A stretch of 64,000 nt of DNA. It comes from Bugula neritina. Lineage: Eukaryota > Animalia > Bryozoa. Made by a program: the position numbers and the translations under genes. The stretch covers positions 372,001-436,000 of the forward strand of contig CAXIUT010000073.1 of NCBI GenBank assembly GCA_964035545.1, written 5' to 3'. The notes under the pieces are model-generated. The model was not told where the DNA came from and did no database searches. It saw nothing but the letters and a program-made list of their open reading frames with translations. Shown here in pieces: positions 1 to 64,000 of this stretch; position 1 is the first letter of the stretch; each line of letters opens with the position of its first letter.

Positions 1-3000
1 AGACTTCATGAGCTGGTTAGCTGACAGGACTCATTAAAGTTCTTAACTCTTGTGTGTATAGTGATGCCCATCTTGAACTAGAGAGGGCTGACTGAAGACT
101 GCTACTTTGTGAAAATTGACAATGCATATTATTATTATTCATTGTTGAGATTCACGACTGCCATAAACAATGATAAAATATTCATTGTTGGTACTACTGA
201 GTAGAATAAAATATAATATAATATTATTCTCTGGACAGATAAACAATATCAAATGCATATTATAACATTACCATAAATCTACGGCGCTTCACATCTTCAC
301 CTTTTTCTGCAATGTTATTTCTTTGCAGTTAGAAGTACTAGCTGAATATATGACTATGAAACATAACCCTTCAATTTCATTGCACCAGCACCGATTTCAA
401 TGTAGGTGTGTTGGGAGTTATCTTTCCTAAATTTTTGTTCTTGGCAATTATACGAAACAGACACAGGCTAATATTAGTTTTGTTATTTGCAAGAGTTTTT
501 CTGTCTGATTGTCCATCAGCAAAAGTTTGCGCCTTCCCGTTATTATGGAAATTCCAGTGCTGCTGGAAGACCTTTGCATTGTACACCCGCCTTTACTATT
601 GAATTTAGATGTTTTATTTTCCCATCCCCTCTCCTGCCCCCCTGTCCCCTCTAACAACCAGCAATCCTGACTCATGCGAAATGTGTTATTAAGTTTTAGA
701 GTTGGACCATGGGCCGACAGTATACGATTTGAAGCTTTATAGTTTACAGGCAGTGGAGATGAGTCACTGCTGAAACCCATTTTATTAGTAGACTATATTG
801 CTCTTCAATCATCAGTTTTCATATTCAAAGAGAAAGCTCATCTGCAGCGCCATTTCACAGTGTTATGTTTTGCTAGAGTAATAACTAATTTTAGATGCCT
901 TTGCAAACATATGAGAAATAAATGAGTCATTTTATGAAAAGAGGTGTTTGCAGCAGTTGTCCACTTTTGATTTAGACGCGTCATGGAAACTTTTGTAGTT
1001 TTAAATAATATCTCCAAACTCATCACTTGCATGTGTTTATATACTTGATAAAGTTTTTCATGCAAAACTTGATGCCTGCTTCAAAGACACCAGTGCTTAA
1101 ATACTGCGTTAACTGTATTGGCACGTTGCCATGAGATATTTGGTAATATTTAGCATCACAACATACTCTTCAGAAAGTTAAGAAAATCAGTCTATAGAAA
1201 GTTAATGAAATAAACCTACCAGAGAGAGTAAGCCAGATGTAACAAGTAGATCCAAAACAAGTTGATTAACAATTGAAGTTGAATTCTCCATGTAGTGAAT
1301 ACTTTAGTCCTAATGTCAAATGCAAACGTCTGCAACCAAATTGTGTAGACTTCATGAGCTGGTTAGCTGACAGGACTCATTAAAGTTCTTAACTCTTGTG
1401 TGTATAGTGATGCCCATCTTGAACTAGAGAGGGCTGACTGAAGACTGCTACTTTGTGAAAATTGACAATGCATATTATTATTATTCATTGTTGAGATTCA
1501 CGACTGCCATAAACAATGATAAAATATTCATTGTTGGTACTACTGAGTAGAATAAAATATAATATAATATTATTCTCTGGACAGATAAACAATATCAAAT
1601 GCATATTATAACATTACCATAAATCTACGGCGCTTCACATCTTCACCTTTTTCTGCAATGTTATTTCTTTGCAGTTAGAAGTACTAGCTGAATATATGAC
1701 TATGAAACATAACCCTTCAATTTCATTGCACCAGCACCGATTTCAATATAGGTGTGTTGGGAGTTATCTTTCCTAAAGTTTTGTTCTTGGCGTTTATACG
1801 AAGCAGACACAGGCTAATATTAGTTTTGTTATTTGCAAGAGTTTTTCTGTCTGATTGTCCATCAGCAAAAGTTTGCGCCTTGCAGTTATTATGGAAATAC
1901 CAGTGATGCTGGAAGACCTTTGCATTGTACACCCGCCTTTACTATTGAATTTAGATGTTTTATTTTCCCATCCCCTCTCCTGCCCCCCTGTCCCCTCTAA
2001 CAACCAGCAATCCTGACTCATGTGAAATGTGTTATTAAGTTTTAGAGTTGGACCATGGGCCTACAGTATACGATTTGAAGCTTTATAGTTTACAGGCAGT
2101 GGAGATGAGTCACTGCTGAAACCCATTTTATTAGTAGACTATATTGCTCTTCAATCATCAGTTTGCATATTAAAACAGAAAGCTCATCTGCAGCGCCATT
2201 TCACAGTGTTAAATTTTGCTAGAGTAAAAATTAATTTTAGATGCCTTTGCAAACATATGAGAAATAAATGAGTCATTTTATGAAAAGAGGTGTTTGCAGC
2301 AGTTGTCCACTTTTGATTTAGACGCGTCATGGAAACTTTTGTAGTTTTAAATAATATCTCCAAACTCATCACTTGCATGTGTTTATATACTTGATGAAGT
2401 TTTTCATGCAAAACTTGATGCCTGCTTCAAAGACACCAGTTAACTGTATTGGCACGTTGCCATGAGATATTTGGTAATATTTAGCATCACAACATACTCT
2501 TCAGAAAGTTAAGAAAATCAGTCTATAGGAAGTTAATGAAATAAACCTACCAGAGAGAGTAAGCCAGATGTAACAAGTAGATCCAAAACAAGTTGATTAA
2601 CAATTGAAGTTGAATTCTCCATGTAGTGAATACTTTAGTCCTAATGTCAAATGCAAACGTCTGCAACCAAATTGTGTAGACTTCATGAGCTGGTTAGCTG
2701 ACAGGACTCATTAAAGTTCTTAACTCTTGTGTGTATAGTGATGCCCATCTTGAACTAGAGAGGGCTGACTGAAGACTGCTACTTTGTGAAAATTGACAAT
2801 GCGTATTATTATTATTCATTGTTGAGATTCACGACTGCCATAAACAATGATAAAATATTCATTGTTGGTACTACTGAGTAGAATAAAATATAATATAATA
2901 TTATTCTCTGGACAGATAAACAATATCAAATGCATAATATAACATTACCATAAATCTACGGCGCTTCACATCTTCACCTTTTTCTGCAATGTTATTTCTT

Positions 3001-6000
3001 TGCAGTTAGAAGTACTAGCTGAATATATGACTATGAAACATAACCCTTCAATTTCATTGCACCAGCACCGATTTCAATATAGGTGTGTTGGGAGTTATCT
3101 TTCCTAAAGTTTTGTTCTTGGCGTTTATACGAAGCAGACACAGGCTAATATTAGTTTTGTTATTTGCAAGAGTTTTTCTGTCTGATTGTCCATCAGCAAA
3201 AGTTTGCGCCTTCCCGTTATTATGGAAATTCCAGTGCTGCTGGAAGACCTTTGCATTGTACACCCGCCTTTACTATTGAATTTAGATGTTTTATTTTCCC
3301 ATCCCCTCTCCTGCCCCCCTGTCCCCTCTAACAACCAGCAATCCTGACTCATGCGAAATGTGTTATTAAGTTTTAGAGTTGGACCATGGGCCGACAGTAT
3401 ACGATTTGAAGCTTTATAGTTTACAGGCAGTGGAGATGAGTCACTGCTGAAACCCATTTTATTAGTAGACTATATTGCTCTTCAATCATCAGTTTTCATA
3501 TTCAAAGAGAAAGCTCATCTGCAGCGCCATTTCACAGTGTTATATTTTGCTAGAGTAATAACTAATTTTAGATGCCTTTGCAAACATATGAGAAATAAAT
3601 GAGTCATTTTATGAAAAGAGGTGTTTGCAGCAGTTGTCCACTTTTGATTTAGACGCGTCATGGAAACTTTTGTAGTTTTAAATAATATCTCCAAACTCAT
3701 CACTTGCATGTGTTTATATACTTGATAAAGTTTTTCATGCAAAACTTGATGCCTGCTTCAAAGACACCAGTGCTTAAAACTGTGTTAACTGTATTGGCAC
3801 GTTGCCATGAGATATTTGGTAATATTTAGCATCACAACATACTCTTCAGAAAGTTAAGAAAATCAGTCTATAGAAAGTTAATGAAATAAACCTACCAGAG
3901 AGAGTAAGCCAGATGTAACAAGTAGATCCAAAACAAGTTGATTGACAATTGAAGTTGAATTCTCCATGTAGTGAATACTTTAGTCCTAATGTCAAATGCA
4001 AACGTCTGCAACCAAATTGTGTAGACTTCATGAGCTGGTTAGCTGACAGGACTCATTAAAGTTCTTAACTCTTGTGTGTATAGTGATGCCCATCTTGAAC
4101 TAGAGAGGGCTGACTGAAGACTGCTACTTTGTGAAAATTGACAATGCATATTATTATTATTCATTGTTGAGATTCACGACTGCCATAAACAATGATAAAA
4201 TATTCATTGTTGGTACTACTGAGTAGAATAAAATATAATATAATATTATTCTCTGGACAGATAAACAATATCAAATGCATAATATAACATTACCATAAAT
4301 CTACGGCGCTTCACATCTTCACCTTTTTCTGCAATGTTATTTCTTTGCAGTTAGAAGTACTAGCTGAATATATGACTATGAAACATAACCCTTCAATTTC
4401 ATTGCACCAGCACCGATTTCAATATAGGTGTGTTGGGAGTTATCTTTCCTAAAGTTTTGTTCTTGGCGTTTATACGAAGCAGACACAGGCTAATATTAGT
4501 TTTGTTATTTGCAAGAGTTTTTCTGTCTGATTGTCCATCAGCAAAAGTTTGCGCCTTCCCGTTATTATGGAAATTCCAGTGCTGCTGGAAGACCTTTGCA
4601 TTGTACACCCGCCTTTACTATTGAATTTAGATGTTTTATTTTCCCATCCCCTCTCCTGCCCCCCTGTCCCCTCTAACAACCAGCAATCCTGACTCATGCG
4701 AAATGTGTTATTAAGTTTTAGAGTTGGACCATGGGCCGACAGTATACGATTTGAAGCTTTATAGTTTACAGGCAGTGGAGATGAGTCACTGCTGAAACCC
4801 ATTTTATTAGTAGACTATATTGCTCTTCAATCATCAGTTTTCATATTCAAAGAGAAAGCTCATCTGCAGCGCCATTTCACAGTGTTATATTTTGCTAGAG
4901 TAATAACTAATTTTAGATGCCTTTGCAAACATATGAGAAATAAATGAGTCATTTTATGAAAAGAGGTGTTTGCAGCAGTTGTCCACTTTTGATTTAGACG
5001 CGTCATGGAAACTTTTGTAGTTTTAAATAATATCTCCAAACTCATCACTTGCATGTGTTTATATACTTGATAAAGTTTTTCATGCAAAACTTGATGCCTG
5101 CTTCAAAGACACCAGTGCTTAAAACTGTGTTAACTGTATTGGCACGTTGCCATGAGATATTTGGTAATATTTAGCATCACAACATACTCTTCAGAAAGTT
5201 AAGAAAATCAGTCTATAGAAAGTTAATGAAATAAACCTACCAGAGAGAGTAAGCCAGATGTAACAAGTAGATCCAAAACCAGTTGATTGACAATTGAAGT
5301 TGAATTCTCCATGTAGTGAATACTTTAGTCCTAATGTCAAATGCAAACGTCTGCAACCAAATTGTGTAGACTTCATGAGCTGGTTAGCTGACAGGACTCA
5401 TTAAAGTTCTTAACTCTTGTGTGTATAGTGATGCCCATCTTGAACTAGAGAGGGCTGACTGAAGACTGCTACTTTGTGAAAATTGACAATGCATATTATT
5501 ATTATTCATTGTTGAGATTCACGACTGCCATAAACAATGATAAAATATTCATTGTTGGTACTACTGAGTAGAATAAAATATAATATAATATTATTCTCTG
5601 GACAGATAAACAATATCAAATGCATAATATAACATTACCATAAATCTACGGCGCTTCACATCTTCACCTTTTTCTGCAATGTTATTTCTTTGCAGTTAGA
5701 AGTACTAGCTGAATATATGACTATGAAACATAACCCTTCAATTTCATTGCACCAGCACCGATTTCAATATAGGTGTGTTGGGAGTTATCTTTCCTAAAGT
5801 TTTGTTCTTGGTGTTTATACGAAGCAGACACAGGCTAATATTAGTTTTGTTATTTGCAAGAGTTTTTCTGTCTGATTGTACATCAGCAAAAGTTTGCGCC
5901 TTGCAGTTATTATGGAAATACCAGTGATGCTGGAAGACCTTTGCATTGTACACCCGCCTTTACTATTGAATTTAGATGTTTTATTTTCCCATCCCCTCTC

Positions 6001-9000
6001 CTGCCCCCCTGTCCCCTCTAACAACCAGCAATCCTGACTCATGCGAAATGTGTTATTAAGTTTTAGAGTTGGACCATGGGCCGACAGTATACGATTTGAA
6101 GCTTTATAGTTTACAGGCAGTGGAGATGAGTCACTGCTGAAACCCATTTTATTAGTAGACTATATTGCTCTTCAATCATCAGTTTTCATATTCAAAGAGA
6201 AAGCTCATCTGCAGCGCCATTTCACAGTGTTATATTTTGCTAGAGTAATAACTAATTTTAGATGCCTTTGCAAACATATGAGAAATAAATGAGTCATTTT
6301 ATGAAAAGAGGTGTTTGCAGCAGTTGTCCACTTTTGATTTAGACGCGTCATGGAAACTTTTGTAGTTTTAAATAATATCTCCAAACTCATCACTTGCATG
6401 TGTTTATATACTTGATAAAGTTTTTCATGCAAAACTTGATGCCTGCTTCAAAGACACCAGTGCTTAAAACTGTGTTAACTGTATTGGCACGTTGCCATGA
6501 GATATTTGGTAATATTTAGCATCACAACATACTCTTCAGAAAGTTAAGAAAATCAGTCTATAGAAAGTTAATGAAATAAACCTACCAGAGAGAGTAAGCC
6601 AGATGTAACAAGTAGATCCAAAACCAGTTGATTGACAATTGAAGTTGAATTCTCCATGTAGTGAATACTTTAGTCCTAATGTCAAATGCAAACGTCTGCA
6701 ACCAAATTGTGTAGACTTCATGAGCTGGTTAGCTGACAGGACTCATTAAAGTTCTTAACTCTTGTGTGTATAGTGATGCCCATCTTGAACTAGAGAGGGC
6801 TGACTGAAGACTGCTACTTTGTGAAAATTGACAATGCATATTATTATTATTCATTGTTGAGATTCACGACTGCCATAAACAATGATAAAATATTCATTGT
6901 TGGTACTACTGAGTAGAATAAAATATAATATAATATTATTCTCTGGACAGATAAACAATATCAAATGCATAATATAACATTACCATAAATCTACGGCGCT
7001 TCACATCTTCACCTTTTTCTGCAATGTTATTTCTTTGCAGTTAGAAGTACTAGCTGAATATATGACTATGAAACATAACCCTTCAATTTCATTGCACCAG
7101 CACCGATTTCAATATAGGTGTGTTGGGAGTTATCTTTCCTAAAGTTTTGTTCTTGGTGTTTATACGAAGCAGACACAGGCTAATATTAGTTTTGTTATTT
7201 GCAAGAGTTTTTCTGTCTGATTGTACATCAGCAAAAGTTTGCGCCTTGCAGTTATTATGGAAATACCAGTGATGCTGGAAGACCTTTGCATTGTACACCC
7301 GCCTTTACTATTGAATTTAGATGTTTTATTTTCCCATCCCCTCTCCTGCCCCCCTGTCCCCTCTAACAACCAGCAATCCTGACTCATGCGAAATGTGTTA
7401 TTAAGTTTTAGAGTTGGACCATGGGCCGACAGTATACGATTTGAAGCTTTATAGTTTACAGGCAGTGGAGATGAGTCACTGCTGAAACCCATTTTATTAG
7501 TAGACTATATTGCTCTTCAATCATCAGTTTTCATATTCAAAGAGAAAGCTCATCTGCAGCGCCATTTCACAGTGTTATATTTTGCTAGAGTAATAACTAA
7601 TTTTAGATGCCTTTGCAAACATATGAGAAATAAATGAGTCATTTTATGAAAAGAGGTGTTTGCAGCAGTTGTCCACTTTTGATTTAGACGCGTCATGGAA
7701 ACTTTTGTAGTTTTAAATAATATCTCCAAACTCATCACTTGCATGTGTTTATATACTTGATAAAGTTTTTCATGCAAAACTTGATGCCTGCTTCAAAGAC
7801 ACCAGTGCTTAAAACTGTGTTAACTGTATTGGCACGTTGCCATGAGATATTTGGTAATATTTAGCATCACAACATACTCTTCAGAAAGTTAAGAAAATCA
7901 GTCTATAGAAAGTTAATGAAATAAACCTACCAGAGAGAGTAAGCCAGATGTAACAAGTAGATCCAAAACCAGTTGATTGACAATTGAAGTTGAATTCTCC
8001 ATGTAGTGAATACTTTAGTCCTAATGTCAAATGCAAACGTCTGCAACCAAATTGTGTAGACTTCATGAGCTGGTTAGCTGACAGGACTCATTAAAGTTCT
8101 TAACTCTTGTGTGTATAGTGATGCCCATCTTGAACTAGAGAGGGCTGACTGAAGACTGCTACTTTGTGAAAATTGACAATGCATATTATTATTATTCATT
8201 GTTGAGATTCACGACTGCCATAAACAATGATAAAATATTCATTGTTGGTACTACTGAGTAGAATAAAATATAATATAATATTATTCTCTGGACAGATAAA
8301 CAATATCAAATGCATAATATAACATTACCATAAATCTACGGCGCTTCACATCTTCACCTTTTTCTGCAATGTTATTTCTTTGCAGTTAGAAGTACTAGCT
8401 GAATATATGACTATGAAACATAACCCTTCAATTTCATTGCACCAGCACCGATTTCAATATAGGTGTGTTGGGAGTTATCTTTCCTAAAGTTTTGTTCTTG
8501 GTGTTTATACGAAGCAGACACAGGCTAATATTAGTTTTGTTATTTGCAAGAGTTTTTCTGTCTGATTGTACATCAGCAAAAGTTTGCGCCTTGCAGTTAT
8601 TATGGAAATACCAGTGATGCTGGAAGACCTTTGCATTGTACACCCGCCTTTACTATTGAATTTAGATGTTTTATTTTCCCATCCCCTCTCCTGCCCCCCT
8701 GTCCCCTCTAACAACCAGCAATCCTGACTCATGTGAAATGTGTTATTAAGTTTTAGAGTTGGACCATGGGCCTACAGTATACGATTTGAAGCTTTATAGT
8801 TTACAGGCAGTGGAGATGAGTCACTGCTGAAACCCATTTTATTAGTAGACTATATTGCTCTTCAATCATCAGTTTGCATATTAAAACAGAAAGCTCATCT
8901 GCAGCGCCATTTCACAGTGTTAAATTTTGCTAGAGTAAAAATTAATTTTAGATGCCTTTGCAAACATATGAGAAATAAATGAGTCATTTTATGAAAAGAG

Positions 9001-10735
9001 GTGTTTGCAGCAGTTGTCCACTTTTGATTTAGACGCGTCATGGAAACTTTTGTAGTTTTAAATAATATCTCCAAACTCATCACTTGCATGTGTTTATATA
9101 CTTGATAAAGTTTTTCATGCAAAACTTGATGCCTGCTTCAAAGACACCAGTGCTTAAATACTGTGCTAACTGTATTGGCACGTTGCCATGAGATATTTGG
9201 TAATATTTAGCATCACAACATACTCTTCAGAAAGTTAAGAAAATCAGTCTATAGAAAGTTAATGAAATAAACCTACCAGAGAGAGTAAGCCAGATGTAAC
9301 AAGTAGATCCAAAACAAGTTGATTAACAATTGAAGTTGAATTCTCCATGTAGTGAATACTTTAGTCCTAATGTCAAATGCAAACGTCTGCAACCAAATTG
9401 TGTAGACTTCATGAGCTGGTTAGCTGACAGGACTCATTAAAGTTCTTAACTCTTGTGTGTATAGTGATGCCCATCTTGAACTAGAGAGGGCTGACTGAAG
9501 ACTGCTACTTTGTGAAAATTGACAATGCATATTATTATTATTCATTGTTGAGATTCACGACTGCCATAAACAATGATAAAATATTCATTGTTGGTACTAC
9601 TGAGTAGAATAAAATATAATATAATATTATTCTCTGGACAGATAAACAATATCAAATGCATATTATAACATTACCATAAATCTACGGCGCTTCACATCTT
9701 CACTTTTTTCTGCAATGTTATTTCTTTGCAGTTAGAAGTACTAGCTGAATATATGACTATGAAACATAACCCTTCAATTTCATTGCACCAGCACCGATTT
9801 CAATATAGGTGTGTTGGGAGTTATCTTTCCTAAATTTTTGTTCTTGGCGTTTATACGAAACAGACACAGGCTAATATTAGTTTTGTTATTTGCAAAAGTT
9901 TTTCTGTCTGATTTTCCATCAGCAAAAGTTTGCGCCTTCCCGTTATTATGGAAATTCCAGTGCTGCTGGAAGACCTTTGCATTGTACACCCGCCTTTACT
10001 ATTGAATTTAGATGTTTTATTTTCCCATCCCCTCTCCTGCCCCCCTGTCCCCTCTAACAACCAGCAATCCTGACTCATGCGAAATGTGTTATTAAGTTTT
10101 AGAGTTGGACCATGGGCCTACAGTATACGATTTGAAGCTTTATAGTTTACAGGCAGTGGAGATGAGTCACTGCTGAAACCCATTTTATTAGTAGACTATA
10201 TTGCTCTTCAATCATCAGTTTGCATATTAAAACAGAAAGCTCATCTGCAGCGCCATTTCACAGTGTTAAATTTTGCTAGAGTAAAAATTAATTTTAGATG
10301 CCTTTGCAAACATATGAGAAATAAATGAGTCATTTTATGAAAAGAGGTGTTTGCAGCAGTTGTCCACTTTTGATTTAGACGCGTCATGGAAACTTTTGTA
10401 GTTTTAAATAATATCTCCAAACTCATCACTTGCATGTGTTTATATACTTGATAAAGTTTTTCATGCAAAACTTGATGCCTGCTTCAAAGACACCAGTGCT
10501 TAAATACTGTGTTAACTGTATTGGCACGTTGCCATGAGATATTTGGTAATATTTAGCATCACAACATACTCTTCAGAAAGTTAAGAAAATCAGTCTATAG
10601 AAAGTTAATGAAATAAACCCACCAGAGAGAGTAAGCCAGATGTAACAAGTAGATCCAAAACAAGTTGATTAACGATTGAAGTTGAATTCTCCTTGTAGTG
10701 AATACTTTAGTCCTAATGTCAAATGCAAACGTCTG
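1..10735. repeat. Tandem macrosatellite, subfamily A, ~8 monomers of 1345-1346 bp (one 1331 bp); continues past the window start
   Basis: The same marker ORF recurs at 377, 1723, 3054, 4399, 5744, 7089, 8434 and 9780; monomers are near-identical and head-to-tail. Confidence 0.98.
10730..10735 (+). other. Left 6-bp target-site duplication (CGTCTG) of the Polinton
   Basis: CGTCTG occurs once at this position in intact monomers and flanks both element ends (also 25072-25077); 9780+1346+14336+6=25468 restores the array phase exactly. Confidence 0.97.
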
Positions 10736-11301
10736 AGTAGTAGTAGGTGGATGGTCCTGGGACAACCCTTCCCCCGTCGAGTCTTCGACTCTCCGGTGTC
10801 AGGGATTGTCCCAGGACGCATCCACCTACTACTACTCTATTAATATTTTTATTAATTTTTTAGTATTAATTTTAAAAAAAATGTATTAACCTTTCCCCGT
10901 TAAGTTTTCGACTCTCCGGTGTCAGGGATTGTCCCAGGACGCATCCACCTACTACTACTTTATTAATATTTTTATTAATTTTTTAGTATTAATTTTAAAA
11001 AAATGTATTTTCTTTTCACTATTTTTACTTTCCTATTATTAGTAATAGAAATAAATTATTATACGCTGAGAATATAATAATTTATTACCAATAGCGTTTA
11101 AACGTCATAACTTGGAAATGTTGGTAAAGATTCAGTAGATTCGGTTATACTTCCATCATTTGTTGATATAACTAATTTATTACCAACTGCTCCTTGTAAT
11201 TTAGGAATAGCGTAATTATTTATATTATTTATTGTAATAAGATCTGAAATATTTATACCCGTTTCTACAATATTACCATCACTCGAAAGCATTAATAATT
11301 T
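10736..11301 (+). repeat. Left terminal inverted repeat (566 bp) of the Polinton
   Basis: Reverse complement of 24506-25071 with ~8 mismatches seen by eye; contains a 123-bp-period internal direct repeat and a terminal hairpin. Confidence 0.95.
11098..11292 (-). pseudogene. 5'-truncated copy of the C-terminus of the 258-aa fibre-like gene, carried in the left TIR
   Basis: 64 aa matching the last 64 aa of ORF 23933-24709 except at 3 residues; lies wholly inside the TIR. Confidence 0.8.
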
Positions 11302-11302
11302 T

Positions 11303-11824
11303 TTAATTAGTTAAACTATTATAATAAAGTTTTAAATATACGTAATTAAAAGGTAGTGCATTAGTAGCGTCTTTACTCGGTGTATTAACAAGAATTACGT
11401 CATTAGGTTTATGACTCGGATAATTATTCGAAAGAGCTATTGTAAACGAAAAATTATTATTAGCGTTAACAATTTTATTAATATTTATTTTACTATACGG
11501 AGCATTATGTTCAGCACCGCTAATAGTATAAAATATATTTTCTTTAGACTCGTCAAATGGATTTACGCTATTACGAATATGTAAACCTAATTTTTTATCA
11601 GTCCAATATAATTCTTTCGTTTTATTATTAGGTGAACTTTCGTTATAAAATTGTATTAACGCATGCGTTATTTCTATAGATTTATTGACTAAATAATCAT
11701 TAATTAAATCTACCGTAAAGCTATTAATATCTTCGTAATAATAAAATTCGTGTTTAGGTATAATACTCGTAATATACGCTTTATTAGTCGTTATATTGAC
11801 TTTACTAAATTTATAAATATTCAT
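11303..11824 (-). CDS. Polinton 173-aa protein, paralogue of 11821-12348; putative fibre/knob-like virion protein
   Basis: TATAAATG start; shares TKELYWTDK, ISGxEHN and YPSHKP blocks with the neighbouring ORF; beta-rich. Function inferred. Confidence 0.75.
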   Translation of the reverse strand: MNIYKFSKVNITTNKAYITSIIPKHEFYYYEDINSFTVDLINDYLVNKSIEITHALIQFYNESSPNNKTKELYWTDKKLGLHIRNSVNPFDESKENIFYTISGAEHNAPYSKININKIVNANNNFSFTIALSNNYPSHKPNDVILVNTPSKDATNALPFNYVYLKLYYNSLTN

Positions 11825-12348
11825 TTATAATTATAATAAAGTTTTACTAATACGTAATGAAAAGGTAACGCCGCGGTAGTTATTTCACTAGCGGGAGTAT
11901 CGGTTAAAATTACGTTGCTAGGTTTATGACTAGGATAAGTTTTTGATAGCGCTATTGATATTGAAAAGTTTTTATTAGCTTCAATAACTTTATTAACGCT
12001 TATTTCGCTAAACGGGAGATTATGTTCGCTACCGCTTATATCATAAAAAGTATTTTCATCGGATACTCCGAATATTTCAGCGCTATTTCGAACTTGTAAG
12101 CCTATTCTTTTATCAGTCCAATAAAGTTCTTTAGTATTATGAGCTTGTTCACCGTAAAATTGTACTAGTATATTCGTTATTTCAATTGGTTCATCAACTA
12201 AAAAATCTTTAATTAACGTACCTCCGAATCCGCTAGAACTACCGTTGTAATAAGTAAATTCTGATGGAATTATAATATTCGTAATGTACGGTTTTTCATT
12301 TATTATATTAGCCTTAGTCGAATTTCCAAAAATATATACCGAAGTCAT
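11821..12348 (-). CDS. Polinton 175-aa protein, paralogue of 11303-11824; putative fibre/knob-like virion protein
   Basis: TATATAAATG start abutting the protease stop; colinear similarity with the downstream ORF. Function inferred. Confidence 0.75.
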   Translation of the reverse strand: MTSVYIFGNSTKANIINEKPYITNIIIPSEFTYYNGSSSGFGGTLIKDFLVDEPIEITNILVQFYGEQAHNTKELYWTDKRIGLQVRNSAEIFGVSDENTFYDISGSEHNLPFSEISVNKVIEANKNFSISIALSKTYPSHKPSNVILTDTPASEITTAALPFHYVLVKLYYNYK

Positions 12349-12750
12349 TTATATAAGTAAATTATTTATAATTAATTGAGGTGACTCGTGTTTAGACATT
12401 TCTTTAAGCCAATATAAACACAAGTGTCCGCATATAACGGTACCAAATTTTTGTACTCTTTCGGTATTATAAAATATAGGCGGTTTTAAATATTTCATTA
12501 TTTCTAAAGGAGGATGCAATCCAAAACTATCGAAATAATATTTTTTATTTCCGTTTTTATACCAAGCTACCCAATGAGTACCGTTACCCATTAAATTGTC
12601 TAAATTTAATATACCACACTCTTTTTTACGCGGCTTATTGGGTAAATCATTTCTTGAAAATACTCCTCTAAAATTAGGAATTTTTAATTTTTTAATTGCA
12701 AACTCTAATTCAATATTTGAAAGAGCTTTATTCAATAACTTTATATTCAT
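12349..12750 (-). CDS. Adenain-like cysteine maturation protease (Polinton PRO)
   Basis: GTHWVAW (His), YFDSFG (Asp) and Q...CGHLC (Gln/Cys) motifs in 133 aa. Confidence 0.95.
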   Translation of the reverse strand: MNIKLLNKALSNIELEFAIKKLKIPNFRGVFSRNDLPNKPRKKECGILNLDNLMGNGTHWVAWYKNGNKKYYFDSFGLHPPLEIMKYLKPPIFYNTERVQKFGTVICGHLCLYWLKEMSKHESPQLIINNLLI

Positions 12751-15700
12751 TTATATAGCCGTAAGGAACCGTAGTTATACCGTCTTTGAGTATAATTCTT
12801 TTATCATCTTCGGATGATAAAGCTACTTTGTTTATAGTCTCAGCGTACATCGTATGCTTATGACTTCTTAAAACATTCATCATTCTAAGCTGATCTCGCC
12901 GCGTTAATAAACACTCTTTATAATCGTCAAACGTTATACGATTATTACGAGTAGTCTTATTAATTCCTTTACACTTTTTTTCTTCTATACCATTCATTTT
13001 ATACGAGTACAACTTAGCTCTTAGGCCTACAAATTCTGTAATTTGTTTACCGCCGGCTTCGTCCTTAAACATGCCTATTATCTTTTTATTTTTATTATTT
13101 AATAATTTATGATTTTCAGGATAATTACTCGTATCAAATTTATTTTCGATATCCGGTAATATATCCTTATAAAAGTCTTCAGTTTGCACGTGATACATTA
13201 AACTATCCGTATCCGTAAACAGTAACTGAGCTTTATTACCGTATTTAAGTCTAATATACTCGTAATGAAAGTCGTATATTAGAGTTTTACTAATGTCTAA
13301 TATAGCCGCACCCAAATATACGGGTTTATTAAACTTTAATTTCGTTACGTTCATATGAACCGCTATTAAATTTTCGGAAAATATTGTATAACCTTTGAAA
13401 TTAGGTTGATTAGTTAATTTTTTCGCTTCGCTTTCGCTAGTAACTAATTTAACGTCAATTCTATTACGTATATTTTCCATTGTTTTACCAAACACGGAAT
13501 TATTCATAAGCTTAAAGAAATCTTTTTCAAAATCGCTCTGAGCTAAAGTTCTCAGCTTAGTATTTAAATTTATATACTCTTTAAGTTTATTGGATTCGTT
13601 AAAGGTTATACCTTTATGAATTTTTGTAAGCTTTAAGCCGTACATAAGACACTGTTTTAATGCCTCGTAGTGTATAACGTAATTCTTTTTATTATTTAAA
13701 TTTGGAATTAATTTTTCCACTTTATTAATCGTTAATCTCTCGGGGCAGAATGGATAATCTTTATGAAAGTTGTGTAACTCTTTAGAATATTCTAAGTCTA
13801 CTTCCAAGAAGCTAGGTGGAAAATTTAAACTTTTTTCTAAATCTTTACACCGTTTTTCAGTCATCCACTTAAAATTACCCGTAGGTAAATTTTTGGACAT
13901 AGCCCAACCGTATAAATTGTTAGCGTCTAAATAAGTAATATAACTGCTAGGCTCGCTAGCGTTATAATTTTCCATGTACTTATTATTGGCTTTAGCGTAC
14001 CTATGACTGATCATACTTACACCGCCCCTAATAGCCTTTTCAAAGAAGAGTAATTGGTCAACGTCGGTAATTGGATCCAATTCTAGTTTAGTTGTTTTAA
14101 GCATGGCGTCCCAACTTAAGCCGGGAGCCGTATAGTACCAAGCCGGATCTAATTTATAATGCTTTAAACATACGTTTCTAAAGTTTTCAAAAACGTCAGC
14201 CAGCTGTAATACATCAACTTTCATATATAAATCGTGATAGTCTCTAAACGTTTTCATATTAAATTCTCGCCAAACGTTTTGAGCGTGTATATAATCTTCT
14301 TCCGAAATATTTTGCTCGGTTAAGCTCGAATAAAACTTTTCTTTAGGTGGTAAAGACGTTTTGTTTAATACGCTTATATTATTGAAATAGTCGTAAGGAA
14401 ATACTCCTTTTCTTAATAATAAGTCTAATTGTTTTTCCGCGTAATGCTTTTGACAGTCTAATTGTTTTTTTATATAATGTTTTTGCAAATGTTTAAAGTC
14501 ATCGCGTTTTAAATTCGCTACTAAACTCGCTAAACTAGAACTCATAAATTTATACGAGTCTAAAAAGCGAATTTCACGCGTAACTTTAACTTTTTTACCT
14601 TCATTATTGGTAAATTCGTCTACTAATAATTTCTTACTAAAAGATATATATTTTTCTTCGGTATTAGGTATACACGAAGGTTCACCGCCTAAGTTTTTAA
14701 TAAATAAGTGAGCGTCGTAACCCGATAAATTATGAATAAATATTGGATAAAATTTCGGAATTTTATAATTTAAATTACAATTACTATGAGCCGCTCCTCT
14801 ATAGTCTCCGGTTAAGTGGCAGTGATCTCTCACTCTGTCATTACCCAATTTTTCTTCGCATATATAACAATTTTCGGCTAATTCGAAAGACTTTTGTTCG
14901 CTAGTCGAAATTTCCATTGGTTTAGAAAATTTATGTTTTTTATACAAGTTTTTAATGTCGAGTTCTAATAATTTTATAAACAGTTCACCAATATTTTCGT
15001 CTTCGTATTGTTTAGTATAACTTCTGTATTCGCATTCGCCGGTAACGCTCACAATATAATATCCGAAACCCGATGGTTCGTGTTGCTGATATTGATTAGT
15101 ATAGCTTTTCTGAGAATTAGGCTGACAACTTTGTATAGGCTTAGTAAAACATTCAAAGTCCGCGTATACCACAAACGGTACTCTCATACTACGGCAATGG
15201 TAATTAGATTGAAATTTTATTTTATTTTCTATTTTCGGAAAGACTGTAGTTACACCGTCATTCGTTAAACACCAATCTTGATGCTTTTTTAAAGATTCGT
15301 TAGATCGAAATGAATTCATACAATTTACGCAAATATGTTTAGCGCTAACGCGTTTATTTATTTGCGAACCGAGTAATTTATTTAAATTTTTAATATAAGC
15401 GTAATGACTCTTTTTGTCATCGCTTATATAAAATAAATTTATAATTTTACCCTGATTTTTAGTTTTTTTCCATAAATTTATTGTTTTACCGTCCCACGTA
15501 AATACATTAATTCCAAAATCGGAATTAACCTCTTCAAAAGCGTCAATATATTTTTTAGTAGCGGGAAATTCAACGCCTTCCCACGAAAATTTATTAACGT
15601 ATTCTTTATAATTATTAATTCTTTCGGGATGGTTTTTAGGTGTATGAACACTCATTAAAATGGCCCACATAAAGCACTTATTATCCTCATTTTTAGGATT

Positions 15701-16435
15701 TATTACGGCTTTCTTTAATTTAATTTCTTTCGGAAGATCAATCCACGATGATCCGTTAAGAGGTTGATATTTATTAATATTAATTTCCATTTTTTTAATG
15801 GCTTTAAACATCCAGCTACTTCCTTTCGCGTTTAACGAAGCAAAATTTTCTTTTATACGTTCAATTATTTCATCGTATATTTCATTAATATTCGTAGACT
15901 CTAATATAGTTTCAATATTTGATGTAAATGGCATAATTTCTACAATAGTTTCTCCGGTACGTACATTAATTTTTTCCATTTCGCAATACATAAATATTTT
16001 AACTTTTATAGCAGGTTTTAATAATTCTATTACATTTAATTTTACTAGTTTACTAAATGAATTTATATCGTATTTGGGTAAACCCTTAATTTCATGAGTT
16101 TGAAACCAACCTTTAGCGGCTTGTTCTTTAAGCTTAGGCTGATTATATAAAGCCATAATTTTATCCTTAATTGGATTTACAATTTTTGCAATTGGCTTTA
16201 CAATACCCTTAACCCATTTTTTTATATTACGCGTAGTTTGCGTAAATATTTCTCGCATAATTTTTTTTACGGGTATAGGTATTAACGGGGCTTGTCCTAT
16301 ATTTGGAACGGGTTCGTCCATAGGCGATAATAGCCGTATAAGTTCGGCTTTTTTTAATCGAGAATATCGTTTCAATCCTCTTTCTTTAGCTAAAGCCTTT
16401 AAAGCTTTTACGGTAATTTTTGTATTGAACTCCAT
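12728..16435 (-). CDS. polB: Protein-primed family B DNA polymerase (pPolB), 1235 aa
   Basis: Exonuclease YADFE, HNLSGYD and Y..VD; polymerase YLDANNLYG, KLMNNSVFGK and FTDTDS; embedded endonuclease-VII-like CYIC...DHCH..G.YRGAAHSNCN; N-terminal HEH/Rho-N-like motif. Confidence 0.98.
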   Translation of the reverse strand: MEFNTKITVKALKALAKERGLKRYSRLKKAELIRLLSPMDEPVPNIGQAPLIPIPVKKIMREIFTQTTRNIKKWVKGIVKPIAKIVNPIKDKIMALYNQPKLKEQAAKGWFQTHEIKGLPKYDINSFSKLVKLNVIELLKPAIKVKIFMYCEMEKINVRTGETIVEIMPFTSNIETILESTNINEIYDEIIERIKENFASLNAKGSSWMFKAIKKMEININKYQPLNGSSWIDLPKEIKLKKAVINPKNEDNKCFMWAILMSVHTPKNHPERINNYKEYVNKFSWEGVEFPATKKYIDAFEEVNSDFGINVFTWDGKTINLWKKTKNQGKIINLFYISDDKKSHYAYIKNLNKLLGSQINKRVSAKHICVNCMNSFRSNESLKKHQDWCLTNDGVTTVFPKIENKIKFQSNYHCRSMRVPFVVYADFECFTKPIQSCQPNSQKSYTNQYQQHEPSGFGYYIVSVTGECEYRSYTKQYEDENIGELFIKLLELDIKNLYKKHKFSKPMEISTSEQKSFELAENCYICEEKLGNDRVRDHCHLTGDYRGAAHSNCNLNYKIPKFYPIFIHNLSGYDAHLFIKNLGGEPSCIPNTEEKYISFSKKLLVDEFTNNEGKKVKVTREIRFLDSYKFMSSSLASLVANLKRDDFKHLQKHYIKKQLDCQKHYAEKQLDLLLRKGVFPYDYFNNISVLNKTSLPPKEKFYSSLTEQNISEEDYIHAQNVWREFNMKTFRDYHDLYMKVDVLQLADVFENFRNVCLKHYKLDPAWYYTAPGLSWDAMLKTTKLELDPITDVDQLLFFEKAIRGGVSMISHRYAKANNKYMENYNASEPSSYITYLDANNLYGWAMSKNLPTGNFKWMTEKRCKDLEKSLNFPPSFLEVDLEYSKELHNFHKDYPFCPERLTINKVEKLIPNLNNKKNYVIHYEALKQCLMYGLKLTKIHKGITFNESNKLKEYINLNTKLRTLAQSDFEKDFFKLMNNSVFGKTMENIRNRIDVKLVTSESEAKKLTNQPNFKGYTIFSENLIAVHMNVTKLKFNKPVYLGAAILDISKTLIYDFHYEYIRLKYGNKAQLLFTDTDSLMYHVQTEDFYKDILPDIENKFDTSNYPENHKLLNNKNKKIIGMFKDEAGGKQITEFVGLRAKLYSYKMNGIEEKKCKGINKTTRNNRITFDDYKECLLTRRDQLRMMNVLRSHKHTMYAETINKVALSSEDDKRIILKDGITTVPYGYINEYKVIE

Positions 16436-16492
16436 TTATATAGTAAAAAAATCTTTAAACTATAAAATCAATTTTTTAATAAAAAATTAGTT

Positions 16493-16729
16493 TTATACGT
16501 CTTCGAGAATTTTATTTATTTGCACTTTAAGTTTAGTTACTTTACGCCGCGATGTTAAATTTTTATTAAAATGTTTAAATAATTTATCTCGATCTTCATT
16601 TGACACAGAATTAATATTTAAGGTAGAATAATCGGTTAATCGCATAAATGTATGTTCGGGAAGAGGTATATATTTTTTTTGTTTAGCTTGAGCGATTAGT
16701 TTATCAAGTAATTCAATAGTAAACTCCAT
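16493..16729 (-). CDS. Small hypothetical Polinton protein (~78 aa from MEFTIELL)
   Basis: Open frame in a gene-dense element; the internal ATG at 16729 is preceded by TATAAT, a variant of the element's start motif. Confidence 0.55.
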   Translation of the reverse strand: MEFTIELLDKLIAQAKQKKYIPLPEHTFMRLTDYSTLNINSVSNEDRDKLFKHFNKNLTSRRKVTKLKVQINKILEDV

Positions 16730-16771
16730 ATTATAAAATAATAAAATAATAAAAATCATTTTTTTATATAA

Positions 16772-17251
16772 ATGGACTTTCGACGAGAAAAATTAGAACT
16801 CTTAAACGATGAAATTATTAAATTAGAAAACGAATACGAACAAAAACTTAATTGTTTTAATTGGTTATCGAAATCGTTAAAAATAATTTCTGGATTATGC
16901 GGTACAACGAATTTAATATGCGGTGTTATTATTACGGTGTTATTAAACGCTAACGTTACTAAACAAACGTTATTACCATTATCTATAATAGTAAGTATAA
17001 TGAGCGTAATTACTACTTCTATTTCTTCTCAAGATACTAAATTAATTAAATCTACGTTAATGTATTTAGATATATATACGTTTATAAAAGATTCAAAATT
17101 AGAAATTAATTCTATGTTATCAAAATTTTTAAGCGACTCTCATATAGACGAACGAGAGTACGACGCTATAACCGAAAAATATAAAAATATTAATAACGTA
17201 ATATCGAATAAAAAAAGCGACATAATAGTCGCTCGTAACAACGTTTGTTAA
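16772..17251 (+). CDS. Polinton membrane protein (coiled coil plus two hydrophobic helices), resembling the adintovirus 'GasderminX'-type ORF
   Basis: TATATAAATG start; two hydrophobic segments; C-terminal SK.L.D..I...EY..I..KY pattern recalled from Polinton ORFs. Family assignment not verified. Confidence 0.6.
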   Translation: MDFRREKLELLNDEIIKLENEYEQKLNCFNWLSKSLKIISGLCGTTNLICGVIITVLLNANVTKQTLLPLSIIVSIMSVITTSISSQDTKLIKSTLMYLDIYTFIKDSKLEINSMLSKFLSDSHIDEREYDAITEKYKNINNVISNKKSDIIVARNNVC

Positions 17252-17409
17252 TTACTTGCAAAATGCAATTAATTAAAAAAGGGAGTTCAATACAAAAATA
17301 TCCGTATAGGCTGCTAATAGCGCGTAATAATCGGTCCTAAGAGCGAGTTACGTGTGCCGTATTATACGCACATTTATATATGTTTTCTTTAACTATAATA
17401 TTTTTTATT

Positions 17410-17802
17410 TTAATGTAAAGTGTCATTTCTTCTTTTTTCTATTTCGTCTTCGGCGTATTTTAATTTAGTAAAGAATGACGGTATTCTAGCCGCCGCGTAA
17501 TTCATTAAACCTACGTTAAGTTCTTGAATTATTTCTTTAGTTTTGTAAATAGTTTTTATTTTTAATTTTCCATCATTTTCTTTATAAATAATTTCTCTTT
17601 TATTAGTATAAACGCGTTCTTCGAGTAAACCACGTTTGTTAGACGGATTAGTTATTTCGTCTAATATATTAAAATTTTTATATATAATTATTTCTTTTAA
17701 ATCACCGCTTTCGTACATTCGTTTTTCGTATTCGGAAGTTTTATATATCGTTTCGGTAATTGGGGTGCCGTCGAGGCTTTTATAAGTAATTACTGTTGAC
17801 AT
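17410..17802 (-). CDS. Hypothetical Polinton protein, 130 aa
   Basis: TATATAAATG start; element-typical codon usage; no recognised motif. Confidence 0.7.
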   Translation of the reverse strand: MSTVITYKSLDGTPITETIYKTSEYEKRMYESGDLKEIIIYKNFNILDEITNPSNKRGLLEERVYTNKREIIYKENDGKLKIKTIYKTKEIIQELNVGLMNYAAARIPSFFTKLKYAEDEIEKRRNDTLH

Positions 17803-17821
17803 TTATATATGTTTTCTTAAA

Positions 17822-18391
17822 CTATAACAGCATACCTAAAAGAGGAATGTTTTTAAACGGACTATTCGGACCTAAAATTAAACCTTCGCCTTTTATATAG
17901 CTAGAACCTTGTTTTAAATATAAACCGTTACCCTTCATTAAATTAGACGACGCGACTGGTTTTAAAGTAATAGAACCGTTTAAATTAGGTTCTACGGAAC
18001 ATACGCATCCGCCTCTTTTCAAATAAAGACCTTTACCTTTAATAGCTCTTTCGACTCCGGCGCTAGCGGCTCCTGAAAGTACGCCGGGTATAATAGTTTT
18101 TAATAGCGTAGGTATTACTCTCGTGGCTATACCCAATAGAGCTCCTAAAAATCCTCCGCTCATTGACGCGTTAGTTTTTACTAATGACGGAGACATTTCG
18201 AGCGTTATATTTTTTTTATTCGCGTTTAACGCTTTTAAAATATTATCGTTTTGCGTTTTCGTAACGACTAGTTTATCATTTCCGCTTTCGAGAGGCAATT
18301 TAATAACGCAACCCTTACCGCTTCTATAAGCGTTCATTATTTTTTGTTTTTGCGCCTGCGGCACATTTCCTATAATTTCGCAATAACCCAT
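17822..18391 (-). CDS. Putative virion core/membrane-lytic precursor with several adenain cleavage sites
   Basis: MSGG/FLGALLG amphipathic segment and repeated (I/M)KGxG-L motifs; adjacent to the capsid genes. Confidence 0.7.
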   Translation of the reverse strand: MGYCEIIGNVPQAQKQKIMNAYRSGKGCVIKLPLESGNDKLVVTKTQNDNILKALNANKKNITLEMSPSLVKTNASMSGGFLGALLGIATRVIPTLLKTIIPGVLSGAASAGVERAIKGKGLYLKRGGCVCSVEPNLNGSITLKPVASSNLMKGNGLYLKQGSSYIKGEGLILGPNSPFKNIPLLGMLL

Positions 18392-18403
18392 TTATATAAT
18401 ACA

Positions 18404-19162
18404 TTAAACTTCTCTTAAATGAAATCTTATTGAAAGTTGTTCACCGCTAAGATCTAATAAATTACCTTTTTGATCGGTTACCGTAACGGTTAACGTCTTA
18501 ATATATTTAACGTGAACGGGTAAGTATATTAAATTATGAGGTTTTTCTATTATTTTATATCCCGGACTAACGCTCGGAAAAAATGAATAAATAACGGGTT
18601 TATAAGTACCATCGATATAACTTCCGTTAATACAATCAACTTGTACGTGTATAGCGTTTATATTTAAAATATTTACTATGTTCGTAGCTTCGATATAAGG
18701 TTGATTATATATCGCCGCGTTAAAACCTAAAACGTCTCTTAGAGAATTTTCAACGTTAAAATCTATTCGGTAATTTGGTTTTAATTCAAGTATAATTCTA
18801 AAAGTTACTTTATTAGCTTGTAAAGTAATACCGTTTCTATTACCCCCCTCTTTTACTATTTCGTCTTGAATAGCTTCTTCTAGTTGATCTAATTCGTACA
18901 CTCCGACTGGTAACGAAACTAAATGCCACGTAGTACCACCGTCTTTAGACCATCTATAGGAATTTCTATCGGTACTAATGTTTGGAAAAGAATAAAACGT
19001 ATCCAAACTAATAAGACACATTTCGTATTTTTTATTTTTATTTAACTCTATAGGCGGATTAAGTTGAGTAATTATTCTCGTTTTAGTATCGGTAACTCCT
19101 ATAGTCATTGTTTGTTTAGAGGCCGTATTATCAGCAATTTCTCTTAATAATTTATTTTCCAT
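18404..19162 (-). CDS. Minor capsid protein (penton, single jelly-roll)
   Basis: 252 aa, directly downstream of the MCP; PIEL...YEM, SFPNI, VLGF and P..LIYLPV...DQ.G..LDL.GE...I..HL pattern typical of Polinton pentons. Confidence 0.88.
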   Translation of the reverse strand: MENKLLREIADNTASKQTMTIGVTDTKTRIITQLNPPIELNKNKKYEMCLISLDTFYSFPNISTDRNSYRWSKDGGTTWHLVSLPVGVYELDQLEEAIQDEIVKEGGNRNGITLQANKVTFRIILELKPNYRIDFNVENSLRDVLGFNAAIYNQPYIEATNIVNILNINAIHVQVDCINGSYIDGTYKPVIYSFFPSVSPGYKIIEKPHNLIYLPVHVKYIKTLTVTVTDQKGNLLDLSGEQLSIRFHLREV

Positions 19163-20437
19163 TTATATAACTTTTAAATTATTTCCATCGGAACTGAGAG
19201 ACATAGTTTTATCCGATAGAATTAGCGCGTAAGCTTGAGTATCAGCCGGTACATTTTGACTAAACTGAACTCTTAATTGAATATCGGCTACGCTACTTTT
19301 AAGAGCCTCGCTTTGCTTACTAACGTCTATTACGAACAAAGCGTAAAGATCTTTATATTCCGAAGGTAATACGTTTGAATATGCGATTAGCTCGTTTATA
19401 CCGTAATATTCTCCGCAAAACTTAGAAGCGTCTCCGTACACTCTACTAAACTTCATTTTAGCAAAATCTATATCATAATCAACTTCGGGATACCGCTCAC
19501 TATTTAGCATCGCGTATATACTTTTAACGTTAACGTGATCAAATACTGCCGGATTAGCCGTTTGACTTTCAGTCTTATTCGTTTGAAAACCTACGATAAT
19601 ATATTTAGGTTTTTCCGTATCTCCTCTAGAACCCAAACGCCACGTAAAATTAGTAGTTTGCGGCACTGCAATACTATCACACCATCTAGATCTATAAATT
19701 AGGGGTAGTTGCGCCTTACTCTCTATAATTTTATAGAGTTTATGCTTCATTTCAAAACTAGGCGTTACGTGAGGCATCCACCACGACACTTTATCTAACG
19801 TTATTTTTCCCGCATCTACACCGTTTGCTCTAAATATAGCGTTATCGTTGGTATCGCGTACTAGCGTTAGTTGATGTTTTATACCGTATAATACTTTTTC
19901 GTAATCGTCAGCAAACCCGAACAAATGTCTGAGATCCACTTTAATACTAAAAGTACCTTTAGGATCTGGCTTTTGTATAATATAAATTTGACGCGCGTTA
20001 AAACCTAAATTAGCGGCGGCAGCGGTTGCGGTAGTATCTTTTGACCACAACTGATTAAGACCTCTCGACTTACCGTAGTCGTCGGGATAAGTTAGTAAAC
20101 CCATCATGGTCGAAGCGTGTCCGGGATTATTTATATATTCCAAGTCGTGTCCGTCGAGTTGATATCTAATACTTTTAAACAAATAAGCCATACCGTTATT
20201 AATTAGCGTTACTAAGTCGGCGTCGGCGTAAGCGGTTCCATCGGCTTTAGTTAAACGACCTTCGATAATCAAATAACTTTTACTCGGCTGAACGTACAAA
20301 TCTTGCTGATTAATAACTATTCTAATTTCACTGGGAGTATTTAAATTCGTTCCCGTTACGGGTTCGTATTCGTGTACCTGATCACGCTCTACGCTCGTAT
20401 CGAGTACAATTTTTTGTGTAATGTTTAGAGAATCCAT
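19163..20437 (-). CDS. Major capsid protein (double jelly-roll)
   Basis: 424 aa; EIRI.I...D....P..SYL.IEG, LFGF..DY.K, KPKYIIVGFQT, LNSERYP and FVIDVSKQ motifs of Polinton MCPs. Confidence 0.92.
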   Translation of the reverse strand: MDSLNITQKIVLDTSVERDQVHEYEPVTGTNLNTPSEIRIVINQQDLYVQPSKSYLIIEGRLTKADGTAYADADLVTLINNGMAYLFKSIRYQLDGHDLEYINNPGHASTMMGLLTYPDDYGKSRGLNQLWSKDTTATAAAANLGFNARQIYIIQKPDPKGTFSIKVDLRHLFGFADDYEKVLYGIKHQLTLVRDTNDNAIFRANGVDAGKITLDKVSWWMPHVTPSFEMKHKLYKIIESKAQLPLIYRSRWCDSIAVPQTTNFTWRLGSRGDTEKPKYIIVGFQTNKTESQTANPAVFDHVNVKSIYAMLNSERYPEVDYDIDFAKMKFSRVYGDASKFCGEYYGINELIAYSNVLPSEYKDLYALFVIDVSKQSEALKSSVADIQLRVQFSQNVPADTQAYALILSDKTMSLSSDGNNLKVI

Positions 20438-20458
20438 TTATTATAGTAAAATAATTTC

Positions 20459-20782
20459 TTAATAAGCTATAGCTTGTCCGCTTCCTTCTAAAATATTACT
20501 TATATTACTATTGTTATTAAGTACTTTTAATATATTTTTAGTTTGATTAAGTTTTTGTAATATAGCTTGACTTTTAGCGTTTAACTTTTTTTGCCTTCTT
20601 TTTTTAATCGCGTTAACAATTTTTTCACCGGCCGCGGTACCCGCTTTAGCTATAGCCTTTTTACCTAATTCTCTTACGCTGGAATTACTAGCTATTTTAG
20701 TTACTACATTCCTAATGGTATCAAATATTCCGCCACCCGCGTAGTGTCTTTGTAATCGTTGTCTTTTATCGTAAACGTACAT
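20459..20782 (-). CDS. Basic putative core (DNA-condensing) protein, 107 aa
   Basis: K/R-rich; AGGG-IFD protease-like site followed by an amphipathic helix; TATAATAAATG start. Confidence 0.7.
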   Translation of the reverse strand: MYVYDKRQRLQRHYAGGGIFDTIRNVVTKIASNSSVRELGKKAIAKAGTAAGEKIVNAIKKRRQKKLNAKSQAILQKLNQTKNILKVLNNNSNISNILEGSGQAIAY

Positions 20783-20785
20783 TTA

Positions 20786-21592
20786 TTATACGAGAATACT
20801 TTTATAATAGTCACGAGTAATAATTTTCATTCTAAGTAATTCGTCTAATATAGACACAATTTCGTTTCGTACTTCCGTATTTCCGGCTTTAGCGCTAGAA
20901 ATTAAAAGTTCGAGTCATTCTACTAAAGCGTTAGGATCAGACGATAAATATACTACTCCATCACCGACTTGCCTTTTAGCTTTTTTACTATCAGCGAGTT
21001 TCGCTCTTTGAGGATATAATTGTTCCCAAATAGGTCTAACAATATTTTTCCATTTTTCACTATTTTTATCTATGGGACCGTGTTTACTTTGATATATAGC
21101 GCCGCTATTATCGAGTATATTAGCGTAATTCGCTAAATCATTATCATCGTATCCTATAGGCGTTTTACGCGTTAAAAGACTTAAAAGTCCTCTAGTCGCC
21201 GGATATTCTTCGTTTTCAAAAATTATTTTACCATCGTTAAAGCTTATAGGTTTTGTACCAATAACGTGTCTATTACCATCCCACTTTACGTTATAAGCGC
21301 CGGGTTCTAAGCCAGCTAAAACGTTTTGAGTAAATTCGTCTAAATTTATAACTCCATCCGTTATAGCCGGTTGAACATTATAATTGGGTAATGTAAGCAA
21401 TTGTTTTAACGCGTCAGTCGTTTGAGCTTGCGAAGTCGTTACGGGTTCAAAATATTTTTCTTGAGCTATAGCCGCATTTAATTCTCGCTCGCGTTCTCGT
21501 TTAAAATTTTCTTTTAATTTATTCTTTCGAGAAATAAAATCTTGTACGGTTTTATCTCTTTTTATAGGGTCGTAAATCTTTAGGTAACTCAT
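20786..21592 (-). pseudogene. Conserved Polinton protein (268 codons) interrupted by an in-frame TGA at 20915-20917
   Basis: The frame continues past the stop: DPNALVE*LELLISSAKAGNTEVRNEIVSILDELL...TAA(20786), matching the common Polinton motif DPNxLVxRLxLL...AGN...NEI. Confidence 0.85.
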
Positions 21593-21605
21593 TTATTATA
21601 TATTA

Positions 21606-21795
21606 ATTTGTGTCCACTTTTGTGTCTAGTGTCCACATTTGTGTCCACTTTTGTGTCTAGTGTCCGCATTTGTGTCCACTTTTGTGTCTAGTGTTCACAT
21701 TTGTGTCCACTTTACGTTTAATTTGTGTCCACTTTTTATGGACACAAATGTGTTTGTGTCCACTTTTTATGGACACAAATGTGTTTGTGTCCACT
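21606..21795. repeat. 31-bp-period minisatellite (TTTGTGTCCAC core) with two hairpins, inside the Polinton
   Basis: ATTTGTGTCCACTTTTGTGTCTAGTGTCCAC x3, then TTTGTGTCCACTTTTTATGGACACAAATGTG x2. Confidence 0.9.
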
Positions 21796-23158
21796 ATAAT
21801 CGTTCTAAAACGTTTAAATTTACCCAAGAGTTTTGAGAATCGGGATAACCTAACCATTTTACTAAAGCCTTTTTACCTTTCTTTTTAATTACGCGTTCTA
21901 TTCTATACATTTCTTGACTCGTCTTTTGTAATTCCTGTTCGTAAAAAGATCCTTGAATTTCTTCCCCACCCGAGTCAGTTAATTTATAAGTAGTCGGATT
22001 AGTATATAATATTTTACTTATAGTAAACACCTTCTCCGTCCATCTAACGGTATAACCTTTTTCAAACGTTCGTTTCTTACGCGGTATACGTACTCTATCA
22101 CCTATAGCGAATTTAGGTTTAGAAGGCGCTGGCAAGTTTGGATATAATTTCACGCGTACTTTATTTTCGTTAGAAGGATTACTAGCTTCAATCGGTGTCA
22201 TTCCGATAGACGAATGTTTAGTCTCGTTATATTGTTTTATTAAATTTTTTAGTACGTCTATATATTTATAAGTATTATTAGCCGAAAAATATTTAAACAT
22301 TCGCTCTTTCATTGTTCTATTCCACCTCTCTACTACGCTAGACTTTTCTTCATTTTCCGTAGAATATAAGTCTATTAAAGACTTTACGTCTTTGTTATAA
22401 AACTCTTTTCCCTTGTCAACCCATAAATGTTGTGGCTTACGACGAGTTAAAATTGTTTTTAAAGCTAAAGCCGTCGCTTTTCCAGTCTTATTTTTTAAAG
22501 GTATTATCCAACCGTATTTTGAAAACACGTCTATTACCGTTAGTAAATATTTATAACCGTTATTAAATTTAGCGAATTCAGTCATATCAACCAAGTCGGC
22601 CGCCCAAATATTATCGATACCCGATACCCAAACTCGTCTTTTACGAAATTTTTTTTGTACGGGTTTATGCAATTCTTCGGCTAACTCGTTCGTCCATCCC
22701 CATCCTAAGCGTTTTTTCGCACCTATTATTGCCGAGGCGAAACGACTGTGTCGCTGTTCGGAGGGCGTAGGATTAGGTATAGCTTTCAGTTCGTCTAGCA
22801 TATTTTTATCGCATATTTCGTTTCTAGTTTTAGTATCTTTATTAAGCGCGTAACACACGTCGTGTCTCATGGCTATAGCGTCGTCTCGATCTACCGGTTT
22901 ACTCCATTCTTTAGGAGTCATGTCGTCATTTAAACGCTTATTTAATTTAGTACCCGGTCCTAAAAAATTCTGGCCTGGATAATGCAATTCGAAGGGTAAA
23001 TTATTTATTAAATTATTAGCTAAACCCGACCCAACGAATGTAGTTTTTTTACATCCGCATTGACCGCAATTACCGTAACCCATTAGTCTATTATTTTTAC
23101 TTACTCTCTTTTCGTAATTAAGAGTTTTCGTTTTAGTTTTACACTTACAACAATACAT
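21794..23158 (-). CDS. int: Zn-ribbon / parvovirus-type phospholipase A2 / retroviral-like (rve) integrase / chromodomain fusion, 454 aa
   Basis: CxxC..CxxC N-terminus; FLGPGT...D...HD.CY (PLA2); WAADLVDM, WVDKGKEF and VERWNRT (DDE); C-terminal IERV...LVKWLGY...NSW chromodomain. Confidence 0.95.
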   Translation of the reverse strand: MYCCKCKTKTKTLNYEKRVSKNNRLMGYGNCGQCGCKKTTFVGSGLANNLINNLPFELHYPGQNFLGPGTKLNKRLNDDMTPKEWSKPVDRDDAIAMRHDVCYALNKDTKTRNEICDKNMLDELKAIPNPTPSEQRHSRFASAIIGAKKRLGWGWTNELAEELHKPVQKKFRKRRVWVSGIDNIWAADLVDMTEFAKFNNGYKYLLTVIDVFSKYGWIIPLKNKTGKATALALKTILTRRKPQHLWVDKGKEFYNKDVKSLIDLYSTENEEKSSVVERWNRTMKERMFKYFSANNTYKYIDVLKNLIKQYNETKHSSIGMTPIEASNPSNENKVRVKLYPNLPAPSKPKFAIGDRVRIPRKKRTFEKGYTVRWTEKVFTISKILYTNPTTYKLTDSGGEEIQGSFYEQELQKTSQEMYRIERVIKKKGKKALVKWLGYPDSQNSWVNLNVLERL

Positions 23159-23173
23159 TTATTATAATAAATG
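23156..23173. promoter_or_regulatory. Perfect 18-bp palindrome CATTTATTATAATAAATG supplying the start motif and ATG for both divergent genes (integrase, ATPase)
   Basis: Self-complementary; CAT at 23156-58 and ATG at 23171-73. Confidence 0.8.
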
Positions 23174-23929
23174 GAAATAGAAAATCTTTCGTGGAAAAAC
23201 GAAATTAATCGTAATAATAATCCTTTACTTCCTAAAAGCATAAGAGGTCTTATCGTTGGAAAGTCTGGATGCGGTAAAACTACGTTACTTTGTAACTTAC
23301 TATTACAACCTAATTGGCTCGATTACGATAAACTTATGATTTACGGTAAAAGTCTTTCTCAACCCGAATATATAAATATGAGGAAGGCTTTCGAACGTAA
23401 ATTAACTAAAGAAGAAATTTTAAATTTTTTTAAAAATAGTGACGCGATAATAAATTCGGGTATAAACGTAAATCGTGTTTTAAAAAATAGTAGGGGTAAC
23501 GGTAATATAGACGCTGAATTTATCGAATCTAGTGACGACGTTTATGATCCTAGCGAATTAGACGTTAATAATAAAAATTTAATAATATTCGATGATTTAA
23601 TGTTGGAAAAACAAAAAACTTGCGAAAGTTATTACGTAAGAGGACGACACAATAACGTCGATTGTTTTTATTTATCGCAAAATTATTTTAAGCTGCCTAG
23701 AAATACTATTCGAGAAAACGCTAATTTTATTTGCTTATTTCCTCAAGACGGAAAAAATTTAAATCATATATATCAAGATCACGTAAACGGAGATTTAACG
23801 TTAAACGAATTTAAAAACTTTTGTTATAAAGGATGGCAAAAACCTCACGGCTTTATTACTTTAGATCTTTCTTCCTCAAAAAATAATGGGAGATATAGAC
23901 ACGGGTTAGACGAATTTTATATACCGTAA
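23171..23929 (+). CDS. A32/FtsK-like genome packaging ATPase
   Basis: Walker A GKSGCGKT, Walker B LIIFDD, and RGRH..(V)..FYLSQ motif. Confidence 0.96.
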   Translation: MEIENLSWKNEINRNNNPLLPKSIRGLIVGKSGCGKTTLLCNLLLQPNWLDYDKLMIYGKSLSQPEYINMRKAFERKLTKEEILNFFKNSDAIINSGINVNRVLKNSRGNGNIDAEFIESSDDVYDPSELDVNNKNLIIFDDLMLEKQKTCESYYVRGRHNNVDCFYLSQNYFKLPRNTIRENANFICLFPQDGKNLNHIYQDHVNGDLTLNEFKNFCYKGWQKPHGFITLDLSSSKNNGRYRHGLDEFYIP

Positions 23930-23932
23930 TAA

Positions 23933-24709
23933 ATGAGTGTTTATAAATTCGGAGGAAGCAAAAAAACAAAAATAGATACAAAAAAATTCGTTTTAATAAA
24001 CGGTAGTAGTACTCTTACGGGTACGTTAGATATGGGTGAAAATAAAATATCTAGAGTTATTAATCCGGTTGACGATCAAGACGTAGCCACAAAAAAATAC
24101 GTTGACGATACGAGTATGCCTAAAATATTACATCCTATTAATCAGTTAACTATATCAACCGACGATGGACGCGTTATAGATAGCGATTTAAAAGTTGATG
24201 ATGTCGTTACAAAAACTAATGTATCTAATTACGCCGTACCTCTTATACGAGACCCGAGTGAAAAATTAACCATTTCAACTACTTCGGGTAATGTTGCGGA
24301 TAGTAGTTTAAGCGTTAGCGATGTTGTTACGACTAGTAATATAAATAATTTAGCTATACCAAAAATACAACCCGCGAATGAAAAATTAACCGTTTCGACT
24401 ACTTCGGGTAATGTCGCGGATAGTAGTTTAAGCGTTAGCGATGTTGTTACGACTAGTAATATAAATAATTTCGCTATGAATAAAATACAACCAATAATCG
24501 GAGGTAAATTATTAATGCTTTCGAGTGATGGTAATATTGTAGAAACGGGTATAAATATTTCAGATCTTATTACAATAAATAATATAAATAATTACGCTAT
24601 TCCTAAATTACAAGGAGCAGTTGGTAATAAATTAGTATTATCAACGAATAATGGAGGTATAACCGAATCTACTGAATCTTTACCAACATTTCCAAGTTAT
24701 GACGTTTAA
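23933..24709 (+). CDS. Fibre/shaft-like protein, 258 aa, with five ~40-aa repeats; 3' end lies inside the right TIR
   Basis: LDMGENKI...P...QDVATKKYVD tail-fibre-type motif; repeats of P..(KL)T.ST..G.V.DS...V.DVVT..N..NYA. Confidence 0.75.
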   Translation: MSVYKFGGSKKTKIDTKKFVLINGSSTLTGTLDMGENKISRVINPVDDQDVATKKYVDDTSMPKILHPINQLTISTDDGRVIDSDLKVDDVVTKTNVSNYAVPLIRDPSEKLTISTTSGNVADSSLSVSDVVTTSNINNLAIPKIQPANEKLTVSTTSGNVADSSLSVSDVVTTSNINNFAMNKIQPIIGGKLLMLSSDGNIVETGINISDLITINNINNYAIPKLQGAVGNKLVLSTNNGGITESTESLPTFPSYDV

Positions 24710-25071
24710 ACGCTATTGGTAATAAATTATTATATTCTCAGCATATAATAATTTATTTCTGTTACTAATAATAGGAAAATAAAAATAGTGAAAAGAAAAT
24801 ACATTTTTTTAAAATTAATACTAAAAAATTAATAAAAATATTAATAAAGTAGTAGTAGGTGGATGCGTCCTGGGACAATCCCTGACACCGGAGAGTCGAA
24901 AACTTAACGGGGAAAGGTTAATACATTTTTTTTAAAATTAATACTAAAAAATTAATAAAAATATTAATAGAGTAGTAGTAGGTGGATGCGTCCTGGGACA
25001 ATCCCTGACACCGGAGAGTCGAAGACTCGACGGGGGAAGGGTTGTCCCAGGACCATCCACCTACTACTACT
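24506..25071 (-). repeat. Right terminal inverted repeat (566 bp) of the Polinton
   Basis: Reverse complement of 10736-11301. Confidence 0.95.
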
Positions 25072-28000
25072 CGTCTGCGACCAAATTGTGTAGACTTCAT
25101 GAGCTGGTTAGCTGACAGGACTCATTAAAGTTCTTAACTCTTGTGTGTATAGTGATGCCCATCTTGAACTAGAGAGGGCTGGCTAAAGACTGCTACTTTG
25201 TGAAAATTGACAATGCATATTATTATTATTCATTGTTGAGATTCACGACTGCCATAAACAATGATAAAATATTCATTGTTGGTACTACTGAGTAGAATAA
25301 AATATAATATAATATTATTCTCTGGACAGATAAACAATATCAAATGCATATTATAACATTACCATAAATCTACGGCGCTTCACATCTTCACCTTTTTCTG
25401 CAATGTTATTTCTTTGCAGTTAGAAGTACTAGCTGAATATATGACTATGAAACATAACCCTTCAATTTCATTGCACCAGCACCGATTTCAATATAGGTGT
25501 GTTGGGAGTTATTTTTCCTAAAGTTTTGTTCTTGGCGTTTATACGAAGCAGACACAGGCTAATATTAGTTTTGTTATTTGCAAGAGTTTTTCTGTCTGAT
25601 TGTCCATCAGCAAAAGTTTGCGCCTTGCAGTTATTATGGAAATACCAGTGATGCTGGAAGACCTTTGCATTGTACACCCGCCTTTACTATTGAATTTAGA
25701 TGTTTTATTTTCCCATCCCCTCTTCTGCCCCCCTGTCCCCTCTAACAACCAGCAATCCTGACTCATGTGAAATGTGTTATTAAGTTTTAGAGTTGGACCA
25801 TGGGCCTACAGTATACGATTTGAAGCTTTATAGTTTACAGGCAGTGGAGATGAGTCACTGCTGAAACCTATTTTATTAGTAGACTATATTGCTCTTCAAT
25901 CATCAGTTTGCATATTAAAACAGAAAGCTCATCTGCAGCGCCATTTCACAGTGTTAAATTTTGCTAGAGTAAAAATTAATTTTAGATGCCTTTGCAAACA
26001 TATGAGAAATAAATGAGTCATTTTATGAAAAGAGGTGTTTGCAGCAGTTGTCCACTTTTGATTTAGACGCGTCATGGAAACTTTTGTAGTTTTAAATAAT
26101 ATCTCCAAACTCATCACTTGCATGTGTTTATATACTTGATAAAGTTTTTCATGCAAAACTTGATGCCTGCTTCAAAGACACCAGTGCTTAAATACTGTGT
26201 TAACTGTATTGGCACGTTGCCATGAGATATTTGGTAATATTTAGCATCACAACATACTCTTCAGAAAGTTAAGAAAATCAGTCTATAGAAAGTTAATGAA
26301 ATAAACCTACCAGAGAGAGTAAGCCAGATGTAACAAGTAGATCCAAAACAAGTTGATTAACAATTGAAGTTGAATTCTCCATGTAGTGAATACTTTAGTC
26401 CTAATGTCAAATGCAAACGTCTGCAACCAAATTGTGTAGACTTCATGAGCTGGTTAGCTGACAGGACTCATTAAAGTTCTTAACTCTTGTGTGTATAGTG
26501 ATGCCCATCTTGAACTAGAGAGGGCTGACTGAAGACTGCTACTTTGTGAAAATTGACAATGCATATTATTATTATTCATTGTTGAGATTCACGACTGCCA
26601 TAAACAATGATAAAATATTCATTGTTGGTACTACTGAGTAGAATAAAATATAATATAATATTATTCTCTGGACAGATAAACAATATCAAATGCATATTAT
26701 AACATTACCATAAATCTACGGCGCTTCACATCTTCACCTTTTTCTGCAATGTTTTTTCTTTGCAGTTAGAAGTACTAGCTGAATATATGACTATGAAACA
26801 TAACCCTTCAATTTCATTGCACCAGCACCGATTTCAATATAGGTGTGTTGGGAGTTATCTTTCCTAAATTTTTGTTCTTGGCGTTTATACGAAACAGACA
26901 CAGGCTAATATTAGTTTTGTTATTTGCAAGAGTTTTTCTGTCTGATTGTCCATCAGCAAAAGTTTGCGCCTTGCAGTTATTATGGAAATACCAGTGCTGC
27001 TGGAAGACCTTTGCATTGTACACCCGCCTTTACTATTGAATTTAGATGTTTTATTTTCCCATCCCCTCTCCTGCCCCCCTGTCCCCTCTAACAACCAGCA
27101 ATCCTGACTCATGCGAAATGTGTTATTAAGTTTTAGAGTTGGACCATGGGCCTACAGTATACGCTTTGAAGCTTTATAGTTTACAGGCAGTGGAGATGAG
27201 TCACTGCTGAAACCCATTTTCTTAGTAGACTATATTGCTCTTCAATCATCAGTTTGCATATTAAAACAGAAAGCTCATCTGCAGCGCCATTTCACAGTGT
27301 TAAATTTTGCTAGAGTAAAAATTAATTTTAGATGCCTTTGCAAACATATGAGAAATAAATGAGTCATTTTATGAAAAGAGGTGTTTGCAGCAGTTGTCGA
27401 CTTTTGATTTAGACGCGTCATGGAAACTTTTGTAGTTTTAAATAATATCTCCAAACTCATCACTTGCATGTGTTTATATACTTGATAAAGTTTTTCATGC
27501 AAAACTTGATGCCTGCTTCAAAGACACCAGTGCTTAAATACTGTGTTAACTGTATTGGCACGTTGCCATGAGATATTTGGTAATATTTAGCATCACAACA
27601 TACTCTTCAGAAAGTTAAGAAAATCAGTCTATAGGAAGTTAATGAAATAAACCTACCAGGGAGAGTAAGCCAGATGTAACAAGTAGATCCAAAACAAGTT
27701 GATTAACAATTGAAGTTGAATTCTCCATGTAGTGAATACTTTAGTCCTAATGTCAAATGCAAACGTCTGCAACCAAATTTTGTAGACTTCATGAGCTGGT
27801 TAGCTGACAGGACTCATTAAAGTTCTTAACTCTTGTGTGTATAGTGATGCCCATCTTGAACTAGAGAGGGCTGACTGAAGACTGCTACTTTGTGAAAATT
27901 GACAATGCATATTATTATTATTCATTGTTGAGATTCACGACTGCCATAAACAATGATAAAATATTCATTGTTGGTACTACTGAGTAGAATAAAATATAAT

Positions 28001-31000
28001 ATAATATTATTCTCTGGACAGATAAACAATATCAAATGCATATTATAACATTACCATAAATCTACGGCGCTTCACATCTTCACCTTTTTCTGCAATGTTT
28101 TTTCTTTGCAGTTAGAAGTACTAGCTGAATATATGACTATGAAACATAACCCTTCAATTTCATTGCACCAGCACCGATTTCAATATAGGTGTGTTGGGAG
28201 TTATCTTTCCTAAATTTTTGTTCTTGGCGTTTATACGAAACAGACACAGGCTAATATTAGTTTTGTTATTTGCAAGAGTTTTTCTGTCTGATTGTCCATC
28301 AGCAAAAGTTTGCGCCTTCCCGTTATTATGGAAATTCCAGTGCTGCTGGAAGACCTTTGCATTGTACACCCGCCTTTACTATTGAATTTAGATGTTTTAT
28401 TTTCCCATCCCCTCTCCTGCCCCCCTGTCCCCTCTAACAACCAGCAATCCTGACTCATGCGAAATGTGTTATTAAGTTTTAGAGTTGGACCATGGGCCTA
28501 CAGTATACGATTTGAAGCTTTATAGTTTACAGGCAGTGGAGATGAGTCACTGCTGAAACCCATTTTATTAGTAGACTATATTGCTCTTCAATCATCAGTT
28601 TGCATATTAAAACAGAAAGCTCATCTGCAGCGCCATTTCACAGTGTTAAATTTTGCTAGAGTAAAAATTAATTTTAGATGCCTTTGCAAACATATGAGAA
28701 ATAAATGAGTCATTTTATGAAAAGAGGTGTTTGCAGCAGTTGTCCACTTTTGATTTAGACGCGTCATGGAAACTTTTGTAGTTTTAAATAATATCTCCAA
28801 ACTCATCACTTGCATGTGTTTATATACTTGATAAAGTTTTTCATGCAAAACTTGATGCCTGCTTCAAAGACACCAGTGCTTAAATACTGTGTTAACTGTA
28901 TTGGCACGTTGCCATGAGATATTTGGTAATATTTAGCATCACAACATACTCTTCAGAAAGTTAAGAAAATCAGTCTATAGGAAGTTAATGAAATAAACCT
29001 ACCAGAGAGAGTAAGCCAGATGTAACAAGTAGATGCAAAACAAGTTGATTAACAATTGAAGTTGAATTCTCCATGTAGTGAATACTTTAGTCCTAATGTC
29101 AAATGCAAACGTCTGCAACCAAATTGTGTAGACTTCATGAGCTGGTTAGCTGACAGGACTCATTAAAGTTCTTAACTCTTGTGTGTATAGTGATGCCCAT
29201 CTTGAACTAGAGAGGGCTGACTGAAGACTGCTACTTTGTGAAAATTGACAATGCATATTATTATTATTCATTGTTGAGATTCACGACTGCCATAAACAAT
29301 GATAAAATATTCATTGTTGGTACTACTGAGTAGAATAAAATATAATATAATATTATTCTCTGGACAGATAAACAATATCAAATGCATAATATAACATTAC
29401 CATAAATCTACGGCGCTTCACATCTTCACCTTTTTCTGCAATGTTATTTTTTTGCAGTTAGAAGTACTAGCTGAATATATGACTATGAAACATAACCCTT
29501 CAATTTCATTGCACCAGCACCGATTTCAATATAGGTGTGTTGGGAGTTATCTTTCCTAAAGTTTTGTTCTTGGCGTTTATACGAAGCAGACACAGGCTAA
29601 TATTAGTTTTGTTATTTGCAAGAGTTTTTCTGTCTGATTGTCCATCAGCAAAAGTTTGCGCCTTGCAGTTATTATGGAAATACCAGTGCTGCTGGAAGAC
29701 CTTTGCATTGTACACCCGCCTTTACTATTGAATTTAGATGTTTTATTTTCCCATCCCCTCTCCTGCCCCCCTGTCCCCTCTAACAACCAGCAATCCTGAC
29801 TCATGCGAAATGTGTTATTAAGTTTTAGAGTTGGACCATGGGCCTACAGTATACGATTTGAAGCTTTATAGTTTACAGGCAGTGGAGATGAGTCACTGCT
29901 GAAACCCATTTTCTTAGTAGACTATATTGCTCTTCAATCATCAGTTTGCATATTAAAACAGAAAGCTCATCTGCAGCGCCATTTCACAGTGTTAAATTTT
30001 GCTAGAGTAAAAATTAATTTTAGATGCCTTTGCAAACATATGAGAAATAAATGAGTCATTTTATGAAAAGAGGTGTTTGCAGCAGTTGTCGACTTTTGAT
30101 TTAGACGCGTCATGGAAACTTTTGTAGTTTTAAATAATATCTCCAAACTCATCACTTGCATGTGTTTATATACTTGATAAAGTTTTTCATGCAAAACTTG
30201 ATGCCTGCTTCAAAGACACCAGTGCTTAAATACTGTGTTAACTGTATTGGCACGTTGCCATGAGATATTTGGTAATATTTAGCATCACAACATACTCTTC
30301 AGAAAGTTAAGAAAATCAGTCTATAGGAAGTTAATGAAATAAACCTACCAGAGAGAGTAAGCCAGATGTAACAAGTAGATCCAAAACAAGTTGATTAACA
30401 ATTGAAGTTGAATTCTCCATGTAGTGAATACTTTAGTCCTAATGTCAAATGCAAACGTCTGCAACCAAATTTTGTAGACTTCATGAGCTGGTTAGCTGAC
30501 AGGACTCATTAAAGTTCTTAACTCTTGTGTGTATAGTGATGCCCATCTTGAACTAGAGAGGGCTGACTGAAGACTGCTACTTTGTGAAAATTGACAATGC
30601 ATATTATTATTATTCATTGTTGAGATTCACGACTGCCATAAACAATGATAAAATATTCATTGTTGGTACTACTGAGTAGAATAAAATATAATATAATATT
30701 ATTCTCTGGACAGATAAACAATATCAAATGCATATTATAACATTACCATAAATCTACGGCGCTTCACATCTTCACTTTTTTCTGCAATGTTATTTCTTTG
30801 CAGTTAGAAGTACTAGCTGAATATATGACTATGAAACATAACCCTTCAATTTCATTGCACCAGCACCGATTTCAATATAGGTGTGTTGGGAGTTATCTTT
30901 CCTAAAGTTTTGTTCTTGGCGTTTATACGAAGCAGACACAGGCTAATATTAGTTTTGTTATTTGCAAGAGTTTTTCTGTCTGATTGTCCATCAGCAAAAG

Positions 31001-34000
31001 TTTGCGCCTTGCAGTTATTATGGAAATACCAGTGATGCTGGAAGACCTTTGCATTGTACACCCGCCTTTACTATTGAATTTAAATGTTTTATTTTCCCAT
31101 CCCCTCTCCTGCCCCCCTGTCCCCTCTAACAACCAGCAATCCTGACTCATGTGAAATGTGTTATTAAGTTTTAGAGTTGGACCATGGGCCTACAGTATAC
31201 GATTTGAAGCTTTATAGTTTACAGGCAGTGGAGATGAGTCACTGCTGAAACCCATTTTATTAGTAGACTATATTGCTCTTCAATCATCAGTTTGCATATT
31301 AAAACAGAAAGCTCATCTGCAGCGCCATTTCACAGTGTTAAATTTTGCTAGAGTAAAAATTAATTTTAGATGCCTTTGCAAACATATGAGAAATAAATGA
31401 GTCATTTTATGAAAAGAGGTGTTTGCAGCAGTTGTCCACTTTTGATTTAGACGCGTCATGGAAACTTTTGTAGTTTTAAATAATATCTCCAAACTCATCA
31501 CTTGCATGTGTTTATATACTTGATAAAGTTTTTCATGCAAAACTTGATGCCTGCTTCAAAGACACCAGTGCTTAAATACTGTGTTAACTGTATTGGCACG
31601 TTGCCATGAGATATTTGGTAATATTTAGCATCACAACATACTCTTCAGAAAGTTAAGAAAATCAGTCTATAGAAAGTTAATGAAATAAACCTACCAGAGA
31701 GAGTAAGCCAGATGTAACAAGTAGATCCAAAACAAGTTGATTAACAATTGAAGTTGAATTCTCCATGTAGTGAATACTTTAGTCCTAATGTCAAATGCAA
31801 ACGTCTGCAACCAAATTGTGTAGACTTCATGAGCTGGTTAGCTGACAGGACTCATTAAAGTTCTTAACTCTTGTGTGTATAGTGATGCCCATCTTGAACT
31901 AGAGAGGGCTGACTGAAGACTGCTACTTTGTGAAAACTGACAATGCATATTATTATTATTCATTGTTGAGATTCACGACTGCCATAAACAATGATAAAAT
32001 ATTCATTGTTGGTACTACTGAGTAGAATAAAATATAATATAATATTATTCTCTGGACAGATAAACAATATCAAATGCATAATATAACATTACCATAAATC
32101 TACGGCGCTTCACATCTTCACCTTTTTCTGCAATGTTATTTTTTTGCAGTTAGAAGTACTAGCTGAATATATGACTATGAAACATAACCCTTCAATTTCA
32201 TTGCACCAGCACCGATTTCAATATAGGTGTGTTGGGAGTTATCTTTCCTAAAGTTTTGTTCTTGGCGTTTATACGAAGCAGACACAGGCTAATATTAGTT
32301 TTGTTATTTGCAAGAGTTTTTCTGTCTGATTGTCCATCAGCAAAAGTTTGCGCCTTGCAGTTATTATGGAAATACCAGTGCTGCTGGAAGACCTTTGCAT
32401 TGTACACCCGCCTTTACTATTGAATTTAGATGTTTTATTTTCCCATCCCCTCTCCTGCCCCCCTGTCCCCTCTAACAACCAGCAATCCTGACTCATGCGA
32501 AATGTGTTATTAAGTTTTAGAGTTGGACCATGGGCCTACAGTATACGATTTGAAGCTTTATAGTTTACAGGCAGTGGAGATGAGTCACTGCTGAAACCCA
32601 TTTTCTTAGTAGACTATATTGCTCTTCAATCATCAGTTTGCATATTAAAACAGAAAGCTCATCTGCAGCGCCATTTCACAGTGTTAAATTTTGCTAGAGT
32701 AAAAATTAATTTTAGATGCCTTTGCAAACATATGAGAAATAAATGAGTCATTTTATGAAAAGAGGTGTTTGCAGCAGTTGTCGACTTTTGATTTAGACGC
32801 GTCATGGAAACTTTTGTAGTTTTAAATAATATCTCCAAACTCATCACTTGCATGTGTTTATATACTTGATAAAGTTTTTCATGCAAAACTTGATGCCTGC
32901 TTCAAAGACACCAGTGCTTAAATACTGTGTTAACTGTATTGGCACGTTGCCATGAGATATTTGGTAATATTTAGCATCACAACATACTCTTCAGAAAGTT
33001 AAGAAAATCAGTCTATAGGAAGTTAATGAAATAAACCTACCAGAGAGAGTAAGCCAGATGTAACAAGTAGATCCAAAACAAGTTGATTAACAATTGAAGT
33101 TGAATTCTCCATGTAGTGAATACTTTAGTCCTAATGTCAAATGCAAACGTCTGCAACCAAATTTTGTAGACTTCATGAGCTGGTTAGCTGACAGGACTCA
33201 TTAAAGTTCTTAACTCTTGTGTGTATAGTGATGCCCATCTTGAACTAGAGAGGGCTGACTGAAGACTGCTACTTTGTGAAAATTGACAATGCATATTATT
33301 ATTATTCATTGTTGAGATTCACGACTGCCATAAACAATGATAAAATATTCATTGTTGGTACTACTGAGTAGAATAAAATATAATATAATATTATTCTCTG
33401 GACAGATAAACAATATCAAATGCATATTATAACATTACCATAAATCTACGGCGCTTCACATCTTCACTTTTTTCTGCAATGTTATTTCTTTGCAGTTAGA
33501 AGTACTAGCTGAATATATGACTATGAAACATAACCCTTCAATTTCATTGCACCAGCACCGATTTCAATATAGGTGTGTTGGGAGTTATCTTTCCTAAAGT
33601 TTTGTTCTTGGCGTTTATACGAAGCAGACACAGGCTAATATTAGTTTTGTTATTTGCAAGAGTTTTTCTGTCTGATTGTCCATCAGCAAAAGTTTGCGCC
33701 TTGCAGTTATTATGGAAATACCAGTGATGCTGGAAGACCTTTGCATTGTACACCCGCCTTTACTATTGAATTTAAATGTTTTATTTTCCCATCCCCTCTC
33801 CTGCCCCCCTGTCCCCTCTAACAACCAGCAATCCTGACTCATGTGAAATGTGTTATTAAGTTTTAGAGTTGGACCATGGGCCTACAGTATACGATTTGAA
33901 GCTTTATAGTTTACAGGCAGTGGAGATGAGTCACTGCTGAAACCCATTTTATTAGTAGACTATATTGCTCTTCAATCATCAGTTTGCATATTAAAACAGA

Positions 34001-37000
34001 AAGCTCATCTGCAGCGCCATTTCACAGTGTTAAATTTTGCTAGAGTAAAAATTAATTTTAGATGCCTTTGCAAACATATGAGAAATAAATGAGTCATTTT
34101 ATGAAAAGAGGTGTTTGCAGCAGTTGTCCACTTTTGATTTAGACGCGTCATGGAAACTTTTGTAGTTTTAAATAATATCTCCAAACTCATCACTTGCATG
34201 TGTTTATATACTTGATAAAGTTTTTCATGCAAAACTTGATGCCTGCTTCAAAGACACCAGTGCTTAAATACTGTGTTAACTGTATTGGCACGTTGCCATG
34301 AGATATTTGGTAATATTTAGCATCACAACATACTCTTCAGAAAGTTAAGAAAATCAGTCTATAGAAAGTTAATGAAATAAACCTACCAGAGAGAGTAAGC
34401 CAGATGTAACAAGTAGATCCAAAACAAGTTGATTAACAATTGAAGTTGAATTCTCCATGTAGTGAATACTTTAGTCCTAATGTCAAATGCAAACGTCTGC
34501 AACCAAATTGTGTAGACTTCATGAGCTGGTTAGCTGACAGGACTCATTAAAGTTCTTAACTCTTGTGTGTATAGTGATGCCCATCTTGAACTAGAGAGGG
34601 CTGACTGAAGACTGCTACTTTGTGAAAATTGACAATGCATATTATTATTATTCATTGTTGAGATTCACGACTGCCATAAACAATGATAAAATATTCATTG
34701 TTGGTACTACTGAGTAGAATAAAATATAATATAATATTATTCTCTGGACAGATAAACAATATCAAATGCATATTATAACATTACCATAAATCTACGGCGC
34801 TTCACATCTTCACCTTTTTCTGCAATGTTTTTTCTTTGCAGTTAGAAGTACTAGCTGAATATATGACTATGAAACATAACCCTTCAATTTCATTGCACCA
34901 GCACCGATTTCAATATAGGTGTGTTGGGAGTTATCTTTCCTAAATTTTTGTTCTTGGCGTTTATACGAAACACACACAGGCTAATATTAGTTTTGTTATT
35001 TGCAAGAGTTTTTCTGTCTGATTGTCCATCAGCAAAAGTTTGCGCCTTCCCGTTATTATGGAAATTCCAGTGCTGCTGGAAGACCTTTGCATTGTACACC
35101 CGCCTTTACTATTGAATTTAGATGTTTTATTTTCCCATCCCCTCTCCTGCCCCCCTGTCCCCTCTAACAACCAGCAATCCTGACTCATGCGAAATGTGTT
35201 ATTAAGTTTTAGAGTTGGACCATGGGCCTACAGTATACGATTTGAAGCTTTATAGTTTACAGGCAGTGGAGATGAGTCACTGCTGAAACCCATTTTATTA
35301 GTAGACTATATTGCTCTTCAATCATCAGTTTGCATATTAAAACAGAAAGCTCATCTGCAGCGCCATTTCACAGTGTTAAATTTTGCTAGAGTAAAAATTA
35401 ATTTTAGATGCCTTTGCAAACATATGAGAAATAAATGAGTCATTTTATGAAAAGAGGTGTTTGCAGCAGTTGTCCACTTTTGATTTAGACGCGTCATGGA
35501 AACTTTTGTAGTTTTAAATAATATCTCCAAACTCATCACTTGCATGTGTTTATATACTTGATAAAGTTTTTCATGCAAAACTTGATGCCTGCTTCAAAGA
35601 CACCAGTGCTTAAATACTGTGTTAACTGTATTGGCACGTTGCCATGAGATATTTGGTAATATTTAGCATCACAACATACTCTTCAGAAAGTTAAGAAAAT
35701 CAGTCTATAGGAAGTTAATGAAATAAACCTACCAGAGAGAGTAAGCCAGATGTAACAAGTAGATGCAAAACAAGTTGATTAACAATTGAAGTTGAATTCT
35801 CCATGTAGTGAATACTTTAGTCCTAATGTCAAATGCAAACGTCTGCAACCAAATTGTGTAGACTTCATGAGCTGGTTAGCTGACAGGACTCATTAAAGTT
35901 CTTAACTCTTGTGTGTATAGTGATGCCCATCTTGAACTAGAGAGGGCTGACTGAAGACTGCTACTTTGTGAAAATTGACAATGCATATTATTATTATTCA
36001 TTGTTGAGATTCACGACTGCCATAAACAATGATAAAATATTCATTGTTGGTACTACTGAGTAGAATAAAATATAATATAATATTATTCTCTGGACAGATA
36101 AACAATATCAAATGCATATTATAACATTACCATAAATCTACGGCGCTTCACATCTTCACTTTTTTCTGCAATGTTATTTCTTTGCAGTTAGAAGTACTAG
36201 CTGAATATATGACTATGAAACATAACCCTTCAATTTCATTGCACCAGCACCGATTTCAATATAGGTGTGTTGGGAGTTATCTTTCCTAAAGTTTTGTTCT
36301 TGGCGTTTATACGAAGCAGACACAGGCTAATATTAGTTTTGTTATTTGCAAGAGTTTTTCTGTCTGATTGTCCATCAGCAAAAGTTTGCGCCTTGCAGTT
36401 ATTATGGAAATACCAGTGATGCTGGAAGACCTTTGCATTGTACACCCGCCTTTACTATTGAATTTAAATGTTTTATTTTCCCATCCCCTCTCCTGCCCCC
36501 CTGTCCCCTCTAACAACCAGCAATCCTGACTCATGTGAAATGTGTTATTAAGTTTTAGAGTTGGACCATGGGCCTACAGTATACGATTTGAAGCTTTATA
36601 GTTTACAGGCAGTGGAGATGAGTCACTGCTGAAACCCATTTTATTAGTAGACTATATTGCTCTTCAATCATCAGTTTGCATATTAAAACAGAAAGCTCAT
36701 CTGCAGCGCCATTTCACAGTGTTAAATTTTGCTAGAGTAAAAATTAATTTTAGATGCCTTTGCAAACATATGAGAAATAAATGAGTCATTTTATGAAAAG
36801 AGGTGTTTGCAGCAGTTGTCGACTTTTGATTTAGACGCGTCATGGAAACTTTTGTAGTTTTAAATAATATCTCCAAACTCATCACTTGCATGTGTTTATA
36901 TACTTGATAAAGTTTTTCATGCAAAACTTGATGCCTGCTTCAAAGACACCAGTGCTTAAATACTGTGTTAACTGTATTGGCACGTTGCCATGAGATATTT

Positions 37001-40000
37001 GGTAATATTTAGCATCACAACATACTCTTCAGAAAGTTAAGAAAATCAGTCTATAGAAAGTTAATGAAATAAACCTACCAGAGAGAGTAAGCCAGATGTA
37101 ACAAGTAGATCCAAAACAAGTTGATTAACAATTGAAGTTGAATTCTCCATGTAGTGAATACTTTAGTCCTAATGTCAAATGCAAACGTCTGCAACCAAAT
37201 TGTGTAGACTTCATGAGCTGGTTAGCTGACAGGACTCATTAAAGTTCTTAACTCTTGTGTGTATAGTGATGCCCATCTTGAACTAGAGAGGGCTGACTGA
37301 AGACTGCTACTTTGTGAAAATTGACAATGCATATTATTATTATTCATTGTTGAGATTCACGACTGCCATAAACAATGATAAAATATTCATTGTTGGTACT
37401 ACTGAGTAGAATAAAATATAATATAATATTATTCTCTGGACAGATAAACAATATCAAATGCATATTATAACATTACCATAAATCTACGGCGCTTCACATC
37501 TTCACCTTTTTCTGCAATGTTATTTTTTTGCAGTTAGAAGTACTAGCTGAATATATGACTATGAAACATAACCCTTCAATTTCATTGCACCAGCACCGAT
37601 TTCAATATAGGTGTGTTGGGAGTTATCTTTCCTAAAGTTTTGTTCTTGGCGTTTATACGAAGCAGACACAGGCTAATATTAGTTTTGTTATTTGCAAGAG
37701 TTTTTCTGTCTGATTGTCCATCAGCAAAAGTTTGCGCCTTGCAGTTATTATGGAAATACCAGTGATGCTGGAAGACCTTTGCATTGTACACCCGCCTTTA
37801 CTATTGAATTTAAATGTTTTATTTTCCCATCCCCTCTCCTGCCCCCCTGTCCCCTCTAACAACCAGCAATCCTGACTCATGTGAAATGTGTTATTAAGTT
37901 TTAGAGTTGGACCATGGGCCTACAGTATACGATTTGAAGCTTTATAGTTTACAGGCAGTGGAGATGAGTCACTGCTGAAACCCATTTTATTAGTAGACTA
38001 TATTGCTCTTCAATCATCAGTTTGCATATTAAAACAGAAAGCTCATCTGCAGCGCCATTTCACAGTGTTAAATTTTGCTAGAGTAAAAATTAATTTTAGA
38101 TGCCTTTGCAAACATATGAGAAATAAATGAGTCATTTTATGAAAAGAGGTGTTTGCAGCAGTTGTCCACTTTTGATTTAGACGCGTCATGGAAACTTTTG
38201 TAGTTTTAAATAATATCTCCAAACTCATCACTTGCATGTGTTTATATACTTGATAAAGTTTTTCATGCAAAACTTGATGCCTGCTTCAAAGACACCAGTG
38301 CTTAAATACTGTGTTAACTGTATTGGCACGTTGCCATGAGATATTTGGTAATATTTAGCATCACAACATACTCTTCAGAAAGTTAAGAAAATCAGTCTAT
38401 AGAAAGTTAATGAAATAAACCTACCAGAGAGAGTAAGCCAGATGTAACAAGTAGATCCAAAACAAGTTGATTAACAATTGAAGTTGAATTCTCCATGTAG
38501 TGAATACTTTAGTCCTAATGTCAAATGCAAACGTCTGCAACCAAATTGTGTAGACTTCATGAGCTGGTTAGCTGACAGGACTCATTAAAGTTCTTAACTC
38601 TTGTGTGTATAGTGATGCCCATCTTGAACTAGAGAGGGCTGACTGAAGACTGCTACTTTGTGAAAACTGACAATGCATATTATTATTATTCATTGTTGAG
38701 ATTCACGACTGCCATAAACAATGATAAAATATTCATTGTTGGTACTACTGAGTAGAATAAAATATAATATAATATTATTCTCTGGACAGATAAACAATAT
38801 CAAATGCATAATATAACATTACCATAAATCTACGGCGCTTCACATCTTCACCTTTTTCTGCAATGTTATTTCTTTGCAGTTAGAAGTACTAGCTGAATAT
38901 ATGACTATGAAACATAACCCTTCAATTTCATTGCACCAGCACCGATTTCAATATAGGTGTGTTGGGAGTTATCTTTCCCAAAGTTTTGTTCTTGGCGTTT
39001 ATACGAAGCAGACACAGGCTAATATTAGTTTTGTTATTTGCAAGAGTTTTTCTGTCTGATTGTCCATCAGCAAAAGTTTGCGCCTTGCAGTTATTATGGA
39101 AATACCAGTGATGCTGGAAGACCTTTGCATTGTACACCCGCCTTTACTATTGAATTTAGATGTTTTATTTTCCCATCCCCTCTCCTGCCCCCCTGTCCCC
39201 TCTAACAACCAGCAATCCTGACTCATGTGAAATGTGTTATTAAGTTTTAGAGTTGGACCATGGGCCTACAGTATACGATTTGAAGCTTTATAGTTTACAG
39301 GCAGTGGAGATGAGTCACTGCTGAAACCCATTTTATTAGTAGACTATATTGCTCTTCAATCATCAGTTTGCATATTAAAACAGAAAGCTCATCTGCAGCG
39401 CCATTTCACAGTGTTAAATTTTGCTAGAGTAAAAATTAATTTTAGATGCCTTTGCAAACATATGAGAAATAAATGAGTCATTTTATGAAAAGAGGTGTTT
39501 GCAGCAGTTGTCCACTTTTGATTTAGACGCGTCATGGAAACTTTTGTAGTTTTAAATAATATCTCCAAACTCATCACTTGCATGTGTTTATATACTTGAT
39601 AAAGTTTTTCATGCAAAACTTGATGCCTGCTTCAAAGACACCAGTGCTTAAATACTGTGTTAACTGTATTGGCACGTTGCCATGAGATATTTGGTAATAT
39701 TTAGCATCACAACATACTCTTCAGAAAGTTAAGAAAATCAGTCTATAGGAAGTTAATGAAATAAACCTACCAGAGAGAGTAAGCCAGATGTAACAAGTAG
39801 ATCCAAAACAAGATGATTATTAATTGAAGTTGAATTCTCCATGTAGTGAATACTTTAGTCCTAATGTCAAATGCAAACGTCTGCAACCAAATTGTGTAGA
39901 CTTCATGAGCTGGTTAGCTGACAGGACTCATTAAAGTTCTTAACTCTTGTGTGTATAGTGATGCCCATCTTGAACTAGAGAGGGCTGACTGAAGACTGCT

Positions 40001-40120
40001 ACTTTGTGAAAATTGACAATGCATATTATTATTATTCATTGTTGAGATTCACGACTGCCATAAACAATGATAAAATATTCATTGTTGGTACTACTGAGTA
40101 GAATAAAATATAATATAATA
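25072..40120. repeat. Tandem macrosatellite, subfamily A, ~11 monomers of 1346 bp
   Basis: Marker ORF at 25468 through 38928 in exact 1346-bp steps. Confidence 0.97.
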
Positions 40121-43100
40121 TTGTTTTCTGGACAGATAAGTAATATCAAATGCATATTATAACTTACCATAAATATACAGTGCTTCACATCTTCACCTTT
40201 TTCTGCAATGTTATTTCTTTGCAGTTAGAAGTACTAGCTGAATATATGACTATGAAACATAACCCTTCAATTTCATTGCACCAGCACCAGTTGCAAGATA
40301 GGTGTGTTGAGAGTTATCTTTCCCAAAATTTAGTTCTTGGTGTTTATACGAAGCAGACACAGGCTAATATTAGTTTTGTTATTTGCAAGAGTTTTTCTGT
40401 CTGATTGTCCATCAGCAAAAGTTTGCGCCTTGCAGTTATTATGGAAATACCAGTGATGCTGGAAGACCTTTGCATTGTACACCCGCCTTTACTATTGAAT
40501 TTAGATATTTTATTTTCCCATCCCCTCTCCCGCCCCCCTGTCCCCTCTAACAACCAGCAATCCTGACTCATGTAAATTGTGTTATTGTTCTAGAGTTGGC
40601 CCATGGGCCCACAGTATACGATTTGAAGCTTTATAGTTTACAGGCAGTCGAGATGAGTCACTGCTGAAACCCATTTTATTAGTAGACTATATTGCTCTTC
40701 AATAATCAGTTTTCATATTAAAAGAGAAAGCTCATCTGCAGCGCCATTTCACAGTGTTATGTTTTGCTAGAGCAATAACTACTTTTAGATGCCTTTGCAA
40801 ACATATGAGAAATAAATGAGTCATTCTATGAAAAGAGGTGTTTGCAGCACTTGTCCACTTTTGATTTTCATGCGGCATGGAAACTTTTGTGGTTTTAAAT
40901 AATGTCTCCAAATTCATCACTTGCATGTGTTTAGATACTTGATGAAAATTTTTATGCAAAACTTGATGCCTGCTTCAAAGACACCAGTGCTTAATTACTG
41001 TGTTAACTGTATTGGCACGTTGCCATGAGATATTTGGTAATATTTCGCATCACAACAAACTCTTCAGAAAGTTGAGAAAATCAGTCTAGAAAGTTAATGA
41101 AATAAACCTACCAGAGAGAGTAAGCCAGATGTAACAAGTAGATCCAAAACAAGTTGATAAACAATTGAAGTTGAAGTCTCCATGTAGTCAACACTTTCGT
41201 CCTAATGTCAAATGCAAACGTCTGCAACCAAACTGTGTAGACTTCATGAGCTGGTTAGCTGACAGGAGAGATTAAAGTTCTTAACTCTTGTGTGTATAGT
41301 GATGCCCATCTTGAACTAGAGATGGCTGACTGAAGACTGCTACTTTGTGAAAATTGACAATGCATATTATTATTATTCATTGTTGAGATTCACGACTGCC
41401 ATAAACAATGATAAAATATTCATTGTTGGTACTACTGAGTAGAATAAAATATAATATAATATTATTTTCTGGAAAGATAAATAATATCAAATGCATATTA
41501 TAACTTACCATAAATCTACAGTGCTTCACATCTTCACCTTTTTCTGCAATGTTATTTCTTTGCAGTTAGAAGTACTAGCTGAATATATGACTATGAAACA
41601 TAACCCTTCAATTTCATTGCACCAGCACCAGTTGCAAGATAGGTGTGTTGGGAGTTATCTTTCCTAAAAATTTGTTCTTGGTGTTTATACGAAGCAGACA
41701 CAGGCTAATATTAGTTTTGTTATTTGCAAGAGTTTTTCTGTCTGATTGTCCATCAGCAAAAGTTTGCGCCTTGCAGTTATTATGGAAATACCAGTGATGC
41801 TGGAAGACCTTTGCATTGTACACCCGCCTTTACTATTGAATTTAGATATTTTATTTTCCCATCCCCTCTCCCGCCCCCCCGTCCCCTCTAAAAACCGGCA
41901 ATCCTGACTCATGTGAATTGTGTTATTGTTCTAGAGTTGGCCCATGGGCCTACAGTATACGATTTGAAGCTTTATAGTTTACAGGCAGTCGAGATGAGTC
42001 ACTGCTGAAACCCATTTTATTAGTAGACTATATTGCTCTTCAATCATCAGTTTTCATATTAAACGAGAAAGCTCATCTGCAGCGCCATTTCACAGTGTTA
42101 TATTTTGCCAGAGCAATAACTAATTTTAGATGCCTTTGCAAACATATGAGAAATAAATGAGTCATTCTATGAAAAGAGGTGTTTGCAGCACTTGTCCACT
42201 TTTGATTTACACGCGGCATGGAAACTTTTGTAGTTTTAAATAATGTCTCCAAATTCATCACTTGCATGTGTTTAGATACTTGATGAAAATTTTCATGCAA
42301 AACTTGATGCCTGCTTCAAAGACACCAGTGCTTAATTACTGTGTTAACTGTATTGGCACGTTGCCATGAGATATTTGGTAATATTTCGCATCACAACAAA
42401 CTCTTCAGAAAGTTAAGAAAATCAGTCTAGAAAGTTAATGAAATAAACCTACCAGAGAGAGTAAGCCAGATGTAACAAGTAGATCCAAAACAAGTTGATA
42501 AACAATTGAAGTTGAAGTCTCCATGTAGTCAACACGTTAGTCCTAATGTCAAATGCAAACGTCTGCAACCAAACTGTGTAGACTTCATGAGCTGGTTAGC
42601 TGACAGGAGAGATTAAAGTTCTTAACTCTTGTGTGTATAGTGATGCCCATCTTGAACCAGAGATGGCTGACTGAAGACTGCTACTTTGTGAAAATTGACA
42701 ATGCATATTATTATTATTCATTGTTGAGATTCACGACTGCCATAAACAATGATAAAATATTCATTGTTGGTACTACTGAGTAGAATAAAATATAATATAA
42801 TATTATTTTCTGGACAGATAAATAATATCAAATGCATATTATAACTTACCATAAATATACAGTGCTTCACATCTTCACCTTTTTCTGCAATGTTATTTCT
42901 TTGCAGTTAGAAGTACTAGCTGAATATATGACTATGAAACATAACCCTTCAATTTCATTGCACCAGCACCAGTTGCAAGATAGGTGTATTGAGAGATATC
43001 TTTCCCAAAATTTTGTTCTTGGTGTTTATACGAAGCAGACACAGGCTAATATTAGTTTTGTTATTTGCAAGAGTTTTTCTGTCTGATTGTCCATCAGCAA

Positions 43101-46100
43101 AAGTTTGCGCCTTGCAGTTATTATGGAAATACCAGTGATGCTGGAAGACCTTTGCATTGTACACCCGCCTTGACTATTGAAGTTAGATGTTTTATTTTCC
43201 CATCCCCTCTCCCGCCCCCCTGTCCCCTCTAACAACCGGCAATCCTGACTCATGTGAATTGTGTTATTGTTCTAGAGTTGGCCCATGGGCCTACAGTATA
43301 CGATTTGAAGCTTTATAGTTTACAGGCAGTCGAGATGAGTCACTGCTGAAACCCATTTTATTAGTAGACTATATTGCTCTTCAATCATCAGTTTTCATAT
43401 TAAAACAGAAAGCTCATCTGCAGCGCCATTTCACAGTGTTATATTTTGCCAGAGCAATAACTAATTTTAGATGCCTTTGCAAACATATGAGAAATAAATG
43501 AGTCATTCTATGAAAAGAGGTGTTTGCAGCACTTGTCCACTTTTGATTTACACGCGGCATGGAAACTTTTGTAGTTTTAAATAATGTCTCCAAATTCATC
43601 ACTTGCATGTGTTTAGATACTTGATGAAAATTTTCATGCAAAACTTGATGCCTGCTTCAAAGACACCAGTGCTTAATTACTGTGTTAACTGTATTGGCAC
43701 GTTGCCATGAGATATTTGGTAATATTTCGCATCACAACAAACTCTTCAGAAAGTTAAGAAAATCAGTCTAGAAAGTTAATGAAATAAACCTACCAGAGAG
43801 AGTAAGCCAGATGTAACAAGTAGATCCAAAACAAGTTGATAAACAATTGAAGTTGAAGTCTCCATGTAGTCAACACGTTAGTCCTAATGTCAAATGCAAA
43901 CGTCTGCAACCAAACTGTGTAGACTTCATGAGCTGGTTAGCTGACAGGAGAGATTAAAGTTCTTAACTCTTGTGTGTATAGTGATGCCCATCTTGAACTA
44001 GAGATGGCTGACTGAAGACTGCTACTTTGTGAAAATTGACAATGCATATTAATATTATTCATTGTTGAGATTCACGACTGCCATAAACAATGATAAAATA
44101 TTCATTGTTGGTACTACTGAGTAGAATAAAATATAATATAATATTATTTTCTGGACAGATAAATAATATCAAATGCATATTATAACTTACCATAAATATA
44201 CAGTGCTTCACATCTTCACCTTTTTCTGCAATGTTATTTCTTTGCAGTTAGAAGTACTAGCTGAATATGTGACTATGAAACATAACCCTTCAATTTCATT
44301 GCACCAGCACCAGTTGCAAGATAGGTGTATTGAGAGTTATCTTTCCCAAAATTTTGTTCTTGGTGTTTATACGAAGCAGACACAGGCTAATATTAGTTTT
44401 GTTATTTGCAAGAGTTTTTCTGTCTGATTGTCCATCAGCAAAAGTTTGCGCCTTGCAGTTATTATGGAAATACCAGTGATGCTGGAAGACCTTTGCATTG
44501 TACACCCGCCTTGACTATTGAAGTTAGATGTTTTATTTTCCCATCCCCTCTCCCGCCCCCCTGTCCCCTCTAACAACCGGCAATCCTGACTCATGTGAAT
44601 TGTGTTATTGTTCTAGAGTTGGCCCATGGGCCTACAGTATACGATTTGAAGCTTTATAGTTTACAGGCAGTCGAGATGAGTCACTGCTGAAACCCATTTT
44701 ATTAGTAGACTATATTGCTCTTCAATCATCAGTTTTCATATTAAAACAGAAAGCTCATCTGCAGCGCCATTTCACAGTGTTATATTTTGCTAGAGCAATA
44801 ACTAATTTTAGATGCCTTTGCAAACATATGAGAAATAAATGAGTCATTCTATGAAAAGAGGTGTTTGCAGCACTTGTCCACTTTTGATTTACACGCGGCA
44901 TCGAAACTTTTGTAGTTTTAAATAATGTCTCCAAATTCATCACTTGCATGTGTTTAGATACTTGATGAAAATGTTTATGCAAAATTTGATGCCTGCTTCA
45001 AAGACACCAGTGCTTAATTACTGTGTTAACTGTATTGGCACGTTGCCATGAGATATTTGGTAATATTTCGCATCACAACAAACTCTTCAGAAAGTTAAGA
45101 AAATCAGTCTAGAAAGTTAATGAAATAAACCTACCAGAGAGAGTAAGCCAGATGTAACAAGTAGATCCAAAACAAGTTGATTAACAATTGAAGTTGAAGT
45201 CTCGATGTAGTCAACACTTTAGTCCTAACGTCAAATGCTAACGTCTGCAACCAAACTGTGAAGACTTCATGAGCTGGTTAGCTGACAGGACACATTAAAG
45301 TTCTTAACTCTTGTGTGTATAGTGATGCCCATCTTGAACTAGAGATGGCTGACTGAAGACTGCTACTTTGTGAAAATTGACAATGCATATTATTATTATT
45401 CATTGTTGAGATTCACGACTGCCATAAACAATGATAAAATATTCATTGTTGGTACTACTGAGTAGAATAAAATATAATATAATATTATTTTCTGGAAAGA
45501 TAAATAATATCAAATGCATATTATAACTTACCATAAATCTACAGTGCTTCACATCTTCACCTTTTTCTGCAATGTTATTTCTTTGCAGTTAGAAGTACTA
45601 GCTGAATATATGACTATGAAACATAACCCTTCAATTTCATTGCACCAGCACCAGTTGCAAGATAGGTGTGTTGGGAGTTATCTTTCCTAAAAATTTGTTC
45701 TTGGTGTTTATACGAAGCAGACACAGGCTAATATTAGTTTTGTTATTTGCAAGAGTTTTTCTGTCTGATTGTCCATCAGCAAAAGTTTGCGCCTTGCAGT
45801 TATTATGGAAATACCAGTGATGCTGGAAGACCTTTGCATTGTACACCCGCCTTGACTATTGAAGTTAGATGTTTTATTTTCCCATCCCCTCTCCCGCCCC
45901 CCCGTCCCCTCTAAAAACCGGCAATCCTGACTCATGTGAATTGTGTTATTGTTCTAGAGTTGGCCCATGGGCCTACAGTATACGATTTGAAGCTTTATAG
46001 TTTACAGGCAGTCGAGATGAGTCACTGCTGAAACCCATTTTATTAGTAGACTATATTGCTCTTCAATCATCAGTTTTCATATTAAACGAGAAAGCTCATC

Positions 46101-49100
46101 TGCAGCGCCATTTCACAGTGTTATATTTTGCCAGAGCAATAACTAATTTTAGATGCCTTTGCAAACATATGAGAAATAAATGAGTCATTCTATGAAAAGA
46201 GGTGTTTGCAGCACTTGTCCACTTTTGATTTACACGCGGCATGGAAACTTTTGTAGTTTTAAATAATGTCTCCAAATTCATCACTTGCATGTGTTTAGAT
46301 ACTTGATGAAAATTTTCATGCAAAACTTGATGCCTGCTTCAAAGACACCAGTGCTTAATTACTGTGTTAACTGTATTGGCACGTTGCCATGAGATATTTG
46401 GTAATATTTCGCATCACAACAAACTCTTCAGAAAGTTAAGAAAATCAGTCTAGAAAGTTAATGAAATAAACCTACCAGAGAGAGTAAGCCAGATGTAACA
46501 AGTAGATCCAAAACAAGTTGATAAACAATTGAAGTTGAAGTCTCCATGTAGTCAACACGTTAGTCCTAATGTCAAATGCAAACGTCTGCAACCAAACTGT
46601 GTAGACTTCATGAGCTGGTTAGCTGACAGGAGAGATTAAAGTTCTTAACTCTTGTGTGTATAGTGATGCCCATCTTGAACCAGAGATGGCTGACTGAAGA
46701 CTGCTACTTTGTGAAAATTGACAATGCATATTATTATTATTCATTGTTGAGATTCACGACTGCCATAAACAATGATAAAATATTCATTGTTGGTACTACT
46801 GAGTAGAATAAAATATAATATAATATTATTTTCTGGACAGATAAATAATATCAAATGCATATTATAACTTACCATAAATATACAGTGCTTCACATCTTCA
46901 CCTTTTTCTGCAATGTTATTTCTTTGCAGTTAGAAGTACTAGCTGAATATATGACTATGAAACATAACCCTTCAATTTCATTGCACCAGCACCAGTTGCA
47001 AGATAGGTGTATTGAGAGATATCTTTCCCAAAATTTTGTTCTTGGTGTTTATACGAAGCAGACACAGGCTAATATTAGTTTTGTTATTTGCAAGAGTTTT
47101 TCTGTCTGATTGTCCATCAGCAAAAGTTTGCGCCTTGCAGTTATTATGGAAATACCAGTGATGCTGGAAGACCTTTGCATTGTACACCCGCCTTGACTAT
47201 TGAAGTTAGATGTTTTATTTTCCCATCCCCTCTCCCGCCCCCCTGTCCCCTCTAACAACCGGCAATCCTGACTCATGTGAATTGTGTTATTGTTCTAGAG
47301 TTGGCCCATGGGCCTACAGTATACGATTTGAAGCTTTATAGTTTACAGGCAGTCGAGATGAGTCACTGCTGAAACCCATTTTATTAGTAGACTATATTGC
47401 TCTTCAATCATCAGTTTTCATATTAAAACAGAAAGCTCATCTGCAGCGCCATTTCACAGTGTTATATTTTGCTAGAGCAATAACTAATTTTAGATGCCTT
47501 TGCAAACATATGAGAAATAAATGAGTCATTCTATGAAAAGAGGTGTTTGCAGCACTTGTCCACTTTTGATTTACACGCGGCATCGAAACTTTTGTAGTTT
47601 TAAATAATGTCTCCAAATTCATCACTTGCATGTGTTTAGATACTTGATGAAAATGTTTATGCAAAATTTGATGCCTGCTTCAAAGACACCAGTGCTTAAT
47701 TACTGTGTTAACTGTATTGGCACGTTGCCATGAGATATTTGGTAATATTTCGCATCACAACAAACTCTTCAGAAAGTTAAGAAAATCAGTCTAGAAAGTT
47801 AATGAAATAAACCTACCAGAGAGAGTAAGCCAGATGTAACAAGTAGATCCAAAACAAGTTGATTAACAATTGAAGTTGAAGTCTCGATGTAGTCAACACT
47901 TTAGTCCTAACGTCAAATGCTAACGTCTGCAACCAAACTGTGAAGACTTCATGAGCTGGTTAGCTGACAGGACACATTAAAGTTCTTAACTCTTGTGTGT
48001 ATAGTGATGCCCATCTTGAACTAGAGATGGCTGACTGAAGACTGCTACTTTGTGAAAATTGACAATGCATATTATTATTATTCATTGTTGAGATTCACGA
48101 CTGCCATAAACAATGATAAAATATTCATTGTTGGTACTACTGAGTAGAATAAAATATAATATAATATTATTTTCTGGACAGATAAATAATATCAAATGCA
48201 TATTATAACTTACCATAAATCTACAGTGCTTCACATCTTCACCTTTTTCTGCAATGTTATTTCTTTGCAGTTAGAAGTACTAGCTGAATATGTGACTATG
48301 AAACATAACCCTTCAATTTCATTGCACCAGCACCAGTTGCAAGATAGGTGTATTGAGAGTTATCTTTCCCAAAATTTTGTTCTTGGTGTTTATACGAAGC
48401 AGACACAGGCTAATATTAGTTTTGTTATTTGCAAGAGTTTTTCTGTCTGATTGTCCATCAGCAAAAGTTTGCGCCTTGCAGTTATTATGGAAATACCAGT
48501 GATGCTGGAAGACCTTTGCATTGTACACCCGCCTTGACTATTGAAGTTAGATGTTTTATTTTCCCATCCCCTCTCCCGCCCCCCTGTCCCCTCTAACAAC
48601 CGGCAATCCTGACTCATGTGAATTGTGTTATTGTTCTAGAGTTGGCCCATGGGCCTACAGTATACGATTTGAAGCTTTATAGTTTACAGGCAGTCGAGAT
48701 GAGTCACTGCTGAAACCCATTTTATTAGTAGACTATATTGCTCTTCAATCATCAGTTTTCATATTAAAACAGAAAGCTCATCTGCAGCGCCATTTCACAG
48801 TGTTATATTTTGCTAGAGCAATAACTAATTTTAGATGCCTTTGCAAACATATGAGAAATAAATGAGTCATTCTATGAAAAGAGGTGTTTGCAGCACTTGT
48901 CCACTTTTGATTTACACGCGGCATCGAAACTTTTGTAGTTTTAAATAATGTCTCCAAATTCATCACTTGCATGTGTTTAGATACTTGATGAAAATGTTTA
49001 TGCAAAATTTGATGCCTGCTTCAAAGACACCAGTGCTTAATTACTGTGTTAACTGTATTGGCACGTTGCCATGAGATATTTGGTAATATTTCGCATCACA

Positions 49101-49624
49101 ACAAACTCTTCAGAAAGTTAAGAAAATCAGTCTAGAAAGTTAATGAAATAAACCTACCAGAGAGAGTAAGCCAGATGTAACAAGTAGATCCAAAACAAGT
49201 TGATTAACAATTGAAGTTGAAGTCTCGATGTAGTCAACACTTTAGTCCTAACGTCAAATGCTAACGTCTGCAACCAAACTGTGAAGACTTCATGAGCTGG
49301 TTAGCTGACAGGACACATTAAAGTTCTTAACTCTTGTGTGTATAGTGATGCCCATCTTGAACTAGAGAGGGCTGACTGAAGACTGCTACTTTGTGAAAAT
49401 TGACAATGCATATTATTATTATTCATTGTTGAGATTCACGACTGCCATAAACAATGATAAAATATTCATTGTTGGTACTACTGAGTAGAATAAAATATAA
49501 TATAATATTATTTTCTGGAAAGATAAATAATATCAAATGCATATTATAACTTACCATAAATCTACAGTGCTTCACATCTTCACCTTTTTCTGCAATGTTA
49601 TTTCTTTGCAGTTAGAAGTACTAG
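40121..49624. repeat. Tandem macrosatellite, subfamily B, ~7 monomers of 1341 bp
   Basis: 1341-bp steps (41614, 42955, 44296, 45637, 46978, 48319); diagnostic small deletions and substitutions versus A, e.g. CAGTTGCAAGATAG and GGCCCATGGGCC. Confidence 0.96.
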
Positions 49625-50258
49625 TAGTGGGGGTGCCAACATGCAAAAATGGGCGGGTGGAGCACATCAATACTAACCTTTGTTGCTATATATCACTGCA
49701 AAGCTAACATTCTACTGATCTCAGATCTGCGAGTACCTTTTTTGTATCTGGGGGGGTTCTCTCGTGAGAGGGGTGGATATACAGGGGTTCAGCATTTTTC
49801 AAGGGGGGACTATGGAACTCTAAATATTTAATTTTTTGAGTAGTTTAGGTTTGAAATTAAAAATATTTTCAAGAAAGGCTGTACACATATGAAACTTTCT
49901 CTAACAAAATTTTTGACCAAAAATAAAAAATTGGGCGGAGCCTATAATACGACAAACTACTTTTTTGCATATACCTGGTATTCTCTAAACTGCTACTTTT
50001 CTGTTCTAGCATTTAGAATGTTGATTTTTGGTATGAAAATACTCTATTGTGTTTTGATAATGCTCTCCGGTTTTCATTACATTCTGAACTATATAACTTC
50101 TTTCCCAACCATAACAAATAAAAAACATAAAACGGGAGTTATCTCCTCCGTTATAAATTATTGCATTTCTACCCAATAATTTTGCTCTTTGTTGATAGAA
50201 ACAACATCAGCATAATAAAAATGTATTCTTAGTGTATTTATATTAGCTTATTGGCTTA
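49625..50258 (+). repeat. Left TIR (~634 bp) of the Academ element
   Basis: Reverse complement of 55612-56245, colinear with no net indel and scattered substitutions. Confidence 0.92.
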
Positions 50259-50577
50259 TTTTGAATAATTGCTTACAATCAATACTATTAATATTCAATA
50301 TTTACTGTATAAATTAAGTGTCAGCAATAATTAACAGACCACTAATATTCGATTTTTTATCCATAAGTATAGTAACATAAAATATGGTTCATAAAAAAGT
50401 TATATTATGATTTCAGCATCATAAGCAATTACTATGCTCTTTTATATCAGATATTGGTTGAAATTTTTAATTGTATTTATTTATAAATAAGATAGTATTT
50501 AAATTTTAATTTACAATAGATCAAGCTTTATTACAAAGTTTTGTTATCTCTAGCGTTTATATACCAAAATAAATGTA

Positions 50578-53500
50578 TTATAATTCTTCATCAGAACTGT
50601 CTTTGTTGCCATCATCATCATGATTAGGCTCTTCGTTTGAAAAAGAAGACTGGCCACTTTTGTTGTTGCAATCGAAACATTCACATAAACCACAGCATTT
50701 CATCATCAGGCGCTTGCATTTGCATGCTTTACTCTTACAGCCTGCTTTTTTGCATTTACATGCTGTTAAAATCACATCTGCATTACTCTCAAAATCATAT
50801 TTTATTGGAGTCAAGTTAGTATCCCAACCATGGTCAAAAACTGGCTGATGAAGTAAAATAGGTGTTAAAGCAAGCTGCCAAAGTGTAACTTGATAGTTGG
50901 CTCGTTTCACGTGATATTTTAGGGAATTCCTGCTAGGTGGTAGCTGTGCTTCACTGGAGACATTTTTTAAAGCCAATATTTTGTATCTTGCTTCAGTGAT
51001 ATCATCATAGGCACCGTATAGGTTGGAGACAAATCGTTCACACTCCAAGTATGTTTCATCTGATAATGGGGACCAATCATCAGAACCTAAAGACAGATTA
51101 TAGCTTTCCTTTTCAAGTACCTCCAAAGCACGCTTTTTAGATATTCGGAAGATAGAACTTACTGAGTCACAACCTGTAAGTGCATGGAGTGATAACAGAT
51201 TCTTGAGAACTTTTTGTGGAATGTTTTTGGCCAATTCAGAAAGAGATATATATCTTCTGTGACTCCCCATTCCAACAAAAATTACTACATCTTTTTTAGC
51301 CTGCTCAGTTAAAACATTACTAAGATGGTGAAGCGCAATAATAGCAACATCGGTATCTACTGATCTTATTACTACCAAATCGTAATCACTCAGTGCATCA
51401 GCTGCGTGAAGGATTAATCTCGTGTCTGCTTCATCATGATTGGATTTCAATTTGTTACAATTGTAACGATAGTTGTTTTGCAGAACACAGACTTCTTTGG
51501 CGCTGCACACTAAAAATGTACCAGCTGGAATTTTCTCAATATGTCTACTCCACACCTTCACTATGTAATCTACCAACTCATTTTTGTTGTGAATATTGCT
51601 CAGAAAAGCACTCCAGTTTTTAGGAACAGGCACGTTGTCATGAATAATGGAAATAGAGCACATCTGTTGGGCACCCCGTCTAATACGCTCTTGTGCTTTA
51701 ATTGATGTTTCAGAATACACGTCAAACACTACATCAACCCTTGTATATCCTTTGCCACATTCAAGAAATATTTCCAACATCTTCAGAGCGTAGTTATAAA
51801 AAGTGCCTGATGTTTTTGTCGAGTGAAGTATGCACATACCATCAATAATGATGGATTTGTTGGTGGACAGTTGACTATCATCATTGGAGACCCTGTTTCC
51901 AAGATATTTCTGTTCCAAAATATGCATTAGTTGCGATTTGCATGTTTTTCTCATCTGTCCGTTTTCAGTAAAGAGAGCAAGAGGAATGGGGCCAATTTCT
52001 TTCTCTAGAACTGTATGCAAATCTACTTCTCGGCTTTTGGCACTTATGAGAAGTTTAGCAAATGATATTTTAGGAACTTTTGGTTTAATGGCCGGTTGAA
52101 GTGATTTAGCCACAAAGTCAAAGGAAGGGATTTTAAGCCGGTGAATAGCAGTGTAAAATGGTTTTATTGCATTCACAAGTCTATCTTGAATAAACTTTTG
52201 AGCCGTTTCTGCTCCCTGAGCCATAGCAGTCACTATTGACAAGGAGGTCTCCGCATCGGGACTTACTCCAGTAGCAATATTGATAAGTTCAGTTGAATTA
52301 TTGCTAAACAACTTAACATCAAACTGCTGTAATGTAAAAAGAATTGCTTGTATATCAATCTCATCCTTCATAGTTGTAATGATTGTGTCTTCCTTGTGTA
52401 GTGTTGATGGCTGTGAGGCTATTTGGCAAAAATCCTTTTGCAAAGAAAGCAGTTGGGCTCTGATATGACTAGTTAAGAACCATTTTGTCCGAGCTTCTTC
52501 GTGGTTGCTGATGCCAATAATACCTCCAGATGTTTTACTGTCTCGGTTCAAAGTTTGCTCCAAGACCTGATCTGGAGCCATACCTGCAAATTTTTTTCCT
52601 GTCCTGTTTACGGTGAATGAACCCTTTGCAAACATTCCATAAACTTCTGGAGCAGATTCAGGCAAATTTAGCATATCAATAAGGTATATAGGCAGCCACC
52701 TTGAGTAGTTTGTACGATCATACGCAAAAAATACTGGTAGCATTGCCTGCATGCTGTCCAAATATAATTGCCAGTTACCACTACGCTCAGCTCGAATAAA
52801 TCCCAACATGGCTTCTACTGCATGAAGGTAGGAATTCCAGAACATTGAAAGGTTAGATTTTAATTTAGTATCAGAATCAAACTTTTTTATAGCAGTAGCA
52901 ACTTTATCTGCAACAGTGGTCCATTCACGTAAGTCATCATCAGTGGAAATATTATGAGAATCTAATGGGTCAAACTGATCATTTTCATGAAGCCATTCCG
53001 AAAGAGATTTTAGTTTCTGCCTTGATATTGCCTCATACAAAATCTTGTGTGCCCGTACACCTCTGTTATAATGCTTACCACATAGCACCTGTTTTACTGT
53101 AACTTCAGAATATATATCACTGTGCACAAGAACTTGGGCGAGGCCGCTTGATTTTACCATTGTGCCAAGTGCTGCGATGTAATTCATCAGGATATGAAAA
53201 CCGCCCATTCGAATTATTGTGTTTGAAAATTCAGTTGGTTTGTTCCATTGAATCTCTTTGGCAATCTTGTAGATAGCTTGGTCAAATGTAATTACTGAAT
53301 GTTTCTGCTTTAAAACTTCCATAGTTTTCTTTAGCTGCAGAAGAATTGTATAAATTGTTGATGGATCTGTTGATGGTGCATTAATCATTGGGCAATACCC
53401 AATGACTGATCTTTTATTATCTTCTGTGGCAACCAAATTTCTTACATTAAAGCTACTCCAGCTGGGGCAGTTATGTGTAGAAGGATTTATATCCAATTGA

Positions 53501-55442
53501 AATAGTTTGATTGGGGCAAGTCTTGCCAATAGCCATGCTGTGTTTAGATTACATGAATCCTCAAGTGACTTTTTCATATTCAGCAATGTTTCTTGACTAA
53601 GTTTTGTGATTGCCCTAGATTCTCGAAAAGCTGGGGGATCGATTTTTGGTTTTCTAAGTTCAATAAATTTGATTTCCTGTAGCTGTCTGCAAGAATCAGT
53701 GCTCAGTGATCTTTCTCTAGTTCTAATGATTGTCTTCATTTCAGCTCCAATAGAACCTTCCTGAATCAAAATCATTGTGGTGCCATGTGTTGTATTCTTT
53801 CCGTCAACCGTGTCTTCCAAAAAATCATCATTGTCTGCTGCTGCTTGTATAAAGCCATGTGATGCTGGTCGAATATTGGATGGAATCACAACTCCACGAT
53901 CAACTGCCGAGTTTATTTCATTAACCGCTGCCGCCGTTTCTAATCTCAACAATTCCGTGTATGAACAACTGTGGCCTAGTTTATTTAGTTGCTCAATAAC
54001 CTGCTTGCTTCCAGTTAAATGTCTTACTGCTGTTCCCAATAAAACTTGCTTAGGGGTGATTTTGTTTGTCACTGATGCAATGATATCATGTGCAATAGCT
54101 GATTTCCCAGGCTCCTTTGTTCCAAGTTCATCAAGAAATAACCTGAGACTATTTGGGATCACACTCTGTAAGCTCTCTAAGCATATGTTGAAGGTTTCTG
54201 TTTGTTTCCAGGCATTTATTATGTCATTGCGAATTATATGTGATATTTCTTTTATGCTATCTGCTTCCGTAGTCTGTTTAGGTGGTTTAATCTTTGATGA
54301 ATATGATGAATTGATTATATCATGAACTTTCAATTTGCTATGCAAAATTATTTTTTCATTTTTTCCAAGATCAATTACTGAAACCCTGTCACTAAATTGT
54401 GATTTGAACGATCTCATGATGCTGTAGCTCCTTCTTTCATTGTCATCTGTTAAAACACGATATCTGTTGATAATTTCTTCTTCCCTAAAAGCTCTACCCT
54501 GTTCTAGCTCAATTCGAATTTCTTCAAAAATTTCTTCAATTTGATCTTGAACACAGCTTTTCTTACCGCCACTGGTAGAAGGGCAATATTTATTTAATTT
54601 TGCTTCATAGATGAAGTTAGTATAGCACTTTTTGTGATATTTTACCTCCGCTGCAACAAGGTCAATGTTAAGCAGTCTCCCTCGGATTACTTGATTGCTG
54701 CATTGTTCAATAGTTTCTTCTATTTTAAAATTAGCTTTGTCTGTTGAGAAAGCCACCAGGTTGCCTTTTCTCCAAGTTTGTGACTGACAGAACACACATA
54801 ATTTATTATCAAATGACAAATACTGCTGACTCCGTGTTTTCTTTACTGGGGAAAATGAGTGATCTGAATCTGCTTGTTCTGTAGACACTGTGGGAGTTGA
54901 CACCTTTCTTCTGCGATGTGTATAGCAAGATTTGTGATATACAATTTCATCTTCATTCTTTTTTACCTAGAATGTGGTTATGAACAGGCTTATATATGAA
55001 GGATGTATAAAGTTAAATATATAATAAATATTTATGCTGCAGTTTACTAAAACAAATATGAAAAGGTGGATATTTACTACTAACCTGACTTAATTCATTT
55101 GCAGTTAGTGTTGTTTGCACTGTACTTATATTCTTGGCTTTAACCACTTTTTCATCAGTTACTTGACAGCAATAAACACATTTGCTTGGTCTGTAATGGT
55201 ACAGGAATTCTTTGGCACTGGCAAAATTCTGTAATTACATCACCATAGATGGTAAATACATGCTAGCATAACAGAAGACAAAGCAGAAAGTTTTAGTATG
55301 CATTAGAATTTAGATGCTTGGAATTTTAGCATTAGTATTTTTAGCCAATAGCAGACTAAATTAAATCAAAAGTTGGATTATAAAATAGACATCTTTAAAC
55401 ACATGTTTTATTATATTAGAAAAATAAGATTTTACTTACCAT
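50578..55442 (-). CDS. Academ transposase/XPG-like nuclease, predicted 3 exons (55442-55440, 55228-55085, 54966-50578), ~1511 aa
   Basis: 1441-aa ORF with DNDDF..H.T, TFDQAIY, MGGFH, D..LEQT.NR (transposase), IIDG, VVFD.Y, HDEADTR, DTDV, TGCDS (XPG/FEN-like) and a C-terminal CXC Cys cluster; upstream GT-AG introns keep the frame. Splice model is predicted only. Confidence 0.88.
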
Positions 55443-55611
55443 GATATGTGATGATTCACATTTTCTTGAACTGAGAATACTGAAGCATGCTGCCTTTACA
55501 TGATGTCAAGGTCAAGGGTATTAGGCAATTTCAAGAGATGAAAAATCTCAAATTTGGGTGAAAGGGGAATTATTCAAATTTTCTATTCAAAATGAGCTAA
55601 CATAAATACAC

Positions 55612-56245
55612 TAAGCTAATAAGCTAATATAAATACACTAAGAATACATTTTTATTATGCTGATGTTGTTTCTATCAACAAAGAGCAATATTATTGGGTA
55701 GAAATGCAATAATTTATAACGAAGGAGATAACTCCCGTTTTATGGTTTTTATTTGTTATGGTTGGGAAAGAAGTTATATAGTTCAGAATGTAATGAAAAC
55801 TGGAGAACATTATTAGAACACAATAGGGTATTTTCATACCAAAAATCAACATTCTAAATGCTAGAACAGAAAAGTAGCAGTTTAGAGAATATCAGGTATA
55901 TGCAAAAAAGTAGTTTGTCATATTATAGGCTCCGCCCACTTTTTTATTTTTGGTCAAAAATTTTGTTAGAGAAAGTTTCATATGTGTACAGCCTTTCTTG
56001 AAAATATTTTTAATTTCAAACCTAAACTACTCAAAAAATTAAATATTTAGAGTTCCATAGTCCCCCCTTGAAAAATGCTGAACCCCTGTATATCCACCCC
56101 TCTCACGAGAGAACCCCCCCAGATACAAAAAAGGTACTCGCAGATCTGAGATCAGTAGAATGTTAGCTTTTCAGTGATATATAGCAACAAAGGTTAGTAT
56201 TGATGTGCTCCACCCGCCCATTTTTGCATGTTGGCACCCCCACTA
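55612..56245 (-). repeat. Right TIR (~634 bp) of the Academ element
   Basis: Ends ...GGCACCCCCACTA, the reverse complement of the left terminus TAGTGGGGGTGCC. Confidence 0.92.
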
Positions 56246-59200
56246 TAGCTGAATATATGACTATGAAACATAACCCTTCAATTTCATTGCACCAGCACCA
56301 GTTGCAAGATAGGTGTGTTGGGAGTTATCTTTCCTAAAAATTTGTTCTTGGTGTTTATACGAAGCAGACACAGGCTAATATTAGTTTTGTTATTTGCAAG
56401 AGTTTTTCTGTCTGATTGTCCATCAGCAAAAGTTTGCGCCTTGCAGTTATTATGGAAATACCAGTGATGCTGGAAGACCTTTGCATTGTACACCCGCCTT
56501 GACTATTGAAGTTAGATGTTTTATTTTCCCATCCCCTCTCCCGCCCCCCCGTCCCCTCTAAAAACCGGCAATCCTGACTCATGTGAATTGTGTTATTGTT
56601 CTAGAGTTGGCCCATGGGCCTACAGTATACGATTTGAAGCTTTATAGTTTACAGGCAGTCGAGATGAGTCACTGCTGAAACCCATTTTATTAGTAGACTA
56701 TATTGCTCTTCAATCATCAGTTTTCATATTAAACGAGAAAGCTCATCTGCAGCGCCATTTCACAGTGTTATATTTTGCCAGAGCAATAACTAATTTTAGA
56801 TGCCTTTGCAAACATATGAGAAATAAATGAGTCATTCTATGAAAAGAGGTGTTTGCAGCACTTGTCCACTTTTGATTTACACGCGGCATGGAAACTTTTG
56901 TAGTTTTAAATAATGTCTCCAAATTCATCACTTGCATGTGTTTAGATACTTGATGAAAATTTTCATGCAAAACTTGATGCCTGCTTCAAAGACACCAGTG
57001 CTTAATTACTGTGTTAACTGTATTGGCACGTTGCCATGAGATATTTGGTAATATTTCGCATCACAACAAACTCTTCAGAAAGTTAAGAAAATCAGTCTAG
57101 AAAGTTAATGAAATAAACCTACCAGAAAGAGTAAGCCAGATGTAACAAGTAGATCCAAAACAAGTTGATAAACAATTGAAGTTGAAGTCTCCATGTAGTC
57201 AACACGTTAGTCCTAATGTCAAATGCAAACGTCTGCAACCAAACTGTGTAGACTTCATGAGCTGGTTAGCTGACAGGAGAGATTAAAGTTCTTAACTCTT
57301 GTGTGTATAGTGATGCCCATCTTGAACCAGAGATGGCTGACTGAAGACTGCTACTTTGTGAAAATTGACAATGCATATTATTATTATTCATTGTTGAGAT
57401 TCACGACTGCCATAAACAATGATAAAATATTCATTGTTGGTACTACTGAGTAGAATAAAATATAATATAATATTATTTTCTGGACAGATAAATAATATCA
57501 AATGCATATTATAACTTACCATAAATATACAGTGCTTCACATCTTCACCTTTTTCTGCAATGTTATTTCTTTGCAGTTAGAAGTACTAGCTGAATATATG
57601 ACTATGAAACATAACCCTTCAATTTCATTGCACCAGCACCAGTTGCAAGATAGGTGTATTGAGAGATATCTTTCCCAAAATTTTGTTCTTGGTGTTTATA
57701 CGAAGCAGACACAGGCTAATATTAGTTTTGTTATTTGCAAGAGTTTTTCTGTCTGATTGTCCATCAGCAAAAGTTTGCGCCTTGCAGTTATTATGGAAAT
57801 ACCAGTGATGCTGGAAGACCTTTGCATTGTACACCCGCCTTGACTATTGAAGTTAGATGTTTTATTTTCCCATCCCCTCTCCCGCCCCCCTGTCCCCTCT
57901 AACAACCGGCAATCCTGACTCATGTGAATTGTGTTATTGTTCTAGAGTTGGCCCATGGGCCTACAGTATACGATTTGAAGCTTTATAGTTTACAGGCAGT
58001 CGAGATGAGTCACTGCTGAAACCCATTTTATTAGTAGACTATATTGCTCTTCAATCATCAGTTTTCATATTAAAACAGAAAGCTCATCTGCAGCGCCATT
58101 TCACAGTGTTATATTTTGCCAGAGCAATAACTAATTTTAGATGCCTTTGCAAACATATGAGAAATAAATGAGTCATTCTATGAAAAGAGGTGTTTGCAGC
58201 ACTTGTCCACTTTTGATTTACACGCGGCATCGAAACTTTTGTAGTTTTAAATAATGTCTCCAAATTCATCACTTGCATGTGTTTAGATACTTGATGAAAA
58301 TGTTTATGCAAAATTTGATGCCTGCTTCAAAGACACCAGTGCTTAATTACTGTGTTAACTGTATTGGCACGTTGCCATGAGATATTTGGTAATATTTCGC
58401 ATCACAACAAACTCTTCAGAAAGTTAAGAAAATCAGTCTAGAAAGTAAATGAAATAAACCTACCAGAGAGAGTAAGCCAGATGTAACAAGTAGATCCAAA
58501 ACAAGTTGATTAACAATTGAAGTTGAAGTCTCGATGTAGTCAACACTTTAGTCCTAACGTCAAATGCTAACGTCTGCAACCAAACTGTGAAGACTTCATG
58601 AGCTGGTTAGCTGACAGGACACATTAAAGTTCTTAACTCTTGTGTGTATAGTGATGCCCATCTTGAACTAGAGAGGGCTGACTGAAGACTGCTACTTTGT
58701 GAAAATTGACAATGCATATTATTATTATTCATTGTTGAGATTCACGACTGCCATAAACAATGATAAAATATTCATTGTTGGTACTACTGAGTAGAATAAA
58801 ATATAATATAATATTGTTTTCTGGACAGAAAAGTAATATCAAATGCATATTATAACTTACCATAAATCTACAGTGCTTCACATCTTCACCTTTTCCTGCA
58901 ATTTTATTTCTTTGCAGTTAGAAGTAGTAGCTGAATATATGACGATGAAACATAACCCTTCAATTTCATTGCACCAGCACCAGTTGCAAGATAGGTGTGT
59001 TGGGAGTTATCTTTCCTAAAAATTTGTTCTTGGTGTTTATACGAAGCAGACACAGGCTAATATTAGTTTTGTTATTTGCAAGAGTTTTTCTGTCTGATTG
59101 TCCATCAGCAAAAGTTTGCGCCTTGCAGTTATTATGAAAATACCAGTGATGCTGGAAGACCTTTGCATTGTACACCCGCCTTTACTATTGAATTTAGATG

Positions 59201-62200
59201 TTTTATTTTCCCATCCCCTCTCCTGCCCCCCTGTCCCCTCTAACAACCAGCAATCTTGACTCATGTGAATTTTGTTATTGTTCTAGAGTTGGCCCATGGG
59301 CCTACAGTATACGATTTGAAACTTTATAGTTTACAGGCAGTCGAGATGAGTCAGTGCTGAAACCCATTTTATTAGTAGACTATATTGCTCTTCAATAATC
59401 AGTTTTCATATTAAAAGAGAAAGCTCATCTGCAGCGCCATTTTACAGTGTTATATTTTGCCAGAGCAATAACTAATTTTAGATGCCTTTGCAAACATATG
59501 AGAAATAAATGAGTCATTCTATGAAAAGAGGTGTTTGCAGCACTTGTCCACTTTTGATTTACACGCGGCATGGAAACTTTTGTAGTTTTAAATAATGTCT
59601 CCAAATTCATCACTTGCATGTGTTTAGATACTTGATGAAAATTTTTATGCAAAACTTGATGCCTGCTTCAAAGACACCAGTGCTTAATTACTGTGTTAAC
59701 TGTATTGGCACGTTGCCATGAGATATTTGGTAATATTTCGCATCACAACAAACTCTTCAGAAAGTTGAGAAAATCAGTCTAGAAAGTTAATGAAATAAAC
59801 CTACCAGAGAGAGTAAGCCAGATGTAACAAGTAGATCCAAAACAAGTTGATAAACAATTGAAGTTGAAGTCTCCATGTAGTCAACACGTTAGTCCTAATG
59901 TCAAATGCAAACGTCTGCAACCAAACTGTGTAGACTTCATAAGCTGGTTAGCTGACAGGGGAGATTGAAGTTCTTAACTCTTGTGTGTATAGTGATGCCC
60001 ATCTTGAACCAGAGATGGCTGACTGAAGACTGCTACTTTGTGAAAATTGACAATGCATATTATTATTATTCATTGTTGAGATTCACGACTGCCATAAACA
60101 ATGATAAAATATTCATTGTTGGTACTACTGAGTAGAATAAAATATAATATAATATTGTTTTCTGGACAGAAAAGTAATATCAAATGCATATTATAACTTA
60201 CCATAAATCTACAGTGCTTCACATCTTCACCTTTTCCTGCAATTTTATTTCTTTGCAGTTAGAAGTAGTAGCTGAATATATGACGATGAAACATAACCCT
60301 TCAATTTCATTGCACCAGCACCAGTTGCAAGATAGGTGTGTTGGGAGTTATCTTTCCTAAAAATTTGTTCTTGGTGTTTATACGAAGCAGACACAGGCTA
60401 ATATTAGTTTTGTTATTTGCAAGAGTTTTTCTGTCTGATTGTCCATCAGCAAAAGTTTGCGCCTTGCAGTTATTATGAAAATACCAGTGATGCTGGAAGA
60501 CCTTTGCATTGTACACCCGCCTTTACTATTGAATTTAGATGTTTTATTTTCCCATCCCCTCTCCTGCCCCCCTGTCCCCTCTAACAACCAGCAATCTTGA
60601 CTCATGTGAATTTTGTTATTGTTCTAGAGTTGGCCCATGGGCCTACAGTATACGATTTGAAACTTTATAGTTTACAGGCAGTCGAGATGAGTCAGTGCTG
60701 AAACCCATTTTATTAGTAGACTATATTGCTCTTCAATAATCAGTTTTCATATTAAAAGAGAAAGCTCATCTGCAGCGCCATTTTACAGTGTTATATTTTG
60801 CCAGAGCAATAACTAATTTTAGATGCCTTTGCAAACATATGAGAAATAAATGAGTCATTCTATGAAAAGAGGTGTTTGCAGCACTTGTCCACTTTTGATT
60901 TACACGCGGCATGGAAACTTTTGTAGTTTTAAATAATGTCTCCAAATTCATCACTTGCATGTGTTTAGATACTTGATGAAAATTTTTATGCAAAACTTGA
61001 TGCCTGCTTCAAAGACACCAGTGCTTAATTACTGTGTTAACTGTATTGGCACGTTGCCATGAGATATTTGGTAATATTTCGCATCACAACAAACTCTTCA
61101 GAAAGTTGAGAAAATCAGTCTATAGAAAGTTAATGAAATAAACCTACCAGAGAGAGTAAGCCAGATGTAACAAGTAGATCCAAAACAAGTTGATTAACAA
61201 TTGAAGTTGAATTCTCCATGTAGTGAATACTTTAGTCCTAATGTCAAATGCAAACGTCTGCAACCAAACTGTGTAGACTTCATAAGCTGGTTAGCTGACA
61301 GGGGAGATTGAAGTTCTTAACTCTTGTGTGTATAGTGATGCCCATCTTGAACCAGAGATGGCTGACTGAAGACTGCTACTTTGTGAAAATTGACAATGCA
61401 TATTATTATTATTCATTGTTGAGATTCACGACTGCCATAAACAATGATAAAATATTCATTGTTGGTACTACTGAGTAGAATAAAATATAATATAATATTA
61501 TTTTCTGGACAGATAAATAATATCAAATGCATATTATAACTTACCATAAATATACAGTGCTTCACATCTTCACCTTTTTCTGCAATGTTATTTCTTTGCA
61601 GTTAGAAGTACTAGCTGAATATATGACTATGAAACATAACCCTTCAATTTCATTGCACCAGCACCAGTTGCAAGATAGGTGTATTGAGAGTTATCTTTCC
61701 CAAAATTTTGTTCTTGGTGTTTATACGAAGCAGACACAGGCTAATATTAGTTTTGTTATTTGCAAGAGTTTTTCTGTCTGATTGTCCATCAGCAAAAGTT
61801 TGCGCCTTGCAGTTATTATGGAAATACCAGTGATGCTGGAAGACCTTTGCATTGTACACCCGCCTTGACTATTGAAGTTAGATGTTTTATTTTCCCATCC
61901 CCTCTCCCGCCCCCCTGTCCCCTCTAACAACCGGCAATCCTGACTCATGTGAATTGTGTTATTGTTCTAGAGTTGGCCCATGGGCCTACAGTATACGATT
62001 TGAAGCTTTATAGTTTACAGGCAGTCGAGATGAGTCACTGCTGAAACCCATTTTATTAGTAGACTATATTGCTCTTCAATCATCAGTTTTCATATTAAAA
62101 CAGAAAGCTCATCTGCAGCGCCATTTCACAGTGTTATATTTTGCTAGAGCAATAACTAATTTTAGATGCCTTTGCAAACATATGAGAAATAAATGAGTCA

Positions 62201-64000
62201 TTCTATGAAAAGAGGTGTTTGCAGCACTTGTCCACTTTTGATTTACACGCGGCATCGAAACTTTTGTAGTTTTAAATAATGTCTCCAAATTCATCACTTG
62301 CATGTGTTTAGATACTTGATGAAAATGTTTATGCAAAATTTGATGCCTGCTTCAAAGACACCAGTGCTTAATTACTGTGTTAACTGTATTGGCACGTTGC
62401 CATGAGATATTTGGTAATATTTCGCATCACAACAAACTCTTCAGAAAGTTAAGAAAATCAGTCTAGAAAGTTAATGAAATAAACCTACCAGAGAGAGTAA
62501 GCCAGATGTAACAAGTAGATCCAAAACAAGTTGATTAACAATTGAAGTTGAAGTCTCGATGTAGTCAACACTTTAGTCCTAACGTCAAATGCTAACGTCT
62601 GCAACCAAACTGTGAAGACTTCATGAGCTGGTTAGCTGACAGGACACATTAAAGTTCTTAACTCTTGTGTGTATAGTGATGCCCATCTTGAACTAGAGAG
62701 GGCTGACTGAAGACTGCTACTTTGTGAAAATTGACAATGCATATTATTATTATTCATTGTTGAGATTCACGACTGCCATAAACAATGATAAAATATTCAT
62801 TGTTGGTACTACTGAGTAGAATAAAATATAATATAATATTGTTTTCTGGACAGAAAAGTAATATCAAATGCATATTATAACTTACCATAAATCTACAGTG
62901 CTTCACATCTTCACCTTTTCCTGCAATTTTATTTCTTTGCAGTTGGAAGTAGTAGCTGAATATATGACGATGAAACATAACCCTTCAATTTCATTGCACC
63001 AGCACCAGTTGCAAGATAGGTGTGTTGGGAGTTATCTTTCCTAAAAATTTGTTTTTGGTGTTTATACGAAGCAGACACAGGCTAATATTAGTTTTGTTAT
63101 TTGCAAGAGTTTTTCTGTCTGATTGTCCATCAGCAAAAGTTTGCGCCTTGCAGTTATTATGAAAATACCAGTGATGCTGGAAGACCTTTGCATTGTACAC
63201 CCGCCTTTACTATTGAATTTAGATGTTTTATTTTCCCATCCCCTCTCCTGCCCCCCTGTCCCCTCTAACAACCAGCAATCTTGACTCATGTGAATTGTGT
63301 TATTGTTCTAGAGTTGGCCCATGGGCCTACAGTATACGATTTGAAACTTTATAGTTTACAGGCAGTCGAGATGAGTCAGTGCTGAAACCCATTTTATTAG
63401 TAGACTATATTGCTCTTCAATAATCAGTTTTCATAATAAAAGAGAAAGCTCATCTGCAGCGCCATTTTACAGTGTTATATTTTGCCAGAGCAATAACTAA
63501 TTTTAGATGCCTTTGCAAACATATGAGAAATAAATGAGTCATTCTATGAAAAGAGGTGTTTGCAGCACTTGTCCACTTTTGATTTACACGCGGCATGGAA
63601 ACTTTTGTAGTTTTAAATAATGTCTCCAAATTCATCACTTGCATGTGTTTAGATACTTGATGAAAATTTTCATGCAAAACTTGATGCCTGCTTCAAAGAC
63701 ACCAGTGCTTAATTACTGTGTTAACTGTATTGGCACGTTGCTAACAGATATTTGGTAATATTTCGCATCACAACAAACTTTTCAGAAAGTTAAGAAAATC
63801 AGTCTAGAAAGTTAATGAAATAAACCTACCAGAGAGAGTAAGCCAGATGTAACAAGTAGATCCAAAACAAGTTGATAAACAATTGAAGTTGAAGTCTCCA
63901 TGTAGTCAACACGTTAGTCCTAATGTCAAATGCAAACGTCTGCAACCAAACTGTGTAGACTTCATGAGCTGGTTAGCTGACAGGAGATATTAAAGTTCTT
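56246..64000. repeat. Tandem macrosatellite, subfamily B, ~6 monomers (1341 bp; one 1343 bp); continues past the window end
   Basis: Marker ORF at 56284, 57625, 58966, 60307, 61650 and 62991. Confidence 0.97.

Follow-up and report, generated by a model that had tools for sequence, protein, structure and literature searches.

A Polinton was found in the window, the 64,000-nucleotide stretch of Bugula neritina DNA that was analysed, and it probably carries an early/late promoter code read by a Nucleocytoviricota helper, which would make it a virophage-like parasite. Two signals of the element, a motif lying over the start codons and the word AAAATTGA before the DNA polymerase gene, match gene-start signals of large DNA viruses, suggesting that the element likely depends on such a virus.

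The element and its genes

Long terminal inverted repeats and a 6-bp target duplication, which are features of Polinton membership, were present (Table 1). Among the hallmark genes, rve, Pox_A32 and PF21738 scored above the Pfam cut-off and Peptidase_C5 below it. The insertion site was a 1346-bp satellite array. The CpG observed/expected ratio was 2.03 in the element versus 0.42 in the satellite and 0.41 in the adjacent transposon, indicating that the element was not shaped like host DNA. Many variant copies were present in the host's sequence data (7 distinct runs, all contigs). The low satellite depth in X1 and X2 was not taken as a sign of free virus, because part of the satellite was absent from X11 too.

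Table 1. Features of the Polinton in the window
Feature	Position	Strand	Remarks
Target-site duplication CGTCTG, 6 bp	10730..10735 (left); 25072..25077 (right)	+ (left)	Seen in both flanks
Polinton/Maverick element	10736..25071	.	14.3 kb; termini AGTAGT...ACTACT
Left terminal inverted repeat	10736..11301	.	About 566 nt, 99% to right repeat
Orphan ORF, 173 aa	11303..11824	-	Paralogue of 12348 gene; start TTATAAATG overlaps stop of upstream gene
Orphan ORF, 175 aa	11821..12348	-	Start TATATAAATG; TAA of motif is protease stop
Adenain-like cysteine protease	12349..12750	-	Peptidase_C5, E 0.003, below cut-off
Putative family-B DNA polymerase (polB)	12728..16435	-	1235 aa; start TATATAAATG
Giant-virus early-promoter word AAAATTGA	16468..16475	-	40 nt before polB ATG; only copy in element
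Orphan ORF, 78-88 aa (15th gene)	16493..16759	-	Without TAAATG
Conserved ORF, 159 aa, hydrophobic stretch	16772..17251	+	14-member family among loci; start TATATAAATG
Second copy of 17802 upstream motif	17371..17392	-	At 17373 (-); 3-codon ORF follows
Orphan ORF, 130 aa	17410..17802	-	Beta-meander plus helices
Conserved basic ORF, 189 aa	17822..18391	-	Conserved among related loci
Putative minor capsid protein	18404..19162	-	Start TATATAAATG; TAA of motif is MCP stop
Double jelly-roll major capsid protein (MCP)	19163..20437	-	PF21738, E 7e-57; start TATAATAAATG
Conserved basic ORF, 107 aa	20459..20782	-	Start TATAATAAATG
Conserved ORF, 225 aa	20915..21592	-	Premature stop here, relatives about 290 aa; start TATAATAAATG
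PLA2-like domain fused to rve integrase with chromodomain	21794..23158	-	Pfam
18-bp perfect palindrome	23156..23173	.	Holds both integrase and ATPase start motifs
A32-like packaging ATPase	23171..23929	+	Pox_A32, E 2e-8
Repeat-rich ORF, 258 aa	23933..24709	+	Start GTAATAAATG immediately after ATPase stop
Right terminal inverted repeat	24506..25071	.	Overlaps 3' end of 23933 gene

The polB assignment is putative and goes by the size and position of the ORF and the anatomy of Polintons; Rho_N and Endonuclease_7 were the only Pfam matches of this ORF, with no polymerase domain returned, and it was 51–55% identical to the same-position ORFs of relatives. The minor capsid protein was likewise named from size and position, and is likely. 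The 17822..18391 product is likely a virion core protein, and that of the 23933 gene is likely fibre-like. Only homologues of 61–89% identity were obtained for the 12348 orphan, and a search for a family, a fold or a distant homologue of it found none; neither sequence nor fold searches gave a family, a fold match or a distant homologue for the 17802 orphan. The second copy of the 17802 motif is likely the remnant of a decayed gene. The 15th gene could begin at 16759 (TATATAAAAAAATG) or at 16729 (TATAATATG), in the former case facing away from the 16772 gene at a distance of 12 nt; when begun at 16729, it gave no family, fold or distant homologue, and its structure model was of low confidence. 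The integrase and ATPase genes likewise diverge, with their ATGs 12 nt apart (20–45 nt in 11 related loci). Among 23 sites of their shared palindrome in viral contigs, one opened a pair of long ORFs, which lends no support to the palindrome as a two-gene signal.

The original prediction had described a compact element with abutting genes, no introns and no RNA polymerase. The gaps between neighbouring genes indeed ranged from -23 to 201 nt, with at most 21 nt in 10 of the 14 (15th gene taken from 16729); the absence of introns agreed with the continuity of the ORFs, its sole basis, and searches with Pfam (15 ORFs) and NCBIfam (12 ORFs), and by fold for one orphan, recognised no RNA polymerase. 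AATAAA occurred 50 times versus 45 expected, but its avoidance was uninformative as a test because a nearby nuclear transposon showed no depletion either (6 versus 5.6). T-run terminators were mildly depleted in the coding strands of the element (z -1.8 to -2.8), and no enrichment of them was seen after the stops of its genes.

The element resembles animal Mavericks/Polintons (Polintoviricetes, 'adintoviruses') in its length of ~14 kb, long terminal inverted repeats, 6-bp target duplication, core genes and PLA2-like domain, and its named MCP homologues were from a scallop and a bryozoan. It likely belongs to the group 2/alpha Maverick-Polintons. The PLA2-like domain, which has been called characteristic of alpha and common in group 2, was present; the ATPase tree contained no named reference members. 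No virophage-capsid family (Virophaviricetes) was returned for the MCP, which matched PF21738 and animal Polinton homologues.

The start-codon motif

TAAATG had been proposed to cover the start codons of 14 genes in a nearly constant extended form. All 14 starts carried it, that is, 14 of the 15 genes had the TAAAT(G) feature of poxvirus late promoters over the ATG, and 12 of the 14 were exactly TATATAAATG or TATAATAAATG, with looser motifs at 11824 and 23933. TATA(A)TAAATG occurred 14 times in the element versus 0.32 ± 0.51 (maximum 2) in 300 dinucleotide shuffles. Twelve of these copies were at gene starts; the others, at 17373 (-) and 12299 (-), opened ORFs of 3 and 9 codons. Bare TAAATG was barely enriched (25 versus 17 ± 4, maximum 27 in shuffles), and 11 of its 25 copies were away from gene starts. 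The informative signal is thus the TATA extension together with the position at the ATG, rather than TAAATG itself. The protease start motif was located within the polB coding sequence, as these two genes overlap by 23 nt.

The motif in related elements and in another Polinton lineage

Relatives were 80 related loci with an MCP 43–59% identical to that of the element, in which 190 starts were counted. L006, L083 and L086 (same contig as L001) and L122 (same as L084) were left out, as were starts within 8 mismatches of a counted start or with under 60 nt upstream. Exact TAAATG was found at only 5 of the 190 starts, fewer than in shuffles. The commonest form, seen at the majority of starts, was TATA..T(A3-5)ATG. 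TATA was present in the last 14 nt at 110 starts versus 56 ± 6 in shuffled sequences, and the same test at internal Met codons gave 84 of 1230. Upstream-ATG counts were set aside, as they were confounded by the first-Met rule.

ASFV late RNAs begin in TA(+1)TA (PMC7163114), and vaccinia RNAs begin in TAAAT(G) at late promoters and in TAAA at intermediate ones (PMC11980589). The conserved form of the relatives fits two of these signals to the same degree, the TATA(TA) initiator of asfarvirus and pacmanvirus and the TAAA of poxvirus intermediate promoters. The original prediction of a poxvirus-late-type promoter held as to an initiation element of large-DNA-virus type, which the start motif most likely represents, but 'poxvirus' was not supported as stated.

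Of 35 starts in 5 loci of other Polintons, 2 had TATA within their last 14 nt; the upstream regions there were 58% AT and the median gap was 157 nt. In three related loci, TATAAA stood some 45 nt ahead of the ATPase gene. This other lineage has Pol II-like promoters in place of the two signals. In the ATPase tree this trio was on a long branch, in an unsplit fork with the clade of the element (joint group 98/99), which gave no direction for a promoter switch. A TATA-rich start was also found at 51 of 84 starts in distant AT-rich PLV-like contigs; to some extent, the signal may therefore be a general trait of small viruses rich in AT.

The early motif before polB and small non-structural genes

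Within the window, AAAATTGA preceded only polB. A candidate before the 16729 start was dropped, because it lay at -29 and contained the alternative in-frame ATG 16759. In the relatives, WWWWTGAW stood at -45..-30 before 31 of the 57 starts that belong to polB or to one of two small non-structural families (polB 7/13, HEH/NUMOD1-like 21/41, third small family 3/3) versus 1 of 133 other starts, and was absent at 26 of the 57. These 'early' gene classes were chosen after the data were inspected, and the Fisher p of 8e-19 for the early/other split is overstated because of this and because the loci are related. Shuffles gave 5.0 ± 2.1, and the reverse complement 4 of 57. In held-out loci the strict motif occurred at 2 of 7 early starts versus 0 of 21 others, a weak difference (p about 0.06); the two were among 5 full-length polB starts, of which two others showed a near-miss or had the motif at -53; the small-family starts gave 0 of 2. 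The trait of NCLDV early promoters (WWWWWTGW at a fixed upstream position and off structural genes) was therefore found in the relatives.

The G of the early motif lay 22–31 nt before the first TATA-like site. This spacing is somewhat longer than in poxviruses (vaccinia geometry). Vaccinia early promoters are A-rich and broken by TG (PMC11980589).

When IMG/VR was scanned with AAAATTGA-N20-30-TATATAAATG, the layout at polB, 80 of 120 matches were listed. Among the matches listed, a first-Met ORF of at least 60 aa was opened at 47 of 80 loci versus 3.9% of all ATGs, and 24 of the 80 loci were in giant-virus MAG contigs. Twelve picked proteins among these matches were searched with Pfam: seven were capping enzyme (2), Rpb3/11, TBP, TFIIB, topoisomerase IA or ThyX, one was a phage capsid and four had no Pfam match. 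These results suggest that the two signals, so arranged, stand at genuine gene starts in contigs of giant viruses.

The proposed code and its known counterparts

The early motif in the relatives and the Pol II-like promoters of the other lineage strengthen the large-DNA-virus-type case beyond the original prediction. In the proposed scheme, AAAATTGA before polB would be the early promoter of the helper, and the start-codon motif its late promoter, with RNA beginning within TATA/TAAA, only some bases short of the ATG. An early factor of the helper would read WWWWTGAW, so that polB and the small DNA-binding protein are made first; capsid, ATPase, protease and integrase would follow from the initiator alone, and a single palindrome would drive both integrase and ATPase.

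Similar signals are known from other systems. The helper dependence of PgVV was argued from AAAATTGA before its DNA polymerase gene (10.1101/2022.07.28.501842). PgVV/Gezel-14T, a Polinton-like virophage of Phaeocystis globosa virus, shares with the element this type of promoter, AT-rich short intergenic regions and the lack of an RNA polymerase, but has an algal host, another capsid lineage and a tyrosine recombinase with TVpol rather than rve and polB; its helper is known and its dependence shown, and no late motif was found in PgVV. Pacmanvirus lostcity and its transpoviron both pair early AAAATTGA with late TATATA (PMC11788076), comparable to TA(+1)TA of ASFV, so that one early/late pair is common to a large virus and a satellite DNA; the transpoviron differs in its amoebal host and in having neither capsid nor integration. 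Mavirus and the endogenous Cafeteria virophages have polB and rve integrase, are host-integrated and are reactivated by a giant virus (PMC8097293), but have a virophage-class capsid and a TCTA late motif. TCTA, the CroV/Mavirus late motif, was at chance level here (1 of 15 starts) and in the relatives (23 of 190). The mimivirus late motif was found at 2 of 15 starts in the window and at 22 of 133 in the relatives versus 7.9 expected.

Poxvirus, asfarvirus, mimivirus-relative and iridovirus helpers would all fit, and no specific helper was matched by the early and initiator motifs among published NCLDV motifs and giant-virus contigs. What the element has of the virophage lifestyle is promoter motifs common with large DNA viruses as a group.

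Alternative readings

It is rather unlikely that the element is an autonomous nuclear virus, in which host Pol II would use AAAATTGA as a TATA-box substitute ~25 nt before a TATA initiator, giving leaders of a few bases, and the structural genes may be activated by a factor that the element encodes. The 22–31 nt spacing of the early motif is close to that of Pol II from TATA to start, the element is integrated with many variant copies in the host's runs, and the HEH/NUMOD1-like protein of the relatives is DNA-binding. Iridoviruses use host Pol II early. AAAATTGA is reported from some of them (PMC11788076), and in stony corals the hallmark genes of polintoviruses were expressed regardless of treatment (PMC11131425), which makes strict silence doubtful for some animal Polintons at least. 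On the other hand, a Pol II TATA box lies 25–30 nt before the RNA start (PMC5294985), and the TATA of the element, which ends 2–4 nt before the ATG, cannot act as one. TATAAAWA at -60..-26 before structural genes was found at 0 of 13 starts in the window and 2 of 145 in the relatives; two Pol II promoters could not fit, without entering coding sequence, into the 12 bases that separate back-to-back ATGs; those Polintons whose promoters are Pol II-like have a different appearance; and no homologue of the HEH/NUMOD1-like family was recognised in the element of the window.

That the helper is specifically a poxvirus, with the motif as its late promoter and poly(A) leaders, is a special case of the preferred reading and an improbable one. 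TAAATG at nearly all window starts would fit it, as would a T ten bases before TAAAT at 10 of 14 starts (background T 0.37, p 0.01), the arrangement of vaccinia late promoters (PMC11980589). Maverick-related elements are also known from entomopoxvirus occlusion bodies (PMC11296320): AHEV_PLV1/2 and CBEV_PLV1 have an animal host and are inferred parasites of a cytoplasmic large DNA virus; in the mavpol2 capsid clade, one of their lineages forms a divergent branch. AHEV_PLV1 differs in that no rve integrase was detected; the link of these PLVs to entomopoxviruses is the occlusion bodies, and the main text contains no promoter analysis. Against a poxvirus are the rarity of exact TAAATG in the relatives, below the shuffled expectation, and its presence on polB, whose vaccinia counterpart is an early gene (PMC11980589); moreover, no poxvirus-like accessory gene was recognised here by the Pfam, NCBIfam and one-orphan fold searches.

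A mere translation context, with an A-rich start and TAA-ATG coupling on long or polycistronic RNAs of an AT-rich genome, is very improbable: the three bases before the ATG are A in 80–90% of the relatives' starts, and in the window a stop contacts the start motif at 12348 and 19162 (as the TAA of the motif), at 23933 (directly before it) and at 11824 (overlapping the ATG), but such coupling could account for no more than 4 of the 14 starts and is inapplicable where genes stand back to back, TATA at -14..-4 is commoner than composition predicts, the strand- and class-specific word at -35 is left unexplained, and a long leader would need to bypass the ATG that this word includes at 10 of 57 early starts.

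Implications for animal Polintons

A virophage role of animal Mavericks has been proposed as speculation only (PMC8097293), and word searches of main texts returned no promoter evidence for animal Mavericks/Polintons. With a large-DNA-virus helper as the preferred reading, it may tentatively be suggested that a widespread Polinton clade of aquatic invertebrates consists of provirophages, which would carry a Nucleocytoviricota early/late code, be woken only by infection and serve as an inherited antiviral defence, while a sister lineage would have switched to Pol II. If a large DNA virus reads the code, this would explain the quietness of Polintons in genome and cell studies, and the virophage lifestyle, known from protists and from satellites of entomopoxviruses, would come to include elements that are fixed in the genomes of animals. 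The promoter code would also offer a sorting of Polintons by lifestyle from sequence alone, and if the provirophage reading is true, promoter type would sort animal Polintons into helper-dependent and autonomous ones, and would hint that these animals have large DNA viruses yet to be discovered.

Gene-start motif in the element and its relatives

The original prediction listed 14 Polinton genes starting within TAAATG and read this as a poxvirus-late-like promoter. TAAATG was found at 14/14 of these starts, in the exact form TATATAAATG or TATAATAAATG at 12 of them. The long form occurred 14 times in the element, compared with 0.32 ± 0.51 in 300 shuffles, and TAAATG alone 25 times (17 ± 4 in shuffles); the start-motif feature of the element is real. 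Two exact long-form copies had no long ORF behind them, and a fifteenth gene lacked TAAATG. At starts 12750, 12348, 19162 and 11824 the motif partly overlapped the coding sequence of the upstream gene. The integrase and ATPase genes started back to back within a perfect palindrome, 12 nt apart, versus 20–45 nt in 11 related loci. A T ten bases upstream, a vaccinia-late feature, was present at 10/14 starts (p 0.01).

The relatives were 80 metagenome loci with capsid proteins 43–59% identical (the best 80 of 242), which gave 190 homology-supported, de-duplicated starts. Exact TAAATG was found at only 5/190, so that the poxvirus-late-like form held in the window and failed in the relatives. The commonest form there was an AT-rich run with TATA in the last 14 nt, then T and 3–5 A, then ATG. 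Such TATA was observed at 110/190 starts (56 ± 6 shuffled) and before 84/1230 Met codons inside genes; 112/190 starts had the T and 3–5 A directly before ATG. In comparison with shuffles, the intermediate TAAA of poxviruses and TATATA of the asfarvirus type matched window and relatives alike (z 6 to 11), the late form of poxviruses matched the window only, the mimivirus late consensus matched a minority, and TCTA fitted neither window nor relatives.

Early-type motif upstream of polB

The 1235-aa ORF was taken as polB from its size and position, Pfam giving it no polymerase-domain name. The single copy of AAAATTGA in the element lay 40 nt upstream of its ATG. In the relatives the word WWWWTGAW was scored with its T at −45 to −30 (mode −36/−35). 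It was found at 7/13 polB starts, 21/41 starts of a small HEH/NUMOD1-like family (Pfam matches below cut-off) and 3/3 starts of a third small family, versus 1/133 starts of the remaining genes, capsid, ATPase, protease and integrase among them. Controls for the 57 "early" starts gave 5.0 ± 2.1 in shuffles and 4/57 for the reverse complement. The Fisher p of 8e-19 for this split is an overstatement, because the three families were chosen after the data were seen and the loci are related. In later-fetched loci the strict motif was found at 2/5 full-length polB, 0/2 small-family and 0/21 other starts, 1/1 DUF2738-like gene and 4/13 unassigned ORFs; two of the three polB misses differed from the motif by one base or had it at −53. 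These loci pointed in the same direction as the first set and were not significant alone.

A TTAAAGA-like word 26–36 nt before ATG was also observed at 8/57 "early" starts and 0/133 others. Two relatives carried a gene for DUF2738, an NCLDV-type single-stranded DNA-binding protein.

Anatomy of the element

The insertion had ∼566-nt terminal inverted repeats, ends AGTAGT...ACTACT and CGTCTG duplicated on both flanks, and was filled by 15 ORFs. Pfam identified an rve integrase that also carries PLA2-like and chromo domains, an A32 ATPase and a double jelly-roll capsid; an adenain protease match was below cut-off. None of the orphan ORFs was recognised as an RNA polymerase subunit or as any other poxvirus-like gene. 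The conserved gene starting at 21592 had a premature stop in the window copy. The named capsid homologues were from scallop and bryozoan, from which we infer an animal host. The surrounding satellite had very high depth in sequencing run X10.

CpG o/e was 2.03 in the element and 0.41–0.42 in flanking host-type DNA, which shows recent arrival or existence outside host methylation. This value (10735–25072, 31% GC) was above all 12 relatives checked (0.63–1.77); one further relative had 0.14.

The PLA2-like and integrase ORFs overlapped in the −1 frame by 25–109 nt in 10/10 relatives with both ORFs (L001, L010, L015, L024, L027, L029, L034, L038, L069, L091), with a slippery-type heptamer in 7/10. 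At this junction the integrase is probably expressed through a programmed −1 frameshift or through slippage on an A-run.

Features of the window and of two related loci (L027, L082)
Feature	Position	Description
Polinton (the element)	10736–25071	14.3-kb insertion in 1346-bp satellite array
Terminal duplications	10736–11010; 24800–25071	Tandem, ∼123-nt period, within each inverted repeat
TTAAAGA-like word	16450–16460	
Short tandem repeats	21600–21800	GTGTCCAC-rich, between integrase end and 21592 gene; length differs among copies
Fused ORF	21794–23158	PLA2-like and integrase in one ORF
Satellite variants	∼39.9 kb	32 copies in window, two variants; 1346 bp before, 1341 bp after
DNA transposon	49625–56245	Second satellite insertion, 6.6 kb, 634-nt inverted repeats
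Long ORF of transposon	50578–54417 (−)	No NCBIfam match
DUF2738 gene	L027:11330–11980	Pfam E 5e-21; early-type word at −57
DUF2738 gene	L082:988–1755	Early-type word at −40

Polintons with a different upstream region

A contrast group comprised L084, L085 and L123, which form one lineage with ∼33% capsid identity, plus L109 and L110. AT content before starts was 58% in this group, against 83%. TATA in the last 14 nt was found at 2/35 starts, compared with 13/13 in the window and 77/145 in 14 long relatives, and the median intergenic gap was 157 nt (12 and 37, respectively). In the three-member lineage the ATPase was preceded by a TATAAA box at ∼45 nt, and the upstream regions of the group look Pol II-like. 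TCAGT, an arthropod cap-site motif, was not enriched in the group (6/35 starts versus 4/13 in the window). The start motif is therefore not common to all Polintons, which suggests that animal-type Polintons have promoters of two types; the branching of the ATPase tree did not settle their order. Eight distant AT-rich PLV-like contigs were also TATA-rich at starts (51/84).

The same layouts in large DNA viruses

As summarised in the respective accounts, AAAATTGA serves mimivirus as its early promoter and does not occur before late genes (PMC5294985), and in pacmanvirus and in its transpoviron AAAATTGA is the early and TATATA the late signal (PMC11788076). ASFV late RNAs are described as starting in TA(+1)TA with AU slippage, and its early motif as ending ∼10 nt before the RNA start (PMC7163114). 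For vaccinia, A-rich early promoters broken by TG, intermediate TAAA, and late TAAAT(G) preceded at ten bases by a T are given (PMC11980589). PgVV has the early-type motif before its DNA polymerase gene, which was presented as backing helper dependence (10.1101/2022.07.28.501842).

An IMG/VR scan for the polB layout of the window gave at least 120 matches. Among the 80 examined, 47 opened a first-Met ORF of ≥60 aa, versus 3.9% of all ATGs; 24 lay on giant-virus MAG contigs, and 16 of these coincided with a start. Pfam assigned seven of 12 picked products as capping enzymes, Rpb3/11, TBP, TFIIB, topoisomerase IA or ThyX, one as a phage capsid and four to nothing. By these ORF counts and product identities, the layout appears to be a genuine giant-virus gene start, not peculiar to poxviruses. 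One polB and integrase contig (L089) is filed in IMG/VR under a giant-virus MAG name, which could reflect either a binning error or a true association.

Discussion

Helper-dependent PLVs are already known in algae. Maverick-related elements are reported to travel with entomopoxviruses, in a main text without promoter analysis (PMC11296320), and for vertebrate Mavericks a role resembling that of virophages has been put forward without promoter data (PMC8097293). Among the full-text matches listed, none was found to analyse the promoters of integrated animal Polintons, and "promoter" occurred 0 times in the main text of three 2024–2026 preprints on Polintons.

It is probable that the promoters are read by a helper, a co-infecting large DNA virus. 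That it is a poxvirus specifically, a share counted within this reading, seems doubtful. Against helper-read promoters, coral polintovirus expression is described as patterned irrespective of treatment (PMC11131425). A nuclear virus that is autonomous and has compact promoters for Pol II is a less probable account. A TATA whose end lies 2–4 nt before ATG cannot serve Pol II as a TATA box, and with only 12 nt between two such sites there is no space outside coding sequence for an upstream core at each. A translation-only context is improbable, as stop-start coupling accounts for at most 4/14 starts. CpG o/e is no discriminator among these three readings, and counts of AATAAA, terminators and upstream ATGs were uninformative.

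With helper-read promoters, the simplest reading is that RNA would start within the motif, as it does in asfarviruses and poxviruses. WWWWTGAW would be read by the early factor of the helper, so that polB and the small DNA-binding protein would be expressed first and the structural genes after them. First access to the integrated copy would be easier for a helper that passes through a nuclear stage.
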